A stretch of DNA of 64,000 bases, from the IMG/VR virus record IMGVR_UViG_3300044655_001643; one strand, 5' to 3'. Positions 1 to 64,000 of this stretch are shown in pieces. The stretch is from a virus. How positions within the stretch are numbered: position 1 is the first letter of the stretch; every line of letters starts with the position of its first letter. A program made the position numbers and the translations under genes. The notes under the pieces were generated by a model that was not told the DNA's origin, did no database searches, and saw only the letters and a list, made by a program, of their open reading frames with translations.

Positions 1-157
1 TCTTGTTAGTATAAATGCAGTGACCTTCGGCACGAAGTTCTTCAATGCGGGCACCAACGTTTACAATACCAAAACGGGCACGTGCTTGTGCGGCTGTCAA
101 AGTGTTGTAAGGACCATCCTTAGAAAGGAACTTTAGAATTTTCTCTTTAGCAGACAT
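1..157 (-). CDS. Small winged helix-turn-helix protein (partial, runs off the left edge)
   Basis: Not in the ORF track. Hand translation from ATG at 157 gives MSAKEKILKFLSKDGPYNTLTAAQARARFGIVNVGARIEELRAEGHCIYTNK, an HTH-like 'T..QA...FG.....ARI.ELR..G' pattern. GGAG SD upstream. Confidence 0.75.
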   Translation of the reverse strand, partial: MSAKEKILKFLSKDGPYNTLTAAQARARFGIVNVGARIEELRAEGHCIYTNK

Positions 158-228
158 TCAATTTACTCCATAAAAATTAGTCGCACGAAAAATAAAAAAG
201 TAGAGGCGACTGTTCTCTACATCTTGTT

Positions 229-257
229 AGTATATAAAAAAAGAGAGAGTGTGTCAA
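229..257 (-). promoter_or_regulatory. Sigma70-type early promoter TTGACA-N17-TATACT for the HTH gene
   Basis: Plus-strand tgtcaa 252-257 and agtata 229-234, exact 17-nt spacer. Confidence 0.8.
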
Positions 258-264
258 CACTCTC
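236..264 (-). terminator. Intrinsic terminator after cobS, overlapping the promoter
   Basis: Minus strand GAGAGTGT-TGAC-ACACTCTC hairpin followed by TCTTTTTTT. Confidence 0.7.
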
Positions 265-281
265 CCTGGTAAAAGATACGA

Positions 282-1478
282 TTAGAAAGGAATTTCTTCT
301 TTATCTACCGTGCTTGCAGCAGATTCGGAATCTTTAGCAATGGTAGTCTCATCAGCACCACCATCAACTTTGGTATACAAGTCAAGGAATGTTGCAGCAG
401 TATCAGCATCAAAACGATTCAAGCAGTATTTAATTGCTTTTGTTTTGTCACCGAAGATACCATACGTTTTGACAATGTGAACCAGACGGCGTGTTGAGAT
501 AACTTCATCACAGCCACCATCAGCAAACGTATTACGAATTACAGTAGCCCAAGTGACAAGTTTTTTGGCAAAGTCATCATCATTCTTACCAACAGAGGAC
601 AATTCTTTTTGGATGATTTTGTTTTCAACTTTCGTTGGTGGCCATTCTTGTTCCATTGTGTTAGGAAAACGTTCAAGAAACGCCTCATTCAACACGTTGG
701 TAAACATATAGCGACCATCTTCGGAACCCTTACCCTTAGTGTTAGCAGTAGCAAACACAGTAAAGCCAGGCGCTGGTGAAACCAGCTCATTCTTTTTCTT
801 TAGCAAGAATGGCTTACCCTCAAGTACCCGCTGTAAGCACGACAAGTTTTGTGCGCCGTAATCAATCTCATCAATACAGAGTACAGCACCCTGACGGGCT
901 GCAACAGTCACAGGACCGTCACGCCATTCCATCTGACCGTTGATCAAAACATAGTTACCAAGCAAATCAGATTCATCGGTATCTGGTGTCATTGATACGC
1001 AAACAAACTTACGTTTGGCTTTAGCACAGGCTTGTTCAATCGACATTGTTTTACCGTTACCAGAATGACCCGTAACGAAAACAGGGAAGAACATATTTGA
1101 TTGTACAATTGACAACACATCTTCAAAGTTGCCAAAAGGTACATAGTTAGCATATTGAGAAGGAATCAGATTCTCAGTCTCAAGATCAGTTGTCACATTG
1201 GCAATACGATTGCCAGATTGATTGGTAGGCTGAGCCAGTGGAATCACTTGTGCAGCCATGTTGATAGCAGCAGCCGCTGCCGGTGCCGCTCTGGATGCAG
1301 CAGGAACACGATACACACCACGCTTGACTTTGTTTGATTCATCATTGACGAACCATTGTGGGATAGGAATACTTAGCTTTTCAGCAATTGTTACAACATC
1401 AACTTTTGTAACTTCAGATTTGCCAGTTGCAATAAGAGCATCAATAAACAACTGACGTTTAGCGGCACGACTTGCCAT
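282..1478 (-). CDS. cobS: CobS/MoxR-like AAA+ ATPase
   Basis: Walker A GHSGNGKT, Walker B LCIDEID, ATANTKG and 'ISTRRL' motifs typical of T4-like phage CobS; adjacent to a vWA partner. Confidence 0.9.
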   Translation of the reverse strand: MASRAAKRQLFIDALIATGKSEVTKVDVVTIAEKLSIPIPQWFVNDESNKVKRGVYRVPAASRAAPAAAAAINMAAQVIPLAQPTNQSGNRIANVTTDLETENLIPSQYANYVPFGNFEDVLSIVQSNMFFPVFVTGHSGNGKTMSIEQACAKAKRKFVCVSMTPDTDESDLLGNYVLINGQMEWRDGPVTVAARQGAVLCIDEIDYGAQNLSCLQRVLEGKPFLLKKKNELVSPAPGFTVFATANTKGKGSEDGRYMFTNVLNEAFLERFPNTMEQEWPPTKVENKIIQKELSSVGKNDDDFAKKLVTWATVIRNTFADGGCDEVISTRRLVHIVKTYGIFGDKTKAIKYCLNRFDADTAATFLDLYTKVDGGADETTIAKDSESAASTVDKEEIPF

Positions 1479-1509
1479 AATATAAACTCCTCATCACAGT
1501 AGAAACTAC

Positions 1510-1538
1510 ATTATAAAGAGAATCCACCACTTTGTCAA
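1510..1538 (-). promoter_or_regulatory. Perfect consensus sigma70 promoter TTGACA-N17-TATAAT for cobS
   Basis: tgtcaa 1533-1538, attata 1510-1515, 17-nt spacer; GAGGAG SD before ATG at 1478. Confidence 0.85.
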
Positions 1539-1548
1539 GCGGTGGATT
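1521..1548 (-). terminator. Hairpin (probable terminator) after the vWA gene with the -35 at its apex
   Basis: Minus strand AATCCACCGCTT-GACA-AAGTGGTGGATT then CTCTTT. Confidence 0.55.
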
Positions 1549-1552
1549 GTTA

Positions 1553-3823
1553 TCAAACTGCTATCATACCGATGAACTTGCTAACCAGAACACGATTGAC
1601 TTGGCGGGATTTGTTGTACTTACCAAATGCTTTAGTCAATGCTGCCGTTGTTTTGGCTTCTGTTTCAAACTCATCATCTTCAACAGTCAGTGAATCACCA
1701 GGCAGAATGAAGAATGATTCATAGCCAGGATTTTTTGATTCAAGAAACTTTTCCTTGCGTAGAATCTTAACATACTTATTCAATACTTCACCAACAGCCC
1801 AATACTGACTTTGATTTAGTTTCAGTTTCAATGCTTCTGCCATTTCTGGATTATACAAACGGCGGCGTAGTGCCGATTTTGTATTTGTTGAGGGTGCAAG
1901 ATAGAAACCAATAATCTTTACACCAGTTGTTTTCACCAACCATTCAGAAACAGCAACACGAAGGGCATCATCATTCTCAGATGAAAGAGAAACTTGTATT
2001 TTACTTTTCTCATCAACAAGAATAACATTCATGTATCGATTAGAAAAAATGCCCATCTTATCTTCCGATGTTACATAACGAGAACATTGATCGGCATCAC
2101 CATCATGAACTACGCAAAGATTCACAATGTCAAGATTGTTTTGTTTGCGAAACTCATCAATCAGTTTTTTAGTAGCAACCAAAGATTCTGACAATGGTGT
2201 ATTAGACAGACCCTCAGACTGTGGCATGTAAAAGCCAAACTTGCTTTTGCCATAGTAACCATACCGACTTCTGCCAGACCAAGCATCAATCAAGCAAAGA
2301 ATATTCTTGATTGCTTTTGTGAACTCGGCATTACCCATCTTAGAGTTTATCATCTCACGTAGGTAAACATTACCAAACGATACTTCACCAACATTTTTGC
2401 TGAATGATTCATCATATGATGTTCGTGGAAAATCTTTTTCACGTACACCATCAGCATTACCAAAACCATATGCTGTAAATGGAATGTTTACTTTACGGCA
2501 GAACATGGCAAGAATCAATATCTGTTCATATGAACCAGCAAGATTATCTGACATTGAACCAGACTTATCAAGCAACAGAACCAGACCGTGTGATTTGCCT
2601 TTCGGTACCCGCATCATTTTCTTGAAGATATTATCGTCAATTTGATACTTGAAAATTTTACTGATATCAATGTCACCAGTCTCTGCGGTTTTAGCCTTAG
2701 AAAATTTAGATGCTGCTTTACGCATCTCAAATTCTTTTGCCAAGAGTGAAATGTATCGTTCATTCTTTTTACGGAATGCAGCATACAATTCATTAGTTGC
2801 AGTTTGATAATTGACACCCTGTGAACTAAATTCTTCAGTTAGAATTTCCTGCACACGTTTTGCTGGAGTGACAATGTTTTTCAGATTCGGTGTAGGCAAT
2901 TTCACATACACATAATCACGTGCCGATTTGTCAATCAATGATGCTTCATTGCGGCGAAAGTTATCATCGGTTTCACAGAACGGCTCAAAGTCATCACCAC
3001 GTACGGAACCAGATTCTTTTTGGCGATTCAATTCTTTAGCATTGTATTCTTCATCACCTTCTTCACCATCTTCTTCTTTGCCAGCAGACTTGAGTTCGCC
3101 TTCATTATCAGATTCTTTATCGGATGATTTTTGTTTTAGTTTCTTTGAATCTGATTCTTGACCATCTTCAGATTCAGCATCATCATCACCCTCACTGAGT
3201 TCATAATCTTCATCACCGTCACCATCGCCAAACTGATAGTCTTGCGGCAAATTCAATTCTGCTAATTGTTCTTTGGAGTAATCCCAAATTTCATTAGTCA
3301 GTTTGAGAACATCTTCCCAAGTTTCAAGTTCTTTTACCCGCTCAACAAACTCAGTTTCTTTTTCGTTGAAAGCAATTGGTAAAGTGTAACCAGACTTTGA
3401 AAAGATATTGAGTCGGTCAATGAATGACATATTATTGATGCTGCGGTCTTTGATGCCAAAGAAATCACGTTCCATCAATTCATTGAAGCCGACAACAAAC
3501 GAACGGCGCAGACCAGGGTAGCGGCGTTTTTGACGTTTCTCGATACGTGCATCTTCAACTACATTGAGAAAGCCTTTGAAGTTTGCGCCACGGTCGTGAA
3601 CAGCACCGTGCCAACCATCGGCAGGTGTGTCAAGGGCGTGACCGACTTCATGACCAACAAGTAAGTCATAAAGTTCGGGTGAAGTTTTGTCCCAGATAGG
3701 AACCGTTAGAACACGGCGTTTAGGATCGAACCATGCCGTTGGTGTTTTGGCGTGTTGAACAGTAAGGTTCTCGGTTGCCATCAATTTGGCAAGCCCAGAT
3801 TTTTGAGACTGAATGTTGTTCAT
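1553..3823 (-). CDS. CobT-like protein: N-terminal HExxH metallopeptidase-like domain, acidic linker, vWA domain
   Basis: HEVGH zinc motif, NVVEDARIE, D/E-rich linker, MIDAS LLDKSGSM ... NTPL ... HDGD; typical partner of CobS/MoxR ATPases. Confidence 0.85.
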   Translation of the reverse strand: MNNIQSQKSGLAKLMATENLTVQHAKTPTAWFDPKRRVLTVPIWDKTSPELYDLLVGHEVGHALDTPADGWHGAVHDRGANFKGFLNVVEDARIEKRQKRRYPGLRRSFVVGFNELMERDFFGIKDRSINNMSFIDRLNIFSKSGYTLPIAFNEKETEFVERVKELETWEDVLKLTNEIWDYSKEQLAELNLPQDYQFGDGDGDEDYELSEGDDDAESEDGQESDSKKLKQKSSDKESDNEGELKSAGKEEDGEEGDEEYNAKELNRQKESGSVRGDDFEPFCETDDNFRRNEASLIDKSARDYVYVKLPTPNLKNIVTPAKRVQEILTEEFSSQGVNYQTATNELYAAFRKKNERYISLLAKEFEMRKAASKFSKAKTAETGDIDISKIFKYQIDDNIFKKMMRVPKGKSHGLVLLLDKSGSMSDNLAGSYEQILILAMFCRKVNIPFTAYGFGNADGVREKDFPRTSYDESFSKNVGEVSFGNVYLREMINSKMGNAEFTKAIKNILCLIDAWSGRSRYGYYGKSKFGFYMPQSEGLSNTPLSESLVATKKLIDEFRKQNNLDIVNLCVVHDGDADQCSRYVTSEDKMGIFSNRYMNVILVDEKSKIQVSLSSENDDALRVAVSEWLVKTTGVKIIGFYLAPSTNTKSALRRRLYNPEMAEALKLKLNQSQYWAVGEVLNKYVKILRKEKFLESKNPGYESFFILPGDSLTVEDDEFETEAKTTAALTKAFGKYNKSRQVNRVLVSKFIGMIAV

Positions 3824-3851
3824 TTGATAACCTCTGTACTATCGAAATATA

Positions 3852-3880
3852 ATAGTATCAGGGTTATGTATGTTTGTCAA
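3852..3880 (-). promoter_or_regulatory. Sigma70 promoter TTGACA-N17-TACTAT with extended -10 (TGn)
   Basis: tgtcaa 3875-3880 (overlapping the upstream stop codon) and atagta 3852-3857, upstream of the vWA gene. Confidence 0.7.
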
Positions 3881-4773
3881 GTCTTGAAATTTGTTACCAA
3901 TTTCATACCATATTCATCGTTACTTTTTGGCAACATGATGTCTTTTTTGTAACGAAGTTCATTCTTCTTGAATGGTGAATAGTCCACATAGTGGTGCCAG
4001 CGTTTATATCGCCAGACCATTCGTGCTACATCAGGGTGCATTCTTACCAGCATCTCAGATTTGTTTCTTGTACCTTCAGCATTCACACCATCAATCCAGA
4101 TATTCTTTTCTAGACCTTCTTTGTGGTAAAACTCTTCAGTGTTACCACCCTTGACAGTTTGTGTTGCTGCTTTACCTTGCAAGAATGCATTGAACTGAAT
4201 CGTGCAATCACCATCTTTCAAAACACGCAGACAAATATCAGTATCTTCATTGTAACGACCACGCCAACGATGTTTACAATTATTATCTATCAATAATGTG
4301 GAATAGATTCGTGTGTTCTTTACATAAGGTGGATAACTTTGATTTGGTGCAATAAAGAATCGATACTGAAAGCCAGAGATTGGAACATTCTCAAATCGAT
4401 CAACGAAATCTTCTGCGGCTTTGAAGATAACACCAGACTCTACACGAATACGATAGTTCTGATGAAGTCTATAGAAGTCAGAGATGTTATCGTCAAGTAC
4501 CCAATGCTTGTCGGCACCGATTGAGATAGAATGATCCCATGCAAAGTTTCTAGCACGACCAGGACCATCACCGTGATTACTGAATGGTGCAACAATCAGT
4601 GTTACATAGTCACGAATGTTGAACTTGTCTAGTGCTTTATCATATGCTTCTTCATCTTGTGGCTCAACCACAATGTAGTGTGGCACTCTCATTCTCGACA
4701 ATGATTTTGATGTAATCATTGTGTCTGAACGACCCTTAGAAACGATATAAACTGGATTCGTTGGATTTGTCAT
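3877..4773 (-). CDS. TAGT / GREB1-like (TET-associated) glycosyltransferase, probable DNA base glycosyltransferase
   Basis: PVYIVSKGR, YIVVEPQD, GPGRARN, WVLDDNI (DD motif), RGRYNEDTD, KGGNT: motif set of the phage TAGT/GREB1-type GT-A family. Confidence 0.75.
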   Translation of the reverse strand: MTNPTNPVYIVSKGRSDTMITSKSLSRMRVPHYIVVEPQDEEAYDKALDKFNIRDYVTLIVAPFSNHGDGPGRARNFAWDHSISIGADKHWVLDDNISDFYRLHQNYRIRVESGVIFKAAEDFVDRFENVPISGFQYRFFIAPNQSYPPYVKNTRIYSTLLIDNNCKHRWRGRYNEDTDICLRVLKDGDCTIQFNAFLQGKAATQTVKGGNTEEFYHKEGLEKNIWIDGVNAEGTRNKSEMLVRMHPDVARMVWRYKRWHHYVDYSPFKKNELRYKKDIMLPKSNDEYGMKLVTNFKT

Positions 4774-5536
4774 TTCTTTTCCATATCAAAGGTTTGTTAT
4801 TCCATATTCCACATTTGATGTTTTCATACTGTCTTTTTTTCAGATGTTGATTGAACATCTTACCAATCTTATCTTGATTCACAATCATACCAGCAACATC
4901 ATAATTTGTAAAGTGACCCATTCCCCAAGTGTTGAATGAGTTGGCAATAATCATGTGCTTCGGATTCAAGTTGCTAATGATATCATCGACATGTTCAATT
5001 GGATTATAAATGTGTTCAAAGTATTCTGAAGCAAATAGCATATCAACTGGCTCTCCAATCTCAGTGATAGAACCCACTAAATTGAAGTTCATTCTTTTTG
5101 CCATTATTTCACAATAATCCCACTGCTTTGTGCCTCTTAGATTTATAGCATAAACTTTTGCTTCAGGAAATATTTGCTTCAGTAAACACGTACTATAACT
5201 TATACCACAACCAATGTCAACAATAACTTTGGATTCTTTGAGTTCTTGGAAGTGAGGTGATTTGATAATTCGTTTGATGTAATCTCTGCTGTATGAAACA
5301 AAACAATTGAACACATCAATGAAGTAATAGTCATGATTGTACACATCATAAATGTTTCTGGTGTCTTTGTTCTCTAGATCATCATACCACTTATTTGATA
5401 ATTCCAAAAAAACTTTATCAGTCTTTCTGATTGCTTTACATTCTTCAGCATCTACTGGAAATAGTTTGCCGTAGTCTCGTAAGAAATATTCAAACAAGAC
5501 TTGTGGTTTTTCTTTGAGAAAATCTATCTGACTCAC
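4736..5536 (-). CDS. Class I SAM-dependent methyltransferase
   Basis: Motif I IVDIGCGISYST; 'DMLFASEYFEH' post-motif typical of small-molecule/sugar methyltransferases. Confidence 0.75.
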   Translation of the reverse strand: MSQIDFLKEKPQVLFEYFLRDYGKLFPVDAEECKAIRKTDKVFLELSNKWYDDLENKDTRNIYDVYNHDYYFIDVFNCFVSYSRDYIKRIIKSPHFQELKESKVIVDIGCGISYSTCLLKQIFPEAKVYAINLRGTKQWDYCEIMAKRMNFNLVGSITEIGEPVDMLFASEYFEHIYNPIEHVDDIISNLNPKHMIIANSFNTWGMGHFTNYDVAGMIVNQDKIGKMFNQHLKKRQYENIKCGIWNNKPLIWKRNDKSNESSLYRF

Positions 5537-5883
5537 TCTTCAATCCATCTCTTCAAAGAATTCTCATCCCTTTCTAGTTTTGGATACCAGATAGACTTTG
5601 TTTTCTCTGTAAGATTCTGATCAACTAATTTGGCAAATGCTTCATAATCTTCTTTGTTTCGAAAATGAAGATATAAGGTCTTGTATGTTTTCTTTTCATT
5701 TTGCTCAAACGCCGGCATACCTACCCAATGTTTTTGCCACTCAGCATTTTGAGTATCTACGCCATCATCTTCATCATCAGATTCACCAAAAAAACGATTG
5801 AGAGTTGGTGGTTGATATTCGTCAGTCAACAACTCCATACAGTTTTCATATGTGGTAGATTCTTTAGCATCAGAAGTTTTCAT
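5533..5883 (-). CDS. Conserved small phage protein (WxGMPxF type), probable partner of the TAGT glycosyltransferase
   Basis: WQKHWVGMPAFEQ ... LHFRNKEDYEAFAKLVDQNLTEKTKSIWYP; overlaps both neighbours in an operon. Confidence 0.6.
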   Translation of the reverse strand: MKTSDAKESTTYENCMELLTDEYQPPTLNRFFGESDDEDDGVDTQNAEWQKHWVGMPAFEQNEKKTYKTLYLHFRNKEDYEAFAKLVDQNLTEKTKSIWYPKLERDENSLKRWIEE

Positions 5884-6448
5884 TTTTCTTTCCTCTAATT
5901 ATTTTCTTTACCAATTTTGTTGCTTTCTGTCTTGCCATTTTCAAAGCAAGAGGCTTCACATGATCAGTATATCTGATTCCGTTCAAATGATCAAGCTCAT
6001 GTAGGAAACAACGTGCAGATAATCCGTGTAACTTTACCTGATTTACGTTACCATTTTCATCAGTAAATTCTACTTCAATCCATGATGGTCGATCAACATT
6101 CAAAAACAATGCTGGATAAGATAAGCATCCTTCTTTGTCTTTTACCACTGGGCCTTGATCAATTACTTTTGGATTGATACAGACTAGTTGAAACTCTTCT
6201 GTACCAATTACAAACATCCTCTCAGCAACGCCACATTGATTCGCAGAAAGACCAAGACCAGCGTACAACTTCATTGTCATCTTCAATCGTTTTGCTAATG
6301 TGACCATTGCGGGTGCTGGATATCCACCAGTATATTCTGGTATTCTTTGACCGAGCATAGAGAATTCTTCTCCGTAAACACGAAGAGGTTCAATTCTTTC
6401 TGATGTCTGTAAACCAGCAGTAGTATCAATTGTTAGAATTTCACTCAT
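5870..6448 (-). CDS. def: Peptide deformylase
   Basis: All three PDF motifs: GLGLSANQCG, EGCLS, HELDHLNG. Confidence 0.95.
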   Translation of the reverse strand: MSEILTIDTTAGLQTSERIEPLRVYGEEFSMLGQRIPEYTGGYPAPAMVTLAKRLKMTMKLYAGLGLSANQCGVAERMFVIGTEEFQLVCINPKVIDQGPVVKDKEGCLSYPALFLNVDRPSWIEVEFTDENGNVNQVKLHGLSARCFLHELDHLNGIRYTDHVKPLALKMARQKATKLVKKIIRGKKNENF

Positions 6449-8151
6449 TTTATCATCCTCGAAAAGTTCTTTACTTTCTCAAATCGAATTGTGTTTGCAA
6501 ATTTATCTTGTAGAATATCACCTTTGTGACTGATCACAAACAGATTTACTTCTTCAAGTGAATGCAGAATCTTCATCAACTCTTCTGTTCCATTATTATC
6601 TAGGCTTGAATCAAACACTTCATCAAGTATCAACAAATTGGTATTGATAGAGTTCTTCAGTTTTGCAACTGCTCTCCATGTGAGCATCAGTGCCATATCA
6701 ATTCTCTGCTTCTCACCCTCAGAGAAATTATGGTAACTAAAATCATCACGATGTCTGGACTTGATAGACTCTTTGAATGATTCATCAAGATTGAAGTTGA
6801 CAAAGAAATCCAGACTTGTCAAATACTTGTTTACCAATTTGTTGATCACAGGCAAATACTGTTTGACAATATTTGTTTTGATGCCAGTGTCTTTGAGTAG
6901 TGATGAAGCAGCATCATAATATGCCTTATCATCAATTAGTTGCTTGAGTTCTTTCTGTGCGTCTTTGATTTGTGTCTGAAGTGTCACAAGTTCGGTTTGA
7001 TCAACAATGTCATTATTTGTTTGTAGATTTTTGATTTCTTTTTCAAGACGAACAATGTTTTCGTTGTAGCCTTTTATCAATGTTTTTGTTGTGGCTAATT
7101 CAATACGAACGTTTGATTGTTCTTTTACATCATTACGAATAACATTCAGTAGAGATTCATGTGCAGATAATTTTACTTGTAATTCTTTAAGTGCCTCATT
7201 GAGTTCATGCTCTTTCGATGAGAGTTCAGTGCATAGTGTTTCTTTAAACTCCACGGTAATGGCTTGCCTACAAGTTGGACAATCAGCATTGTGTTCATAG
7301 AACTGTGTATCGTTTCGAACTTTGGATATCTTGCCTTCAATCTGAGACTCAACTTTCTTGTACGAAGCAATCTTGTTCTCAATCTCAGGCGCTTTTGCAA
7401 CAGTGTCATCCAAACTGGACAGTCGTTCGACCAGTATGTTAACCTCATCAGATAAGGTGCTAATGGTTTCTCTATTACTCTGTATCTCACCATCATACTC
7501 TTTTACCTTCTCTTCATTATTCTGATTGAGTTTGTCTAGATGTTCTTTCTTTAGATCATATCTTTGCTTGAGCAGTTCAATCTCATTCTTCTTTTGAACC
7601 ATTGAATCTTTGTTCAATGACAGTTTGCTTTTTACCAGACTGTTCATTACTGAGAAGATTTGAATGTCTAACAAATCTTCAATGATGGCACGGCGATCAG
7701 CAGCAGACAACTGCATGAACGGTGTAAAGGATGCTGAACCAAGAATGACGATCTGCGTAAAAGACTTATAGTTTAGTTTGAGAATAAACTTCTCTAAGTA
7801 GTCTTGATAGTCTCTAGCAGCCGCATCTTGATTCAGCAAAACCGAATCTTGATATATCTGAAAGATGTTGGGCTTGATGCCACGAACAATCTTGTACTCA
7901 CGGTTACCAATAGAGAATTCTACTTCAACAACACAATCTCTACCGTTTATACTATTTAGAAGATTGGGTTTGTTGATGTTACGAAATGGTTTACCAAACA
8001 AAGAGAAACATAAAGCATCAAGCATCGTTGATTTGCCTGCACCATTTGTGCCTACAATCAAAGTATTTGAAGTGCTGTTTAGTTGTATCTCAGAGAAATG
8101 GTTACCAGTTGAAAGAAGATTCTTCCATCTTAGTTTTTTGAAGTAAATCAT
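6445..8151 (-). CDS. gp46: Recombination endonuclease subunit (Rad50/SbcC-like)
   Basis: GTNGAGKS, CPTC zinc hook, FSEGEK signature, LILDEVFD; paired with gp47. Confidence 0.95.
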   Translation of the reverse strand: MIYFKKLRWKNLLSTGNHFSEIQLNSTSNTLIVGTNGAGKSTMLDALCFSLFGKPFRNINKPNLLNSINGRDCVVEVEFSIGNREYKIVRGIKPNIFQIYQDSVLLNQDAAARDYQDYLEKFILKLNYKSFTQIVILGSASFTPFMQLSAADRRAIIEDLLDIQIFSVMNSLVKSKLSLNKDSMVQKKNEIELLKQRYDLKKEHLDKLNQNNEEKVKEYDGEIQSNRETISTLSDEVNILVERLSSLDDTVAKAPEIENKIASYKKVESQIEGKISKVRNDTQFYEHNADCPTCRQAITVEFKETLCTELSSKEHELNEALKELQVKLSAHESLLNVIRNDVKEQSNVRIELATTKTLIKGYNENIVRLEKEIKNLQTNNDIVDQTELVTLQTQIKDAQKELKQLIDDKAYYDAASSLLKDTGIKTNIVKQYLPVINKLVNKYLTSLDFFVNFNLDESFKESIKSRHRDDFSYHNFSEGEKQRIDMALMLTWRAVAKLKNSINTNLLILDEVFDSSLDNNGTEELMKILHSLEEVNLFVISHKGDILQDKFANTIRFEKVKNFSRMIK

Positions 8152-9215
8152 TCAGGTTCAGTATTCAGTGCCTCAACATATAATTCACGCATCAATCCTT
8201 TCAACTTCTCACTTTCAACATTCAAGGAAAGATTGTCAATATACTTTGAAAGAATTGTCATTGTATCTTCTGCTTGATCAATCACATCATCATTTTCTGT
8301 GTCAAGTTCAGTCAAATCTTCGATCACAGAAATATCTGCCACTCCTGCTTTATACAAATTATCTATCACAACATCAAACAAAAAAGGATTCAGTTTGTTC
8401 TTCACTACAACTTTCACATAACAACCTTCGTACATTGAATAGTCGAATGTTCTATACTGTTCAGCAAAGTGTTCAAACTCATCATCATAATTGAGTTTAT
8501 AAAACATATGATAGGTGTTTTCAATAAACACCATCTCACGGGTATGTGTATCAAAAATATGAAAACCCCTGGGATCTTTGTAATCTGCCCATGTCATTTC
8601 ATTTGGTGAACCGACATAGAAGATATGTCCATCATCACTCTTATGATGAAAATGGCCAGACAATACTACATCATACTTGGACAATTCTTTTTTGTCAATA
8701 CCCTCGTGGGAAATATTGCCACGATCCATTTCGAAACCGGCAATCTCAAAATGGCCAACACATATCTGAGATTTGGTAGATTTTATTTGAGCAAAGATTT
8801 CATCTTGGTTATCGTCACATATCCAAGGTATAATGTCAATATCGATCCCATCAAAACTAACTGTACTGAAAGAATTATGTACAGTAATGTTATCATACTC
8901 TTTTAGAAGTAACTCTGAGGAGTTAACCTGAAGGGTGTTTTTGAATGATACATCATGGTTACCCAATAGTGTATGAAGCGTGAGATTGTTTTCTCTAAGT
9001 TTATCAAAGAAATACTTGCGACACAAATAGAGTGAATTGAAGTTGATAAACTTACGGCGGTCGAATAAATCGCCAAGTTGTATAATGGTTGATATACCAT
9101 TTTCTTTTAGGTAAGGGAAAAAGATGTTCTCGTAGAACTTCTCTATGTATTTATGAAATTCCAAAGAATCACCACGCATACCAAAATGCGTATCACCAAG
9201 TATACAGATTTTCAT
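8148..9215 (-). CDS. gp47: Recombination endonuclease subunit (Mre11/SbcD-like)
   Basis: GDTHFG, GDLFD, GNHD, SGHFH metallophosphoesterase motifs. Confidence 0.95.
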   Translation of the reverse strand: MKICILGDTHFGMRGDSLEFHKYIEKFYENIFFPYLKENGISTIIQLGDLFDRRKFINFNSLYLCRKYFFDKLRENNLTLHTLLGNHDVSFKNTLQVNSSELLLKEYDNITVHNSFSTVSFDGIDIDIIPWICDDNQDEIFAQIKSTKSQICVGHFEIAGFEMDRGNISHEGIDKKELSKYDVVLSGHFHHKSDDGHIFYVGSPNEMTWADYKDPRGFHIFDTHTREMVFIENTYHMFYKLNYDDEFEHFAEQYRTFDYSMYEGCYVKVVVKNKLNPFLFDVVIDNLYKAGVADISVIEDLTELDTENDDVIDQAEDTMTILSKYIDNLSLNVESEKLKGLMRELYVEALNTEPE

Positions 9216-9664
9216 TTTTCGATGTGTTTTTGAGCGACTCTAGTTCTGAGTTCAGTCGAACTAAATTTGTGACTTCTGGAATTGTAATAAGTTTTTATTC
9301 CTCTGTTGTCACAGATGTCTAAACCAGTCAAATGTTTGTCTTTATATTCTTCACCACAGATACGAATAGTGATAGGAAGAAACATCAACAAATCTTCCAA
9401 ATCTTTTTCTGTTTCATAGACTACAATCTCATCGACAAATTTGACAGCGGAGAGTTGTACATATCTCTCAACTACAGATTGAACTGGTTTGTTTTTGGTG
9501 TCTGGTCTATCAATTGTTGGATCAGTTTGTAAACCAACGATCAAGTAGTCGCAAATTTGTTTACATTCGGCAAGCATCAAAATGTGACCAGCATGGAGTA
9601 AGTCGAAAGTTGAGCAGGTAAAACCAACAGGTTTTCCAATCATGTTATCAGGTAGTGTCAGCAT
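9212..9664 (-). CDS. Cytidylyltransferase-family nucleotidyltransferase (TagD/RfaE-II-like)
   Basis: TFDLLHAGH (HxGH), LIVGLQTD, FSSTELR. Confidence 0.88.
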   Translation of the reverse strand: MLTLPDNMIGKPVGFTCSTFDLLHAGHILMLAECKQICDYLIVGLQTDPTIDRPDTKNKPVQSVVERYVQLSAVKFVDEIVVYETEKDLEDLLMFLPITIRICGEEYKDKHLTGLDICDNRGIKTYYNSRSHKFSSTELRTRVAQKHIEK

Positions 9665-9668
9665 AGTG

Positions 9669-10205
9669 TTATTCTACATCATCCTCTAAGAATTGTTCAA
9701 GACCTTCTGACTTCTTTGCCTTCTTTTTCTTCTTATTTTCCTCGAAGTTGTGGATAAACTCGGAGATATTATCGTACAGTTCGAACTGTCTCATGTTACC
9801 ATCAATATCTTCATACATTTCACCTTCATCTAGTAATCCAAATTGTTGTGTTGCTTTGTACTTCACATACAGTTGCTTCTTTTCCCGCATAATTCTACGT
9901 AGAAATGCATAGTAAATTATCTGTGTAAAGTAAGCAAATGGATTCTTAGATTTGTCTGGATCAAAGTTACGGAAGTATTGAATACAGTTTTCTACACCAT
10001 CAGATATCATCTCATCACGGTAAGTATATGAAATGAAGTTAGGCTTGCGTGATAGATGTTCCGCAATCTTCAAAAAACATTCACCAATGTAATCTGGTAT
10101 CTTTGGCTCTGATGTGTTATTTTCTTTTGCTGCTTTACAATCATCACGATACTTGATAAGTGCTGTCAAAAAGTCGGCGTTGTTTACGTAGTGTTTAGTT
10201 GCCAT
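9669..10205 (-). CDS. gp55: Late transcription sigma factor
   Basis: HYVNNADF, YIGECFLKIA, NF.SYTYRDEMISDG, NPFAYFTQI. Confidence 0.95.
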   Translation of the reverse strand: MATKHYVNNADFLTALIKYRDDCKAAKENNTSEPKIPDYIGECFLKIAEHLSRKPNFISYTYRDEMISDGVENCIQYFRNFDPDKSKNPFAYFTQIIYYAFLRRIMREKKQLYVKYKATQQFGLLDEGEMYEDIDGNMRQFELYDNISEFIHNFEENKKKKKAKKSEGLEQFLEDDVE

Positions 10206-11146
10206 TATACATTACCGTAAATATTATTTTTGAGATATGTATAACCCTTGATAAGTTCTTCAACACCATCATCTAATGTGTGATATGGCACCCAACCAGT
10301 TGCTTCTAACTTTTCGTTTGACACAATGTAGTTACGCTGATCTGGATCTTTCTTGATGTCGCCTTCTACAATCGTAAAGTTTGGCAGTTGTCTCTTGATG
10401 ATTTCACACAATTCTAACTTGGAGACATTTGCAGATGAAAGACCAACATTGTAAATTTGTCCTTTCATTTCATCAAACTGATAAATTGCATGTAGAAATG
10501 CTTCACATACATCACGAACATGAATGTAGTTGCGTTTGAAGTGTCCTTCAAAGATAACAACATAGCCATCATTGACAGCACGATAAGTCAAATCATTTAC
10601 TAGCAAATCAGTACGCATACGTGGTGACATGCCAAACACTGTAGCAAGACGATAACTAATTGAGTTCTCACGTTCCATCAATACTTTTTCAACAGCAACT
10701 TTATCCACAGCATACTTTGAAATAGGGCGCAGTGGTGAATCTTCAGTGCAGAAATTGTTTTCATCACCTGTGCCATAAGCTGAATTGGTAGTAGGCATGA
10801 TGATACGCTGTTCTTTTGATGTAGCATTGAGCATCCAGAATACAGCATCTTTATTTGTTGTATCTGCACCAACAACATCTTTATTACAGAGTGGCGCACC
10901 AACCAAAGCAGCAAGAGGAATGATAATGTCTGCTTGTTTGAGGAGAGGTGTAACATGCGCTGGATTACGAATATCTCCATTTACAATTGTTAGATTTTTA
11001 TTATCGCAAAGATGATTCAGACCTGACTGACGAAACATAAAGTTATCTAATACCGTAACTTGAAAGTTCATCTGAAGTAGATACTCTACTAGAATACAAC
11101 CAATGTAACCAGCACCACCAGTTACTAATACTTTTTGCCGATCCAT
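10205..11146 (-). CDS. NAD-dependent sugar epimerase/dehydratase (extended SDR)
   Basis: VLVTGGAGYIG, YxxxK (YAVDK), RLATVFG, RNYIHVRD. Confidence 0.9.
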   Translation of the reverse strand: MDRQKVLVTGGAGYIGCILVEYLLQMNFQVTVLDNFMFRQSGLNHLCDNKNLTIVNGDIRNPAHVTPLLKQADIIIPLAALVGAPLCNKDVVGADTTNKDAVFWMLNATSKEQRIIMPTTNSAYGTGDENNFCTEDSPLRPISKYAVDKVAVEKVLMERENSISYRLATVFGMSPRMRTDLLVNDLTYRAVNDGYVVIFEGHFKRNYIHVRDVCEAFLHAIYQFDEMKGQIYNVGLSSANVSKLELCEIIKRQLPNFTIVEGDIKKDPDQRNYIVSNEKLEATGWVPYHTLDDGVEELIKGYTYLKNNIYGNV

Positions 11147-11147
11147 A

Positions 11148-12329
11148 TTATACCCTATTCAAAATGTTTACGATTTCGTCAATTTGTGATTCTTTAAGTG
11201 TTGGATAATTTCCAATATAGAAACTATAAAAGTGCATATGATCCGTGTTTGGAAAGTTACGATAGTGATCTTTTGGTACAATATTTTCCAAATATGGTTG
11301 ACGTAATTGATTACCACCACCAGCAGAGCCTCTTCTGAACTCAACCTCTTCATCACGCATTTTATTCATCAAACGATTTACAAAATATTCTGTGCAATAT
11401 TCAGGCTGTAAAACAATGTTGAACGCATAGTTGCTACAACCAACAAGTTTGAAATCTACTTTGTATTTCTTTTGATCTAGTTTAGATAAAAAGTGAAATA
11501 GATTTTTATTTCTTAGATCAACATTTTTATCCAGATACTTCAACTGATTCTGACCAAGAATGCCACCAATTTCATTGTTACGCATATTGTATGCTGGATA
11601 TGCAAAGATGAAATCTGGATTCAGTGTTGGATATTTCTTTTTATAATCATCAGACATCTTTTCTGAACCACACTCACGAATCATACCATGTGAACGAAGC
11701 ATACGAACTGTGTGATAAACTTCTTCATCGTTTGTACAAACCATACCACCTTCAATTGTAGACATATGATGAGCAAAGTAGAATGAGAAGTTTGACATCC
11801 AACCATAACTACCTAACAATCTACCATTATGCATAGCGCCATGTGATTCGCAAACATCTTCAATCAAAGGAATGTTACGATGACGAAGAACTTCCAACAC
11901 TCTGTCAGATAAACAATCAAAGCCTTGTGCATAGGTAATAAACACAGCACGTGTTTTATCTGTGATAGCATTCAGTATGCCACCTTCATTCATACCAAGA
12001 GTGTCTAAGTCGATGTCAACAAACACTGGCGTAAATCCACATTGAATGATTGATGCGATATCAGATACCCATGTAAATGGTGGTACAATCACTTCACCAC
12101 CTTCTGGATGTTTGATCTTCAACATTGTCATTGACAATAGATTTGCCGAAGCACCAGAGTTGACAAAGACTGAATACTTTACGCCCAACCATTTAGACCA
12201 TGCTTCTTCAAAAGCACGACACTCTGGTCCATTTGTAAGTTTTGGATTATCTTTTTTGAGATGTTCTATTACCAAATCTAAATCTTCTCTAGTAATATTG
12301 TCAGACATTAGCGGATACTTCATCATCAC
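11148..12329 (-). CDS. DegT/DnrJ/EryC1-fold PLP enzyme, ColD/E1-type NDP-4-keto-6-deoxysugar 3-dehydratase
   Basis: VNSGASAN, IEDVCESHGA, SFYFAHHMSTIEGG, with His at the usual Schiff-base Lys position. Confidence 0.8.
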   Translation of the reverse strand: MMMKYPLMSDNITREDLDLVIEHLKKDNPKLTNGPECRAFEEAWSKWLGVKYSVFVNSGASANLLSMTMLKIKHPEGGEVIVPPFTWVSDIASIIQCGFTPVFVDIDLDTLGMNEGGILNAITDKTRAVFITYAQGFDCLSDRVLEVLRHRNIPLIEDVCESHGAMHNGRLLGSYGWMSNFSFYFAHHMSTIEGGMVCTNDEEVYHTVRMLRSHGMIRECGSEKMSDDYKKKYPTLNPDFIFAYPAYNMRNNEIGGILGQNQLKYLDKNVDLRNKNLFHFLSKLDQKKYKVDFKLVGCSNYAFNIVLQPEYCTEYFVNRLMNKMRDEEVEFRRGSAGGGNQLRQPYLENIVPKDHYRNFPNTDHMHFYSFYIGNYPTLKESQIDEIVNILNRV

Positions 12330-13309
12330 TCCATAATTATTTTACTACCAGTGTAATCAAATTTGAACGGCACCCATATATTGATTTCGGGTATTGCTTG
12401 TCTTATTATATCATGTTTTTCTGGAGATGCAAGAAACATAAAGAAACCACCACCACCTGCACCCATAAGTTTACCGCCATAAGCACCAGCACTCACTGCT
12501 TTATCATATATGTTATCTATATACCTTGTTGTAACATCATCCGTCAATTTTCTTTTGTAATTCCATTGCATATCAAGTAAAGCTCCAATATCTTTCATTG
12601 GTGCTTCCTGCATAAACAATGCCAAAGCATCATCGGAAATTTTAGATATTGTCTTTAGATATTCCTTTGACTTGCCCGTTTTGATATTATCGACTTGTTG
12701 TTTAGCATGAACATCTGCTAATCGATCTATACCAGAAAAGCCTAACATAATATGACTTTCTAAAACATCCAAATAACTTGTAGACACTTTTAGTGGTGAG
12801 ACTTTGATATTGCCACCAGAAAGTTCAATCACATTTACTCCACCATGTGCAGCAGAGATTTGATCTTGAACGCCAACAGATTCGCCTATGTAATTCTGTT
12901 CAATGTTTATCGCATCGATTGCCAATTCATAAGGCGAATATGTTCGTCGCTGATATCGTGCAATAGCATGTATCAGTCCAACAGTAAATGCAGAAGATGA
13001 TCCAATGCCCGAACGAGCAGGTAAATCACCATCATGACTAATAGAAATTCCGTTAGATATATCATAATACTTCAGACACTCCCTTACAGATGGATGGTCT
13101 ATTTCTGAGATATCATTGACGCTTTCTATCTTTGAATAGATAATCCGGTTAGCGTGTTCAAAATACGGCGGCAACTTCTTCAAACTTATATAGCAATAAT
13201 GTGCCATGGCAGCAGTGATTACTTTAGTTGAATGGCTGTTGAACCAATCAGGGTAATCTGTGCCACCTCCAAACAATGACAGACGATATGGTGTCTTAGA
13301 AATTATCAT
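12326..13309 (-). CDS. hddA: GHMP kinase, D-glycero-D-manno-heptose-7-phosphate kinase (HddA-like)
   Basis: KTPYRLSLFGGGTD, PARSGIGSSSA, GVQDQ, GGKLMGAGGGGF. Confidence 0.8.
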   Translation of the reverse strand: MIISKTPYRLSLFGGGTDYPDWFNSHSTKVITAAMAHYCYISLKKLPPYFEHANRIIYSKIESVNDISEIDHPSVRECLKYYDISNGISISHDGDLPARSGIGSSSAFTVGLIHAIARYQRRTYSPYELAIDAINIEQNYIGESVGVQDQISAAHGGVNVIELSGGNIKVSPLKVSTSYLDVLESHIMLGFSGIDRLADVHAKQQVDNIKTGKSKEYLKTISKISDDALALFMQEAPMKDIGALLDMQWNYKRKLTDDVTTRYIDNIYDKAVSAGAYGGKLMGAGGGGFFMFLASPEKHDIIRQAIPEINIWVPFKFDYTGSKIIME

Positions 13310-14213
13310 TCAGAGTTTTCAGAATATTGTCTTTGTTCAAACCTAATTTATTCAATAGGTATTCTCTTCCACCATTTTCAAAGACATACATTTCAGGAAT
13401 AGTAATTTGTTTTACTTTCTTGAGTATGTCACTATCTGACATTGCTTCCATGACTGCCGCACCAAGAGAGCCTGATGGTGTTTGCTCATCGATAACAATA
13501 ACACCCGCACTCACATCGATTGCATTCAGCAAAGTTTTAGGAAATGGCTTTGACTGAATTAGATCAACACCGAAAATTCTATTTGGCTGTTCATCATATG
13601 CTTGCTTGACAATGTGAGCCATTTTACCAGAACCAATTACAACAACTTTGTCTTGATTTACTATATCACCCATTGCACGATACTGCAAATCAGTTTTGAA
13701 GTTGGTCACATCAAGTTCTGGTTGTTCATGTCTATCAAGTCTTACATAACAAAACTCTGGCTTATCTAAAAGTTTTTTTGCCAATCGTCTTGATGTTTCC
13801 GAATCGGCTGTAGTGTAAATGTTCACGTTCATAATTGAACGCAGACACGCAAAATCTTCTGTGATGTAATGAGTGGGACCAGCATCAGCATAACCAATGC
13901 CAATACCGACAGACATAATACAGATTGGTAAATCCATCATACTAGGACCGCATTTGATTTGCTCAATCGCACGAAGAGAGATAAATGGTGCCATTGCATA
14001 ACAGAATACTTTCTTTCCTTCAAGTGCAAGACCCGTGGCAATGTCAATCATTGCTTGTTCAGAGATGCCGCAGTGAATAAAGTTTTCTGGATACTTCTCA
14101 CGAAGTTCATCAAGTGCAGCAGCACCAAAATCAGCAGACAAAAAGTAAATGTCTTTGTCTGTTTTCAGTCTTTCGTTTATCTCTTCAATAAAAGCATCAC
14201 GCTGTAGCATCAT
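13296..14213 (-). CDS. Transketolase, C-terminal (pyrimidine-binding) subunit
   Basis: LSADFG, CGISEQAM, GLALEG, RAIEQIK, GPTH, YVRL. Confidence 0.9.
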   Translation of the reverse strand: MMLQRDAFIEEINERLKTDKDIYFLSADFGAAALDELREKYPENFIHCGISEQAMIDIATGLALEGKKVFCYAMAPFISLRAIEQIKCGPSMMDLPICIMSVGIGIGYADAGPTHYITEDFACLRSIMNVNIYTTADSETSRRLAKKLLDKPEFCYVRLDRHEQPELDVTNFKTDLQYRAMGDIVNQDKVVVIGSGKMAHIVKQAYDEQPNRIFGVDLIQSKPFPKTLLNAIDVSAGVIVIDEQTPSGSLGAAVMEAMSDSDILKKVKQITIPEMYVFENGGREYLLNKLGLNKDNILKTLNDNF

Positions 14214-14967
14214 TTATCTCCTTGCGGCATTGTTCAATCTGTTCTGGTGTAATTGGTTGCATGTAGTGCCATTCTGGTTTGTTCTCCATCAAACTGAAAC
14301 CTTTACCCTTGACTGTGTTTGCAATAATAATTTTTGGTTTTGTTGATGAAGCATCCAGTGCTGCTTCGATAGCGTTTGTATCATGTCCATCAATAGAAAA
14401 AATATCAAATTCAAAACCAGATAACTTTTGATGAATTGAATTGAGTTTCAAACAATCATCTGTCTGACCAAGAATAATCAGATTATTGACATCAATAAAG
14501 ATTGTCATGTTTGGTATCTGACGATGTGCAACAAACAACAATGCTTCCCATGTTGAGCCTTCGTATAGTTCGCCCTCCGAGATAATCACATAAACATGTT
14601 TGTTTGGATCAGCAAGTGCCATACCAGCACCGACTCCAACACCATGGCCAAGAGAACCAGATGTCATATCAATACCTGGAATTGATACATTACCAAACAC
14701 ACGCAGACATGTATCTTTGTTCTTACCCCAATTCTCCCAATCTTCTTTTGGTAGAATATGCAAGTCTTTTAGAATAGGATACAATGCAACTGTTGCATGA
14801 CCTTTACTAATCAAAACTTTATCTTCTAGACCTACATAACCAGCATGATAAAGTGTAGTGACAATCTCTAACATTGAGAATGTAGAACCAGGATGACCTT
14901 GTTTTACTTCTACAAATTTCTCAAATAATTCTTTGCGATATAAGTTTGCTTTACGTTGCAAATCCAT
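14197..14967 (-). CDS. Transketolase, N-terminal (TPP-binding) subunit
   Basis: GHPGSTFS, ISKGHA, SGSLGHG, SEGELYEGSTWEA, DGHD, TVKGKG; likely start ATG at 14967. Confidence 0.9.
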   Translation of the reverse strand: MDLQRKANLYRKELFEKFVEVKQGHPGSTFSMLEIVTTLYHAGYVGLEDKVLISKGHATVALYPILKDLHILPKEDWENWGKNKDTCLRVFGNVSIPGIDMTSGSLGHGVGVGAGMALADPNKHVYVIISEGELYEGSTWEALLFVAHRQIPNMTIFIDVNNLIILGQTDDCLKLNSIHQKLSGFEFDIFSIDGHDTNAIEAALDASSTKPKIIIANTVKGKGFSLMENKPEWHYMQPITPEQIEQCRKEINDATA

Positions 14968-14969
14968 AA

Positions 14970-16490
14970 TCAATCTCCAAGTATTTTTCGTTTCAGTTTT
15001 ATTTTCGACATCTCTTCAAGATTTTGGCGTGAATCTGCACCAAACTTTGTTTCTACAAGATTCAGGAATGGCTCATGTGAAAAGTATTTGTGCCATGCTT
15101 CATCACGGAACTTCAACACTTCTGCACCAGTCAATGTTTTTGTACGCAGAGGTTTGCAGTCATATGATAAGAACGCAAACTCTTCAAATCTTTCTGGCAA
15201 ATCCCATCCGTTATTCTTGGCGTACATGTACAATGGACTACCAGGCAATGCCATTGCAGCATAGAAGTTTGCATGTTCGGTGTTCAATTCAAGTGACAAA
15301 TCAAGTGTCTCTTGCATTGTCTCCATCGTATCTTCGGGGAAACCAAACATGTAATTACCAAGAATGTTGATGTCTGCTGCCTTGACATCAGCAACAACAC
15401 GACGAATATCTACATCTTCAAACTTGCCCTTCTCAATTTCAAGGCGTACATTTTGGTTTGCTGCTTCGATGCCAAGACACAACCAATTCACACCTGCTTC
15501 TTTGAATAGTTCAAGTTGATCTTTGCGGACAGAATCAACACGTGCATATGCCCAGAAGTTGAAATCCATACCACGTTGTTTGATGCCTTCTAGAATTGGT
15601 ATATAATATTTTTTATTCAGAAAGAACATCTCATCTGTTAGACGAACAGTACGAACACCATTCTCATACAGATATTCAAACTCTTTGAGCATTAGTTCTG
15701 GTGACCAGAAACGCATACCACGTGAATCGGATGATACTGTGCCTTGTTCATATGATGTACGATTCACAATGTTGATCATACAGAAATTACATCCAAATGA
15801 ACAACCTAGTGATGTAGAGATAGCAGCAAACGGTGTGCGATTCTCATCATCTTTGAAATAGTTGTGCCAGTAGTGGGCACGATATTTGTCTAACAGTTTT
15901 TTATCTTTTGGCAACAAGTCCCATGCGTAGCCTGGCATTACATTGTCCATATCTTTCGTTTGAACAATTTGACCAGGCGCACCAGTTGCAGCAAAGCCGT
16001 GTTTTTTGTATACCAAACCACGAACTTTTTCTAAATCATCAACATAGTTTGTTTGTAGCAAATCTAACAAACCATACACACCTTCATTGATGAAAACAAA
16101 ATCAACATAAGGTAAACCAATTACATCATATGGCAATGCAGATGCATGTGAGCCAACGAATACAGTCTTGATGTTTGGATGTGATTGTTTGAGTTGTGTT
16201 GCTAACTTTGATGCACCAATCATCATCGTGGTGCCTGAATTTGGATTTTGTCCATAAAGAACAAAGACTGCTATATCAGTTTTTGTCTTAGCAATTCTTT
16301 CTGCTGCTTCTTCAACGTCTGTTGGCTCAGCATCGAAATCTAAAATGCAAGGATCGTGGCCTGCAACACGAACGGCGTTAGCAAGAAGCAATGCCCATGT
16401 TGGAGGTTCAATAGCAGAATACTTATTCGCCAGTGCCTGATATGCTTGAGCAGCACTGCTCGGTATTACAAATGTCACCACTTTTGACAT
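14970..16490 (-). CDS. Cobalamin-binding radical SAM enzyme
   Basis: N-terminal B12-binding Rossmann domain (VFVGSHASALP, FINEG), CSFGCNFC [4Fe-4S] motif, GIEAAN, YMFGFPEDT, PGSPLY. Confidence 0.88.
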   Translation of the reverse strand: MSKVVTFVIPSSAAQAYQALANKYSAIEPPTWALLLANAVRVAGHDPCILDFDAEPTDVEEAAERIAKTKTDIAVFVLYGQNPNSGTTMMIGASKLATQLKQSHPNIKTVFVGSHASALPYDVIGLPYVDFVFINEGVYGLLDLLQTNYVDDLEKVRGLVYKKHGFAATGAPGQIVQTKDMDNVMPGYAWDLLPKDKKLLDKYRAHYWHNYFKDDENRTPFAAISTSLGCSFGCNFCMINIVNRTSYEQGTVSSDSRGMRFWSPELMLKEFEYLYENGVRTVRLTDEMFFLNKKYYIPILEGIKQRGMDFNFWAYARVDSVRKDQLELFKEAGVNWLCLGIEAANQNVRLEIEKGKFEDVDIRRVVADVKAADINILGNYMFGFPEDTMETMQETLDLSLELNTEHANFYAAMALPGSPLYMYAKNNGWDLPERFEEFAFLSYDCKPLRTKTLTGAEVLKFRDEAWHKYFSHEPFLNLVETKFGADSRQNLEEMSKIKLKRKILGD

Positions 16491-16504
16491 AACAAAAAAT
16501 TCCT

Positions 16505-16924
16505 TTAGTGTAGTTTACTTGTCTTTACGCTCTTGAGAAGTTGGTCAAATTGTTCTTCTGACAAAGCACCATCATCTTCTTCATAATCTAGTTCTTCATC
16601 ATCAAGAAGTCTTTGAAGATTCGCATCCGATTCTTTCAAATCTTCACTGAGTCTTGCAACTAGTCTACCATAATATTGAATCATCTCTTCTTTCGGTTCA
16701 ACGACGGTAATGATATCTGTTGCATAAACGTTTGCGCTATTTACCTTGATAAGTTCAATTGGTAACCAGGGCATCATCATCATCATTGTTTGACCTGTTG
16801 GCATACGACGGAATACTAATCGCATTGGTTCATCCAGCTGGATCATATCTGAGTTTTCTTCTTCATACATAGATGCCACAATATCTTCACCAGTCTGCAT
16901 TCTTATTAGTTTTATGTTATGCAT
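16505..16924 (-). CDS. Conserved T4-like hypothetical protein (Sm-like fold) downstream of uvsW
   Basis: IKLIRMQTGEDIVA ... MPWLP; acidic C-terminus ending 'KLH'; usual position after uvsW. Confidence 0.6.
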   Translation of the reverse strand: MHNIKLIRMQTGEDIVASMYEEENSDMIQLDEPMRLVFRRMPTGQTMMMMMPWLPIELIKVNSANVYATDIITVVEPKEEMIQYYGRLVARLSEDLKESDANLQRLLDDEELDYEEDDGALSEEQFDQLLKSVKTSKLH

Positions 16925-18398
16925 TTTTGACCTCTATAGTGTAAAACTTGTATTTGAATTTTTCCTCATCATATATTCTAACACGGTCAGTAAAATGTTT
17001 CAATGTAAAATTCACATGTTTACCTAAACGAAAATCATCGGCAATGTCATATAACACTGCTTCAGTTTTATTATCTCCCAATCTAAGCCCACGACCGATA
17101 GACTGCAAGTTACGTACTCTGGACTTACTTGGTGATGCAAATATGACATTGTGGAGATTTCTGATGTTGACACCAGTGCTAAAAGTACCGTAAGATGCAA
17201 CAATAATCGCATTGTTTTCCTTTTCTGTTATGGCACGAACTTGCTCACGAACTTGAACATCTGTACCGCCATAAACAAAGAAAACGTGTCTACCGGTAGC
17301 TTTTTCTTTGATGAGTTTGTGAAGTTGTTTACCATGTTTCTCAACTAGATTGAACAACACCAATGAGTTGCCTTCTAGTGATACAACAAGATTTCTTATG
17401 AACTCATTCCGATACTTACTACTCACTATGTATTCTATCTCATTTTGATAGTCCCACGAACGTGACTGTTTGCAAACTTCTTCTGGATATTTCAATATCA
17501 AACACTTGATTCTAAAGTCTGCCAATTGTTTGTTTTTGATAAGTTCGGATGTTGTTGTGGATTGGTATATTGGCCCAAACAAACCTTCTAGCACCAGCTT
17601 ATGTGTTTGTGTACCGTCAATGGTACCTGTACAGCCGATACGATAAGATGCATTCTTCAGACCAGTCATAATGGTAGTCAATGACTTTGCTTTGAACTGG
17701 TGTGCTTCGTCGCCAAGAACAAAGTCAAACTGTTCAAAGTATTCTGGTGGATTCTTGTAGATTGATTGCCAAGTGGTAATTGTAAGAAACTTTTCTGTAT
17801 GTTTGTCTTTGCCTGAATACTGACGATGACAATACTTCTCTGAATCATAACCGTAGGAAGCAAAGTCGGAATACATTTGTTCTACAAGTGATGTTGTTGG
17901 AACAATCAATAAACCTTTCTTGTAATTTTTACTTTGCAGATATCTCAATATCATATACTGAATCAAAGACTTGCCAGATCCAGTCGGTGATAATAACAAC
18001 ATTCGCTTGTTTCTAACGGCAGAAATGAATGATTTGACTTGATATTCTCTTGCACCTTCTTGTATAATGTTTTTGGGAAGTTGAAGATGATCAATAAACT
18101 CTTTAGCTTCTGCTACTGAAAAGCTCTCTGTAACACTGATTGGTGTATCAATTGCTAGTTTGTAATTTCTCTCTTCACAAAACTTCTGAATGTAAGGCAC
18201 AAGACCGTGATAGATAGTAAATGAACGCAGATCAGCCAAGCGTATCTTACCATCCCAAAGACGATTCTTGTACGCCGGCATAAATTGATAGCCTGGAACA
18301 TGAAATGTAAAATAGTCTGCTAACTCCTGAGCAACACTTTTTTCACATGCAAATCGCAGAAAGACCTCATTCTGCTTATATAAAGTTAGATCATACAC
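16917..18398 (-). CDS. uvsW: SF2 DNA helicase UvsW
   Basis: SPTGSGKS, DEAH, GCTGT, STGVNI, QSIGRGLR; likely GTG start at 18398 overlapping the uvsY stop (ORF track extends to 18422). Confidence 0.95.
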   Translation of the reverse strand: MYDLTLYKQNEVFLRFACEKSVAQELADYFTFHVPGYQFMPAYKNRLWDGKIRLADLRSFTIYHGLVPYIQKFCEERNYKLAIDTPISVTESFSVAEAKEFIDHLQLPKNIIQEGAREYQVKSFISAVRNKRMLLLSPTGSGKSLIQYMILRYLQSKNYKKGLLIVPTTSLVEQMYSDFASYGYDSEKYCHRQYSGKDKHTEKFLTITTWQSIYKNPPEYFEQFDFVLGDEAHQFKAKSLTTIMTGLKNASYRIGCTGTIDGTQTHKLVLEGLFGPIYQSTTTSELIKNKQLADFRIKCLILKYPEEVCKQSRSWDYQNEIEYIVSSKYRNEFIRNLVVSLEGNSLVLFNLVEKHGKQLHKLIKEKATGRHVFFVYGGTDVQVREQVRAITEKENNAIIVASYGTFSTGVNIRNLHNVIFASPSKSRVRNLQSIGRGLRLGDNKTEAVLYDIADDFRLGKHVNFTLKHFTDRVRIYDEEKFKYKFYTIEVKNA

Positions 18399-18825
18399 CT
18401 TGAATAAATTTTTCCCAGTCAATGAACGAACGGAGTTCCCATGTTCGATTGTTTAGTTCTTTGAGTATTGCTTGACAGACTTCCACAATTTCTTCATGTA
18501 ATAATTTCTTGGCAAGATACTTATTGATATCTTCGTCTGCTTCTAGATATGTATTGATCTCAGATTTGAGTGTGTATGGAAATGGCTGCCAACCATATTT
18601 GCTCAAATCATCTTCATCAAGTTTACCAGTGTAGTATTCCCATTTGAGTTTACGCCACTTATTGTAATTGAACTCGGCTTCTTTTGCCAACAGCCGATGT
18701 GAAGAAAGAATGTTTAGATACTTGCTGTGAAGTTTCGGAATGTCAATCAGTGCTTTACCTGGTTCAGTCCTGTCGATGACAGAATCAGCAGTCCACATTT
18801 GTAATACATCATCAAGTTTGCTCAT
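18391..18825 (-). CDS. uvsY: Recombination mediator UvsY
   Basis: D..ID, IPKLHSKYL, YYTGK, YLEAD, IDWEKF; directly upstream of uvsW. Confidence 0.9.
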   Translation of the reverse strand: MSKLDDVLQMWTADSVIDRTEPGKALIDIPKLHSKYLNILSSHRLLAKEAEFNYNKWRKLKWEYYTGKLDEDDLSKYGWQPFPYTLKSEINTYLEADEDINKYLAKKLLHEEIVEVCQAILKELNNRTWELRSFIDWEKFIQGV

Positions 18826-18855
18826 AGTATACCTCCTATTAGGAGTTTATCACAT

Positions 18856-19395
18856 TCAAAATAATTTTTCTACGTTATAATAGGTAAATCTGAAAGTAGC
18901 GTCTGCGGTGATAATAGTGTCTGGAGTATCTGTAGCACTCATAACAAAACCAGACAATGCAATTGGAAATAAATCTTTGAAGTTGAAACGGTAATATGGT
19001 TTATTTGATGCTGATAAAATAGTTACCGCACCATCAGTGTATTGTGGAGTTTTCGTTGGCTGTGCGGAGTTGAATTTGTTTAGTGTGCCCAAACTTTGGT
19101 ATTCTTCATACTCTGTTGGAAATGTCATTGCACGAAGCCAATCATGTATTTCTAACCAACTCAACATCTCGGCATCAACAATAAAAGTGACATTCAATAT
19201 GTCATAAATTGTTTTTTCACCAGGTGCGTAGAGTTCCACAAATGGGTTTGTCACTGGAATTTCTGATGTTGAAAGACCAGGTAATGAAACTGTTTGACAA
19301 AAGTATTGCAAATTCGGTGTACGAGCCATGTTCAGAGTGAACTTGTTCGGCTGTAACGAATTTGGATTAGATGGATTACGTGTGAGAACTGTCAT
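18856..19395 (-). CDS. gp3: Tail tube terminator / tail completion protein
   Basis: NSLQPNKF, QYFCQTVSLPG, EIHDWL, F.DLFP..LSG; sits between gp23 and uvsY. Confidence 0.85.
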   Translation of the reverse strand: MTVLTRNPSNPNSLQPNKFTLNMARTPNLQYFCQTVSLPGLSTSEIPVTNPFVELYAPGEKTIYDILNVTFIVDAEMLSWLEIHDWLRAMTFPTEYEEYQSLGTLNKFNSAQPTKTPQYTDGAVTILSASNKPYYRFNFKDLFPIALSGFVMSATDTPDTIITADATFRFTYYNVEKLF

Positions 19396-19400
19396 ACGTT

Positions 19401-19408
19401 TATTTATA
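19401..19408 (-). promoter_or_regulatory. T4-type late promoter TATAAATA upstream of gp3
   Basis: Plus-strand tatttata; gp55 is encoded in the window. Confidence 0.75.
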
Positions 19409-19412
19409 AGAT

Positions 19413-19440
19413 AAAAAAAGAGACACCCGAAGGTGTCTCT
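19413..19440 (-). terminator. Intrinsic terminator after gp23 with cUUCGg tetraloop
   Basis: AGAGACACC-TTCG-GGTGTCTCT followed by a T run. Confidence 0.92.
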
Positions 19441-19471
19441 TCAAACCCACTCTTAACGGTGGTTTTATAAC

Positions 19472-20815
19472 TCACATGAGGTTGGCAATTCTAAATCCTC
19501 TGTAGTAGTTGTTTGTTTGTGAATCCAAACGACCCAGACCCTGATCAGTACCTTCAGCAAATGGATTAGCAACTAGACCGTAACGAGTCTTGAAGCCAAT
19601 CTTTGGCTGGAATGTACCAGTATCAACTGCACGAACCATTTGCAGAGGAACGTATGGGCAGTAGAACATACCAGCATCGTATGCGTTAGTACCCTTGTAA
19701 CCTACAACCGCAAACTCTGATGTTGAGCCTGTTGGGAAGTATGGATCGATGTAGACTTTGATACGACCGAAGATTGTACCAGCAAATGTATTACCAGTAT
19801 CGTCAACTGTCAGTGATACTTGACCAGCAAGTGCTGAGTTATAGTCAAGAATACCAGACATCGCCAAAGCGGATGCTACGTCTGAGGAACAGATAACGAT
19901 GTTACCTTTACCACGACGGGTTGTCTTAGCGATTTGATTAGCTTCACGCTCAATCTGGAATGCAAGACCTTTGATCTTTTCAACCATCCAACGACCGTTT
20001 GAGTCTGTGTCAAGGTTGAATGCACCACGTGTTGTTGTACCCGCTTGGCAGCCTGGCTTAGCAACTTTGTAGATTGTGCGGATAACTTCACGGTTGATTT
20101 CAGCAAGAATTTCTGCGGACAGAATGTTAGCCAATTCTGTTTCAGCGTCAAGACCATGAACTGCTTTCAAGTCTTGTGCCAGTTCCATTGAGTATTCTGC
20201 TTTCAATGCACGTGTACGAGCAGTTACAGTAACTTTCTCAATTGAGAATGCCATTTCTTGGAATGTGTTACCTGCTGCACCGTCACCCAATGCTTCAGCC
20301 GAACCTGTTGTCATAGCGCCAGTAGGAGCAGCGTTACCTGTAAACAGATAGTCTGTTGTGTTACCAGCGATTGTCATTGAGGATGCAACGATAGCACCGT
20401 TAGCACCAGCAAATGCTGTGTTAGCTTCGTTGTAGAATGCTTCTGTACCATTCTGTGCGCCATACTTAGTACGCATTGCGAAAATCAGACCTGTAGGACC
20501 TGTCATTGGCTGAACGCCGCAAACGTCATACGCAATCAGATTAGGCAATGAACGACGAACCAGGCTGATCAGAATTGGATCGAAACCAGCAACTGGACCA
20601 GCAGCAGCAGCAGAACCACCAAAACCGCCTGTACCAGCAAAGTTAGTTGGTGAACCTGTCTCTTGCAGAATACCAGATTCTTTGATCATTTCCTGGGCTT
20701 GGTTTTCCAGGATAACTGCCGTAACTGCTTTACGATATGGATCAGCAATTGCTGGCAGGTCTGGGTGGTTTAGAACACCATCCCATTTGCTTTGTAGTTG
20801 TTCAGACAAATACAT
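19472..20815 (-). CDS. gp23: Major capsid protein
   Basis: ILENQ, LVRRSLPNLIAYDVCGVQPMTGPTGLIFAMR, ELAQDLKAVHGLDAE, FQPKIGFKTRYG. Confidence 0.98.
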   Translation of the reverse strand: MYLSEQLQSKWDGVLNHPDLPAIADPYRKAVTAVILENQAQEMIKESGILQETGSPTNFAGTGGFGGSAAAAGPVAGFDPILISLVRRSLPNLIAYDVCGVQPMTGPTGLIFAMRTKYGAQNGTEAFYNEANTAFAGANGAIVASSMTIAGNTTDYLFTGNAAPTGAMTTGSAEALGDGAAGNTFQEMAFSIEKVTVTARTRALKAEYSMELAQDLKAVHGLDAETELANILSAEILAEINREVIRTIYKVAKPGCQAGTTTRGAFNLDTDSNGRWMVEKIKGLAFQIEREANQIAKTTRRGKGNIVICSSDVASALAMSGILDYNSALAGQVSLTVDDTGNTFAGTIFGRIKVYIDPYFPTGSTSEFAVVGYKGTNAYDAGMFYCPYVPLQMVRAVDTGTFQPKIGFKTRYGLVANPFAEGTDQGLGRLDSQTNNYYRGFRIANLM

Positions 20816-20838
20816 CTTTGTATCTCCTTTGTTTATTA

Positions 20839-21933
20839 TTAAATTTTTGTTTTCGAAATTGCTTGCATGACTGATGCAACGTATGGATCTGAAACGACCT
20901 TCTTCTCGTTGCTATCTTCGTCATCAACTGTTTCGTGAAGTTGTGCTACATCGGCTTTTTTCATGCCTGATGGGAAGTAGTTCTCACGGATTGTTTCAAG
21001 TTTATCTTTGAATTCTTCCTCTGTGGAAAATTCAACACTCTCTGCAAGTGACTTGATTTTTTCTACTTGAGTTGCTGTGAGTCCTTCACATACTTCATTT
21101 ACAAGTTGTACTTTAACCGCTTCAGTAAGTTGTTTCTTATACTGAACGTTGGTTTCAATTTCTTCGTTTAGTTTGTTTTCCAGATCTTCGACTTTGGAAG
21201 CAAGTTCTTCTACCAAGTCAACTTTATCTTCTGGAACATTGATGTAGTTTTCAGCAAACAGATTGCGTAGACCAGCAATGAAATCTTCAGTAATTTCTGA
21301 ACGCAGACCGCTTTCAATAGCAATCTCGTTTTCATCCATCCACTGCTCAACAACATAGTTGAGGTAGTCATCTACTTTTTCTGTCAATTCTGCTTTGATT
21401 GTGTCAACTGCTTCGGCAAGTTGGCCAGCATATTCTGTTTCCAGTTGCTCTTGAATTTGTGTCACACGGTCAAATACACGTGCTTCAAAAATTGTTGCTG
21501 CTCTTGATTTGAAGTCATCAGAGATTGATGAATCATCTGCAAACAGAGAAGCAACATCTTCTTTGATCTGTGCTTTGATTTCTTCAACTGCTGAATTATC
21601 GTCGAGAATTTCTTCTTCAACATCAGTATCTTCAGGCATCATTGCTGTACCTGTACCTGCTTTCATGTTCTTGTCGCCAAGTTGAACATCGCTTGATGCT
21701 GCTGAAGGTTTTGCTGTAGGTGCTGTTGCACTCTTAGCAGTACCTTTGCTTGCCAACTTGTTAGAATCATCAGTCGGTTTGTTGTTTTGTGGGGTTGGTC
21801 CACCTAAATCTTCAGGTGTTCCAGAGTTGCCTGGAGTGTCGTAGTGTGACTTAGGCATTGGCATACCAGGAGCGGAAGACTTGCTTGATGCAAGAATTTC
21901 TGCTGCGGCTTCCATTAGTTTATTTGTTGCCAT
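20839..21933 (-). CDS. gp22: Prohead core scaffold protein
   Basis: FKSRAATIFEA, VDDYLNYVVEQWM.ENEIAIE.GLRSE; between gp21 and gp23. Confidence 0.93.
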   Translation of the reverse strand: MATNKLMEAAAEILASSKSSAPGMPMPKSHYDTPGNSGTPEDLGGPTPQNNKPTDDSNKLASKGTAKSATAPTAKPSAASSDVQLGDKNMKAGTGTAMMPEDTDVEEEILDDNSAVEEIKAQIKEDVASLFADDSSISDDFKSRAATIFEARVFDRVTQIQEQLETEYAGQLAEAVDTIKAELTEKVDDYLNYVVEQWMDENEIAIESGLRSEITEDFIAGLRNLFAENYINVPEDKVDLVEELASKVEDLENKLNEEIETNVQYKKQLTEAVKVQLVNEVCEGLTATQVEKIKSLAESVEFSTEEEFKDKLETIRENYFPSGMKKADVAQLHETVDDEDSNEKKVVSDPYVASVMQAISKTKI

Positions 21934-21955
21934 TGGATATCTCCTTATGATTTCT

Positions 21956-21963
21956 TATTTATA
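21956..21963 (-). promoter_or_regulatory. Late promoter TATAAATA upstream of gp22
   Basis: Plus-strand tatttata in the intergenic gap. Confidence 0.8.
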
Positions 21964-21967
21964 AAAT

Positions 21968-22618
21968 TTAGAGTTTTCGTAGGAAGTTTTCGAAAAGTTG
22001 AAGTCCAACGGACTCAATATCTTTACGAGATGCTTGACGAATCTGTTTTTTAGCGTAGTCAATATGTGACTCAACAAAACGACCCTCAACATACATCCAT
22101 TCTTTGTTTTCCATGATGCCTTGAACAAATGCACCTGGTGCTGAAGGGTCAGCAACAATGTCTGCTGCTGTGGCAAGACGCAAATCATCTTGAACCAAAT
22201 TGTAACCTTCTTTTGTCATTACGACTGAGCCAAGGGCACGTGAAGAAACACCTAGATTCACACCAGAATCAATCAGATTCTTAGCAATCTGTCCATATGG
22301 TGTTTCCATAATGAGTGCTTTACCGATAAATGTATTACCGTTTTCTTTGAGGCTAACAATCTTATGTGACACACGTTCAAGATTGAGTGATGGTGTATCA
22401 GGATGTCCTAGTTCGCCAAGCGCACGGTTTGACTCAATGAGTTCTTTGTTATAACGTGCAACTTCATTACGCAATGTATCCATTTTGTACATACGATTGT
22501 TGCGATTGACTGCATCGCCAACAAGAAAGATTCCTTCGATGTACATTTGTTTTTTACCATCTTCTGTTTTTTCGGTAAGATAGCGAACTTCTTCAATATG
22601 TTCTTTGATGAGTTTCAT
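21968..22618 (-). CDS. gp21: Prohead protease
   Basis: NRNNRMY, ALGELGHP, GVSSRALGS, DIVADPSAPGAFV. Confidence 0.96.
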   Translation of the reverse strand: MKLIKEHIEEVRYLTEKTEDGKKQMYIEGIFLVGDAVNRNNRMYKMDTLRNEVARYNKELIESNRALGELGHPDTPSLNLERVSHKIVSLKENGNTFIGKALIMETPYGQIAKNLIDSGVNLGVSSRALGSVVMTKEGYNLVQDDLRLATAADIVADPSAPGAFVQGIMENKEWMYVEGRFVESHIDYAKKQIRQASRKDIESVGLQLFENFLRKL

Positions 22619-22980
22619 TAGATAGTTACTCCTGTGTATGGATCGACATTATATGTCGCTATTTTGGATACTTCCATAATAAAAGAACCACCTGTGTTGA
22701 TCGTTGCAACAATACTTTGAGTATTATTGTTTGCTATTGAGTGGGAGAAGTCAGCAAAGTCCATTACACCACCAGTATGCAGTGCAAGAATAGGCACACC
22801 ACCCCGAGTAATTGTAATGCTACCGTTTGTTGACCACATGATTCGTTTGATGTCGGCACCAGTAACATTTTCAATAGTTGTATTTGCTCTCATATCATTG
22901 AGAGTGAATGTATATGTGCCAGCATCAACAGCACGAATAACTGACAGACCTCTTAGTGTGTTGGTAATTTCAAATGGCAT
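22618..22980 (-). CDS. Hypothetical beta-rich protein in the head module
   Basis: 120-aa ORF, stop overlaps gp21 start; no recognised motif. Confidence 0.6.
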   Translation of the reverse strand: MPFEITNTLRGLSVIRAVDAGTYTFTLNDMRANTTIENVTGADIKRIMWSTNGSITITRGGVPILALHTGGVMDFADFSHSIANNNTQSIVATINTGGSFIMEVSKIATYNVDPYTGVTI

Positions 22981-22981
22981 T

Positions 22982-23443
22982 TTATTTTAGTCCCATAGAT
23001 TTGCGACGGCGCATTGACATCTTTCTTTTTAGCAATGTGCGTCTAAGTTTTGCTCTTCTTGTTGTTTTCCATGCTCGTTTTAACAAACGTGCTTTACGTA
23101 ATCTTTCTGTTGCTGGTATACGTTTGATTGTATTGCCAGACAAACGATAACCTTTTATTGCCGATTTGCGTACATTCTTCTGTACGATAATTCTACCTTT
23201 TTTATTACGACGAATACGGCGACGAATCTTTTGCACTCTGCCCATCTTTACAACGTTTGGATTGCGTTTCTTGGCCGCTTCTTCCAATACTTCTTCGTCA
23301 ACTTCAATCTCTTCAAACATCTCATCGACGACGAATGGTTTTGCTTCTTCCATTTTGATAGAAGCAATGTCATCTAAACGATCAAAGATTAGTTTCTTTG
23401 CTTCGTCTAATTTATTTTGAAGAATTAGTTCTACAAAATTCAT
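22982..23443 (-). CDS. gp68: Prohead core protein, gp68-like (highly basic C-terminus)
   Basis: Arg/Lys-rich (RRRIRRNKKGR...KRKMSMRRRKSMGL); position between gp20 and gp21; likely ATG at 23443 (ORF track 23455). Confidence 0.65.
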   Translation of the reverse strand: MNFVELILQNKLDEAKKLIFDRLDDIASIKMEEAKPFVVDEMFEEIEVDEEVLEEAAKKRNPNVVKMGRVQKIRRRIRRNKKGRIIVQKNVRKSAIKGYRLSGNTIKRIPATERLRKARLLKRAWKTTRRAKLRRTLLKRKMSMRRRKSMGLK

Positions 23444-24182
23444 TGAGTTGACCAAATGTTGTTATTGATTCTGTCAATTGTTGCCAGAATACTTGTTTAT
23501 TTTCTTCGTCTAATTGACTATAAGTGTCAATCAAAAATTGTTTGTTTTCTTCACTCAATATAATTGAGTTGCCATCATTGAGTAATAGTTGTTCAGATTC
23601 AACAAGTTCTTTTATGTATTCTTCTGCCTGAACAACAGCATCAACAGTGGGACCATATGGCAAACTAAACACTCTTTTGAGTTTGTCGCTGTAATACAAA
23701 GCAACACGTGTGCCGTCTGGATATAAACGAACTGCTTTACGCTTGATTACCAAAACAACCGGTGGATCTGGTACCACTGGATAAGCACTTCCAACGCTGT
23801 CTCCTTTGGCTTCTTTCATATCGTAGCCAACATCACCAACTTTCAGTTTTGAACGACGGTATTTTTTACCTTCAATGTTTGTTTTGAAATCTGCGGTAGC
23901 GATCATACCTTCATTCAAATCTTCACGGACTGCTTGTCTTGCTTTGGTATAAATTTGCTTATTACTGGTAATCAAATCAGCCATACGATTGAAAAGACTA
24001 CGCATGATTTCACGATCAGCATTATTGAACACTGGTCGCTCTTCACTCATCTTATCCATTATTTTATGGATACGTTGCAACTGTGCTTTATTGGCCAAAC
24101 CAGCACGAACAAGAGCGTCTAACTTTGAGTAATCAGACTTCTCTTCTTCAACAATGTGTTTGAACTCTAGTAAAGACTTCAT
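23412..24182 (-). CDS. Hypothetical protein in the prohead-core cluster
   Basis: 256-aa ORF; MKSLLEF start and PPVVLVIKRKAVRLYPDG.RVALYY motif; overlaps neighbours. Confidence 0.6.
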   Translation of the reverse strand: MKSLLEFKHIVEEEKSDYSKLDALVRAGLANKAQLQRIHKIMDKMSEERPVFNNADREIMRSLFNRMADLITSNKQIYTKARQAVREDLNEGMIATADFKTNIEGKKYRRSKLKVGDVGYDMKEAKGDSVGSAYPVVPDPPVVLVIKRKAVRLYPDGTRVALYYSDKLKRVFSLPYGPTVDAVVQAEEYIKELVESEQLLLNDGNSIILSEENKQFLIDTYSQLDEENKQVFWQQLTESITTFGQLNEFCRTNSSK

Positions 24183-24376
24183 TCTTCTACGGCTTCTTCG
24201 TTATCTGTAACTTCTTCAGACTCTTGGTTTTTCCCGCCAAAAAGAGTAGAAGCGATTTCTTGCTTGCGGCCTTGGAGCGCATCGAACGCTTTCGCTGATA
24301 ATGCATTTTCTATGCTTTCTTTTGCTGCTACGTTTTCGCCAGCAGCAATGTTGTTGATAATGTCTTGAATATCCAT
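24179..24376 (-). CDS. gp67: Small acidic prohead core protein, gp67-like
   Basis: 65 aa, helical N-terminus, acidic tail; immediately after portal. Confidence 0.65.
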   Translation of the reverse strand: MDIQDIINNIAAGENVAAKESIENALSAKAFDALQGRKQEIASTLFGGKNQESEEVTDNEEAVEE

Positions 24377-24387
24377 AATAACCTTTC

Positions 24388-26055
24388 TTATCTGCGTCTA
24401 TTATTTATACTGATAACCGACTTGTTTACTTCATCATCTAGACCAGGTGTTAGCGACTCAGTTTCTTCGGTATTTTCAATTGTGTTATCTTCTTGTGGTA
24501 CATCAGGTGCTGGTGCACCACCGCCGCTCATTACAGGACCTTGCATGTCATCAGGCAGTGTATCTTTTTCTTCAGCAATCTGTTCATCCATCTGATCAAT
24601 TTCTTCTTCAGTCATCATGAGAATCTTCTCTTTGACATACTTGTTTGAGAAATAACGACCGACGAATGGATCAACCAATTGTACCATTTGCAGACGGTTC
24701 TGTAACAGTTCTGCCTCACGAAGTTCTGTGAAGTTATTATCTTTACGGAAGTCATAGTAAATATTCTCTTTGAATTCATCCCACTCTTCACGTGTACAAA
24801 CACCCTTGAGTACCAATTGTGTACGCAGAAGATCATCAAACAACTGAGAAAATTTATTACGCAGACGAACGACAAATTTGGCAAACTTGAGTTCGTCACG
24901 TGTAACTTCTTGTGAACGACCTATGCCAGCAAGACCACCTTCTTGTGATTCTAAACGTGAGTATGGTACATTCAATGACTGCAATAATTTCTTCTGAAAG
25001 TATTTTACATCTTCCAGTTCACCAAGATTCTGACCGGCTGGCAATGTTGTAATCTCTGTGCCTTTACCACCTTCACGGCGTGGTAACCAGAAATCTTCAA
25101 GCATTGACATATGCTTACGCTCGTCACGCAATTCACCAGTGTTGGCATCATAAACAAGTTTGTTACGATACTTGATCATAATGTCACGCAGATATTGTTC
25201 TGCTTTACCACGTGGCAAGTTACCAACGTCGATGTAGAAAACACGGCGTTCTGGCGCACGTGAAATACGATAGATAACAATCGCATCTTCAATCATTCTC
25301 AACTGATTGAGTGGCTTGATTGCTTTGTGTAGATATGAAATAACAAATGTATTCTTAGCATCCATCAAACCAGAATTGATATTGACAATTGAATCTGGTG
25401 CAATACGGAGACCTTGGCCTACATTTGCTGTGAATGTTTGTGTTGTTGTACCACGATCATTGAACACATAGTATTCAGCAGTCGATACAATGACCATTGC
25501 ACCCGTTCTTGGATCACGGTCTTTTTTGATTTCACGTACTTTACGAATCTTACGTGGATCAATGTAACGAAGTTCTTTGATACCTTCTTTTGGATTTTCA
25601 TCATTGACAACGATGTGATAAAACATACGACCGTCAATGTACCAACGCTTGAATAGATCGTCGGCAAGATTTGAAAAGTTCAACAGTCTAACGATTGTAT
25701 TGAACTCTTCAATGATTTTCTTTTTGATTGATTCTGGTTGCTTGAGATTGTTTAGAACGATATCAACAACTCTACCAGATTCGTCATGTGTAATAGCTTC
25801 ATTGACGATTTCATCAATCGCCATCTGACATTCTGGATGATTTGACATCTCACGATATCGTGTGATAAGTTCAATCTCATTACGGACTGAACCTTCTAGA
25901 TCAACATAAGTACCGTAATACGCATTTTGCGTAACGGTAACTGCACCATCATCTAATTGTGCAGCAGACGGCAGAGTAAAGGATGCCTGTTCAGGTTTTT
26001 CTTTCTGAACGACATCCCTTGCTCCGATTGTGAAGCCAAACAGTTTGATTGCCAC
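24388..26055 (-). CDS. gp20: Portal vertex protein
   Basis: WYIDGR, LRYIDPRKI, YRISRAPERRVFYIDVGNLP, EDFWLPRREGGKGTEITTLP. Confidence 0.98.
   Translation of the reverse strand: MAIKLFGFTIGARDVVQKEKPEQASFTLPSAAQLDDGAVTVTQNAYYGTYVDLEGSVRNEIELITRYREMSNHPECQMAIDEIVNEAITHDESGRVVDIVLNNLKQPESIKKKIIEEFNTIVRLLNFSNLADDLFKRWYIDGRMFYHIVVNDENPKEGIKELRYIDPRKIRKVREIKKDRDPRTGAMVIVSTAEYYVFNDRGTTTQTFTANVGQGLRIAPDSIVNINSGLMDAKNTFVISYLHKAIKPLNQLRMIEDAIVIYRISRAPERRVFYIDVGNLPRGKAEQYLRDIMIKYRNKLVYDANTGELRDERKHMSMLEDFWLPRREGGKGTEITTLPAGQNLGELEDVKYFQKKLLQSLNVPYSRLESQEGGLAGIGRSQEVTRDELKFAKFVVRLRNKFSQLFDDLLRTQLVLKGVCTREEWDEFKENIYYDFRKDNNFTELREAELLQNRLQMVQLVDPFVGRYFSNKYVKEKILMMTEEEIDQMDEQIAEEKDTLPDDMQGPVMSGGGAPAPDVPQEDNTIENTEETESLTPGLDDEVNKSVISINNRRR
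24402..24409 (-). promoter_or_regulatory. Late promoter TATAAATA (in the 3' end of gp20) for gp67
   Basis: Plus-strand tatttata about 25 nt upstream of the gp67 start. Confidence 0.7.
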
Positions 26056-26077
26056 GCTGAGTTATCCTCTCATTTCA

Positions 26078-26108
26078 AAAGTAAAAGTAAGGGTAAAACA
26101 CCCTTACT
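26078..26108 (-). terminator. Terminator-like hairpin after gp19
   Basis: AGTAAGGGT-GTTTT-ACCCTTACT followed by TTTACTTTT. Confidence 0.7.
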
Positions 26109-26109
26109 C

Positions 26110-26655
26110 TTAGACCACACCGTCTGCAACTGCTTCCCACCACTGATAGGTAAGCGTTACAGAAAACTCTTCAATGGTATCATTTGAACCCCAATCAACA
26201 TCGATTGGAGTAATGTCAGTTGGGAACATACCAACAAACTTATATTTTTTGATTGCATTACCAGCTTTTGCAAACTGAGTAACTTCACCATCAACTGAGT
26301 AACCCAACGGCGTACTTGCAAGAGGGTTACGAACGTTTAGATTGTGGCTATTGATGCCATTCATCCAACGTTCAAATGCATTACGGATAATAAAATCTTC
26401 ATCGTTGATGATTGTTACTGTCCAATCAGCAAATGTACGGTTGCCAACAAACTTTAGTTCACGACCAAAGTATTGAACAGGCACAACGCCCAGAGTTGCT
26501 CCTGGAAGTTGTGCTGTCTTACACATGAACGTTGTTTTTGTTTGTGCGTTTCCTGGTGCTGAGAACGCAGGAAACGGCAAACTTACCTCAAATAGATTTG
26601 GGCGGGCACCGTCACCTTGTAATTGTGAACGGAACTGATTTACGTTAAATGCCAT
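26110..26655 (-). CDS. gp19: Tail tube protein
   Basis: GARPNLFEV, CKTAQLPG, GNRTFADWTVTIINDEDF, IEEFSVT..YQWW. Confidence 0.96.
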   Translation of the reverse strand: MAFNVNQFRSQLQGDGARPNLFEVSLPFPAFSAPGNAQTKTTFMCKTAQLPGATLGVVPVQYFGRELKFVGNRTFADWTVTIINDEDFIIRNAFERWMNGINSHNLNVRNPLASTPLGYSVDGEVTQFAKAGNAIKKYKFVGMFPTDITPIDVDWGSNDTIEEFSVTLTYQWWEAVADGVV

Positions 26656-26680
26656 TTATTATTCTCCTGTTTCTCTTTAT

Positions 26681-28372
26681 TTAGGCTGCACCAACAACTT
26701 CATTGAAACTTACGCCTGTACGAACGGCAACAAAGTTCAACTGAATGAAGTTGATAGAACGAGCAGGTTTGATGTAAATGTCACCAACAAATTCATTACG
26801 GTCGATAATTTCCGCTGTGTTATTTGTATCATCGCAGACAACACGGAAGTCTGTGATACCACGACGACCTTGAACATCACGCAGGAATGGTTCAACTAAT
26901 GCAACAAACTGGGCACGTGTGAACTGATCGTTATATTCAAATAGTGAGAAACGTGCTGCACGTGAAATTGCTTTTTCAAGAACGATGAACAGACGGCGTA
27001 CATTGATACGATCAAATGCACTTGGCTTGCTCAACAGTGTCTTGTCGCCAAACAGAACGGTACCTTCACCTGGGAACGAAACAACTGGGTTTACGCCAAC
27101 TTGATACAAGTCATCACGATTTGTTTTTGTTGGATTCCATGAAAGTTTGATTACGTTCTTGATTACACCACGATTCATACCACCAGGTGAGAACCATGGA
27201 TCACGTTCGTTATCGGTACGTACACATAGACCAGCAATGTCACCGTTTAGTGGTACCCAACGATAAACATCCGAGTATTTGTCGTACTGATATTTGTAAC
27301 CAGAATCGAGAACTGCATATGAAGATGATGTCAATCCATTACGGAATGCTTTGACATCAGTTACTTCATTTCCTGCATTGTCAACAACGTCTGCTTTTTC
27401 TGGTGAAATAAATGCAACGCAATCTTTACGTGTTTCTGCAATATTGCTGATAACGTATGTAGCGATTGTGCTGTTACCTTGACCGGTAACAAGCAGTGAT
27501 ATATCAACAGATTCAGCATTTCTAAAGTTATCCCAACCACTTACAACGTTTGCAGTGCTAACTGTACCAACAACACCGCCAGAAAGTGAGTTTGAAGAGT
27601 TACTTGAAAGTAGTTTGAATGCGCTAACGTTAGCAGTCGAGCCCCATGCTGTACCTGTTCCTAGGTTCGTTGGATGTGACAACCACCAGATGTATTGTGA
27701 ACGATTCTGAATAACATCTTTATAGTAGTTTGAATTACCGCTGTCATCTTTAGCATCAGATGCTTTCGATACAAACGAATATTTTTCCAGAACTGTGCCT
27801 GCGGCGCCTGTCCACAATCCATCTTCGTCAACAACAACAATATGAACTTCATCGTTTGCACCGCCACGACTTGCAACATATGATGATGTGTTAGGAACTG
27901 CGCTGAATTGTGAAGCATATGCCCAAACATTGTATGTGTTTGCATCTGCCATTGAAACGAGAATGCTGTTACCTAAAGAACCAGCGTAACGTGCGCCCCA
28001 TCCACCAGTGTTACCGTATGAACCTGCTGCATAGCCTGTGTGATTATCTACATAATCATCGTCGTTTTTGATAAGTACGCCTGTGCCATTTGCTGTAGCA
28101 TTCAAGGCACCAAGGCCTTGGGCACGAACAATCTTTAGATTATTGCCATATGCTAGAAAGTTCGCTGCCGAGAACCAATATTCATAATTATCGCTATCTG
28201 GTTTGCCGAATGAATTTACCAAACGAACTTCATCCGAAATAGTTGTTACTGCACCGATTGGTCCCCAATTAAAAGGTCCTACAAAAGCGCCAGTAGAAGT
28301 GGCAACTGAAGGAATAACTGTAGTCAGATCAATCTCTGATACATTCACTCCAGGTGATAATTGAAATGCCAT
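26681..28372 (-). CDS. gp18: Tail sheath protein
   Basis: SPGVNVSEIDLT, WFSPGG.NRG, FDRINVRRLF, IKPARSINFIQLNF. Confidence 0.97.
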   Translation of the reverse strand: MAFQLSPGVNVSEIDLTTVIPSVATSTGAFVGPFNWGPIGAVTTISDEVRLVNSFGKPDSDNYEYWFSAANFLAYGNNLKIVRAQGLGALNATANGTGVLIKNDDDYVDNHTGYAAGSYGNTGGWGARYAGSLGNSILVSMADANTYNVWAYASQFSAVPNTSSYVASRGGANDEVHIVVVDEDGLWTGAAGTVLEKYSFVSKASDAKDDSGNSNYYKDVIQNRSQYIWWLSHPTNLGTGTAWGSTANVSAFKLLSSNSSNSLSGGVVGTVSTANVVSGWDNFRNAESVDISLLVTGQGNSTIATYVISNIAETRKDCVAFISPEKADVVDNAGNEVTDVKAFRNGLTSSSYAVLDSGYKYQYDKYSDVYRWVPLNGDIAGLCVRTDNERDPWFSPGGMNRGVIKNVIKLSWNPTKTNRDDLYQVGVNPVVSFPGEGTVLFGDKTLLSKPSAFDRINVRRLFIVLEKAISRAARFSLFEYNDQFTRAQFVALVEPFLRDVQGRRGITDFRVVCDDTNNTAEIIDRNEFVGDIYIKPARSINFIQLNFVAVRTGVSFNEVVGAA

Positions 28373-28416
28373 TGGATTTCTCCTTTTATTGTTGGGTCAA
28401 TATTCTTTTTATAGTC

Positions 28417-28424
28417 TATTTAGT
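28417..28424 (-). promoter_or_regulatory. Late promoter variant ACTAAATA upstream of gp18
   Basis: TAAATA core. Similar nnTAAATA sites precede other late genes at 26678, 35448, 41295, 48344, 48784, 53570 and 53803. Confidence 0.6.
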
Positions 28425-28427
28425 TTT

Positions 28428-30059
28428 TTACAACCTTGATGATAAATAACCCGTTGGTGCTTCCCAGACATCTCCATCTTCGGCCATGGCTTCTTGTGTA
28501 ACACCATCGTCGATAAAGCCAAAAGGCACCATACTTTCATCTACGAGCATATTCTGCTCTTCCAACATAATCTTACGAATATCAATTCTAGTCTCATCTT
28601 TGAAGAATGCTTGGGCTGTCAACCACGCATAAAGTACCAAACCCATTACAATATCGTCGTTATTACCCTCTTCGGCAGCAAATGTGTCTTTTGTTCTGAC
28701 AAAAGTGTTTAGTTCAGCAATGGTGTCAAAGTCATTGATAATTAGTTTGTCATTCTCAATTAGAGTCTTGAGGTTAGCACAACCAATTTTCTTGACTGAT
28801 TTAGTTGTTTTTACACCAAAAGCCACTGAGCGTTTGAAGCCAGAAGAAATGCTCTGACCTTTGATGTGATGATGCTCCAGTTTGTAAATATGCTCATACT
28901 CTAAGTCGTAATGAAGAATATCAACAACTTGCTGGCCAATATTATTTGTTTCAATCAGTACGTAGGCTTCATTATATCTACGGGCTAATGAGTAAACAAT
29001 TGTTGGGAAGAATAGCAGCGGCAACTTATTATTACGATATCTTGCCACTTGTTTATAGGGCGCTTCGGTGGCATCAAGAATATTGATTGTTGAATAGTCT
29101 AGATTGACACCTTCAGCGCAGTCTACCGTAGCAATGTATATTCTACCTGGTCGAGCATCTTCATAAATGAATAGGTTACCATCATCTTCAATACGTGCTG
29201 GATCACGGAATGCCATTGAACGTAGTTTTGCACCAGAGATGAGCGTAGCCGCAGAACCAATAAACTCAGTCTCAAATTCTTGTCGAAACTGTTCTTCAGA
29301 AGTGTTTCGTATTGTTTCTTCTTTCCACTTCTCATCACGGCCTGGTACCATTGACCAGTGAACTTCAAGTGTTTTATATAACGAACGGCCCTCTAAAGCA
29401 TCCATCCACATCTTGTAGAATAGATTTAGACCGTTCGGCGTAGAAACAATAATTACTTTTGATGTTTTACCAGATGAGATAACGGGATAAGTAGAAGTAA
29501 AAAATTCTACTGCCAGATTATGTGGTACGAACGCAAATTCATCAAGAAAGATTAGATTATATGTACCACCTCGAACACCCGCCGCTGATGTGGCATAAGC
29601 ATAAATTTTTGAACCGTTCTCTAATTCAATCGAGCGTTTGTTCCAGTTGATAATACCTTGTTGTAACCAAACTGGAAGATACTCATATGCTTTTTGAATC
29701 TTCGCAAGAATGTCTTGAGCTAATTGAAGTTTGTTAGCAAGAATACCAATAACATAATCTTCATTGAACAAAGCAGACCATAACATATAACCGACAGTAG
29801 TTGTTGTCTTACCAACTTGTCGAGGCATCTTAGCAATGCAGAAACGATTCTCATGAAACGTTCTGACCATATCTTTTTGAAAGTCCCACATATCAAATGG
29901 AACAAGACCACGGTCAACGTTGACAATCTTTACATAGTTTGCTATAAAGTATACTGGATCTTCAGCACACTTTACATACTCTTTGACTTCTTCTTCTGTA
30001 AGGGATAATTCAACACCGACTTTTTTGAGCCTAGCATTACCAAGGTATCCAACTTCCAT
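28428..30059 (-). CDS. gp17: Terminase large subunit
   Basis: PRQVGKTT, IFLDEFAF, IVSTPNG, FRQEF, nuclease DD motif (NNDDIVM). Confidence 0.97.
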   Translation of the reverse strand: MEVGYLGNARLKKVGVELSLTEEEVKEYVKCAEDPVYFIANYVKIVNVDRGLVPFDMWDFQKDMVRTFHENRFCIAKMPRQVGKTTTTVGYMLWSALFNEDYVIGILANKLQLAQDILAKIQKAYEYLPVWLQQGIINWNKRSIELENGSKIYAYATSAAGVRGGTYNLIFLDEFAFVPHNLAVEFFTSTYPVISSGKTSKVIIVSTPNGLNLFYKMWMDALEGRSLYKTLEVHWSMVPGRDEKWKEETIRNTSEEQFRQEFETEFIGSAATLISGAKLRSMAFRDPARIEDDGNLFIYEDARPGRIYIATVDCAEGVNLDYSTINILDATEAPYKQVARYRNNKLPLLFFPTIVYSLARRYNEAYVLIETNNIGQQVVDILHYDLEYEHIYKLEHHHIKGQSISSGFKRSVAFGVKTTKSVKKIGCANLKTLIENDKLIINDFDTIAELNTFVRTKDTFAAEEGNNDDIVMGLVLYAWLTAQAFFKDETRIDIRKIMLEEQNMLVDESMVPFGFIDDGVTQEAMAEDGDVWEAPTGYLSSRL

Positions 30060-30062
30060 GTT

Positions 30063-30497
30063 TTATCGAGTAAAACTCTTTAGCATCCAACCATGTTTTT
30101 GATGAGCGTCAAGAATGTCTTGAAGAAAATTACCTACTGCTGGTTCATCAGCAGCATCAGCAAGAGCAATGCCTGTACGAAGTTCGAGAATGTACTTGTT
30201 GTTATCATTTACAAGTTCACTCATCATAACCAATGGTGATGGTATTGCTACCAAGTCATTTACTTTAGAAAGTTCCATCATTCGTGCTAATGTGGTAGGT
30301 GCATATGAACCTAAAGCACGAATATGTTCTGCAATAGAATCTGTCTGGTCAAACACAGATTCATAAAAGTCACCTAAGAAGCCGTGATATTGTGCAAAAT
30401 CTGGACCTTCTACATTCCAGTGAAATGTATGTGCCTTGAAATACAAACCGAAGTTTGTGCCAAGGATAATTTTCATTTGTTCGATTAGTTGTTCCAT
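30063..30497 (-). CDS. dps: Dps-family ferritin-like DNA protection protein
   Basis: KAHTFHWNVEG, FAQYH, D.IAEHIRALG, HQKHGWML ferroxidase-centre motifs. Confidence 0.9.
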   Translation of the reverse strand: MEQLIEQMKIILGTNFGLYFKAHTFHWNVEGPDFAQYHGFLGDFYESVFDQTDSIAEHIRALGSYAPTTLARMMELSKVNDLVAIPSPLVMMSELVNDNNKYILELRTGIALADAADEPAVGNFLQDILDAHQKHGWMLKSFTR

Positions 30498-30501
30498 AGT
30501 C

Positions 30502-30903
30502 TTATTTGTTAGATTTGATCATTTTTAGAAGTTCAGTGGTGGAGCCAACAAAGACTGCTTTATCTATGTTGACTCCCTTTGCGACTTCAGATTGGGGTGC
30601 AAGCTCTCTTTTTGTTTTCTGAAGTTGAAGCAAATCTTTGTTCATCTCGGTTAGATTTTTCATCATATTAGCCAAGACTTCGTATGCTCTCGGTGATTCT
30701 GATTGATTGGCAACATAAGCCAGATCATTCAATGCTTTGTTGCCCGTATCAATGAGTGTTTTGATATTTTCACGGGCATAATTTGAATCTGTTTCAACAA
30801 TGTCTGATGTTTCTACAACAACGGGCATAGTCTGAACTGGCGGTATTTCTTCTACCGGTTCAATGTCAAAGATTTCAGACAAATTTTTGTTTAGCTTTTT
30901 CAT
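30502..30903 (-). CDS. gp16: Terminase small subunit
   Basis: DSNYARENI, SESPRAYEVL, VFVGSTTELLK. Confidence 0.92.
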   Translation of the reverse strand: MKKLNKNLSEIFDIEPVEEIPPVQTMPVVVETSDIVETDSNYARENIKTLIDTGNKALNDLAYVANQSESPRAYEVLANMMKNLTEMNKDLLQLQKTKRELAPQSEVAKGVNIDKAVFVGSTTELLKMIKSNK

Positions 30904-31901
30904 GATAACGTATCAGGCCATTCTACGATTGTTTCAATATAACCGTAACTAGTATTCGGTAATGCTGTAGTCGGTGTAGGCTCAGTAATTACAGCAGCAG
31001 CATTGATTGAATTGATATCCAATGTTGCGACATTATACTTTGCACCAGAATAATCACCTGTCAATGTGTAACCAGATTCAATGTATTTATTACCACCAGT
31101 AATGACAAGTGTGCCAAGTGATGTGTTACTAAAGAACTCTACTGTACCAACAAATCCATTTGCGGTATCACGCAGAGTTTCGCCTGTTGTGAATACATTA
31201 TTGCCATTGGCAAAGTCAACATAGACCTTTTGAATTTCTTTTGACGTAAGGTCAATGTTGATGTTTGTATTTGCAGTATTGATGATTTTACCAGACTTGA
31301 CTGGTGGCCAGATGAAGCTCTTGGCAGTAAATGTCAAATCCCAAACGATCAATCTTGTTGTGCCATCTGACATGCCACCTTCATACTCAACGGTAGATGC
31401 AACAGAATTGAGTATAATAGGCACGTTGTATTTCTGATTCATTGCTGGAATAAAATCCACAACAACATTGAAATCTGGTGTGAAGAATGGTAAAATCTGT
31501 TCGAGTATCTGTGTACCATCTTCTGTATTACGAACATAGATTGATAAACTAAATTCAAAGTTATACGGCACAGGTAAAAACTGTGTGCTTACGCCAGTGT
31601 TTGTGGCAGCAGCAAAATTTTGTAACGTTGAGACTTGTTTACGACTTAGATCATATTCCAGACTGTCAAGATTGAATGACATTCGTGGAACAACTGTGTT
31701 GATTGATTTGATAAGATTAGGATCAGAAGTTATCTGAGTTAGATAACGTTCTTTTGGTCCATAAGATAATGGTACTTTTTGTTTTTCTTTTGGAACACCC
31801 GCTTGTGTGTAACGAACAATCTCCAAATCATTGAACATTGTGCCAAATACAACCACCATCTTGCGGATGGTGCGGTGATAAAATTGTGCATTACCTAACA
31901 T
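30900..31901 (-). CDS. gp15: Tail sheath stabiliser / completion protein
   Basis: FYHRTIRK.VVVFG.MFN, KVPLSYGPK, PRMSF, QILEQILPFF.P. Confidence 0.93.
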   Translation of the reverse strand: MLGNAQFYHRTIRKMVVVFGTMFNDLEIVRYTQAGVPKEKQKVPLSYGPKERYLTQITSDPNLIKSINTVVPRMSFNLDSLEYDLSRKQVSTLQNFAAATNTGVSTQFLPVPYNFEFSLSIYVRNTEDGTQILEQILPFFTPDFNVVVDFIPAMNQKYNVPIILNSVASTVEYEGGMSDGTTRLIVWDLTFTAKSFIWPPVKSGKIINTANTNINIDLTSKEIQKVYVDFANGNNVFTTGETLRDTANGFVGTVEFFSNTSLGTLVITGGNKYIESGYTLTGDYSGAKYNVATLDINSINAAAVITEPTPTTALPNTSYGYIETIVEWPDTLS

Positions 31902-32803
31902 TATGGTTCACCAAATGGATTGATTTCAGTGAAGTCAATAATGCCATCACTTGCTGCTTCGATACGAGCATTGTCAAAGATATCTTCAAATGCATTATTT
32001 GTTGTTGCTGCATCGGATGCAAGTGTCACTGTCCACTGTGCGCTGCTTGTATTGCCTTTCACATTGGCAGAAGTTGTGAAATCACCTTGTATACGATAAA
32101 CATCAATGTATGCGTTTGGTTGGAAATCATATACTAGTGCTTGTGTTGTAGCGTTAGCCAAAGATGAACCTTGATACACAATCTCATCATTGAGAAATTT
32201 GCCTGAACCAGAACCTAATGAAATACGAGTCTTTGGATAATAATTACGAATGTTATTGTCTATATCGGCAATACCAGTCTCGATGATTTCATTTGAGAAT
32301 ACATATTGTTTCATTTTTATTGCATATACATAAACATTACCGCCACGACCACGACCCAATGTATAAAACATTGCTTGATCATTTTCGCTTTCAACACTAG
32401 TAATCTCAAAGAAACTTGTTGTCATTGGTATATAAATCAAGTCACCTTCACGTGGTCTTGTATAACCATTGACTGTATATCTAAATCTAAGGCGTGACAC
32501 TAACATAGTAATTTCGTCACGAATTTCTAAACCAAACTTAGATATAAAGTCTTGATCTCCATCAAAGCCTGTAACATTTTCAAGGTACATTTCAATGGCA
32601 TGTGCGGTAAGATATTGTTTTAGTCCATCTTCACCATACAGAAAATCTACTTCATCACGTGTTGTGCGTGGAAGATAATAAAGATCCAAGCCATAGATTT
32701 TGAGTGCTTCTATGACCAAATCTTCAACAAGCAGTTGCTCCGGCGTAATAGGAGCATCAGCAAGTCTGCTTGGAAAATTATTGAAGTAGAAATTGGTACT
32801 CAT
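31901..32803 (-). CDS. gp14: Neck protein
   Basis: EQLLVEDLVIE..KIYG, YLPR, SKFGLEIRD, RPREGDLIY, DFTEINPFG. Confidence 0.93.
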   Translation of the reverse strand: MSTNFYFNNFPSRLADAPITPEQLLVEDLVIEALKIYGLDLYYLPRTTRDEVDFLYGEDGLKQYLTAHAIEMYLENVTGFDGDQDFISKFGLEIRDEITMLVSRLRFRYTVNGYTRPREGDLIYIPMTTSFFEITSVESENDQAMFYTLGRGRGGNVYVYAIKMKQYVFSNEIIETGIADIDNNIRNYYPKTRISLGSGSGKFLNDEIVYQGSSLANATTQALVYDFQPNAYIDVYRIQGDFTTSANVKGNTSSAQWTVTLASDAATTNNAFEDIFDNARIEAASDGIIDFTEINPFGEP

Positions 32804-33756
32804 TATCCAGTAAATATCTCAGAAGGTAATGAACCCATTTGATAAATCTGTTCTTCCATTTCTTTTATTTCTTCAGACGCTTCATCATAAATCTTCTGAC
32901 CATTTAGCGTTACACCACCAGGCATTTGAATGCCCTCAAACTTTTTGAGATTGTTTCCCCATTGTTGTTTGATTTTTGCTGTGGCTAGTTGTTTCAGGAA
33001 ACGATCATTCCACACATCCGTTGTGCCTTCAATCTGAATTGCAGAGTTGTTATGCGTCAGTGTTGGTGGACCAATCAATGTCAAACTTGTTGGCGATTCA
33101 ATATTACCAACTTGTTTTGATTCTGTGCCAATTGTAATAAAATCGTACGGTACAATTTCTTGATCAAATTTTGTACCATAACCTGTGATTGTGTTTGATG
33201 ATGGACTGCCCGTAACTGTGCCAGTCAATGTCACCGTTTCTGGTTGTAGAACTCGATAACACTCAACAATAACCCAATCACCAGGCTGAACATCACGTGT
33301 CCAATCGATGTCAAGTAATATTCTATTTTGACGGCGATTGAAACGGAACTGTGGTGTACCAGAGAACAGTAGATTCAATGTACGTAAGTGCTGCATTGTG
33401 ATTTCATATGACACATACGATACCGATGTGAAGTCATACAAATCATGCAAACGTAACTGATAGCGCAAATCAAACATGTTGATTGACGCATTAGACTGAT
33501 CAAACGGAAAAATACCAGTTACAAACTGCACTGCATCAGGACAATGAATCCATTGGCGATCAATGTCTGCTTGTGTAATCTGATGCTTCATGAAAAGTTT
33601 TTCGGTGCCATCGTAGTGATAGTCACGCCAAAAAGCAAGCGCATCATCAATACGATCATCTACTTGATCATCATCTACGTTGATTTCAATTACTGGCCAC
33701 CCTAGACGGCGTAGGCAGTAATCTTTGAATTGTTGTCTTGTTGAGATTGTTGCCAT
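32803..33756 (-). CDS. gp13: Neck protein
   Basis: YCLRRLGWPVIEINVDDDQV.DRI, KQQWG.NL.KF.G...PGGVTLNG. Confidence 0.94.
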   Translation of the reverse strand: MATISTRQQFKDYCLRRLGWPVIEINVDDDQVDDRIDDALAFWRDYHYDGTEKLFMKHQITQADIDRQWIHCPDAVQFVTGIFPFDQSNASINMFDLRYQLRLHDLYDFTSVSYVSYEITMQHLRTLNLLFSGTPQFRFNRRQNRILLDIDWTRDVQPGDWVIVECYRVLQPETVTLTGTVTGSPSSNTITGYGTKFDQEIVPYDFITIGTESKQVGNIESPTSLTLIGPPTLTHNNSAIQIEGTTDVWNDRFLKQLATAKIKQQWGNNLKKFEGIQMPGGVTLNGQKIYDEASEEIKEMEEQIYQMGSLPSEIFTG

Positions 33757-33758
33757 TT

Positions 33759-34538
33759 TTATCCTAAACCGAAAATCGAATTTCCAGTAATTACTGTATA
33801 AGAGTTTGCTGCCGTTTTGAACACAGAATAACTGAACAAGTTTATTTCTTGATTCGTAATAGAAGCACTGCCTGGTCTTGTATTTCCAACATAGTATAAC
33901 GTTTGAAGAGCGCCATCAATATATAGATTTGCCGCATGTCTTGTTGAACCATGTTTCAGCGCAATCGCAACTGTCATTGCTTGACCAATTGTTGTGATTG
34001 AATCAAAAGTATTTTGTGTGTTCGCACGAAAATTAAAAGTCACATTTGCCGTGGTATTTGCATTGAAATAATACAGAGTGTTATTAGCAACGTCTATATT
34101 GACATTACCTCCAATGCCAAGAGTGTTTACATTTGCTTGTTCTAAAACTCTGGAAAGAGAGATGTTTAGATTTGATGCTAATAAGTTCGACGAAACTGAT
34201 GAAACTGCAATCAAGTTGCCCGTGATTTGACCAGCAACAATGTTGTTACCCCTAATGCTATCTGGTGCCATATCATCACCAGTAATAGTTTGATTCGCAA
34301 GTAAATTGCCAGTAATTGTTCCCGCAACAATATTATTACCTCGAATAGCACCTACTGTAATGTTGTTTCCACTAATAGCGGAAGTTGCAAGTAGATTGCC
34401 AGTAATTTGGCCAGCAACAATGTTGTTACCACGAATAGCATCTACTGTAATGTTGTTTCCGCTAATTGCAGAAGTTGCAATCAAATTACCAGTAATATTT
34501 GCTGTACTGATTAGAGGTGAACGAACTCTTTGAATCAT
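33759..34538 (-). CDS. Fibre/appendage protein with 10-aa GN repeats and C-terminal beta domain
   Basis: Repeats such as AIRGNNIVAG/TITGNLLATS; C-terminal domain paralogous to 34871..35425. Confidence 0.65.
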   Translation of the reverse strand: MIQRVRSPLISTANITGNLIATSAISGNNITVDAIRGNNIVAGQITGNLLATSAISGNNITVGAIRGNNIVAGTITGNLLANQTITGDDMAPDSIRGNNIVAGQITGNLIAVSSVSSNLLASNLNISLSRVLEQANVNTLGIGGNVNIDVANNTLYYFNANTTANVTFNFRANTQNTFDSITTIGQAMTVAIALKHGSTRHAANLYIDGALQTLYYVGNTRPGSASITNQEINLFSYSVFKTAANSYTVITGNSIFGLG

Positions 34539-34862
34539 TTACATGCCTCCAAATAAAAATACATCATCAAATATGTCTGGAGGAGATACGATGTTATTTC
34601 CAGAAACAGCATTATTTGCAATAAGATCACCCGAAATAGCACCAGTTGCAATCAAATTGCCAGTAATCGTGCCAGCGACAATATTGTTACCACGAATACT
34701 GTTTGGTGCCATGTCGTCACCAGTAACAGTTTGATTTGCAAGTAAATTGCCAGTAATCGTGCCAGCGACAATATTGTTACCACGAATAGCGTTAGTCGCA
34801 ATCTTGTTTCCAATGACTGCACCATTTGCTATACGACCCGATTCGACTTTTTGTTCTGACAT
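34539..34862 (-). CDS. Short GN-repeat fibre linker ending PPDIFDDVFLFGGM
   Basis: Almost entirely 10-aa repeats; C-terminus nearly identical to that of 52547..53215. Confidence 0.65.
   Translation of the reverse strand: MSEQKVESGRIANGAVIGNKIATNAIRGNNIVAGTITGNLLANQTVTGDDMAPNSIRGNNIVAGTITGNLIATGAISGDLIANNAVSGNNIVSPPDIFDDVFLFGGM
34654..34788. repeat. Exact 45-bp direct repeat, 90-bp period
   Basis: aaattgccagtaatcgtgccagcgacaatattgttaccacgaata at 34654 and 34744. Confidence 0.85.
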
Positions 34863-34870
34863 TTGCTACC

Positions 34871-35425
34871 TTATGGATTTTGATTTAACGCTCTTTGAAA
34901 ACTAGAGTTTGCTGCTAAAATTGTATATGTATTTGCCGCTGTTTTCATAACTGTAAATGAATAAGCATCAACTGATTCTTGTTGTGATGTTGCAAATCCT
35001 GGTGCTGAATTACCTAACCAAAACGGCGCTTGCAATACACCATCAACATAAACATTCGCACGATATCTTATTGCTCCCTGCTTCAGTAAAATGCCAGTAG
35101 TAACCGACTGACCCACTGACAACTGAGAGTCTAATGTATTTTGTGTATTCGCTCTCAAATTGAAAGTTACATTTGCTGTTGTGTTCGATGAAAAGAAATA
35201 AAGAGTATTATTTTGTAAATCTATGTTTACATTTCCACCAACAGCCGTTGAATACACGTTTGCAGTTTCAAATATTTGCGTCAAAGATATTTGTAAATTT
35301 GCAGCAAAAGTATTTGACGATAACGAACGAGCAACAATGTTGTTACTGCGAACGGAGTTATCTGCAAGTTTTAGACCTGTAATTGCAGTGTTTGCTATTC
35401 TATTTGAACCTACTCTTTGTGTCAT
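34871..35425 (-). CDS. Fibre/appendage protein, paralog of 33759..34538
   Basis: Shared GGNVNID..NNTLY....NTTANVTFN.RANTQNT domain. Confidence 0.65.
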   Translation of the reverse strand: MTQRVGSNRIANTAITGLKLADNSVRSNNIVARSLSSNTFAANLQISLTQIFETANVYSTAVGGNVNIDLQNNTLYFFSSNTTANVTFNLRANTQNTLDSQLSVGQSVTTGILLKQGAIRYRANVYVDGVLQAPFWLGNSAPGFATSQQESVDAYSFTVMKTAANTYTILAANSSFQRALNQNP

Positions 35426-35456
35426 TTTTTATTCCGTATTTTGTTAGTATTTAGAA

Positions 35457-38400
35457 CTAACCTCCAAATACAAGAGCCATCGCAATTGCTTTACCTGTCG
35501 ATGCCGCAGTATTGGCGGCATTAAACGCTGAATTGGCGTGATTATATGCTCCATTGATAGTTGAATTGACACCGGATGATAATTTAGCTGTCGTTACAGA
35601 ACCATCTGGTATGACAATAGTATTTGCTGCTGTGTAAAACGTTGCAACACGAACAAGTTCGCCATTCACTGGTGCTTCTGTAAATGTAATGCTGTTTGCA
35701 CTTGGATTGACGCTGTATGAAGTTAGTGGTTGAACCACACCATCAACCGTAACAAGTAACGTTTCTTTCGCTTGTGGGTTGAATCCTAAGTCAAAGGTTG
35801 TAAAGTTTCCATTTGAAGTTGTCTCAAATACCGAAACTGAAACATTTGAATTTATGTAGATATTTTGAACAAAGTAAGGATTGATTTTTTCAAAACCAAC
35901 CACACGGATGTTTTCACCATCACCAGGAGCTGTGCCAAATGTAACAGTATTCGTTGATGGATTTACAGAGTAAGCACTCTCTGGTTGTAAAATACCACCA
36001 ATCGAAACAAAGATTGCTTTATCAGATTCTGGTCTAAATCCTACATTGAATGCTGTAGATATTCCATCGCCAATATTGTTGTATGTTGAAACAACAGCAC
36101 CAGCAGAGTTGGCAACATCTAAGAAATAAGGAACTACGTTATTGAAACCAGCAACACGAATCTTTTCTCCTGCCGGTGGTGGTTCGTTAAACGAAATAGA
36201 ATTATTCGTTCTTGTTACAACATAATCATCAAATTCAGACTGAACAATACCACCAATCGAAACAATTACAGCACTATTTGATGCTGGCGCAAATCCTAAA
36301 GCAAAAGTTGAAACAGAACCATTTGCCGTTGTGGTAAAGGTAGAAACTTCAGCATTAGCGCCAGTGTTTGCTTTGTCAAACGCCGCATTTGCTTGTATGA
36401 AAGCTGCATTTGCTTGACCACGAACCCAAGGATCAGATGCATTATTTGCTGCATTGAAAGCTGCATTTGCATGAATGAACGACGAATTTGCTTGAATGAA
36501 TGCCGCATTGGCAGTATCAAATGCCGGCTGAACTTGTGGTGCTACATTGTTTGCCGAATTGAATGCTGCATTTGCATGAGCGTATGCTGAGTTTGCTTGA
36601 ATGAATCCACTATTCGCATGAACAAACGCCGAGTTTGCATATTGACTACCAGAATTTGCAGTTGCAAATGCACTGTTTGCATATGTACCACCAGAATTAG
36701 CAGCAGCAAATCCTGCATTAGCAGCGTTATATGCATCATTCGCATGGAAGAATGCTGAGTTTGCTTGAATAAATCCACTATTAGCAACTATAAACGAAGC
36801 ATTCGCATATACTGAAGCAGAGTTAGCATTGTTGTTTGCAATATTTGCTTGAGCAAATGCACCATTGGCATAGATTGCAGCAGAGTTTGCAGTGTAACTT
36901 GGTGTGTTAGCGTAAATCGATACTGTGTTCAGGTCAGCGTATGCAGAGTTTGCATGAATGAATGCGGCATTAGCAGTGTTGAATGCTGGTTGAACTTGCG
37001 GTGCTACATTGTTTGCCGAATTGAATGCGGCGTTAGCGTGATTGTATGCTGCATTAGCATATTGACCAGTTGTGTTCTGTGCATTGAACGCTGACTGTGC
37101 ATGAACTATTGCACCGTTAGCTTGAATGAACGCCGCATTTGCAGTATCAAATGATGGTTGTACTTGTGGTGCTACATTGTTGGCAGCAGCAAAAGCGGCG
37201 TTGGCATGGTTAAATGACGCATTTGCTTGAATGAATGCTGAGTTGCCTGTGTCATATGCACCACGTGTAAATCCAATTACACTTACACCATTAACCGCAA
37301 GAGTACCGAATACATTCGTAGTACCACCAGCATTACCAATATTAACAGTTGTTGCGGCACCACCCATACGAATTGTGGTAGCAGTTGTATTGAATATTAC
37401 GCCAATGAGTGATGCAGCAAGTATAGATGAAGTTGTTACAGATTGACCAAATGATCCTAGTTGAGCAAAAACTGTTTGTAGTCCAGGATGATATGTCAGT
37501 CCTGTGTTAGCACCGATGATAAGATTACCAGTTGTAGCATCAAGCAAAGCAACATTATAACTTCTAGAGCCGGCTTTAGATTCTACTCTCACATAGTTCG
37601 CCACATTGGCAGTTCCTGCTTCCACGCTATTATTAGCAATAGAGTTTGCTAAGTTGTATCCGGTATTTGCTTGAATGAACGCTGCATTTGCATACTGACC
37701 TGTAGCATTCTGAGATTCGTATGCTGAATTGGCGTGTAAGAATGCTGCATTAGCATAAGTGCCGGCAGCAGAATTAGCTGCTATGAAAGCTGCATTAGCA
37801 TGAATAAATGCCGCATTAGCATATTGACCGGTAGCATTCTGCGATTGATAAGCAGCATTAGCGTGAACAAAACCAGAATTGGCATGAATGAATGATGCAT
37901 TCGTCAAATCAAAAATGATATTCGTTCTTGGTAGAATATCAATGTTTTTGATTGTAATGAATGTTGAACGTAAATTGGCGTGTAGTGTATCAGTTATAAA
38001 CGATGGATCATTGATATCAACATTGTTTTCACCACCAATTTCTGGAGTGTAACCTTTAAATAAATGCCATTCTTTTGTTCCTGCATCACGAATTAGACCA
38101 GAGTGTGCATTTGTGCCATCATTATAATGACCAGCAAAACCTAAATCTTTCAGATCAGAAAAATAATTACCAGAACCAAGTATAATGAGAGTATCATTTG
38201 ATACTAATGTGCTTGCATTAATGCTGACAACTTGACCAGTAACAAAAAGGTTACCAACGGAAAGATTCTGAGTAACAGTTAAGTTACCAGTAATTACACC
38301 GCCACCATTGGCATCAATCGAATTATTTGCACGAATGAACGCAGCATTGGCATATTGACCTGTTGCATTCTGGCTTTCATATGCACTGTTAGAATGAATG

Positions 38401-40703
38401 AACGCTGAGTTCGCATGAATGAATGCTGAGTTAGTTGAGTCTCTGGCAACATTATCAATACCATAACCAATAAACGCAGTGTTCTGTTTTGTAGTATCTG
38501 GGAATGTTATCTGACCATCTGTACCAAAATCCCATGTATATGTACCAGCGGCTTGAATATGTGATCCACCTGGATCGGCCCATATAACCGATTGGTCAGC
38601 ATAATTCATTCTTACATAACCAGTGCCACCGTTATTGTTATATAAATCAATACCATTGGGGTAACCACTTCTGCCAATCTGTCCAGATGATCCCGGTAAT
38701 GTTATTGTACCATCATCATCAAAGGTAAAACTTTTTGTTGGTGAATCAAAAAGACCTTGATTTGTCTGAATAAGAACACCAGTTTTACCATATAATACTG
38801 CTTGACCAGCATTGTCCAAATATATTCCAGTATTGCCACTTTGTGCATTTGCTGTTATTGATAATAAACCATCACCCTGATTGGTAATTCTTGCTTTGGA
38901 TGGTTGAAATAATAAATTACCAGGAAGACCGAATACACCGTTTGAATATAACTGTGCAGTATTACCACTGTTGACTAAGTTTGCTTTGTCTGTATTTGCT
39001 TGATTGTACGCAGCATTTGCCCAAATAAATGCAGCATTAGCATATTGACCTGTTGCATTCTGACTTAGATATGCGGCATTTGCATGACCAAAACTTGCAT
39101 TTGCTTGAATAAATCCACTGTTTGCATGAATGTATGCAGCGTTAGCGGCAGCAAAAGCACCATTTGCATTAGCAAAAGCAGAGTTGGCTCCGGCAAAAGC
39201 AGCGTTAGCGTTGGCAAAGGCAGCATTCGCAGCAGCAAGCGCAGCATTCGATTGTGCATATGCAAGTGATGAGTAGATGTATAAATCTACATTACCGTTT
39301 GCTGCAAAAATGTAATTCGTAAAAATAGCATTAGCACCTGTAATGCTACCGTTTGAACCTGTTGTTGTTAGTGTATTTGATGTGACATTACCAACAATAA
39401 CAACATCACCAGTAACTTGACCGCCAACATTCGCATTCAGTGAATTGTTTGCACGAATGAATGCTGCGTTAGCCGTGTTGAACGATACATTCGCCATTGC
39501 AAAAGCGCCATTGGCATTTGCAAAAGCGGCGTTAGCTCTAGCAAAAGCACCGTTAGCATTGGCAAAAGCAGCGTTAGCGGCAGCAAAGGCACCATTGGCA
39601 TTTGCAAAGGCAGCGTTCGCTACATTACCCGTTGCATTCTGTGAACGGTATGCAGCATTTGCTTGAATAAATCCAGAGTTAGCATGAATGAATGCGCCAT
39701 TAGCGACAGTGAACGCAGCATTAGCGTATTCACCACTAGAGTTTTGACTTTCGTATGCTGAGTTAGCTTTGACAAATGCCGCATTAGCATGGTCGAACCC
39801 AGAGTTAGCATGTGCAAAGTTTGCATTTGCTAAGGTGAAGGCAGAATTGGTATACTGACCAGTTGCATTCTGTGAGATATACGCTGCATTTGCATGAGCA
39901 AAACTAGCGTTAGTCTGAATAAATGCGCTATTAGCGTGGATGAATGCAGCATTAGCCGTATCATAAGCTGGCTGAACTTGCGGGAATACATTATTGGCAG
40001 CAGCAAATGCAGCATTAGCGTGAACGAAAGCTGCATTGGCTTGAATGAATCCGGAATTGGCAGTATTGAACGCTGGTTGTATTTGAGGGAATACATTATT
40101 CGCAGCAGCAAAAGACGCATTTGCATGGTCAAAAGATGCATTGGCTTTGATGAATGCCGAGTTTGCATATGATGCTGTTGCTGAACCACCTAAGTCATCA
40201 TAGTTTGTACCATCATTTGTGAACTGCCACTTGTTACCAGTTTCATTCCACAACAAATAAACATTCGGTTGTGCGCCACGGTCAATCTCAATACCAGCAT
40301 TCATTGTCGGCTGTGCAGACTGATTGATTGCCGTATTCAATGAGATAATATTATCACCAATCATTACAACAGGTGTGTTTCCACCAATTGCACCACCAAC
40401 AATATTCAGATTACCTTGAATGGTAATGTCACCCGAAATAACACCACCAGTGTTTACATTCAGTGAGTTATTCGCACGAACGAACGCAGCATTTGCAGTA
40501 TTGAACGCAGAGTTTGTATGATTATATGAAGATGTGCCACGAACATATGAATCATATCCACCAATGGCAATAGCACCATTTTCTGCTGGACTACCAATGA
40601 AAAGTGTATTACTGCTATATGAATACGCTGGTTCACCAATGTTTAGTGCTACTGGTGTATTTGATACTAGCGAACGCTTTATTTGAATTGGTGTATTTGC
40701 CAT
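35457..40703 (-). CDS. Long fibre protein (1748 aa) with Asn/Ala heptad coiled-coil repeats; possible whisker/collar or tail fibre
   Basis: Mtd-N-like start (IQIKRS...LNIGEPAYS...LFIG), long ANAAF..ANSA heptad tracts, three C-terminal F.EAP..GE domains, C-terminus STGKAIAMALVFGG. Confidence 0.75.
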   Translation of the reverse strand: MANTPIQIKRSLVSNTPVALNIGEPAYSYSSNTLFIGSPAENGAIAIGGYDSYVRGTSSYNHTNSAFNTANAAFVRANNSLNVNTGGVISGDITIQGNLNIVGGAIGGNTPVVMIGDNIISLNTAINQSAQPTMNAGIEIDRGAQPNVYLLWNETGNKWQFTNDGTNYDDLGGSATASYANSAFIKANASFDHANASFAAANNVFPQIQPAFNTANSGFIQANAAFVHANAAFAAANNVFPQVQPAYDTANAAFIHANSAFIQTNASFAHANAAYISQNATGQYTNSAFTLANANFAHANSGFDHANAAFVKANSAYESQNSSGEYANAAFTVANGAFIHANSGFIQANAAYRSQNATGNVANAAFANANGAFAAANAAFANANGAFARANAAFANANGAFAMANVSFNTANAAFIRANNSLNANVGGQVTGDVVIVGNVTSNTLTTTGSNGSITGANAIFTNYIFAANGNVDLYIYSSLAYAQSNAALAAANAAFANANAAFAGANSAFANANGAFAAANAAYIHANSGFIQANASFGHANAAYLSQNATGQYANAAFIWANAAYNQANTDKANLVNSGNTAQLYSNGVFGLPGNLLFQPSKARITNQGDGLLSITANAQSGNTGIYLDNAGQAVLYGKTGVLIQTNQGLFDSPTKSFTFDDDGTITLPGSSGQIGRSGYPNGIDLYNNNGGTGYVRMNYADQSVIWADPGGSHIQAAGTYTWDFGTDGQITFPDTTKQNTAFIGYGIDNVARDSTNSAFIHANSAFIHSNSAYESQNATGQYANAAFIRANNSIDANGGGVITGNLTVTQNLSVGNLFVTGQVVSINASTLVSNDTLIILGSGNYFSDLKDLGFAGHYNDGTNAHSGLIRDAGTKEWHLFKGYTPEIGGENNVDINDPSFITDTLHANLRSTFITIKNIDILPRTNIIFDLTNASFIHANSGFVHANAAYQSQNATGQYANAAFIHANAAFIAANSAAGTYANAAFLHANSAYESQNATGQYANAAFIQANTGYNLANSIANNSVEAGTANVANYVRVESKAGSRSYNVALLDATTGNLIIGANTGLTYHPGLQTVFAQLGSFGQSVTTSSILAASLIGVIFNTTATTIRMGGAATTVNIGNAGGTTNVFGTLAVNGVSVIGFTRGAYDTGNSAFIQANASFNHANAAFAAANNVAPQVQPSFDTANAAFIQANGAIVHAQSAFNAQNTTGQYANAAYNHANAAFNSANNVAPQVQPAFNTANAAFIHANSAYADLNTVSIYANTPSYTANSAAIYANGAFAQANIANNNANSASVYANASFIVANSGFIQANSAFFHANDAYNAANAGFAAANSGGTYANSAFATANSGSQYANSAFVHANSGFIQANSAYAHANAAFNSANNVAPQVQPAFDTANAAFIQANSSFIHANAAFNAANNASDPWVRGQANAAFIQANAAFDKANTGANAEVSTFTTTANGSVSTFALGFAPASNSAVIVSIGGIVQSEFDDYVVTRTNNSISFNEPPPAGEKIRVAGFNNVVPYFLDVANSAGAVVSTYNNIGDGISTAFNVGFRPESDKAIFVSIGGILQPESAYSVNPSTNTVTFGTAPGDGENIRVVGFEKINPYFVQNIYINSNVSVSVFETTSNGNFTTFDLGFNPQAKETLLVTVDGVVQPLTSYSVNPSANSITFTEAPVNGELVRVATFYTAANTIVIPDGSVTTAKLSSGVNSTINGAYNHANSAFNAANTAASTGKAIAMALVFGG

Positions 40704-40712
40704 TTGTAATTC

Positions 40713-40934
40713 TTAGAATATTCCACCGTCTAGTTGATCTAAAACGGAAGTAGCAATTTTTGTCTCGAACCGATTATTTGCAGAACTATACACTAATGAA
40801 AATCCATCTTGCACACCATCAGTATTTACATCATTGATTTCGTTCAATGCCACATTAGGCTTAGGACTATACTTTGGTGATACAACGGTTGTGCGATTTG
40901 GCTGAAATACTGTGACTTTACCTAAATCTGGCAT
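40713..40934 (-). CDS. Small structural linker protein ending LDGGIF
   Basis: LNEINDVN...DG.SLVY.....F motif common in phage fibre proteins. Confidence 0.55.
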   Translation of the reverse strand: MPDLGKVTVFQPNRTTVVSPKYSPKPNVALNEINDVNTDGVQDGFSLVYSSANNRFETKIATSVLDQLDGGIF

Positions 40935-40937
40935 GAC

Positions 40938-41273
40938 TTACCTCGTAACAGATGGAAGAACTGTAGCAGTACCTTCGACTACACGTGTTACAGAATTATC
41001 GATTGAGTTTGTAATCTTTAGATCATAAACATAACGACCAGGTGTCAAATTACTTGTGTTTGCTGCTGTCATTGAAAGAGTAATTTGACCATTTGCATTT
41101 CCTGTAATGATCGCTGTCAGTGTATTTGCTGATGAAGAGTAATAAGATTTGCGTAGTTGAGCAGATGCCGAATATGTCGCAAGATTGATAGCATCACCTT
41201 GGGTATCATTTACTGTCACAGTGGATGTGAGATTTGCACCTTGCTCAATCGTGATTTCTACATATGCTGCCAA
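40938..41273 (-). CDS. Small Ig-like virion protein (BppU-N-like)
   Basis: ITIEQGA, INLATYSASAQLRKSY, GRYVYDL, RVVEG...V.P.VTR; late-promoter motif upstream. Confidence 0.65.
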   Translation of the reverse strand: MAAYVEITIEQGANLTSTVTVNDTQGDAINLATYSASAQLRKSYYSSSANTLTAIITGNANGQITLSMTAANTSNLTPGRYVYDLKITNSIDNSVTRVVEGTATVLPSVTR

Positions 41274-41317
41274 GATTGTCTCCTTCTAATCGTCTATTTA
41301 GTCAATCTCGGAAGCGT

Positions 41318-41347
41318 AAAAAAAGCCTCCGTGAAAACAGAGGCTTT
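41318..41347 (-). terminator. Intrinsic terminator after the propeller/GT module
   Basis: AAAGCCTCTG-TTTTCA-CGGAGGCTTT followed by TTTT. Confidence 0.8.
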
Positions 41348-41365
41348 GATTTTTGTTTATAAAAA

Positions 41366-41707
41366 TTATGCGTTTAGTGCATCAAGTCTGTTCCAAACCC
41401 AATTTGCTGCGGCTTCTGGATCAAAAGGAACTGTTGCAGTTGGATCTTCTGTATTTGAAAAGTCAGGTTGAGTCCATGAAGAGCCGACACTTGTGAGATA
41501 TGCTTGCAAATCTTCTTTTGTAGCAATAGTTTCAAAATCACCAGTTGCAGTATCTACAGAAATACCAATCATAACAGCATCTCTTGGTGATGGTGTAGAA
41601 GGATCGGCAACGGCATACATGCCGCCAACGCCATCTTCTCCTAGATACAGAAAATCTGGTACAGTTCCTTCTTGAGTGAGTCTATACTTAATGCAAAGAT
41701 GTGCCAT
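41366..41707 (-). CDS. Hypothetical protein
   Basis: 113-aa ORF overlapping the GT gene; KYRLTQEGTVP motif. Confidence 0.6.
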   Translation of the reverse strand: MAHLCIKYRLTQEGTVPDFLYLGEDGVGGMYAVADPSTPSPRDAVMIGISVDTATGDFETIATKEDLQAYLTSVGSSWTQPDFSNTEDPTATVPFDPEAAANWVWNRLDALNA

Positions 41708-42431
41708 TTTTTGCTCCTAATATTTCTTCTTGTTGTGCGTATTGTCCGTTGAAAAGATAAACACCAAAATGTCCTAGTTCACACCATGGTGCTAACCAGA
41801 CTGTTCCGCCATGTTCTCTGTACATATGACAAAAGTTATAATCTTCAGAAAGTAATTCGTTGTCCACATTCTGAACTTTGAAAAAGTCATAAATTTTTTC
41901 TTGACCGATTGATGAACCGCCGTTTGTATACCAACCAACATGTGGCTTCAACTTTTCAAATACATCTCGGCGTATCAACATAAAACCTGTACCGACATGC
42001 TTTACTTGAAACGGCAAATTACGGTCAATCATTTCATGTCCATCAAGTTTATTGATGTTGAAAATACCCGTCAAACTGCTCAGATCAGGATGATTGAGTA
42101 ATGCGCCTTGTCGCACACGATCCCAATCTAAGCCTTTCATCGGCACTGGACCGCCAATAATGCCTTTATCTGCTTTGATCATTTTTGCAATATCATTTGC
42201 AACAAATTTTTGATCAGCATCAATAAACATCAAGTGTGTTGCATCTGGTATTTTCAAAAAATGATGAGCAATAGTATTTCTACCACGCTGTATCAGACTT
42301 TCATTTCCCAGAAAAATGGAAGTCATTTTGATGTTGTACTGAATACATGCCTCTTTCAATGCAAGCAAAGATTGTGTATATTCAGTACACATCATACCAC
42401 CATAACACGGCGTTCCAATCACTAAGTGCAT
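41688..42431 (-). CDS. GT-A fold glycosyltransferase
   Basis: LVIGTPCYGG, ESLIQRGRN, LMFIDAD (DxD), GTGFMLIRR, LSEDYNFC, GH.G. Confidence 0.8.
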   Translation of the reverse strand: MHLVIGTPCYGGMMCTEYTQSLLALKEACIQYNIKMTSIFLGNESLIQRGRNTIAHHFLKIPDATHLMFIDADQKFVANDIAKMIKADKGIIGGPVPMKGLDWDRVRQGALLNHPDLSSLTGIFNINKLDGHEMIDRNLPFQVKHVGTGFMLIRRDVFEKLKPHVGWYTNGGSSIGQEKIYDFFKVQNVDNELLSEDYNFCHMYREHGGTVWLAPWCELGHFGVYLFNGQYAQQEEILGAKNGTSLH

Positions 42432-42450
42432 AATATTATTCCTTGTTAGT

Positions 42451-43293
42451 TCAGGATTCTTCGGTTTTCTCTGAATCGTCTTTTAGCAAAAGAGTATTTG
42501 TCAATGAAGATTTATCAAATACAGAAAAACCTCTACGTTGTGCAAATGCCTCTGGGTCTTTTTCCCACTTATCTGCACATGCTTCCAACCATTTCATTGT
42601 CATTTCATGTGTTGGTGCAACACCCTTTGAAATCAATTGATTCTCCATATTTAGATACGCAAATACTTCAGCTTGTGCCTGTGCTGCATTGATACCTAAG
42701 TCGAACAGATAAATCAAATTGCCCTCATCAATCATACCATTTCGTGAACGTGCAGCATTCAATGCTTGTTTCATACAAGTCATGATATGGTATCGAGATT
42801 CTTCACGTTCATAATCTTCTTCGGTAATCTCATTCTTACCTACTTTTTCTAACAACTGCTTGTGTTGATTGACCATGAAGTTCATTTTTCGAAGGGCACC
42901 ATTGACATGATTCTGTGTGCCTTCTAGATGAGAGTTCAATTCGAGAATCTCAATCTCTAACATTTCACGGTCAAACTCATCGGTTGCTTTTTCTAACTCA
43001 GCTTGTTTGCGCTTGAGTTCTACTTGCTTCTTACGCATATTGATGTATGCTTCTTGAAGTGCGGAACGTGTTCGGTCTATCTCTGCTAGTGTATGTTTGA
43101 TTGACCGAACTGGTGTAATTGCAGTTACATCCAGTGTTACCTGCATGAACTGTGAATGTGACTTGTGAAAGTTGCTGGTATCTTTGACAACAGCAGGCAT
43201 TCTATCCTGAATATTTTTGAGCATTACATTATATTCAGGTTTTTGCACAGCCAATGCTGTGGACATGTTACTCAAAATCAAATCATTAGACAT
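42451..43293 (-). CDS. Coiled-coil hypothetical protein associated with the propeller cluster
   Basis: 280 aa, helical/heptad, FHKSHSQFM..TLDVTAITP motif; GGAG SD. Confidence 0.6.
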   Translation of the reverse strand: MSNDLILSNMSTALAVQKPEYNVMLKNIQDRMPAVVKDTSNFHKSHSQFMQVTLDVTAITPVRSIKHTLAEIDRTRSALQEAYINMRKKQVELKRKQAELEKATDEFDREMLEIEILELNSHLEGTQNHVNGALRKMNFMVNQHKQLLEKVGKNEITEEDYEREESRYHIMTCMKQALNAARSRNGMIDEGNLIYLFDLGINAAQAQAEVFAYLNMENQLISKGVAPTHEMTMKWLEACADKWEKDPEAFAQRRGFSVFDKSSLTNTLLLKDDSEKTEES

Positions 43294-43342
43294 CTATTTC
43301 TCCTGTTTCATTGTAAAGTCATGCTATTATATAGTGTGCTGT

Positions 43343-45262
43343 TTATAGACCACCATGGGCGTTTGTACAACCTGGAGCAAATCCTGCTGCTGCTGCCAGG
43401 TCACCAAAATCAATTGAGTTTCCAATAGAAGCAATAGTTATGTATTGAATTACATTTTGATAGCTCCCACCAACCTCTCCGCCTGCCATCAAACCTCTTG
43501 TAGAAGAAGCACCTCCAGCAAGGGTGAAAGCTACAGCCAACAAATCTCCAAAATCTGTAGAATTGCCAGTTGACGCTATGGTGATATATTGAATTACATT
43601 AGTTGCACCGCCAGCAAATATTCCTCGGGTATCATTTGACAAACCACACATGCCATAATTACCAGCAATTAAATCGCCAAAATCTGTAGCATTGCCGACT
43701 GATGCGATTGTAACGTAGTCCATAATATTGACGGCCGTATTTGGACCAACAATATAGCCACCACCCCAAACTCCTCTTGTAGGTGATGACAATGCGGCAA
43801 TTGCATCTCTTGCTTGAGTCAAATCGCCAAAATCTGTAGCGTTCCCTGTTGATGCAATAGTTACATACTGAACCGTATTTTCATCAGCCGATCCATTGTA
43901 CCCACCACCAAACAGACCTCTAGTTGAAGAAGAACAGCCAGCAAGAGAATAATTTCCAGCCAACAAATCACCAAAGTCTGAAACTTTTCCAAATGTAGAA
44001 AATTCAATATATGAAATAACGTTTGATGGAGCAGATCCATCACCAGCAAAAAGACCTCTTGTAGATGATGAACACGCACCCATGTAATTTGTTTTTGTAA
44101 ACAAATCACCAAACTGATAGCCATTACCTAGCGTTGCAATATTGAAATACTGAATTGCTGATGTGCTTATACCAATTGCAACAGCGCCACCTGCCACAAA
44201 CATCATCGCAGCACTTGTTGGTGTAGGTTGGACTGCGCCGGCAGCATTAGAACATCCAGCGTTATAATATGTACTAGCTGAAAGGTCTCCAAAGTCTGTG
44301 GCATTTCCTATAGACGCTATTGTTACATACTCAATCACGTTTCTACTTGTAGCGCCATTGAATCCTCCCGCAAACACCGATCTTACAGCAGAAGCACAAG
44401 AACTTAATGCAAAAAAACCTCCAGATAAATCTCCAAAATCTGTAGCGTTTCCAATTGAAGCGATAGTAACATAATCAATTATATTTAATGCTGAACTTAC
44501 AATTCCACCAGCAAAAAGACTTCTTGTGCTTGAAGCCGACGATGCTCCAGCATATCGAGCTACAGTTAAATCACCAAAATCACTTGAATTTCCAGCCGAG
44601 GCGATTGCTATGTAGTCAATAACATTTGAAACACTTTGCGCTCTATATTGTGTTCCAATCAATCCTCTTGTGTCTGATGCAGAGCTTGATGTTACATACA
44701 TTTTTGCTGAGAGATCACCAAAATCTACAGCGTTTCCTGTTGATGCGATTGTAATGTATTGAATTACGTTTGAACCATTTGCATCAGATCCATTGTAATC
44801 AGCAAAAAATAGTCCTCTTACATGATTTGAACACGCCGAAAGATATCCTCCGGTTGCAATCAAATCACCAAAATCTACAGCGTTCCCAGCCGCAGCAAAA
44901 GTTACATATTCAATCACATTAGCATAACCACCGCCGCCACCAAAAATTCCACGAACTGAAGAGGCGCAACTAGCAAGCTGATATAAACCACTTCCTGCAG
45001 TCAAATCTCCAAAATCAGTAGCATTAGCCGGATTTACAATTGATATTCTATCAATCGTATTGACGCCAACCCCACCAGCTACACCACCACCAAACAAACC
45101 AATCGGTGCTACATTCCCCACAATAGGCCACAATCCTTGTTTGTTCCAATATGCTGCTAACTCTAATGTCCACACACCTGAAGCTGCACTGTCTTGATAA
45201 GGACCAGCAGGAGTAACAGGTGTGCTTCTGATTACACCACCAGGATAACTTTTGATACCCAT
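43343..45262 (-). CDS. Kelch-like beta-propeller protein (12 repeats, two six-bladed propellers)
   Basis: 12 copies of RGLFxGG...IxYVTIASxGNAxDFGDL; N-terminal ASGVWTL motif. Confidence 0.7.
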   Translation of the reverse strand: MGIKSYPGGVIRSTPVTPAGPYQDSAASGVWTLELAAYWNKQGLWPIVGNVAPIGLFGGGVAGGVGVNTIDRISIVNPANATDFGDLTAGSGLYQLASCASSVRGIFGGGGGYANVIEYVTFAAAGNAVDFGDLIATGGYLSACSNHVRGLFFADYNGSDANGSNVIQYITIASTGNAVDFGDLSAKMYVTSSSASDTRGLIGTQYRAQSVSNVIDYIAIASAGNSSDFGDLTVARYAGASSASSTRSLFAGGIVSSALNIIDYVTIASIGNATDFGDLSGGFFALSSCASAVRSVFAGGFNGATSRNVIEYVTIASIGNATDFGDLSASTYYNAGCSNAAGAVQPTPTSAAMMFVAGGAVAIGISTSAIQYFNIATLGNGYQFGDLFTKTNYMGACSSSTRGLFAGDGSAPSNVISYIEFSTFGKVSDFGDLLAGNYSLAGCSSSTRGLFGGGYNGSADENTVQYVTIASTGNATDFGDLTQARDAIAALSSPTRGVWGGGYIVGPNTAVNIMDYVTIASVGNATDFGDLIAGNYGMCGLSNDTRGIFAGGATNVIQYITIASTGNSTDFGDLLAVAFTLAGGASSTRGLMAGGEVGGSYQNVIQYITIASIGNSIDFGDLAAAAGFAPGCTNAHGGL

Positions 45263-46200
45263 TATTGAAGTCCTCCGTTACCAGATGAAGTTGCAGCACC
45301 TCCACTAGCGACAACAGTTAAGTCACCAAAGTCTATAGCATTTCCTGTTGTGGCAATTGTTACATATTGAATCGTGTTTACTGCAACAGTTGTATATCCT
45401 CCTGCAAAAATTCCTCTTGTTGGGTTAGAGGTAGAAGCCATATATCCAGTTGGGGTCAGCAAATCACCAAAATCAGTAAAGTTTCCAATAGTGGCGATTG
45501 TTACATAATCTATTATATTTGTAAGATCACCGCCAGCCATTAAGCCTCGAACTCCGTTTGAACAGCCCTGTACTCCTTGTTTGGTAGCATTGGTACCAGT
45601 CAAGTTTCCGAATGTTGTACCATTTCCTGTCGTTGCTATAGTCACATATTCACAAGCGACTGTTGGACCACCCGTTGTTGATAAGTTTGCTATTGCCCTA
45701 GTAGAAGAAAAAGTAGAGCCTCCATAGTTCACAGCGGTAGACAAAGTTCCAAAACTAGTCACTGATCCGGTTGTAGCGATGGTGACATATTCAATGAGGT
45801 TATTACTGCCTTCACCGCCGATTATCAAACCACGGGTTGTTGAGTTTGCTCCAGTTGCCCCGTTGTGTTGTTGAGCTGCAAGGGCTCCCCAATCTATTGC
45901 ATTGCCCTGTGTTGCAATGGTGACGTAGCTGACAATCTGTCTAGAATAATAACCACCGGCAAATATGGCACGGGTGCTAGAACCAAATCCAGCAAGTCCC
46001 CAAGTTGCATAAAGAAGGTCACCAAAATCTGTAGCGTTTCCAGTAGATGCCACCGCAACATAACTAATTACATTATTGTCGCCAAGAGTCGATATATTAC
46101 CACCTGCAATAAGCGCACGTGAAGTATCATTGGTCCACTGATTCTGTCCCACTGCTTGAAATACTGCTGGAAGACTCCATACACCAGAATAACTAGGCAT
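45262..46200 (-). CDS. Kelch-like beta-propeller protein (6 repeats)
   Basis: 6 DFGDL-type repeats; N-terminal YSGVWSL motif. Confidence 0.7.
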   Translation of the reverse strand: MPSYSGVWSLPAVFQAVGQNQWTNDTSRALIAGGNISTLGDNNVISYVAVASTGNATDFGDLLYATWGLAGFGSSTRAIFAGGYYSRQIVSYVTIATQGNAIDWGALAAQQHNGATGANSTTRGLIIGGEGSNNLIEYVTIATTGSVTSFGTLSTAVNYGGSTFSSTRAIANLSTTGGPTVACEYVTIATTGNGTTFGNLTGTNATKQGVQGCSNGVRGLMAGGDLTNIIDYVTIATIGNFTDFGDLLTPTGYMASTSNPTRGIFAGGYTTVAVNTIQYVTIATTGNAIDFGDLTVVASGGAATSSGNGGLQ

Positions 46201-47357
46201 TATAGACCTCCGTTAGCGTTGGAACAGCCTGCTATCCCAAAAACGCTGTTAACCAAATCACCAAAATCAGTAGCATTTCCAGTAGACGCTATCGTTACAT
46301 AATCGATGACGTTACCGCCACCAGCCCCTCCAGCAAATACACCTCGTGTTGTGTTTGATGTTGAGCCTATGTAATACCTCCCTACTGTGAGATCGCCAAA
46401 GTCTATGGAATTACCCGTAGAAGCTATGGTGATATACTGTATGGTATTTTGATTCCCTGCGTTGCCTGCCTGTGCGCCAAAAAGTCCACGTGTAGATGAA
46501 CCACATCCAGCTAAACCATAATCAGCACCAAGCAAATCCCCAAAGTCTGTCGCATTTCCCACTGAAGAAATTGTTACATAGTCAATAATATTTGTTAGGG
46601 CTGCTCCTGTTCCGCCTGCAAAAACACCACGTGTAGGTGAAGAGCATGCCGCAAGTGTTGAAGAAGCTCTAGTCATATCTCCAAAATCTGTGGAATTTCC
46701 AATCGATGCATATGTAATGTATTGAATTACGTTGCTGCCAAGTCCTGTACCACCACCAGCAAAAAGGCCTCTAGTTGAAGAACCACATCCAGCTGGACCC
46801 TCTGCACTACCAAGCAAATCTCCAAAATCAGTAGCGTTGCCAACAGATGCAATAGTCACGTAGTCCACAACATTTTGACCAGACCCGCCACCAAAAACTC
46901 CACGGGTAGCGGAGGCGCAGGCAGCAATGTAATTTCTTGAAACTGTTAAATCGCCAAAATCAGTAGCGTTGCTAGTAGATGCTATGGTAATGTATTGAAT
47001 TACGTTCGTACCGCCACCAGCAAACAAACCTCTAATTCCAACAGGAGTTACACTTTCACTCACTTCACTAAAGGGGCTAGGACCATAACTATTTAACGCC
47101 CAAACACGAAACGTATATGGTGTGTCGTTAGTCAGACCTGTAACTGTAATAGGAGAAGAAGAACCAGTCGCTGCTACACCAGTATTTGAAACAGCGTAGT
47201 ATGCAGTAATGGCAGCTCCGCCAATGTTCGATGGTGCAGTAAAAGTGACGGATGCTTCAGCGTCACCACCTGTTGCTGTGCCAATCGTTGGCGCATTAGG
47301 AACCTGTAGTGGATTATAGAAAGCTGATATAAAACCAGCTATGCGACGACCTGGCAT
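46200..47357 (-). CDS. Fibronectin-III domain + Kelch-like beta-propeller (6 repeats)
   Basis: VPNAPTIGTAT...VTGLTNDTPYTFRVWALN FN3 pattern, then 6 DFGDL repeats. Confidence 0.72.
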   Translation of the reverse strand: MPGRRIAGFISAFYNPLQVPNAPTIGTATGGDAEASVTFTAPSNIGGAAITAYYAVSNTGVAATGSSSPITVTGLTNDTPYTFRVWALNSYGPSPFSEVSESVTPVGIRGLFAGGGTNVIQYITIASTSNATDFGDLTVSRNYIAACASATRGVFGGGSGQNVVDYVTIASVGNATDFGDLLGSAEGPAGCGSSTRGLFAGGGTGLGSNVIQYITYASIGNSTDFGDMTRASSTLAACSSPTRGVFAGGTGAALTNIIDYVTISSVGNATDFGDLLGADYGLAGCGSSTRGLFGAQAGNAGNQNTIQYITIASTGNSIDFGDLTVGRYYIGSTSNTTRGVFAGGAGGGNVIDYVTIASTGNATDFGDLVNSVFGIAGCSNANGGL

Positions 47358-47363
47358 TTTATA

Positions 47364-47747
47364 TTAGCTAATCGTTTCGTATGAACAAGTAAATGTCAAA
47401 GAGTTTGCTGAACTACTCTGTACCCATACCATACTTGCTTCACCCGTAACAGTGGTGTCTAACAAATAAAATGATGTACTTTTGTCCAGTAACACTAGCG
47501 TTGCATCAGCAGGAACTGAAATCGTGTTTGCAATCGAACGGTATGTTGTACCGTCTGCAAGACGAAGTTCCACTGTGCAATCGTATGCAGTTGCTGGATC
47601 CAGATTTGCTACAATGATTGTGTTGATTTTATGTGTCGCACCTGATGCAGGCGCTGCAACCAATCCTTGTCGTGCAGTGTTTGCTGGCGTAAGTGTCACT
47701 GTATGTGGTACAATGGTAGTTACGTTTACAATATTAGGTGCGGCCAT
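47364..47747 (-). CDS. Small beta-sandwich virion adaptor-like protein (MAAPNIVNV type)
   Basis: KINTIIVAN, ISVPADATLVLLDK, SYETIS; similar size and pattern to 52190..52528 and 53215..53547. Confidence 0.6.
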   Translation of the reverse strand: MAAPNIVNVTTIVPHTVTLTPANTARQGLVAAPASGATHKINTIIVANLDPATAYDCTVELRLADGTTYRSIANTISVPADATLVLLDKSTSFYLLDTTVTGEASMVWVQSSSANSLTFTCSYETIS

Positions 47748-47750
47748 TTA

Positions 47751-48323
47751 TTATGCTCCAAAAATAATTGATCCTATAAATCCTGAACTTAGGATTTTTG
47801 AGTTTGCTGAAGAAGAAAATTGATTTGCTGAAATTGATGTCTCGGCAATGAGATTACCAGTGATTTGCCCTGCAACGATGTTATTGCCACGAATTGCATT
47901 CGCAACGATGTTGTTACCCGACACAGCATTGTCTGCAATCAAGTTACCCGTAATCGTACCAGCAACGATGTTATTGCCACGAATTGCATTGACTGTGATA
48001 TTGTTACCAGAAACTGCACCACTTGCAAGTTTTACACCCGTAACAGAACCATCTGATGGTACTTGTGTTGTTGTACCATTACCAAGATGATGAATAATGA
48101 CATTGTTTGTACCAGTACCGGGTGCAACTGTAAATGTGATAACAGCACCATTCAACGAATAGTCGAAGCCAGGTCTTTGATATACACCATTGACATACAC
48201 AGCAATAGATGCTGTGCCTGCTGGTGACCTTGCCAATGTGCCAAAAGCAACAGTGCTACCGTCACCGTTGTAAACATCAACGATATAAGGTACTGATGTA
48301 ACTTGATTGCCAATATAAGACAT
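47751..48323 (-). CDS. Fibre linker: YIGN N-terminus, FTVAP domain, GN repeats
   Basis: MSYIGNQ, GDGSTVAF, VNGVYQRP, ITFTVAP; paralog of 52547..53215. Confidence 0.65.
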   Translation of the reverse strand: MSYIGNQVTSVPYIVDVYNGDGSTVAFGTLARSPAGTASIAVYVNGVYQRPGFDYSLNGAVITFTVAPGTGTNNVIIHHLGNGTTTQVPSDGSVTGVKLASGAVSGNNITVNAIRGNNIVAGTITGNLIADNAVSGNNIVANAIRGNNIVAGQITGNLIAETSISANQFSSSANSKILSSGFIGSIIFGA

Positions 48324-48342
48324 TTATATTCCTGTTTTTACT

Positions 48343-48762
48343 TTATTTATTTGACCTTGATGGCGGTTCACCATCAGGTGCAGGATATTGTTCGTTCACC
48401 AATTTGATTGTACGATAAAAGTCTGATTCTTTTCCTGGAATCTGCTCTTTATCAATTGCATTCCACAACATATTGAATAATACTGTGATGTCAGGATATG
48501 CTTGATACCGATCATAAAAGTGTTGCCAGTAATCACAAAATCTTTGTTGAAACTCTAATTCTTCTTCTATTTCTTCTTGTGTTGGTGGTGACAATCCTTC
48601 TTCATCTTGCCACTCACCAAAAATATAATTACCATCTTGTTGTGATAAACCATACTTTGCAGTTGGTCTAAGCGCACGAATTGCTGATTGTGGGTTACAT
48701 GAAAACTTTTTATTTTCATGATCAATCAAAAACTGCGAATAAAATATTTCTTCGTTATTCAT
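48343..48762 (-). CDS. Hypothetical protein, XkdW-like fibre-associated chaperone candidate
   Basis: AIRALRP, W......PPTQEEI, R..AYP.I...L.MLW pattern. Confidence 0.5.
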   Translation of the reverse strand: MNNEEIFYSQFLIDHENKKFSCNPQSAIRALRPTAKYGLSQQDGNYIFGEWQDEEGLSPPTQEEIEEELEFQQRFCDYWQHFYDRYQAYPDITVLFNMLWNAIDKEQIPGKESDFYRTIKLVNEQYPAPDGEPPSRSNK

Positions 48763-48790
48763 TCAATCACCTTTCATTTTATGTATTTAC

Positions 48791-49270
48791 TTATGGCTGT
48801 TCTGGCCACTGAATAGTCCAAGGGAAGCCTTCTTGCTCAGAAATGTCACGCAGTGCTTGACGATATGTAGCCCATGCTGCTTTATCAGCAGTTGAATCTT
48901 CCAATTGTGTCCAATCAGATTGCGACAGTCTTTGATTGCGTGTCTGACGAACAGCACTTGCTTGCTCGGCATCTTTTCTTGCTTTATATTCTGCTTCTTG
49001 TTCAGCAGCAGTTTTTTCTTCATTGTCAGTGAAGATTGGTCCTAGTACATACTTAGTGTACCATTTTCCATCTTCTTGCTGTTCAATGCCAGCAAATTGA
49101 CTGTATTGATAAACTGTGCCACCAGATGCTTGTGGTCCTTCAAATACAGAATCAACGCCATTTGCTTCCATCCATTCAAGAGTAATTGGAAAAGGAGCAT
49201 GTGGCAAAGTGCCACGTAGAGCTTGATCTGTTGCAAAGTATTCGCCTGTTGATTGTAATCTGTATCCCAT
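48791..49270 (-). CDS. Phage tail fibre assembly chaperone
   Basis: C-terminal VRQTRNQRLSQSDWTQL...WATYRQALRDI..Q.GFP..IQWP. Confidence 0.8.
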   Translation of the reverse strand: MGYRLQSTGEYFATDQALRGTLPHAPFPITLEWMEANGVDSVFEGPQASGGTVYQYSQFAGIEQQEDGKWYTKYVLGPIFTDNEEKTAAEQEAEYKARKDAEQASAVRQTRNQRLSQSDWTQLEDSTADKAAWATYRQALRDISEQEGFPWTIQWPEQP

Positions 49271-49295
49271 GATTGTTTCCTATTGAAAAATTGTT

Positions 49296-52187
49296 TTATG
49301 CGATTGCCATGTAAATAAATTTTGGGTTTGATACGTAGATATCGCCATCACCGTTTCCTAGTATACACATCTCGTTTCCATATGCAACACATAAAAGCGG
49401 CGGAGTGCTGCCGGCGGATCCGCCGGTTGACCAAGTAATTCCGTCAGAGGAATAACCAGTCTCACCTGCCGTGGCGACTGCAACAAATCTATTATCCGTC
49501 CAAACAACGCCTCGGATGTTATTGCCAGACAAGGCGCCAGGGCTTCTGCTTGTCCATGTGATCAAATCTGGTGATGTTCTTGTGACTCCACTATTACCCA
49601 TCGCTACGTAAAGGTTATTTCCATAAGCGATGGCATAATAATCGTCGGTAGCGCCGCCAGTGTTTTGAACTGTAAAGTTAATACCGTCAGCTGAGGAAAC
49701 CAATGCACCGTTGTTACCTGCGAATACAAGAATTCCATTTAATAATTTGACGACATTTAAAGTTTGAGCAGTGCCGATTGATACCGTTGACCAAGTAACA
49801 CCATCGGTCGAAGAAACTACTGTTCCACTTACACCACATGCCCAATATTTACCGAATGCGTAAGCAGCACTCGTCAAATTACTCGCTGTACCACTAGTTC
49901 TTGTAGTCCAAGTCGTTAGGTTGGAGGAGGTGGATATTCTCCCACCGTCACCAACAGCTAAATAAAGGCCATTACCATAGGCCACACCATTGATAGCCGT
50001 GCTGACACCAGTGAGAACTGCGGAGGTTGTAGTCCACGAATACCCGGAAGTAGAGTATCTGATGTTATTACCTGAATCCCCAAACACCCAATAACCATTC
50101 TCGTACATGATGTCTAAAATATCAAGAGTACCTGCAACAGCAGCTTGCACCTCCCAATTATCGGCGTATGACCCATTAAGATTCTCAGGTGCTGTGCTGG
50201 TTATTTCAAACCCTAATGAGTATGGGTCTATGTAATCAGTAGAAGTGTTTTCAGCAGTGTTTGAATTAAGGGCAAACCAAGGATCATTTCCTGCGACGAT
50301 ACCTCTGGCACTATCGTACACATACGTAAGACCACTTGTTAGTAAAGACCTGATTAAAATGAACCGAGCGCCTGATGTAAACCCGCAGTCCACTTGATTT
50401 GTATTACCCGAACCTTTGCCGACGTAATAGGATACTTTTGATACGCCCGGCACTGAGCCAAACAAATATGCTACTAGACTCGCAGCCGAATCGTTAACGC
50501 CCGTCAGTGTGCCAACAGTAAACACTGATGCCGTCGGTGCAGTATTGTTAAATGCGGTGACACCACCCTCAGGTTGACTTTGACTGTTCAAATTTAACCA
50601 AGCAGTCGGCCCAAGTGTGTTGGTGTAAACAATCCAGTCCCGAGTTCCGGTTGATGATTTGATCCACATCATCTGCGGAACCGCACCGAGGTTATGTGGG
50701 ACTGTTCGAGTTACACCACTACCGGTGTAGGTCACAACATCAAAAAATCCTGGCGCACGTGCAAACGCTTCCACTACTTGGTTACTAGCAACAGTGCTTG
50801 CATTCAAATCCGCTATTCCATCATTACCGACACCAAAACCATTCATCGCAGAGAAAGAATTGCCGTATCCTACTGTCGGCGTCATCAAGGAATCTGCGTC
50901 GGTAACACCTGGCGCCGTGGCGCCAGTCTCCAAATATTGGTTTCCTCTTAATCTATCACCCATCACCATGCCCGAGATGCCCGTCGTATCTCTTTGACGA
51001 GCCATAATCATGTCTGTCAAAATGCCAGTAGGAACTAATCTATTATCTACGTTTGTTCCGGTGTATACAAAAGGCTGAAACACTTTACTAGCATCTGTTG
51101 GTGTTCTCATCGGACCACGACGAATGGCGATGTAGGCAAAGTTATATCCAGCAGTTCCACCTCCATTTAATGCACTGGAAACAGTAAATCCAGTGGCAGT
51201 TGGTCGTATCCATGAAGCACCGAAACTTGCTTCTGCGTCAACAGAATTCGCATAGACATATGAATTGTCCGCTAAAGTCATTTCACGTATAACATCAAAT
51301 ATAAATCCACCAGTAACCGCACCTGATGTAGTGCTTCTAACATATATCCATTGTGGCTCATAACCAAGATTTATGTCTTGCGTAGCACCTGTTGTCGAAG
51401 TATAGCTTCCACAACTAATCACATTGTCCGTGCCAGTAAGACCAAAGCCACCTGCATTGTGAGCGAATACGTATGCAACGTATGTGCTTCCTGCCACACC
51501 ACCAAAATTGGACAAATTAAAGTCAAATGATGTGCTGGTAACGTTTTCACACACCGTTCCAGAAATCGCTGCGGCCGTATCATTTAGATAGAAATATTGA
51601 GAAGCTGTACTTCGATGGTAAACCTGCCAGTTCCCAGTACCGTTTGTCCGTTTAATAAAAATACATCCCGGAATGGAACCTAAAGAATGGTTCACTGTTA
51701 GCAATCCAGAAGCAACTCCGGGTTGAGTAAACGTCACAACATCAAAGAAATTTGGCTGCTGGCGGAATGTCCATGATGTATAACGAGCATTGTTTACACC
51801 TATTCCAGTTGCACTATCGACCGTAAATCCATTAGCGTTAAATGCAGTCAGGCTATTGGCAAGAGAAACCTCTGCACCAGTCGTGTCGCTGTTTATCTCA
51901 TCCGTAACGCCTCGTTCTGTATCAAACAAAAAATTACTAGTTGCCGTACTTCTGCCTTTGATCCAAACTAATCCACCTTTACCCAACAAATCAATTTCGT
52001 TAGTAATGTTTTGGGAGGCTCCAGTGCCTGTATACAAGTACGTCGAAAATACTTCTTCGATGTAATTACGAATTGCAGGTGCCGAAGGAAAAGGAAAACG
52101 TCTAAGGCTCAGTCGATTTGAACTGAACTTATATGTTGATAACTTTTTACTCTGAAGAGTACCTACAGTGGCTCTTTTTAGGCTCAT
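49296..52187 (-). CDS. Tail fibre / receptor-binding protein with repeated FDVVTYTG beta-domains and an inserted BNR-like propeller
   Basis: Repeated F(D/S)xxxYTG...H.LG..P...IK domains; VAYGNG..VAVG..G....S.DG..W repeats; followed by a chaperone gene. Confidence 0.72.
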   Translation of the reverse strand: MSLKRATVGTLQSKKLSTYKFSSNRLSLRRFPFPSAPAIRNYIEEVFSTYLYTGTGASQNITNEIDLLGKGGLVWIKGRSTATSNFLFDTERGVTDEINSDTTGAEVSLANSLTAFNANGFTVDSATGIGVNNARYTSWTFRQQPNFFDVVTFTQPGVASGLLTVNHSLGSIPGCIFIKRTNGTGNWQVYHRSTASQYFYLNDTAAAISGTVCENVTSTSFDFNLSNFGGVAGSTYVAYVFAHNAGGFGLTGTDNVISCGSYTSTTGATQDINLGYEPQWIYVRSTTSGAVTGGFIFDVIREMTLADNSYVYANSVDAEASFGASWIRPTATGFTVSSALNGGGTAGYNFAYIAIRRGPMRTPTDASKVFQPFVYTGTNVDNRLVPTGILTDMIMARQRDTTGISGMVMGDRLRGNQYLETGATAPGVTDADSLMTPTVGYGNSFSAMNGFGVGNDGIADLNASTVASNQVVEAFARAPGFFDVVTYTGSGVTRTVPHNLGAVPQMMWIKSSTGTRDWIVYTNTLGPTAWLNLNSQSQPEGGVTAFNNTAPTASVFTVGTLTGVNDSAASLVAYLFGSVPGVSKVSYYVGKGSGNTNQVDCGFTSGARFILIRSLLTSGLTYVYDSARGIVAGNDPWFALNSNTAENTSTDYIDPYSLGFEITSTAPENLNGSYADNWEVQAAVAGTLDILDIMYENGYWVFGDSGNNIRYSTSGYSWTTTSAVLTGVSTAINGVAYGNGLYLAVGDGGRISTSSNLTTWTTRTSGTASNLTSAAYAFGKYWACGVSGTVVSSTDGVTWSTVSIGTAQTLNVVKLLNGILVFAGNNGALVSSADGINFTVQNTGGATDDYYAIAYGNNLYVAMGNSGVTRTSPDLITWTSRSPGALSGNNIRGVVWTDNRFVAVATAGETGYSSDGITWSTGGSAGSTPPLLCVAYGNEMCILGNGDGDIYVSNPKFIYMAIA

Positions 52188-52189
52188 TC

Positions 52190-52528
52190 TTAGTAGACTT
52201 CAGTGCCAAATGCGGAGAACGATAAGAGTGAACTGTTTGCATTGACAGAAACAATAGAGCCTGCATTGAGAGTAACACCCAAAGTCAGCGTAACTGTATC
52301 TCTTCCTGGCACATTGACACTGTATGCAAGATAGTTTGCATTTGCCACAGCAACACCTGAAGCGTTAGCTGCAATTCTAAATGCACCACCGTTTGCAGCG
52401 CCTTCATCCAGGTTTGCTACAGTGATTGATGAAATGATAGCAGAATTGCCCGCTGGCACTGTGTAAAGAGTGCTGAGTACATTTGCTGTCGGATTTCTTT
52501 GTCCTAAAATTTTATATGCTCTTGCCAT
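52190..52528 (-). CDS. Small beta-sandwich adaptor-like protein (YKILGQ type)
   Basis: YKILGQ.NP, LYTVP, ISSITVAN, LTLGVTL, SFSAFGTE. Confidence 0.6.
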   Translation of the reverse strand: MARAYKILGQRNPTANVLSTLYTVPAGNSAIISSITVANLDEGAANGGAFRIAANASGVAVANANYLAYSVNVPGRDTVTLTLGVTLNAGSIVSVNANSSLLSFSAFGTEVY

Positions 52529-52546
52529 TTGTTAGTTTTCCTTTGT

Positions 52547-53215
52547 TTACATTCCACCAAATAAAAATGCATCATCAAATATGTCTGGAGGTGATACGAT
52601 GTTATTTCCAGAGATTGCATTATCTGCGATTAGATTACCTGTAATTGTTCCCTCAACAATATTGTTAGCACGAATAATACCTTCAGCCAATTCATTACCA
52701 GTAATTGCACCATCTGCAATTAGATTACCTGTGATTGTACCTGCAACAATATTATTAGCACGAATTGAATTTTCTGTAATGTTATTTCCACTTACCGAAG
52801 TCACACCTAGTTTTACACCCGTAACACTACCATCTGCAATATCTGATGCAATCACTGTTCCTGGTGCAATCTTACTGCTCGTCACAGAGTTATCTGCAAG
52901 TGCTCCTGTAGTAACTGCATTTGCTTGAAGTTGACTTGCAGAAACTTGATTGAACGTCAGTGTAATTGGTGATGTATAGTTCACCAAAATGTTTTCTGTT
53001 CCTAGAGATGGCGCTTCAGTAAATGTAACAATACCTGAAGAAACATTATACGATGCTATTGGTGTTTGTAATACACTGTTGACAACAACTAAAATCGCAT
53101 TGGCATCATCAATAGTTCTTGACAAAGTGAACTGAGTGCAAGCACCTGTACCGCTAAACTTGTCTACTTTAGCAGTAAAAACGTTGACTTCAGGGCTATT
53201 GCCAATATATGCCAT
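52547..53215 (-). CDS. Fibre linker: YIGN N-terminus, FTEAP domain, 10-aa repeats, C-terminus IFDDAFLFGGM
   Basis: MAYIGNSP, VNSVLQTP, VTFTEAP, DGSVTGVKL/GN repeats. Confidence 0.65.
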   Translation of the reverse strand: MAYIGNSPEVNVFTAKVDKFSGTGACTQFTLSRTIDDANAILVVVNSVLQTPIASYNVSSGIVTFTEAPSLGTENILVNYTSPITLTFNQVSASQLQANAVTTGALADNSVTSSKIAPGTVIASDIADGSVTGVKLGVTSVSGNNITENSIRANNIVAGTITGNLIADGAITGNELAEGIIRANNIVEGTITGNLIADNAISGNNIVSPPDIFDDAFLFGGM

Positions 53216-53547
53216 TAGGTAATCTCCAGAATTGAAACAATAACGTCTGCTGATGATGCGATTGAAGTGTTGACTTGTAGATAGTCACCTGATTCAAGCA
53301 CTAGTTTTTGATCGCCGCCGACTGGCACTAAAGCACCACCAGGTGCCACTGTCGCTTCTTTGACCAGATAAACATTACCAGTAATATTGCCTCCACTTAG
53401 AATGACATTTGCAGAAATTGGTGTAGCAGTAATGTTGGCAATTGTCATACCAATTACCGTTGCTTGTACGCCAGCACCAGCTGCATAAGCATTCTGCGCT
53501 GTTGTTCCAGCAGCTTTGAGTGTTTGATTTTTGAAAGTATTAGCCAT
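53215..53547 (-). CDS. Small beta-sandwich adaptor-like protein (MANTFKN type)
   Basis: TVIGMTIAN, LVK...V.PGGAL, KLVLESGD, DVIVSILEIT. Confidence 0.6.
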   Translation of the reverse strand: MANTFKNQTLKAAGTTAQNAYAAGAGVQATVIGMTIANITATPISANVILSGGNITGNVYLVKEATVAPGGALVPVGGDQKLVLESGDYLQVNTSIASSADVIVSILEIT

Positions 53548-53576
53548 TAAATCCTCTGTTTTTCTTCAGTATTTAT

Positions 53577-53792
53577 TCAACCCAAAGCGATAGCAAAAGC
53601 AAGGGCATCATCAACAATAGAGTTATTTCCAGTTACAGTAAAGTCTCCACCAACAACTAAGTTTGTGTTAGCATAAAACGTGCCACCGACACCGTTTGTC
53701 AGATTATTCGCAACTGCAATCAGGTCTTGTGTTGAAACAAGCCACTGCTGGAAAGTATTTGCGGTAGTTACTTGATTAATATTCGCTGGCAT
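53577..53792 (-). CDS. Small fibre-anchor protein ending ALAFAIALG
   Basis: NTFQQW...T..LI N-terminal motif of T4-like fibre anchors; hydrophobic C-terminal tag. Confidence 0.55.
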   Translation of the reverse strand: MPANINQVTTANTFQQWLVSTQDLIAVANNLTNGVGGTFYANTNLVVGGDFTVTGNNSIVDDALAFAIALG

Positions 53793-53794
53793 TT

Positions 53795-54004
53795 TTATCC
53801 TCTATTTACAATCTGTTGCAACAAAAACTTGATTTCTTGAAAATCATTTTTCAAAGACGCTATCTCTTCATTGAGATGTTGAATCTCATCTTTCACTTTG
53901 TTTTTATTTCTGTGTTCCATCAAAGTTTCCCTGTCAACGCTAATTATTGCATTGTTGAAAGGATCTCTCAAAAGATTTTTATGGTCTTTTACTTTATGCA
54001 TCAT
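53795..54004 (-). CDS. Small coiled-coil protein following the VrlC-like gene
   Basis: KVKDHKNLLRD..NNAII, C-terminal heptads EI..LK.DFQEIK.LL. Confidence 0.65.
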   Translation of the reverse strand: MMHKVKDHKNLLRDPFNNAIISVDRETLMEHRNKNKVKDEIQHLNEEIASLKNDFQEIKFLLQQIVNRG

Positions 54005-57000
54005 GATAGTGCAATCACTCTCAGGTTCTTGACTGTCGGTGCAGCCGCCGGATTTGTAGAGAAGAACACAATCTTGATTGCAAATGTTCTGAAGTTTGTA
54101 TATGTAACTCCACTTGAAGTGTAAGCAACATTATTCACCTTGTATTCGTAATCATAGTATTCAGAAGCATTTTGATTTACCGAAGATACTCCACTCGGCG
54201 CCATCAATATCCAAGGCTTGTTCTCAATCTTATCCGAGTCGGTTGCCGCTACAGCACGGTAATACACTTGAATTGAAGAACCCTGCGGTAAGTTTTGTTG
54301 CAGATAAACTCTGAGAGCAGTCGCATCAAATCCATCATTCAGTGTAACTTTTCTCAGAAGATATTTTGATGCTGCACCACCACCCGATGACAATGTTTCA
54401 GGATACGATGTTACATTTGCTGATACTGGACTTTCTAACAGATTTTTGATTGCAACATATGTAGAAGTCGAGACATCAACATATGGTGACACATCTGGAT
54501 TCGTCGTAAACATCGATATTCTTACGTTTGCATCTGCTGCTGTGTTCGCAACTTTTCTTTGATCTAAGATAATGTTGGAGTTAGGAATAATTCCAATGTA
54601 ATCGCTTAGAACTGCTGCACCATTATTTTTGGTTGCCAATTCAAAAGAAATATTTGCAGATGTTGCCACAGAATCATAAGGAATAGTGAGTCTTGCTGCA
54701 TCATATTGCTGCTCGTAACCAAATTGTTCAGTATTCAAAACAGCAACTTGAGTTGTATCTGTGGCAAATTCACACTTTTTCAGAATAAAACAAATATCAC
54801 TGTTTTGATCCGCTGTCCAAGTTGAACCATTCTGAGATTTGAAGAATGAGCCAATGTATGGTTGAGAAACAATTGGTCCTGTACCATCAATTCTTTGCTT
54901 CAGAATCGTACCAATGTAAACATTATATTTGTCTGAGTTTGCAGCAACAACAAAAGAATATTCACCAGGCTCTAAGAAAATTGGAGAACTGAATGTGAAT
55001 GTGGTTGCTACCGGTACATTTGCAGTTACTGGCAAGTTTACACTGGATGGATTTAGCGTTACCGTTGATCCTGGTATTACGTAATCCGAATCTGGGAATC
55101 CATTGACTGTTGGTCTAAGTTCAACGGTGACAGGAATTCCAGATGTATCTTTTGTAGCAAAGAAAAGATCGATGCTTGAAACGTAGATACCTTCAGGATT
55201 CGTGAACTCATTTACAAAGAATGTTTGTGCAAGCGGATCGCCAACAGAACATTTTTCTTTTTTAGCTTCGTTCTTGAATGCTTGTTCAACCTTGTCTAAT
55301 GAAGCACCTCCAGCTGCAACAGATACCCAATAATTATAACCATCTTGATCTGGTTTTCTTCCTAATTCCTTTTCATATAACTGTACAATTTTATCAGCGG
55401 CAGCATTAGCATTAGATACCACAGTTGCATAAGAAGGTGGTGTATATGATGAACTTCCTGTCAAATCGTTAACCGCTTTTTGATAGTCGGTGCTTCCACC
55501 ATATCTTCCGCCACCACTTGAAGCAGCAGTAATAGCAACTGAAACACCCGTTGTATATGATGGAGAATTACTATCGATATAAGGACCAGTTAATTCTCCG
55601 CCAACAACTGTTAGGAAAGGCTGTTTAGGTTTCTTCTTCTTTTTCTTCTTTTTCTTCTTACCAGAATAAAAATAAGTTTCCGCAAGGGTGCCTGCTAATT
55701 CCATTCCTAAACGATTATCGCAGAAATATAAATGATTCTCACCAAAAGTAAACTTGAAGGTATCATCATTAGGAATTTTTAGTTGACCTTTAGCATAACC
55801 ATTAGTGTTTGATACCAGTGCTTCCGTTGTGTAAGTATTAGAAACTGTATTATAAGTGTTCAAATAACTACCTAGATGTACAGAATCCAAGTAAACAGTC
55901 AACTCTGTATTAGGTCGCATTCCAAAAAGTTCAAAGTTGATAGTAGTGTTAGCGACATATAAAAGAACTCTATTATCGTTCAGTTTACTATCATTTTCTC
56001 TTACTAGACCACTGGATGTTGTTTGAATTTCTTGTCCGGAAGTTGAATAATATGTGTATACTATATTATTTTCTTCTGAAAAACCTAGTAAAGCCCAGTC
56101 GTTCCATTTTGTCCCTTCAAAGTTGTTTGAATAAACATAGTTATCCAAATCTTTGTCTTTATTCAAAACAACTTTAGCTTTTTTGAAATCTATCCATTTT
56201 GGAGACTCTTTGTCCAGTTTTACGTATCCAATAAAGCCAACCACGTTGAATGGATTTACATTGATTATTCCTGATGCTACATTCTGAGTAATATAAGGAA
56301 CAGAAGTATAAGACAAAGTGAGTAAATTGCCGGTTACTGCCAGTGTGTTACTGGAAATTGATAAGAAAGTGCCATTACTTTCAAACTTAGGTCTCAAAAC
56401 TTCGTTGTCATAATCAATTGAGCATTTATAGTCTGGACTGAAAACATCACCAACGCCATGACCTTTGAACGAATCTACAATAAATCCATTGTTGAATAAT
56501 CTATTGTCTTGATCATCAAAGTAAGTAGTTGTTGCGACATCTTTTTCTAAGAGATTGAGTGCTGTATAATACTCAACTCTTGTCAAACGAGTGTCGAGGG
56601 CACCAATGTCTTTCATTGTATAACGTCTATTGTTTTGAATAGTTATATCAACATTACTTGTACTGTATGTGTAAGGATCAACTTTCAAAGTATAAAGAGT
56701 CATCGCATCGACTTCATCATTTGGAGTCGGTGGATTGTTCAATGCACTTACACCAGAAATAACTTTGAATGTACCATTCTTACGTAGAACAACTTTATCT
56801 GTTCTTGAGAGATAATATTCAACAGTAGTATCAACTGCACCAAGAACCGAATCAACAATCTGTTGAGAACTAAACGATATTGCTAAATTTGAATAAACAT
56901 TCGATGATGCATCCGAAACTCTAATTGGTCTAAAGTCAACGGAATCTCTCAAATCAATAACTGTTCCATCTGTTTTTGTATAAGTTGGAATAGTGTTGTA

Positions 57001-59340
57001 TGTTGGATATGATAGTGTATCAAAGAAGCCTGTACCAGAATGACTATAACGGTCAAAAATAATCAAAACATTACCACTGTTTACAGTAGCGTCATTATTG
57101 ACTTTGATTGTGGCATGATCGTAGAAACCATCTCTTTGACCATAATCAATCGTAAAACTACCAACTACGTTTACGTTTGCGTTGGCATTAGCAGAATTTG
57201 TTGTGCTATCAGAAATATAAATTGCCGAAACATTGACAACATCAGCAAAACCTAAAGACAGTGTATTTGCAGTATATTGATTGATAAACTTTCTTACGCC
57301 AGTTACTAAAGTTTTCGTTCTTCTTGCTGCTGCTGTAATGTCAATCGTTGTCAAAATGTCTGCCGTACCATTGAAACCTGTGTCGGCAAGGTTGATGTTT
57401 AGAGTAGCTGGAGAACCAACAGATGGACTAGGAAGACTAAAATAAGTATTAGAACTCAAGTCTACCCATTGTCCTCTTGAATATGCACTAGCCGGAGTTC
57501 GAATACAAATAGCATAGTTTTCTTGTTTGTTTCCTCCAGTTGCACTTGCAAATCTTTCTGTTCCATCATTTGTTTGTACTGAACCCACACCAGCAGTAAA
57601 TGAAACAGATTTGAATACTCGTTTTGTATAATAATTTACTTGTGAGAACTCTTTGACTACATCGTAAGAGCTTTCAAAAACTGAGGAATCATAGTTAGTA
57701 TCTGTCAAGTATGCTGATCTAAACGAAAGCGTTGCTGCTCCGTTACTTGCAACAGGCGCTTGGCTAATTGTAATTTGATTACCATTGACTGCTGTTACAT
57801 ACGTTGGAAATCTAATTTCGGCAGCGTTAGGATTGCTAACAGCCATACCAACAGTAACACCAGTTGAGCTGGACAAGTTGATAAGAGGATTCGCACTGTT
57901 ATATGCACCAGTGAGAGTTCTTGTAGTAATTGAACTGGAATCAATATTACATGTTCCATTTACAGAAGTTGTATTACCTGCAATAATTGTATTTGCTAAA
58001 TCAATTGGAGTGTTGCTAGTTTTTACAATATTGAACAACTGCAATTTATAAACAGACGCCGAGCCGTTTCCACTTACATATTCAATATTTCTTGGATATG
58101 CTTCGGCTATCTTTGTTGCTGCTCCAAAGTTTCCATTATTGCTGTGTATTTCAAGTTTTGATGCAGTTGAGAAGTTGAAAATTTCACCGTTTGCACTTGT
58201 CACATAAAAGTAGTTACCATAATATGCAGGAACATCATATCCTGAAACTATTTCTGTATCTCTTGATTTTGACAATACAAGTTCTGTTACACCAACAGTT
58301 TCTATTTCATAGCCTCTGACGTATGCTTTTCCGGGACTTATATCTAAAACAAAATTTGTGTTTGCCGCATCTGCAAATTTTTCATCTGGAATTTTAGGAT
58401 CTAATCCTTCAACTTTATAATCTCCAGATTCATCATATGTTCTTCTAGCAAGAGTATCCGCTAAAATAGAATACTCTGAATTCTGAACATTCTTGACTAA
58501 TTGACCTTTTCTATAACGAGCAACTTCAATGTATTTTGAACTTGTCAGACTTGGAATAGATTCATTAGCACTAATTTCTTTTGTGGTTAGTGTAAGTGTA
58601 ATCTTGTATCTGTCTGCGCCCGGTGCAATATAATTTGAAGCACCAACAGCAGGATCAAGCAAAGAAGTATCTGAAGAAGAAGTTACAATAGATTCCTCAA
58701 CGTCAAAGCCGACGGTAACATTCGCATTATCGGAATATTTTGAAACTATTACAGTTTCAGGATTACTTTGTACGAAATTTCCATTGATGAAAAAAACACC
58801 CTCTGATACAGAAAACACTCTTGCTATGGTAGACGATTCTGTTGCCGATACGTTTGCTCTTGCGACAAGATTGGCTGTTGCAAGGTCATCGGTAGAATAA
58901 ATTCTTAAAGTTTCGGAATTAGCAATTGAACCATTCGAATTGAGTGTTGATATACCTGAAGTTTTTATAAAGGTCAGCAATAATGTATTTGGATCAATGT
59001 CATCGGCAACTACTGCTTTTTTGATTTTGTAAACGGCATTACTGCTATTAGCTACTGCAAAATAATTATCATATCCCGAAATACTAATTGCAGTTCCGGC
59101 ATAAGTTGATTGTAGCTTGACTGAAAAAACTTGTTCGTCAAATGTTTCAGCGCCAGTAACTTTTGAGCCTTCTTGAAAAACATGCTTACCAAAACGATCA
59201 ATTTGATTTTGGAGAATAGTCTGTGATTGTGTCAACTCACGTGCTTGAACGGCACGGCCAGGTCTAAACAGAATTCTGTGAAAATTTTTATCTTCATCAA
59301 AATCATCATAATATGGATTCGTATTGAAATTTAATGCCAT
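54001..59340 (-). CDS. Large baseplate-associated structural protein (VrlC / DUF4815-like)
   Basis: NPYYDDFD..KNFHRILFRPG.AVQARELTQ.Q, APGADR, LARRTYDESGDY, RRYTMKDI, DPLAQTF. Confidence 0.85.
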   Translation of the reverse strand: MALNFNTNPYYDDFDEDKNFHRILFRPGRAVQARELTQSQTILQNQIDRFGKHVFQEGSKVTGAETFDEQVFSVKLQSTYAGTAISISGYDNYFAVANSSNAVYKIKKAVVADDIDPNTLLLTFIKTSGISTLNSNGSIANSETLRIYSTDDLATANLVARANVSATESSTIARVFSVSEGVFFINGNFVQSNPETVIVSKYSDNANVTVGFDVEESIVTSSSDTSLLDPAVGASNYIAPGADRYKITLTLTTKEISANESIPSLTSSKYIEVARYRKGQLVKNVQNSEYSILADTLARRTYDESGDYKVEGLDPKIPDEKFADAANTNFVLDISPGKAYVRGYEIETVGVTELVLSKSRDTEIVSGYDVPAYYGNYFYVTSANGEIFNFSTASKLEIHSNNGNFGAATKIAEAYPRNIEYVSGNGSASVYKLQLFNIVKTSNTPIDLANTIIAGNTTSVNGTCNIDSSSITTRTLTGAYNSANPLINLSSSTGVTVGMAVSNPNAAEIRFPTYVTAVNGNQITISQAPVASNGAATLSFRSAYLTDTNYDSSVFESSYDVVKEFSQVNYYTKRVFKSVSFTAGVGSVQTNDGTERFASATGGNKQENYAICIRTPASAYSRGQWVDLSSNTYFSLPSPSVGSPATLNINLADTGFNGTADILTTIDITAAARRTKTLVTGVRKFINQYTANTLSLGFADVVNVSAIYISDSTTNSANANANVNVVGSFTIDYGQRDGFYDHATIKVNNDATVNSGNVLIIFDRYSHSGTGFFDTLSYPTYNTIPTYTKTDGTVIDLRDSVDFRPIRVSDASSNVYSNLAISFSSQQIVDSVLGAVDTTVEYYLSRTDKVVLRKNGTFKVISGVSALNNPPTPNDEVDAMTLYTLKVDPYTYSTSNVDITIQNNRRYTMKDIGALDTRLTRVEYYTALNLLEKDVATTTYFDDQDNRLFNNGFIVDSFKGHGVGDVFSPDYKCSIDYDNEVLRPKFESNGTFLSISSNTLAVTGNLLTLSYTSVPYITQNVASGIINVNPFNVVGFIGYVKLDKESPKWIDFKKAKVVLNKDKDLDNYVYSNNFEGTKWNDWALLGFSEENNIVYTYYSTSGQEIQTTSSGLVRENDSKLNDNRVLLYVANTTINFELFGMRPNTELTVYLDSVHLGSYLNTYNTVSNTYTTEALVSNTNGYAKGQLKIPNDDTFKFTFGENHLYFCDNRLGMELAGTLAETYFYSGKKKKKKKKKKPKQPFLTVVGGELTGPYIDSNSPSYTTGVSVAITAASSGGGRYGGSTDYQKAVNDLTGSSSYTPPSYATVVSNANAAADKIVQLYEKELGRKPDQDGYNYWVSVAAGGASLDKVEQAFKNEAKKEKCSVGDPLAQTFFVNEFTNPEGIYVSSIDLFFATKDTSGIPVTVELRPTVNGFPDSDYVIPGSTVTLNPSSVNLPVTANVPVATTFTFSSPIFLEPGEYSFVVAANSDKYNVYIGTILKQRIDGTGPIVSQPYIGSFFKSQNGSTWTADQNSDICFILKKCEFATDTTQVAVLNTEQFGYEQQYDAARLTIPYDSVATSANISFELATKNNGAAVLSDYIGIIPNSNIILDQRKVANTAADANVRISMFTTNPDVSPYVDVSTSTYVAIKNLLESPVSANVTSYPETLSSGGGAASKYLLRKVTLNDGFDATALRVYLQQNLPQGSSIQVYYRAVAATDSDKIENKPWILMAPSGVSSVNQNASEYYDYEYKVNNVAYTSSGVTYTNFRTFAIKIVFFSTNPAAAPTVKNLRVIALS

Positions 59341-59349
59341 GTTTAACCT

Positions 59350-60906
59350 TTAAAATTGTATAATAAATCTAACATTCTCAGCTTGACCATCTTCTCTTTC
59401 TATTTTTTCGATGTTTTCGACGTATAGTACATCACCAGAATATGGTTCAAATTCAGGATTAGTTGATGCTACAACCGTTCTTGATGCACCTGAAGTTGCT
59501 CCAGTTAGTGAAAGACCTACAACAAAAGTTCCTTGAACTTGAGTAATTTTTACAGCACTTGCAGTTTGCGAATAAACAAAACCATAAGCTACAGTGTTAT
59601 TAGCAGTTACTTGAGACACATACTCATTCAGTGTATAAGACGGACCTGGTGTCAGGGTCAATGTTCTTGCTTGAGATATAACTGAATTTGCTGTTGAGTT
59701 ATTTGCTTTTGCTGCTTGACCATATTTATGTGGGTTTCTAAGTAATCCAAATTGTCTGAAAGAAGTATCTACGGAAATCAAACCATTTTCAGTAGAGTCT
59801 ACCTCTCCAATTTTAGCTGTAACTTCAACGTTCTTTGCCAACAAATCTTTTGCTGGGCTCTTAGCATGACCATACTTGGGTGCGATAATCGCTCTTGCAT
59901 TAGCTCCTGTGCCAGAGCCAAATATCAAAACATTTGCTCTTGAATAACCGATGCCAATTGTTGTCAATGTAATTTTAGTTATTGCTCCATTGGCCAAAGT
60001 TGCCGATGCAGCAGCACTTGTTCCATCGCCATCAAAATAAATTCGTGTTGCGAAAGACAAGTTATTACCAGTTCCACCACCGTTTGCTGTTGCGGGTGAA
60101 GATAGTGTTATTTTATTATTTGGTGTGTCGAGAACGGAAACAACTGTTCCTGTTGGAATACCTGTTCCAGAAACGGTCATATTTGCAGCAACGTTTGTCG
60201 TATTAGCGACTGTCAGAATTGAACAACCAGTAATAAATGAAGTGACATTTACAGTTGAGTTGTAATAACCTGTACCACCGTTACTGATTACTACAGTAGT
60301 CAGCTCACCCTCTACGACACCAGTATCATCTAAGTTGAAGTCCGATAGCGTACTTGCTTGCGTATTTCGGGTTGGAGTTGGTATCCAGTCCGTATTCAAG
60401 AATTTGTTCGATGATTTCACATTGAACATGTACTTCCAAATATAGCCATCAGCCGTTGAAATGGCACCGTTTGATGTTGAATAATCGCCTATTGGCTCTA
60501 CTGTAGAGTTTGCAGAGAAGTTATTAGACAGACACTTGTAAACGTTTTTAGCCGATGTAATAATATAGAATGGCTTTAGATTCTGAGATGTGTTGCCAGT
60601 AATCAAATCTGACAAAGCAATTGTATCATCATATTGACGATACTTTGTATTTGCCGTCCAGTTGACTCTCGGAATTACAAGCTCAACATCGTTTGCTGTA
60701 ACTCTCTTTGCAGCAAACATATTGTCCCAAACTAACTTTTCACTTGAGATTGTTTCTACAATGCTTGGCGGTGAAGATTCATTAGCATATGGAGTATGAT
60801 TTCCAATGAAAACATACTGAATAGATGGATCCGAGTCGCTAAAAGAGTTTTTGAATCTCTCAGCATTTTCTAAAGCAAGTTTTTCGGATGTGTAATTTAG
60901 AGCCAT
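59350..60906 (-). CDS. gp8: Baseplate wedge subunit
   Basis: VIPRVNW, NVYKCLSN, DGYIWKYMF, P.YGH, SGDVLYVEN...I.R...Q.ENVRFIIQF. Confidence 0.88.
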   Translation of the reverse strand: MALNYTSEKLALENAERFKNSFSDSDPSIQYVFIGNHTPYANESSPPSIVETISSEKLVWDNMFAAKRVTANDVELVIPRVNWTANTKYRQYDDTIALSDLITGNTSQNLKPFYIITSAKNVYKCLSNNFSANSTVEPIGDYSTSNGAISTADGYIWKYMFNVKSSNKFLNTDWIPTPTRNTQASTLSDFNLDDTGVVEGELTTVVISNGGTGYYNSTVNVTSFITGCSILTVANTTNVAANMTVSGTGIPTGTVVSVLDTPNNKITLSSPATANGGGTGNNLSFATRIYFDGDGTSAAASATLANGAITKITLTTIGIGYSRANVLIFGSGTGANARAIIAPKYGHAKSPAKDLLAKNVEVTAKIGEVDSTENGLISVDTSFRQFGLLRNPHKYGQAAKANNSTANSVISQARTLTLTPGPSYTLNEYVSQVTANNTVAYGFVYSQTASAVKITQVQGTFVVGLSLTGATSGASRTVVASTNPEFEPYSGDVLYVENIEKIEREDGQAENVRFIIQF

Positions 60907-60915
60907 AAGTTTTGT

Positions 60916-63411
60916 TTAGGTAATAATTATCAATGTCTGTGCAGAGGCATTGCTTGTAAATGCACTTGAAACTGTCAATGATGTGTTGCTGACAATTGCA
61001 TTGATTGTTCGAATCTGATTATTTATAGCGATTTGTGTGCCAATCGAAATGATGCCTAAAGTATTTGCTATATTGAATTTGGTATTAGTACCAGTCACAA
61101 TAATAGAGCCATTTGTTGTGGACACTAAACCAGAAATCGTTTCTGAAACCGATGAATCAACCGTAGCTTCTGAATCTATAGAACGTGATATTGGATATTC
61201 AGCAAAGTTTCTGAAACCAGCAGGATGAAGCAGATTCTTCAAAATAGCTGCATACTTTGAGAATTCGGTGGCAACTGAAGTCACATAAGTGAAGTCAATA
61301 TAGTAATCTAAGCCCTCAATCTTTCTATCTAAAGAAGATAGAATACCATCAGAACCTACCCATTTTCCTGGGAAAGAAATATACGATCTTTCAATCTGTG
61401 CATTGGCTGTTGCAGTTCCATCTCCAAAGTTTCCTAAATCAATTGTAGGAATGAACTGATAACCAGCACCAGGATTTGTTATTTTGATTCGTGTGATTTG
61501 TCCAGAAACTCCAGAACCTGTAATTCCAAGTCTTTCACCATCACCCATCAGAGATGTGATTCGTAAATTCGCTGCCGAACCTGTAGCAGAAGAAACTGAA
61601 ACTGTTGGAAAGTTATTTTGTTCGTAGCCTTGACCACCGATCAAGTAACGATCAAAAGCTCCAATTCTTCTTTCTGTAGTTGTTCTTGTAAATGCAACAT
61701 TCACATTTAGTGATGTTGATGAAAGAATTGAGTTGACATATCTAGCTTCGGAGTTGATCATGATGCGGTCACCAACTGCCAACTCATTGACAAAATCTGT
61801 TCCTGTTCCGACAACAACAACATTACCCGCTGTCGTATTAGCGTTACCAGTAATTCTTGTTGGTTGAATTTCTATTCTAGTAATTGCACCAGATGCATTG
61901 GTATTTGTAACTGCTGCTGCAAATCCTCTTCCATAAGTTCCAGAAGGATTTGCACCTATTACAATCTCATCACCTATTCTATAACCAGTGCCACCAGATA
62001 TAATATCAATTCTACCAATAGAGCCGAAAGATTTTATATCAAAAGTATTTGCATACTTGGCGCCATCTGCATCGATTGTAAGATTCGAAGTGTCTGTTCC
62101 CGAATAAAGAATTATAACATTAGTCATTGGACCAATATCAGTAATCGTTGCTTTTGAAAAAGCATCAACAAGACGAGTTGCTATATTTTCGCCTGTAGGA
62201 ATCACACTTGATGGAAAGCCATAATTTGTATTTGATAATACTATATTTGCATATGTGTTGATCGTATCAGTAAAAATTGTATATGAGTTAGCAGAATTTG
62301 CGCCCGATGTATCGATTGCCTGTGACGCTAATGTAATCGTACCATCATCGTTGAATGCTGTTATGATGCCACCAAGTGCAAAACCTGCACCACCATAACC
62401 AACAGTTGCAGCATCGGCAAAACCAACAGACACTTCATCAACAATCGCTTCGGCAGGAATTTGTGGAGCGCCACCAATAATTGTTACTGGATCACCAACA
62501 TTATAACTAGTACCAGCATTTATTATTGTAATTGAACTGAGTGTAGCGACGGTATCTGACCGTATTGTAATAAGAGTTACACCATCATCGGCAAAAACAT
62601 CTGATGTGATTGTTTCGGCGTTGAGAAATGAACCTAACAAAGTAGATTCATCAACATATAACTCAATTGAAGTTTGTTGAGTGATCAATCTTGGCGCTGC
62701 ACGTTCAACAATTGCAGTAGCACCAGAAGTCAGACCTGTGATTTTTCTGTTTGCAAATAATGTTTCATCAAAATTGTCATATACAACTCTTATTTTAGCA
62801 TTGCTGGCTGGCGCAGAATTGAATACTATCTTCTTTGCTTCTTTGAGAATATAAAAGCCGCTCGTAATTACAACATTGTTTACATAAACTGTAACGTCTG
62901 AATCGGCAACTTCTTGTGGAAGAATAAAGATTTTTGTTGTGCCATCACCTTCATAATAAGAGTAAACATCATTGTCAATACGAACGACATTTTCTACTGT
63001 CCACTTGCCGTCCGATGCACGAAGAATATTATCTTTAGGATATGTAATCGTAACTTCTTGACCATAAAGAAGTCTGAACAATAATTCAAATGACTTTACA
63101 CTACCTTTTGTTAGGTATAAAGGTAATGCTTTTTTGATGAGAAGTGCTTTATCAGCAGCAGTATCTAATGGAAATAATGGTGCATAGTTATTGATAAAGT
63201 TTTTCTCAAATTGCTCTATTGAATCATCGACATCTGAAACGTGACGCAGATTTTTAGCTTGCGTAATCAGATCATTGATTTTTGTTCCTTGTTTTTGCTC
63301 AAGGAACTCATAGTACGCCTCAAGAAAAGTGACGAAAAGAGGATATTCGTCCCGAACAAACTCAGGAACTTGACGATTGACAAGTATGGATGTTCTCAGA
63401 TCAGTAGTCAT
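60916..63411 (-). CDS. gp7: Baseplate wedge subunit (gp7-like)
   Basis: QVPEFVRDEYP.FV.FLEAYYEFL, KGS..SF.LLFR.LYG, ILRASDGKW, YY..F.YV, LLHPAG; between gp6 and gp8. Confidence 0.75.
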   Translation of the reverse strand: MTTDLRTSILVNRQVPEFVRDEYPLFVTFLEAYYEFLEQKQGTKINDLITQAKNLRHVSDVDDSIEQFEKNFINNYAPLFPLDTAADKALLIKKALPLYLTKGSVKSFELLFRLLYGQEVTITYPKDNILRASDGKWTVENVVRIDNDVYSYYEGDGTTKIFILPQEVADSDVTVYVNNVVITSGFYILKEAKKIVFNSAPASNAKIRVVYDNFDETLFANRKITGLTSGATAIVERAAPRLITQQTSIELYVDESTLLGSFLNAETITSDVFADDGVTLITIRSDTVATLSSITIINAGTSYNVGDPVTIIGGAPQIPAEAIVDEVSVGFADAATVGYGGAGFALGGIITAFNDDGTITLASQAIDTSGANSANSYTIFTDTINTYANIVLSNTNYGFPSSVIPTGENIATRLVDAFSKATITDIGPMTNVIILYSGTDTSNLTIDADGAKYANTFDIKSFGSIGRIDIISGGTGYRIGDEIVIGANPSGTYGRGFAAAVTNTNASGAITRIEIQPTRITGNANTTAGNVVVVGTGTDFVNELAVGDRIMINSEARYVNSILSSTSLNVNVAFTRTTTERRIGAFDRYLIGGQGYEQNNFPTVSVSSATGSAANLRITSLMGDGERLGITGSGVSGQITRIKITNPGAGYQFIPTIDLGNFGDGTATANAQIERSYISFPGKWVGSDGILSSLDRKIEGLDYYIDFTYVTSVATEFSKYAAILKNLLHPAGFRNFAEYPISRSIDSEATVDSSVSETISGLVSTTNGSIIVTGTNTKFNIANTLGIISIGTQIAINNQIRTINAIVSNTSLTVSSAFTSNASAQTLIIIT

Positions 63412-64000
63412 TATGATGCCATTTTTTCAAGCGTTGTTACAATTGAAGTTGCATCAGCGTCATCTATGGTAATGATTGAGTTTCTGGTAGATTCAATCAC
63501 ACCTTCTTCCGAAACGGCAGTAAATCTCAACAAGCCATCACTTGAAGATACCGAAAGAACTCTCAAATCGTTTAGAGTAATGATACCAGTATCATAGTTG
63601 ATTTCGCCAACATTTTCATCGATGATTTGTCGATTAGCGTTGGCATCATAATAAATGACTCTCAGTGTGCCAATTTTCGAATCAATCACTGCTGTTGCTG
63701 ATCCACTGAAACCACCTCCACCAGTAATACTCACAGTCGCCCGTGTGTAATCTGTGCCACGATTTACCATGCGAATTTGTGTAATTGCACCACCCTCAAT
63801 AATTGCTTCGGCAATTGCACCAGTTCCATCACCAGAAATTGTTACAGTTGGTGTTGAAGTGTAACCGTAACCAGGATTTATGATTTCAATCGATGAAACA
63901 CCAGTAAATGATTGTGGTATTTCTTCAATAATTGCTGTTCTTGCCACACCAGTGGCATCGAAAACAGAAAATTCTGTTGTTGTCAGTCTATCTGCAAGTG
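63411..64000 (-). CDS. gp6: Baseplate wedge subunit, C-terminal part (partial)
   Basis: Frame is open to the window edge; VGEINYDTG.ITL and RNSIITID C-terminal gp6 motifs; upstream of gp7. Confidence 0.75.
   Translation of the reverse strand, partial: LADRLTTTEFSVFDATGVARTAIIEEIPQSFTGVSSIEIINPGYGYTSTPTVTISGDGTGAIAEAIIEGGAITQIRMVNRGTDYTRATVSITGGGGFSGSATAVIDSKIGTLRVIYYDANANRQIIDENVGEINYDTGIITLNDLRVLSVSSSDGLLRFTAVSEEGVIESTRNSIITIDDADATSIVTTLEKMAS

Follow-up and report, generated by a model that had tools for sequence, protein, structure and literature searches.

Gene layout at the locus

The window, that is, the whole 64,000-nucleotide stretch analyzed, comes from a T4-like phage found in lake water. 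The capsid proteins closest to those of this phage are from cyanophages (about 64%), and a megablast search with 25 kb against cultured phages gave no match. Three genes on the minus strand, referred to here as the trio, encode a small protein (Ndom), a methyltransferase (MT), and a glycosyltransferase (TAGT). These genes and their surroundings are as follows.

3877..4773, minus strand: TAGT gene, 298 aa, GT-A glycosyltransferase
4736..5536, minus strand: MT gene, 266 aa, GTG start, class I SAM methyltransferase
5533..5883, minus strand: Ndom gene, 116 aa, acidic N-terminal half, HWVGMPAF at residues 52 to 59
5870..10205, minus strand: context genes, namely, def (peptide deformylase), gp46, gp47, a nucleotidyltransferase gene, and gp55
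9212..9664, minus strand: the small nucleotidyltransferase gene, RfaE-domain-II/TagD-like, between gp55 and gp47
10205..16490, minus strand: sugar cassette with an SDR, a DegT/RfbH-like enzyme, an HddA-like kinase, a split transketolase, and a B12 radical SAM protein

The context genes run on the same strand into Ndom-MT-TAGT, and neighboring genes overlap or abut. The overlap is 14 nt between def and Ndom, 4 nt (GTGA) between Ndom and MT, and 38 nt between MT and TAGT. When the ORFs of the window were searched by blastp, the T4 homologs found upstream of the trio were gp55 (E = 1e-23), gp47 (E = 1e-60), and gp46 (E = 2e-101), and def matched PF01327 (E = 7e-35). The ORFs, overlaps, and T4 homologs were all as described in the first-pass annotation, which had placed three overlapping minus-strand genes at the end of a gp55-47-46-def operon. 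The trio arrangement was kept in 14 close IMG/VR relatives; therefore, it is not an artifact or the remains of a broken gene. Synteny of gp55-47-46-def with the trio was also found in lineages 0, 4 to 7, and 9. Sigma-70-like sites numbered 71, compared with 68.6 in shuffled sequence, i.e., there was no excess. The sole TATAAATA upstream of the trio on the same strand lay at position 19401.

Properties of the three proteins

TAGT matched PF20691 over profile positions 2 to 205 of 205 (E = 4.6e-44; 151.2 bits, with a cutoff of 27.5) and phrog_842 (E = 1e-46). Its catalytic set consists of R75, D94-D95-N96, and E176-D177. After alignment with the T6 beta-alpha-GT, PhiJL001 gp22, and P12024L gp27, residues R75, D94, D95, D177, and G209 were found to be invariant. 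The motif R..DD(D/N)..ED defines the JGT-like GT-A enzymes for which DNA glycosylation has been proven experimentally (bioRxiv 10.1101/2023.12.21.572611), and the T6-type beta-alpha-GT belongs to TAGT (PMC13390438). The full-length profile match, together with the catalytic R..DD(N)..ED residues, confirmed the initial assignment of the glycosyltransferase to the TAGT family. TAGT is basic (pI 9.0), with a clade-specific C-terminal extension that is also basic (pI 9.6). We compared it with its copy in G006, a complete syntenic relative carrying the same trio (149.6 kb, terminal repeats, CheckV 100%). At 80% identity, TAGT was the most conserved protein that the two phages have in common, the capsid protein being 60% identical; such a level is expected if the substrates of the enzyme are invariant. 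No transmembrane segment was predicted in TAGT, MT, or Ndom, and all three proteins are predicted to be soluble.

Ndom has a conserved core at about residues 45 to 116, with the pattern W-x-G-M-P-x-F ... K-T-K-S-I-W-Y-P. Within this core, T95 is nearly invariant and lies in the exposed basic KTKS segment. A search at E ≤ 1e-3 yielded 2,224 representative homologs, the gene contexts sampled being those near MT. The N-terminal domain of the fused TAGT proteins in phages Aeh1, 65, PTm1, Kuja, and GD1 is Ndom, and, besides TAGT, its fusion partners include ParB_N, LAGLIDADG, and Zn ribbon domains. A ParB_N-Ndom fusion beside TAGT and MT was found by an HMM search in lineage L101, and a word search for longer fusions of this domain gave two proteins only. 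The small WxGMPxF protein noted at first is thus present, and its description can be refined, since it corresponds to the usual N-terminal domain of its TAGT clade. Ndom appears to be an obligate partner of that clade, either fused to TAGT or encoded alongside it. Its AF2 model (pLDDT 81) had no fold match by Foldseek against the PDB or VIA-wide. Similarity to the UPF3 domain (RRM-like) was marginal only (E = 0.03 in Pfam and 0.18 against the PDB), and viral hypothetical proteins were the only matches in the ESM Atlas.

MT has an N-terminal helical cap and the invariant motifs D-x-G-C-G, EYFEH, and G-H. An alignment of 37 homologs contained 23 invariant columns, among them D107, G109, and G111 of motif I (VDIGCGISYS). 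Matches to Methyltransf_31, Methyltransf_23, and Methyltransf_11 were below the gathering scores (best E value, 1.1e-5; 25.6 bits for Methyltransf_31, with a cutoff of 27). In NCBIfam, only a trans-aconitate methyltransferase was matched (25.6 versus a cutoff of 297), and there was no PHROG match. The AF2 model (pLDDT 92.4) showed a Rossmann-like fold of alternating beta strands and alpha helices. Its nearest folds were small-molecule O/S/N/C-methyltransferases (Z of about 13.5); the top matches were all class I (Foldseek, VIA), and no DNA methyltransferase was among the fold matches listed. No PPY/PPF or PC motif IV was present in the sequence, nor was there a Pfam match to PF00145, PF01555, or the Dam types. 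The sequence bears out the first-pass annotation that MT lacks the motif IV of DNA methyltransferases. By motif and modeled fold, MT is not a DNA-base methyltransferase and resembles small-molecule O-methyltransferases; it is probably an O-methyltransferase acting on the transferred sugar. We found no cultured phage with MT, since a tblastn search against cultured phages gave no match. The methyltransferase neighboring the P12024L enzyme was considered as a counterpart and rejected, as it is unrelated to the MT of the window.

The trio recurs in permuted orders next to replication genes

Among 26 MT lineages in IMG/VR, TAGT adjoins MT in about 20, and so does Ndom in about 20. The three genes occur in at least five orders; they always share a strand, and in most cases they overlap. 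Of 11 MAG contigs in an independent data set, 5 also had all three genes. Because the genes co-occur in about 20 of the 26 MT lineages despite the permuted orders, we consider the trio to be functionally linked. The earlier description of an embedded methyltransferase holds for the window; it is not general, being one of the at least five gene orders.

The contexts of the trio nearly always consist of replication genes. Examples are gp46/47/UvsW/dCMP deaminase, DNA polymerase B followed by TAGT-Ndom-MT and a primase-like gene, an N6_N4 DNA methyltransferase gene followed by Ndom-MT-TAGT, and a ParB_N-Ndom fusion followed by TAGT-MT-SDR. In henriette, the order is clamp loader-TAGT-dUTPase-DNA polymerase. 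Partnerships between ParB homologs and DNA hypermodification enzymes are known (PMC13229309).

In a sister lineage, an MT homolog with 52% identity occupies the same genomic site, with TAGT and Ndom replaced. Its neighbors are MazG, DUF1599/NMAD1, a gp42 ortholog (58% identical to T4 gp42), and a C5-MTase-like gene. The presence of this homolog in a gp42 cluster connects the MT family with the hypermodification of DNA. A 365-aa protein of the gp42 lineage had no Pfam or PDB match.

Sugar genes near the trio

The sugar cassette was found in every close relative whose sequence reaches that far. G006 has no homolog of any member of the cassette, yet its TAGT is retained at 80% identity. The cassette as a requirement for TAGT was therefore rejected, and it is possibly a lineage-specific donor supply. 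SDR genes adjoin the trio in lineages L101/L107, L076, and L094. The SDR gene of the window is 5.4 kb from the trio, and its product is 27% identical to the best trio-side SDR; at this identity, the trio-side SDRs were rejected as its orthologs. Three other MT lineages have a homolog of the small nucleotidyltransferase (54 to 59% identity) close to the trio; in L093, the homolog is directly upstream of MT. The gene is absent from G006 and several close relatives, and its product is a possible, unproven accessory of the trio. The window genome also has several further glycan cassettes and glycosyltransferases.

Search for acceptor-making genes

A phmmer search of the window with seven queries gave no ThyA-family or TET match at E ≤ 10, and PF00303 and PF12851 were absent. 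By blastp against T4, gp55, gp47, and gp46 were found, with no homolog of gp42, gp56, alpha-gt, or beta-gt. The absence of TET/JBP and hydroxymethylase genes from the window, already noted in the first-pass annotation, was thus upheld by phmmer, by the two profiles, and by comparison with T4.

That annotation had supposed that a hydroxymethylated pyrimidine acceptor is made by a gene elsewhere in the genome. We found neither a ThyA-family hydroxymethylase (PF00303) nor a TET/JBP enzyme (PF12851) in the complete genome of G006, in G023 (a 37-kb carrier, 88% complete), or in another 18 fragments carrying TAGT. The PF12851 profile recovered the positive control, P12024L, at 2.8e-29. These results argue against the supposition; a genome with no gene for a hydroxymethylated base had been named beforehand as evidence against hypermodification, and this is what was found in the nearest complete genome, G006, not the window's own genome. 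Going by the gene content of G006, neither a ThyA-type hydroxymethylase nor a TET/JBP oxygenase supplies the acceptor in that genome. No C5-MT or 5mYOX gene was found. As for 2OG oxygenases, G006 has one P4H-like gene, far from the trio, and G023 has none, so there was no consistent candidate.

Phages Aeh1 and 65 are listed among the T4 relatives without genes 42 and 56; in relatives that lack these genes and the glucosyltransferase genes, a major dCMP modification was considered to be absent, because enzymes that fail on T4 DNA cut some such genomes (PMC2993671).

Comparison with known systems

The T2/T6 beta-glucosyl-HMC-alpha-glucosyltransferase and metavirome glycosyltransferases share the PF20691 family and the active-site residues with the TAGT of the window (Burke et al. 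2021; bioRxiv 2023.12.21.572611). Like the GT-A DNA glycosyltransferases of other phages, it is phage encoded, lies in a replication module, and is sometimes paired with an NDP-sugar epimerase. In subclass II of the systems with a partner epimerase, the GT-A gene is beside an NAD-dependent epimerase/dehydratase gene, together with C5-MT and 5mYOX genes (bioRxiv 2023.12.21.572611). Unlike the TET/ThyA-associated GT-A systems, the window and its complete relative have no 5mYOX/TET or ThyA-type hydroxymethylase gene, and unlike the T6, PhiJL001, and P12024L enzymes, the clade of the window has Ndom plus the basic C-terminal extension. The dedicated SAM methyltransferase in the module of the window is not reported in Burke et al. 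2021 or bioRxiv 2023.12.21.572611.

The closest cultured counterparts are the Aeh1ORF087c-type fusions of Aeromonas phages Aeh1, 65, phiAS5, and Ah1, Tenacibaculum phage PTm1, Vibrio phages Kuja and henriette 12B8, Pectobacterium phage POP12, and Paraglaciecola phage GD1. The proteins of the window are 45 to 52% identical to them in the TAGT part and 32 to 41% in Ndom. In these phages, Ndom-TAGT is a single polypeptide of 399 to 471 aa and there is no MT, whereas the window has separate genes with MT between them. They have no TET gene and mostly a single, thymidylate-synthase-like ThyA gene only. The Aeh1ORF087c-type protein has been listed as a glucosyl transferase that is presumed to modify DNA, with the base not known (PMC8056088).

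T4 carries alpha-gt between genes 55 and 47, and TAGT likewise lies in the gp55-gp47-gp46 neighborhood, although the T4 alpha- and beta-GTs belong to families other than TAGT, with a GT-B fold in the case of beta-GT. A T4-like trait is seen in the sister lineage, where a gp42 ortholog and MT occupy the trio site. We know of no sugar methylation in T4. In the RB69/DLP3-type (arabinosyl-5-hydroxycytosine) and RL38JI-type systems, the DNA glycosyltransferases are embedded in phage NDP-sugar gene clusters. In the T4-like phage of the window, similarly, genes for a sugar kinase, an epimerase, and an NTP-transferase share a strand with that of a DNA-type glycosyltransferase. However, the RB69/DLP3 and RL38JI types require a 5-hydroxy-dCMP synthase of the ThyA superfamily together with GT-B-like transferases, and the cassette of the window is split from the glycosyltransferase gene by gp55-47-46-def and is absent from a relative that keeps the glycosyltransferase. 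Outside phages, GREB1 has a GT domain related to TAGT with the key residues conserved (PMC7968844). It is a large cytoplasmic animal protein that O-GlcNAcylates ER-alpha, and it has no Ndom, MT partner, or phage context.

Proposed function and alternatives

The best reading, to which we give somewhat less than an even chance, is that the trio glycosylates DNA and O-methylates the sugar. What Ndom does, the order of the steps, the O-methylation, and the DNA target are our inferences. The trio would form one soluble cytoplasmic module by which phage DNA receives a methyl-capped sugar. TAGT would act as a JGT-like GT-A enzyme with an NDP-sugar as the donor, most likely a common host UDP-sugar, because TAGT is 80% identical in a relative without the sugar genes of the window. 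Ndom may dock TAGT on DNA or the replication machinery, or it may complete the acceptor site. MT would methylate a sugar hydroxyl, or the NDP-sugar ahead of transfer, and the methyl cap could hide the adduct from nucleases that target glycosylated DNA or could block chain extension. The basic TAGT with its basic tail, the absence of transmembrane segments, and the replication contexts count for a DNA target; the absence of an acceptor-making gene, the published view on the T4 relatives (PMC2993671), and the protein target of GREB1 count against it.

The main rival, which we regard as unlikely, is that Ndom-TAGT O-glycosylates a phage or host protein in the manner of GREB1 and that MT methylates the sugar; Ndom itself could be the acceptor, through the invariant Thr of the KTKS segment. 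The GT domain of GREB1 aligns with JGT and phage TAGT, and its target is a protein (PMC7968844). Base-modification neighbors are missing from about 65% of phage GT-A/GT-B contigs, an acceptor-making gene was not found in complete relatives, and the near invariance of T95 in an exposed basic segment, as well as the other glycan cassettes and glycosyltransferases of the window genome, would fit this explanation. However, the module spans unrelated virion types and hosts (T4-like phages, a 37-kb phage, Ackermannviridae, and a Bacteroidota phage), so that any common protein target must be universal. Its neighbors are replication genes and not structural ones, ParB_N and LAGLIDADG domains are among the fusion partners of Ndom, and an MT homolog lies within a gp42 hydroxymethylcytosine cluster. 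These fusions of Ndom, suggestive of DNA, also bear on the idea of a target that is neither DNA nor protein, such as a nucleotide, a metabolite, or RNA (a tRNA base or a defense signaling nucleotide), or of a supply of methylated NDP-sugar. Although MT is closest in fold to small-molecule methyltransferases, all three proteins are predicted to be soluble, dCMP deaminase and dUTPase genes are neighbors, NDP-sugar enzymes occur in some lineages, and Ndom marginally matches the RRM-like UPF3 domain, the characterized close family members all act on polymers, either DNA or protein, and no transporter, kinase, or metabolite-handling gene is consistently linked. We consider such a target quite improbable.

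About equally improbable, in our estimate, is that TAGT acts on 5hmC or 5hmU in DNA, made by a hydroxymethylase or TET enzyme in an unseen part of the genome. The window and its close relatives cover about half of a genome of about 180 kb, a TET-TAGT arrangement occurs in P12024L, in PhiJL001 a gene resembling that of a dUMP hydroxymethylase lies close to TAGT, one additional ThyA-family member in PTm1 carries a pyrimidine hydroxymethylase annotation, and the MT family is also found with gp42. Against this, G006, G023, and the 18 other TAGT-bearing records have neither family, dTMP in G006 is made via ThyX, and gp42 and TAGT/Ndom are mutually exclusive among the MT lineages. The gp42-type enzymes score 74 to 78 bits with PF00303, whereas the only full-length ThyA genes of Aeh1, 65, henriette, GD1, Kuja, and POP12 score 182 to 408 bits and are thymidylate-synthase-like. 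The published list of Aeh1 and 65 as phages without gene 42 (PMC2993671) points in the same direction. DNA glycosylation with sugar O-methylation remains our preferred reading. That the Ndom-TAGT clade would be a self-sufficient DNA glycosyltransferase, acting on an acceptor without prior hydroxymethylation (a canonical base or another), with MT O-methylating the sugar, has in our view a low probability.

Significance

Glycosylation of phage DNA is a main escape from restriction and CRISPR, and the enzymes serve in the mapping of modified bases. To our knowledge, the characterized TAGT/JGT-like enzymes all need a hydroxymethyl or hydroxy pyrimidine provided by a ThyA homolog or a TET/JBP oxygenase. 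In published mining, about two-thirds of phage glycosyltransferase contigs are unexplained because they have no base-modification partner. Our finding defines a large coherent subset of these orphan glycosyltransferases, a TAGT clade invariably accompanied by a small partner domain. It also places a dedicated methyltransferase beside TAGT in hundreds of uncultured phages, and the subset contains complete genomes without a known acceptor-making gene. Since cultured phages Aeh1, 65, PTm1, Kuja, and POP12 carry the fused Ndom-TAGT, the question is directly testable.

With a protein as the target, the module would amount to a phage equivalent of GREB1 with a wide distribution. With DNA as the target, it would imply a new acceptor chemistry or a new acceptor-making route, as well as the first case of a DNA-linked sugar being capped enzymatically with a methyl group. 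If, in addition, the Ndom-TAGT clade is self-sufficient, it would explain part of the roughly 65% of phage glycosyltransferase contigs without a partner, and a methyl-glycosylated DNA base of an undescribed kind would occur widely among phages of freshwater and marine habitats.

Three overlapping genes downstream of def in a T4-like phage

Three overlapping minus-strand ORFs fill positions 3877-5883 of the window. Upstream lie a peptide deformylase gene (def; PF01327 match, 7e-35) and gp46, gp47, and gp55 (T4 homologs at 2e-101, 1e-60, and 1e-23, respectively), and CobT/CobS-like genes follow downstream. The ORFs, overlaps, and neighbors described in the first-pass annotation, three overlapping genes after gp55-47-46-def, were thus all recovered.

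Features of the locus
5533..5883, minus strand: Ndom, small WxGMPxF protein, 116 aa; HWVGMPAF is residues 52-59
4736..5536, minus strand: MT, class I SAM methyltransferase, 266 aa; GTG start within the GTGA overlap with the Ndom stop
3877..4773, minus strand: TAGT, glycosyltransferase, 298 aa; 38-nt overlap with the MT gene
282-3823, minus strand: CobS-like AAA_5/CbbQ_C ATPase and CobT-like protein (756 aa, long acidic linker)

In its capsid protein the window shares about 64% identity with T4-like cyanophages, and no close cultured phage was found at the DNA level. The stretch was found in public sequencing runs from many studies, these being metagenomes of lake water and fresh water. The CobS/CobT pair is syntenic in all T4-like relatives and is served by a separate sigma-70-like promoter (3880-3852), with hairpin terminators at 1548-1521 and 267-242. 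A phrog_1574 glycosyltransferase (GT)-like gene directly follows CobS in relatives (L012 15979-16794) and in G006 (44297-45133), an IMG/VR genome with the same synteny and trio (149,598 bp, with direct repeats at its termini and rated 100% complete by CheckV); the window copy, 34-38% identical, is located in the tail-fiber region instead (41688-42431, minus strand).

TAGT is a full-length, highly conserved glycosyltransferase

The claim of a TAGT-type glycosyltransferase held in a profile search: the 298-aa protein is a full-length match to PF20691 (4.6e-44; 151 bits against a cutoff of 27.5) with catalytic residues intact, and it also matches phrog_842. When it was aligned with the T6 beta-glucosyl-HMC-alpha-glucosyltransferase, PhiJL001 gp22, and P12024L gp27, residues R75, D94, D95, D177, and G209 were invariant. 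These residues make up the R..DDD..ED motif set of JGT-like GT-A enzymes proven to glycosylate 5hmC in DNA (bioRxiv 10.1101/2023.12.21.572611; PMC8256090). The T6-type glucosyltransferase itself belongs to TAGT (PMC13390438). The window protein is basic (pI 9.0), has no transmembrane segment, and carries a basic C-terminal extension specific to its clade.

TAGT was the most conserved gene among 14 close relatives (90-97% identity, versus 72-79% for gp46). It also ranked top among the proteins shared with G006 (39741-40670; 80% identity), compared with 60% for the capsid, 59% for the portal, 54% for gp46, and 52% each for MT and Ndom. Such conservation points to either unusually strong constraint or a recent sweep.

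MT and Ndom

Pfam methyltransferase matches to MT were weak. Its motif I is VDIGCG, and its EYFEH and GH motifs were invariant in 37 homologs. The AF2 model was confident (pLDDT 92.4), and the nearest solved folds were small-molecule O/S/N/C-methyltransferases with a helical cap, namely, COMT-type enzymes, SibL, MmcR, DsyB, and PigF (Foldseek E of ~1e-6; VIA Z of ~13.5, with a flat list). No DNA methyltransferase was among the fold matches listed by either program, and the sequence has no PC or (D/N/S)PP(Y/F/W) motif. The absence of motif IV and the small-molecule-type folds support the first-pass view of a tailoring methyltransferase not acting on DNA bases. The family comprises 267 stretches in IMG/VR and only 11 contigs of metagenome-assembled genomes (MAGs) among 185,579 species genomes, with no homolog in cultured phages; it is essentially viral.

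According to tblastn, the Ndom core (about residues 45-116) corresponds to the N-terminal domain of TAGT proteins in Aeromonas phages Aeh1, phiAS5, and Ah1 and Tenacibaculum phage PTm1; a family HMM added Vibrio phage Kuja and Paraglaciecola phage GD1. In all six, Ndom and the GT are fused in one ORF of 399-471 aa. An exhaustive HMMER search gave 2224 Ndom cluster representatives (E<=1e-3), mostly stand-alone proteins of 85-130 aa, some being two tandem copies. Among 51 longer homologs, 5 carried TAGT, 5 carried ParB_N, and single ones were fused to LAGLIDADG, a zinc ribbon, or DUF3102 plus an RXYLT1-like GT part. In the last (P0001, metagenomic, 612 aa), an RXYLT1_C-like GT part and DUF3102 precede a C-terminal Ndom 51% identical to that of the window; Ndom is therefore also joined to another GT type. 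Duplication is frequent, as in two-tandem-Ndom proteins and TAGTs with two N-terminal Ndoms (P0002; P0099, P0113), and in Aeh1 a second small Ndom-like ORF, Aeh1ORF086c (L001 6888-7103), directly follows the fused TAGT. The AF2 model of Ndom (pLDDT 81) is nearly devoid of regular secondary structure; neither Foldseek nor VIA-wide found a fold match, and UPF3/RRM-like signals were marginal. Ndom may act as a docking or acceptor-site subunit.

The trio remains linked although its order is permuted

The order gp55-gp47-gp46-def-Ndom-MT-TAGT-CobT-CobS was kept in 14 close relatives. The MT profile fetched 66 viral loci at greater distance, with MT at 34-54% identity, and these were clustered into 25 further lineages. 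In 19 lineages, TAGT lay within a few kilobases of MT, was encoded on the same strand, and mostly overlapped; in one more, a contig end cuts TAGT. Ndom was near MT in 16 lineages by BLAST and in four more by HMM. The orders found were Ndom-MT-TAGT, TAGT-Ndom-MT, Ndom-TAGT-MT, MT...TAGT-Ndom, nucleotidyltransferase-MT-Ndom-TAGT, and [ParB_N-Ndom fusion]-TAGT-MT-SDR. The description of MT as embedded is thus true of the window and represents one arrangement among several. The same linkage of MT with TAGT/Ndom was found again in 5 of the 11 MAG contigs. Persistence of the linkage through permuted gene orders is strong evidence that the three proteins would function jointly. Ndom-MT-TAGT was also present, with a strong ThyA (4.4e-94), in L085, a 675,678-bp IMG/VR record classed as a provirus.

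Gene neighborhoods point to DNA

The genes found around members of the module point to DNA. Neighbors include gp46/47, UvsW, and dCMP deaminase. In L076 they are a family-B DNA polymerase and a primase-like gene, beside which lie UDP-glucose dehydrogenase and SDR genes; in L094, an N6_N4 DNA methylase along with UvsX-, helicase-, and primase-like genes; in henriette 12B8, genes for a clamp loader, a dUTPase, and a DNA polymerase; and in 1.124.O, DNA adenine methylase and dUTPase genes. DNA hypermodification clusters are known to include ParB homologs, which activate phage thymine dioxygenases (PMC13229309). In T4, alpha-gt sits between genes 55 and 47.

Most informative is a sister T4-like lineage (L042, L043, L047-L052), where an MT 50-54% identical occupies the same site after def, without TAGT or Ndom. 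After this MT come a MazG-type pyrophosphohydrolase, DUF1599 ("nucleotide modification associated domain 1"), a gp42 ortholog (58% identical to T4 gp42), a 365-aa protein, and a C5-methylase-like gene. On the 46-kb IMG/VR contig L043, the region after def-MT (6778-12752) encodes DenV-like, MazG, DUF1599, gp42, 365-aa (phrog_14998), C5-methylase-like, and phrog_1574 proteins; it forms a compact putative hydroxymethylcytosine cluster, with the 365-aa protein as a candidate for a novel enzyme of DNA modification. In L054, two ORFs resembling 2OG-Fe(II) oxygenases by eye flank gp46, and an HNH/resolvase-like gene is inserted directly after TAGT (1864-2481, 4684-5217, 7724-8335); such oxygenase-like ORFs were absent from the window and G006.

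Known acceptor-making genes were not found

Genes for making the acceptor were sought in the window, G006, 22 further records, and cultured carriers. As the first-pass annotation had stated, the 64-kb window contained neither a ThyA-family hydroxymethylase gene nor a TET/JBP gene. Its proposal that a hydroxymethyl-pyrimidine is made elsewhere in the genome found no support in complete G006 or the 18 TAGT-bearing records, which lacked the known maker genes. G006 had no PF00303 or PF12851 match, and phmmer found no match there to T4/T6 gp42, the L043 enzyme, PhiJL001 gp24, Kuja ThyA, PTm1 gp167, or P12024L TET. The PF12851 test works, since P12024L TET, the positive control, was recovered at 2.8e-29. 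The dTMP route of G006 is ThyX, and its one P4H-like 2OG oxygenase is distant from the trio. Among the 22 further records, PF12851 matched none and PF00303 matched only two gp42-lineage contigs, with 0 of the 18 TAGT-bearing records, including G023 (37 kb, 88% complete).

No TET was found in cultured Ndom-TAGT carriers. Their ThyA-family genes scored 182-408 bits, thymidylate-synthase-like, versus 74-78 bits for gp42-type enzymes, although score alone cannot separate dUMP hydroxymethylase from thymidylate synthase. PTm1, alone among them, has an extra hydroxymethylase-like gene. Petrov et al. (PMC2993671) report that phages Aeh1 and 65 lack genes 42 and 56; in a later survey, Aeh1ORF087c is entered as a glucosyl transferase that "presumably modifies DNA," the base being unknown (PMC8056088). 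Taken together, the profile and phmmer negatives, the ThyA scores, and the lack of gene 42 indicate that complete genomes of the Ndom-TAGT clade have none of the known routes to a glycosyl acceptor.

The sugar cassette of the window is dispensable for the trio

Two features upstream of the trio bear on the donor.

9212-9664, minus strand: RfaE-II-like nucleotidyltransferase, between gp55 and gp47
10205-16490, minus strand: sugar cassette (B12 radical SAM, split transketolase, HddA-like GHMP kinase, RfbH/DegT-like enzyme, SDR)

The cassette plus GT resembles the situation in RB69/DLP3, where DNA arabinosyltransferases are located in NDP-sugar clusters. G006 has no homolog of any cassette gene or of the nucleotidyltransferase and yet keeps TAGT at 80% identity, above capsid and portal, so the trio does not need the cassette. 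The simplest donor would be a common host UDP-sugar. In other lineages the trio does have NDP-sugar enzymes as neighbors (UDP-Glc dehydrogenase plus SDR, or SDR alone), which resembles "GT plus epimerase" pathways, where GT activity requires the epimerase (bioRxiv 10.1101/2023.12.21.572611). The window SDR was ruled out as an ortholog of the trio-adjacent SDRs (27% identity).

Three other lineages had copies of the nucleotidyltransferase at 54-59% identity, one of them immediately before MT, and the gene was missing from G006 and several close relatives. Between the window and the close relatives that carry it, the gene shares only 56% identity, compared with 76-92% for the flanking genes. It behaves as a mobile gene open to exchange. 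In close relatives (L016 1550-2676), a smaller two-gene ThDP enzyme (199 plus 176 aa, E1 alpha/beta-like by eye) replaces the split transketolase in place; therefore, the ThDP-dependent step is conserved and the enzyme exchanged.

Interpretation

We tentatively favor, as the most likely reading, that TAGT with Ndom would glycosylate DNA and MT would add an O-methyl cap; the acceptor would come from none of the known routes. Glycosylation of protein, as in GREB1 (PMC7968844), would draw on the same enzyme family; set beside the replication genes around the trio, it seems unlikely. A small-molecule or RNA target, with which the MT fold and the marginal RRM-like signals of Ndom could be reconciled, is quite improbable given the ParB_N and LAGLIDADG fusions of Ndom. 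That an unseen gene makes a hydroxymethyl acceptor is about as improbable in view of the searches of G006 and the 18 TAGT-bearing records. The earlier interpretation is upheld in part: the locus is a TAGT module with a tailoring methyltransferase not of the DNA-base type, and the hydroxymethyl-pyrimidine premise finds no support, no known maker gene having been found in the complete relative.

In published mining, about 65% of phage GT contigs had no 5mYOX or ThyS neighbor. Ndom-MT-TAGT, defined here, is a coherent three-part subset of these partnerless contigs, and the missing 5mYOX/ThyS partner is shown here to hold for complete genomes too.

Follow-up and report, generated by a model that had tools for sequence, protein, structure and literature searches.

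A candidate pathway to an unusual 3-deoxy, branched heptose in a cargo slot of a T4-like phage

In the uncultured T4-like phage studied here, the conserved uvsW-gp55 core is the insertion site of a six-gene sugar cassette. What sugar would this cassette make, and to what would it be attached? A preliminary description proposed a pathway wired to a TAGT-family glycosyltransferase encoded downstream, with the product placed on phage DNA as armour. We studied the window, that is the whole stretch of 64,000 nucleotides, together with related records, all of them incomplete and up to 152 kb long. From sequence comparison, we consider it probable that the cassette makes an unusual 3-deoxy, branched heptose, that its slot is independent of TAGT, and that the acceptor is more likely a glycoconjugate than DNA.

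The gene run on the minus strand

The six genes lie where they had been described, all on the minus strand, as judged from Pfam, NCBIfam and PHROG matches. The first encodes a B12-binding radical SAM enzyme of class B (14970-16490; Pfam B12-binding and Radical_SAM). It is followed by the two chains of a split thiamine-diphosphate enzyme: a transketolase-like N-terminal, PP-binding chain (14197-14973; Transketolase_N) and a C-terminal, Pyr plus C chain (13296-14213; Transket_pyr and Transketolase_C). Then come an HddA-like GHMP sugar-1-kinase of the heptose-7-phosphate kinase type (12326-13309), a ColD-type PMP-dependent sugar 3-dehydratase of the DegT family (11148-12329; E 3e-63) and an SDR of the Cj1427 type, a near relative of GDP-heptose C4-dehydrogenase (10205-11146). 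Neighbouring genes overlap or are at most 14 nt apart, and the reported TAATG overlap between the SDR stop and the gp55 start is seen at 10203-10207. The slot is bordered by core genes: upstream a DUF6561 gene and uvsW (16505-18422; Pfam DUF6561, UvsW_N, ResIII and Helicase_C), downstream the late sigma factor gp55 (9669-10205; phrog_234, E 1e-62).

Further along the same strand lies a cytidylyltransferase-fold nucleotidyltransferase, RfaE domain II or TagD-like (9212-9664; Pfam CTP_transf_like; NCBIfam rfaE_dom_II, 81 bits against a cut-off of 181). The TAGT module consists of orf116 (5533-5883), a class I SAM methyltransferase (4736-5536) and the catalytic part of a TAGT-family GT-A glycosyltransferase (3877-4773; PF20691, E 5e-44, 151 bits). 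Orf116 has no Pfam or PHROG match; its residues 52-116 match the full-length TAGT protein of Aeh1 over residues 31-96 (E 4e-12) and GD1 gp80 as well (E 3e-9). It stands upstream of TAGT in every TAGT-bearing relative with upstream coverage, and we read it as the detached N-terminal domain of the TAGT protein, with the methyltransferase between the two halves. The methyltransferase has only weak Methyltransf_31/23 matches, no match to a DNA-methylase family and no informative PDB relative. Some relatives have another TAGT or a GT1-like gene at its position, and in others the methyltransferase comes after TAGT. Homologues of the TAGT protein at 46-52% identity occur in Aeromonas phages Aeh1, phiAS5 and 65, Tenacibaculum phage PTm1 and Vibrio phage Kuja.

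The preliminary description had argued for DNA as target from a location among pre-late genes, rather than under late promoters. A T4 late-promoter-like TATAAATA is found upstream of the gene run (19401-19408, minus strand), just after a strong terminator at 19417-19442, and there is no strong terminator from this site down to 1521-1548. The absence of late promoters is therefore unproven and the pre-late argument weak. The site is a consensus match only, and of such matches the window has four, where chance alone predicts 3.8.

As had been noted, GmhA and an HddC-type enzyme are missing: tblastn with the relatives' copies finds neither of them in the window, nor a HAD phosphatase. Further, no glycosyltransferase adjoins the cassette, and GmhB and a C4 or side-chain reductase are also absent from the window. 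Thus both the start and the end of the pathway are not encoded locally.

A probable heptose pathway and its bacterial counterparts

The SDR aligns end to end with PDB 6VO6/6VO8 (E 2e-107), which we take to be Cj1427 of C. jejuni, a GDP-heptose C4-dehydrogenase. Both share a T-N-S motif where 4,6-dehydratases have T-D/S-E. Since the SDR is closer to C4-dehydrogenases than to 4,6-dehydratases, the 3,6-dideoxy sugar suggested earlier is not indicated. For the kinase the best NCBIfam model is HddA (E 1e-41), although its 143 bits are far below the cut-off of 600, and in the PDB the kinase comes closest to the heptose kinases 3K85, 4USK and 4N3O (E 1e-34 to 2e-31). The DegT-family protein has ColD as its best PDB match (E 3e-52). 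Its A-H-H corresponds to S-H-H of ColD, with a His aligned to ColD His188, the position of Lys in aminotransferases, in agreement with the earlier call of a His-type ColD-like dehydratase. In vitro, Cj1427 and a C3-dehydratase convert GDP-heptose to GDP-3-deoxy-4-keto-heptose (PMC10680097).

The whole set of genes also co-occurs in a wide range of bacteria, at 40-69% identity and in shuffled order: in Methylococcaceae, Pseudomonas, Methylophilaceae, SAR11, SAR116, Planctomycetota, Verrucomicrobiota and others. These bacterial cassettes adjoin GmhA, HddC-type nucleotidyltransferases, glycosyltransferases and O-antigen exporters. In Methylobacter tundripaludum the neighbours are NTP_transferase, SIS_2 (GmhA), a second SDR, GT2/GT4 genes and Wzm/Wzt; in a SAR11-like contig they are GmhA, a TylC3-like C-methyltransferase, an ABC exporter and NeuB/NeuC; and in a Burkholderiaceae MAG a ManC-type (GDP) nucleotidyltransferase and a flagellin of 1107 aa. 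Since the relatives of the SDR and kinase as well as these neighbours point to heptose, the expected product is a 3-deoxy, not 3,6-dideoxy, 4-keto GDP-heptose, which the thiamine and B12 radical SAM enzymes would elaborate. The earlier proposal of a heptose-based nucleotide-sugar pathway is in this respect supported, given also the ColD-type 3-dehydratase.

The pathway might run as follows. A GmhA supplied by the host or by another part of the phage genome would isomerise sedoheptulose-7-P, the HddA-like kinase would phosphorylate C1, and a phosphatase and a nucleotidyltransferase from outside the cassette would give the NDP-heptose. Judged by its family, the SDR would oxidise C4 without 6-deoxygenation, and the ColD-like enzyme would then take off the 3-hydroxyl, giving a 3-deoxy-4-keto-heptose nucleotide. 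The two-chain thiamine enzyme may add a two-carbon unit to the 4-keto group, like YerE or AviB1/B2, and the B12 radical SAM enzyme may carry out a further C-methylation or change of the carbon skeleton. The last role is a guess. For this enzyme the best NCBIfam models, HpnJ and BchE, both score far under their cut-offs. Sequence comparison underlies the families given to the kinase, the SDR and the ColD-like enzyme; the other steps are inferred.

Exchange among relatives, and alternative readings

A TPP pair is present in every cassette, but its type is swapped: transketolase-like, mini PDH-E1-like or full E1 alpha/beta. In many relatives a mini PDH-E1-alpha-like gene takes the place of the N-terminal transketolase-like chain. 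ThDP enzymes are known to branch 3-deoxy-4-keto sugars (PMC9306805; PMC4753412), and a TPP-derived branched sugar, originally a secondary idea, fits best. Should the enzyme instead be a true transketolase that boosts sedoheptulose-7-P, as the preliminary description assumed but which we regard as unlikely, the product would be an unbranched 3-deoxy-heptose methylated by the B12 radical SAM enzyme. The best PDB match of the N-terminal chain is indeed 6YAK, the N-terminal chain of the biochemically genuine split transketolase of Carboxydothermus (E 2e-40; C-terminal chain against 6YAJ, E 4e-24). By our residue mapping, the chains retain both donor-binding His and three of the four phosphate-binding residues of true transketolases, which also fits a role in sedoheptulose-7-P supply. 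A relative, G001, has genes for a GmhA-like protein and for a DHQS-like sugar-phosphate cyclase, and may therefore hold two sedoheptulose-7-P consumers; in the cultured cyanophages P-TIM68 and S-SM2 a small TPP enzyme has as its neighbours a kinase, an RfaE-II-like transferase and a phosphoheptose isomerase. However, PDH-E1-like pairs, not expected to make sedoheptulose-7-P, replace the transketolase-like pair in about half of the relatives, and two different TPP pairs coexist in some bacterial cassettes. Bacteria carrying the cassette should already own a housekeeping transketolase, and an extra copy should be needless in those that are free-living. Further, the TPP enzyme always occurs with two enzymes for 3-deoxy-4-keto sugars, the known acceptor type of ThDP branching (PMC9306805).

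For the branched heptose, the acceptor is more likely a protein or polysaccharide glycoconjugate, of host envelope or virion, with DNA as a minority possibility. That the cassette would feed an exotic NDP-sugar to TAGT for a modified base, possibly O-methylated by the methyltransferase, as armour against restriction or CRISPR, seems to us quite improbable. The only characterised TAGT-family members, the T2/T6 beta-glucosyl-HMC-alpha-glucosyltransferases, do act on DNA (PMC13216743, PMC13390438), phage-made UDP-arabinose is used for DNA in RB69/DLP3 (PMC13326640), and heptose on 5hmC is known from metavirome clusters (bioRxiv 10.1101/2023.12.21.572611). The closest TAGT homologues in cultured phages sit among replication genes, and the TAGT slot may be a hotspot of defence or counter-defence, since its other occupant is a DruA-like gene. 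TAGT is also enriched: it is found in about 70% of cassette-bearing relatives and about 10% of an unbiased sample of cassette-less ones, the samples being phylogenetically dependent. Against this, cassette, cytidylyltransferase and TAGT module each have a cargo slot of their own, and among relatives the content of one slot varies independently of the others. The cytidylyltransferase occurs without the cassette at 20 loci and the cassette without it at 34, and all four combinations of cassette presence or absence with TAGT or DruA exist. TAGT is common in cassette-less relatives, where many lineages have orf116 and TAGT with uvsW and gp55 adjacent. Some cassette-bearing relatives have the DruA-like gene in its place, among them L168, 94-99% identical to the window over five shared genes, whose cassette is evidenced by its SDR at the contig end; in the 133-kb G001, which has the cassette, TAGT is found nowhere. 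Neither the window nor ten related but incomplete records, among them the TAGT-bearing G008 (152 kb, 85% complete), yielded a TET/JBP gene or a gene of the ThyA family, to which hydroxymethylases and 5hoC synthases belong; the methyltransferase matches no DNA C5-methyltransferase family; and the bacterial homologues serve surface glycans. The claimed wiring to TAGT and the DNA-armour reading are thus not supported, the cluster occurring independently of both TAGT and hydroxymethylase genes, and the lack of a functional tie is part of our best explanation. By analogy with bacterial flagellin and the glycosylated virions of mycobacteriophages, the sugar could also decorate capsid, tail or fibres, to our mind a similarly poor prospect. 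In its favour, the cassette follows directly on the capsid and tail-tube-like genes, behind the late-promoter-like site and with no terminator between, and one bacterial cassette adjoins the giant flagellin gene. Yet the cassette has no linked glycosyltransferase, and a putative GT-A at 41688-42431 lacks a Pfam match and has homologues in relatives with and without the cassette. To our knowledge virion glycosylation is unreported for T4-like phages.

Known sugar systems and the origin of the cassette

Among the nearest known systems is the modification of capsular GDP-heptose in C. jejuni (PMC10680097; Raushel/Holden/Creuzenet), with an HddA-type kinase, a 6VO6/6VO8-like SDR and a PLP/PMP-dependent C3-dehydratase. 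However, those loci (HddA, Cj1427, HS:5 C3-dehydratase) have neither a thiamine nor a B12 radical SAM enzyme, and they end in epimerases and C4-reductases that are missing here. In the ThDP pathways to yersiniose (E1, YerE and YerF) and erwiniose/caryophyllose (ErwE, MMAR_2332), and in the two-subunit AviB1/AviB2 and Pau11/Pau12 systems, a 3-dehydratase gives a 3-deoxy-4-keto NDP-sugar and a thiamine enzyme then attaches a carbon branch to it, as the phage enzyme may do. AviB1/B2-type enzymes are likewise two-chained. In contrast to the phage pathway these start from hexoses (CDP- or TDP-6-deoxy sugars), and YerE and ErwE are of the acetolactate-synthase-like branch, the phage enzyme of the transketolase/E1 branch. 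We know of none with a B12 radical SAM enzyme.

Phages that glycosylate DNA (arabinosyl-5-hydroxycytosine in RB69/DLP3/HY126; 5hmC-heptose and 5hmC-Kdo in metaviromes) have, as here, their own kinase and nucleotidyltransferase genes for a non-standard NDP-sugar and a TAGT-family glycosyltransferase on the same strand. They always encode the synthesis of the acceptor base, through either a ThyA homologue or a methyltransferase together with TET, for which no counterpart was found here, and their glycosyltransferase lies inside the cluster, whereas here it varies independently of the sugar genes. Unlike that of T2/T6, the window TAGT, despite its strong match to the family model, belongs to the solitary, Aeh1-like group and is divided over two genes; the window genes scanned showed no alpha- or beta-glucosyltransferase.

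The carbohydrate islands of cyanomyophages (P-TIM68 gp180-197, S-SM2 SSM2_191-209, ACG-2014f gp209-221) carry sugar epimerases, a small PDH-E1-like TPP enzyme, sugar kinases, RfaE-II-like transferases, phosphoheptose isomerase and glycosyltransferases. They lie in a hypervariable region near hli genes, with glycosyltransferases and without a B12 radical SAM enzyme, and not in the uvsW-gp55 core. Phage sugar islands are already known as a kind, and the cassette is a variant of these. Its phage belongs to the same broad T4-like group: the major capsid protein is 64% identical to that of P-TIM40.

The B12 radical SAM enzyme has no tblastn match in 50,697 phage records and is 55-59% identical to its homologues in bacterial cassettes. 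In its tree the main phage clade (support 100) joins alphaproteobacterial copies within a larger bacterial clade. A second phage type (L182, L198), although it fills the same slot, falls in another clade, which is betaproteobacterial. Because the phage copies nest in bacterial clades, this phylogeny points to capture of the cassette from bacterial cell-surface sugar loci.

A probable modified-heptose cassette between uvsW and gp55

The gene cluster between uvsW and gp55 is a real cassette, most likely directed at a modified heptose. The whole gene run is on the minus strand and tightly packed, neighbours either overlapping or lying no more than 14 nt apart, and each gene is found where the preliminary description had placed it. 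In the direction of transcription uvsY, uvsW and a DUF6561 gene come ahead of the cassette, which consists of a B12-binding radical SAM enzyme (14970-16490), two transketolase-like chains (N chain, 14197-14973; Pyr+C chain, 13296-14213), a GHMP kinase (12326-13309), a DegT-family protein (11148-12329) and a short-chain dehydrogenase, SDR (10205-11146), whose stop overlaps the gp55 start in the motif TAATG. Then follow gp55 (9669-10205), a cytidylyltransferase-fold protein (9212-9664), gp47, gp46, a peptide deformylase, orf116 (an ORF of 116 aa, 5533-5883), a class I methyltransferase (4736-5536), the TAGT-family glycosyltransferase (3877-4773), a phrog_459 protein and a CobS-like ATPase.

The phage is an uncultured T4-like virus whose major capsid protein is 64% identical to that of cyanophage P-TIM40, and IMG/VR holds 79 contigs with a B12 radical SAM enzyme 76-99% identical to this one. 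A near-identity DNA search with the region gave no match, and none of 50,697 phage records was matched when the B12 radical SAM protein served as tblastn query.

The best NCBIfam model for the kinase is HddA, at 143 bits versus a cut-off of 600, and its closest solved structures are three heptose kinases (3K85, 4USK and 4N3O, E about 1e-34). For the DegT-family protein ColD is the best alignment (E 3e-52). When compared with wild-type ColD and its H188N and H188K variants, it has a histidine in the column of ColD His188, the position of the Schiff-base lysine in aminotransferases; because of this replacement the protein is a predicted PMP-dependent 3-dehydratase of the ColD/E1 type.

The most telling enzyme result comes from the SDR. 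It matches PDB entries 6VO6 and 6VO8 over its whole length (residues 4-312, E 2e-107). We take these entries to be Cj1427, the GDP-heptose C4-dehydrogenase of C. jejuni, in line with their molecule name in PDB, 'putative sugar-nucleotide epimerase/dehydratease'. Where 4,6-dehydratases have T-D/S-E, with their acid/base pair, both the SDR and 6VO6/6VO8 read T-N-S, so the SDR should oxidise C4 and leave the 6-hydroxyl in place. In vitro, Cj1427 and the C3-dehydratase of C. jejuni HS:5 turn GDP-heptose into GDP-3-deoxy-4-keto-heptose, with glutamate and alpha-ketoglutarate as co-substrates (PMC10680097). The expected intermediate is therefore a 3-deoxy sugar and not the 3,6-dideoxy sugar proposed earlier. 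The final product is most likely a 3-deoxy, C4-branched heptose derivative.

Genes for the start of a heptose pathway are not found in the window: a search for GmhA (SIS isomerase), GmhB (HAD phosphatase) and an HddC-type NTP_transferase was negative, as the preliminary description had said. In G001, a long related phage record, a GmhA-like gene lies about 55 kb from the cassette, and a HAD gene is present in the phage variant L182. G001 also has a second cluster of eight overlapping genes (L339:5857-12247), about 20 kb beyond its CobS-like gene, with a methyltransferase, a DUF7796 protein, an NTP_transferase, an APH-type kinase, a DHQ-synthase-like sugar-phosphate cyclase and a short-chain dehydrogenase among them; sedoheptulose-7-P may be the feedstock of a second pathway here.

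Related islands are found in cultured cyanomyophages. Those of P-TIM68 and S-SM2 combine a small E1-like TPP enzyme with a kinase, an RfaE-II-like transferase, a phosphoheptose isomerase and glycosyltransferases; in ACG-2014f a ColD-like gene lies between glycosyltransferase genes. This phage group is thus known for sugar islands of unexplained function, and the cassette joins them as a variant. Annotations of such islands in marine and freshwater T4-like phages go back years, but neither what they make nor where it goes has been established; the present case links one of them to a predicted chemical starting point, a GDP-heptose oxidised at C4 and deoxygenated at C3.

Bacterial counterparts and the proposed thiamine and radical SAM steps

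We scanned prokaryotes, one genome per species, with the aligned B12 radical SAM proteins of the phages. This gave 80 loci with 39-59% identity to the phage proteins. At the majority of these loci the B12 radical SAM gene has neighbours, in varying order, for kinase, ColD-like enzyme, SDR and thiamine pair. The carriers are Methylobacter, Methylomonas, Methylomicrobium, several Pseudomonas species, Methylophilaceae, Burkholderiaceae, many SAR11 and SAR116 single-cell genomes, Planctomycetota, Verrucomicrobiota and others. That these genes keep together across phyla while their order changes argues well for a single pathway made up of the five functions.

Three gene contexts independently support that this pathway starts from GDP-heptose and ends on a surface glycoconjugate in bacteria. 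In Methylobacter tundripaludum a Methyltransf_21 gene, GT4, GT2, a VTT-domain protein and another GT2 are followed by the cassette with a second SDR, an NTP_transferase of the HddC type, SIS_2 (GmhA) and Wzm/Wzt: this is an O-antigen locus of the ABC-transporter type. A SAR11-like contig has GmhA, the cassette, a TylC3-like C-methyltransferase, a second SDR, an ABC exporter, GT2 and NeuB/NeuC. In a Burkholderiaceae MAG (L343:13356-16679) the cassette lies with a second SDR, a ManC-type (GDP) nucleotidyltransferase and a 1107-aa flagellin, which suggests that the same sugar may glycosylate flagellin. The phage cassette thus belongs to an uncharacterised bacterial pathway with a wide distribution, including SAR11, methylotrophs, Pseudomonas and a number of further phyla; a literature search on transketolase, radical SAM, heptose and O-antigen together found no paper.

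The core of the cassette is constant among the phage relatives, from the B12 radical SAM enzyme to kinase, ColD-like enzyme and SDR, while the TPP pair is exchanged. In about half of the phage loci a 1119-bp cassette, encoding a 199-aa PDH-E1-alpha-like and a 176-aa beta-like protein, takes the place of the two transketolase-like genes, and loci L182 and L198, from a more distant phage type, have full-size E1 alpha and beta chains. Some bacteria have two different TPP pairs.

What the thiamine pair does can be read in two ways. It could supply sedoheptulose-7-P at the start of the pathway, or it could be a tailoring enzyme that adds a branch to the sugar. For supply speaks that the two chains in the window resemble a genuine split transketolase: the PP, Pyr and C domains are all present, spread over both chains, and most substrate-binding residues are kept. 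Among the residues checked for transketolase (EC 2.2.1.1), namely the ThDP-binding G-D-G, the catalytic Glu, the donor-binding His pair and the phosphate-binding Arg/Ser/His/Arg, the only changes are that G-D-G reads S-E-G and that one phosphate-binding Ser is Ala. Supply is still the less probable role, since E1-type enzymes are not expected to yield sedoheptulose-7-P and since bacteria that carry the cassette should already own a housekeeping transketolase. Further, the TPP pair always accompanies both enzymes that produce the 3-deoxy-4-keto sugar, and such sugars are established acceptors for thiamine-dependent branching. YerE, ErwE and MMAR_2332 carry out this branching on the 3-deoxy-4-keto sugar type (PMC9306805), and AviB1/B2 and Pau11/12 are two-subunit enzymes for thiamine-dependent branching (PMC4753412). 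On these grounds the pair is probably a tailoring enzyme. A change from a transketolase-type donor (glycolaldehyde unit) to a pyruvate-type donor (acetyl or hydroxyethyl unit) would then alter the branch, which would fit diversifying selection on the sugar. The idea that erwiniose and caryophyllose are chain-extended heptoses from a cassette of this kind was dropped; these products of YerE-type enzymes are acyl-branched hexoses (PMC9306805), so that only a general analogy is kept.

The B12 radical SAM enzyme has only distant kin, HpnJ, BchE, PhpK and AprD4, and our guess for its step is C-methylation or a skeletal rearrangement. The PhpK-like matches brought up a phosphonate pathway, which we reject: no PEP mutase is found among the genes scanned in and near the cluster, and the enzymes for sugar metabolism are unambiguous. 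The thiamine and B12 radical SAM steps would be new sugar chemistry if they follow one another as proposed.

Evolution and expression of the insertion slot

In a quick tree of the B12 radical SAM proteins, drawn with a midpoint root that serves display alone, the phages of the main group form one clade (support 100), which groups with alphaproteobacterial sequences. Phages with the transketolase type and with the mini-PDH type are intermixed in this clade, which indicates an exchange of the thiamine module in place. A separate clade unites L182 and L198 with Betaproteobacteria, so the cassette has entered the slot between uvsW and gp55 at least twice. This independently acquired version (L182:1614-10008, L198:687-9954) has the order cupin, HAD phosphatase, B12 radical SAM, DJ-1/PfpI, E1 alpha, E1 beta, kinase, ColD-like enzyme, SDR and YunG-like gene, a layout that mirrors the one in 'Ca. 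Methylopumilus' (L292).

Other, unrelated cargo is found in the same slot: a DegT-like gene with three further ORFs (L174:3490-6918) and 3-kb inserts (L210:400-3304, and L215), while in many relatives the slot is empty. It is a recurrent insertion hotspot, and the cassette is horizontally acquired. The repeated entries and the swaps of the thiamine module point to strong, diversifying selection on the structure of the sugar.

A strong terminator-like hairpin (19417-19442) lies 3' of the major capsid gene, with a T4 late-promoter consensus (19401-19408) directly after it. By consensus matches only, this promoter precedes a tail-tube-like gene, uvsY and uvsW, and the next strong terminator is at 1521-1548, so that the recombination genes and the cassette may be read late. 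This takes away the argument, made in the preliminary description, that a place among pre-late genes favours DNA as the target.

The glycosyltransferase and the acceptor of the sugar

The TAGT protein passes the PF20691 gathering cut-off (151 bits versus 27.5). Aeromonas phage Aeh1 and Paraglaciecola virus GD1 have longer TAGT proteins, and the N-terminal domain of these is homologous to the C-terminal half of orf116, indicating that TAGT is split into two genes in this lineage. Between the two parts lies the methyltransferase gene in the window; relatives have a GT1-like gene or another TAGT there. An AlphaFold2 model of orf116, built with 25 homologues, is too poor for use (pLDDT 59, pTM 0.22). 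Solitary TAGTs, described as having neither a known function nor known substrates, are carried by 288 of 753 GT-encoding phage genomes (PMC13216743).

Relatives were collected with TAGT and with gp55 as anchors, and every gene of the run was located in them. The comparison shows three slots that vary independently: uvsW to gp55 (cassette), gp55 to gp47 (cytidylyltransferase) and deformylase to phrog_459. The last is essentially binary, with either orf116 and TAGT, sometimes joined by a methyltransferase, a GT1-like gene or another, divergent TAGT, or a DruA-like gene. Counted as loci, which are mutually non-independent, the cassette is found with TAGT in 21 and with the DruA-like gene in 4; where it is absent the numbers are 27 and 19. 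One locus, L168, shares five genes with the window at 94-99% identity and has the DruA-like gene in place of TAGT. In G001 (133 kb, 75% complete) the cassette is present, while TAGT is missing from the whole record. Twenty loci without the cassette have the cytidylyltransferase, and 34 with the cassette lack it. In the unbiased sample anchored on gp55, TAGT is found in 2 of 4 loci with the cassette versus 2 of about 21 without; this enrichment is weak and inseparable from shared ancestry.

Neither a ThyA-like ORF nor a TET/JBP gene is found in the window. Likewise, ten related records (35-85% complete by CheckV) give no match above noise to the ThyA family (PF00303) or TET/JBP (PF12851), and among them is the TAGT-bearing G008 (152 kb, 85% complete). 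Unlike these, the cultured phages with the closest TAGT homologues have a ThyA-family gene in four cases out of four. Of the hallmarks of a phage DNA glycosylation system, we find neither an enzyme for the acceptor base nor co-inheritance of the sugar genes with TAGT.

The preliminary description had the cassette wired to TAGT, with the sugar placed on phage DNA as armour. That wiring is not supported, as all four combinations of cassette presence or absence with TAGT or DruA-like gene exist. The armour itself is not supported either: the cassette occurs independently of TAGT, and ThyA and TET were not found in the window or the ten records, so that the DNA model fails by a criterion which that description had itself set. 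Every related record is incomplete, and for this reason we keep DNA as an acceptor, though an unlikely one. Even less probable is the full version, in which an undescribed sugar of the nine-carbon class (a 3-deoxy heptose with a thiamine-derived C2 branch, altered by the B12 radical SAM enzyme) would be put on DNA by the split TAGT and capped by the methyltransferase, on an acceptor base made by neither a ThyA homologue nor TET. As probable acceptors in the infected cell, we rank envelope or virion glycoconjugates above DNA. In general, a TAGT gene near sugar genes is no proof of DNA glycosylation.

The ORF at 41688-42431 was considered as a glycosyltransferase linked to the cassette and rejected. 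It has no Pfam match. Five relatives have homologues (36-46% identity) on the far side of the CobS-like gene, and these relatives include some that carry the cassette and some that lack it.

It can further be observed that, in lytic T4-like phages, it is a DruA-like gene that alternates with the TAGT module. Its product has 425-442 aa and matches PF14236, the Druantia defence protein DruA, with an E-value of about 5e-20; in relatives without TAGT it is located at L168:5212-6489, L341:139-1467 (in G001), L189:10581-11858 and L181:14446-15726.
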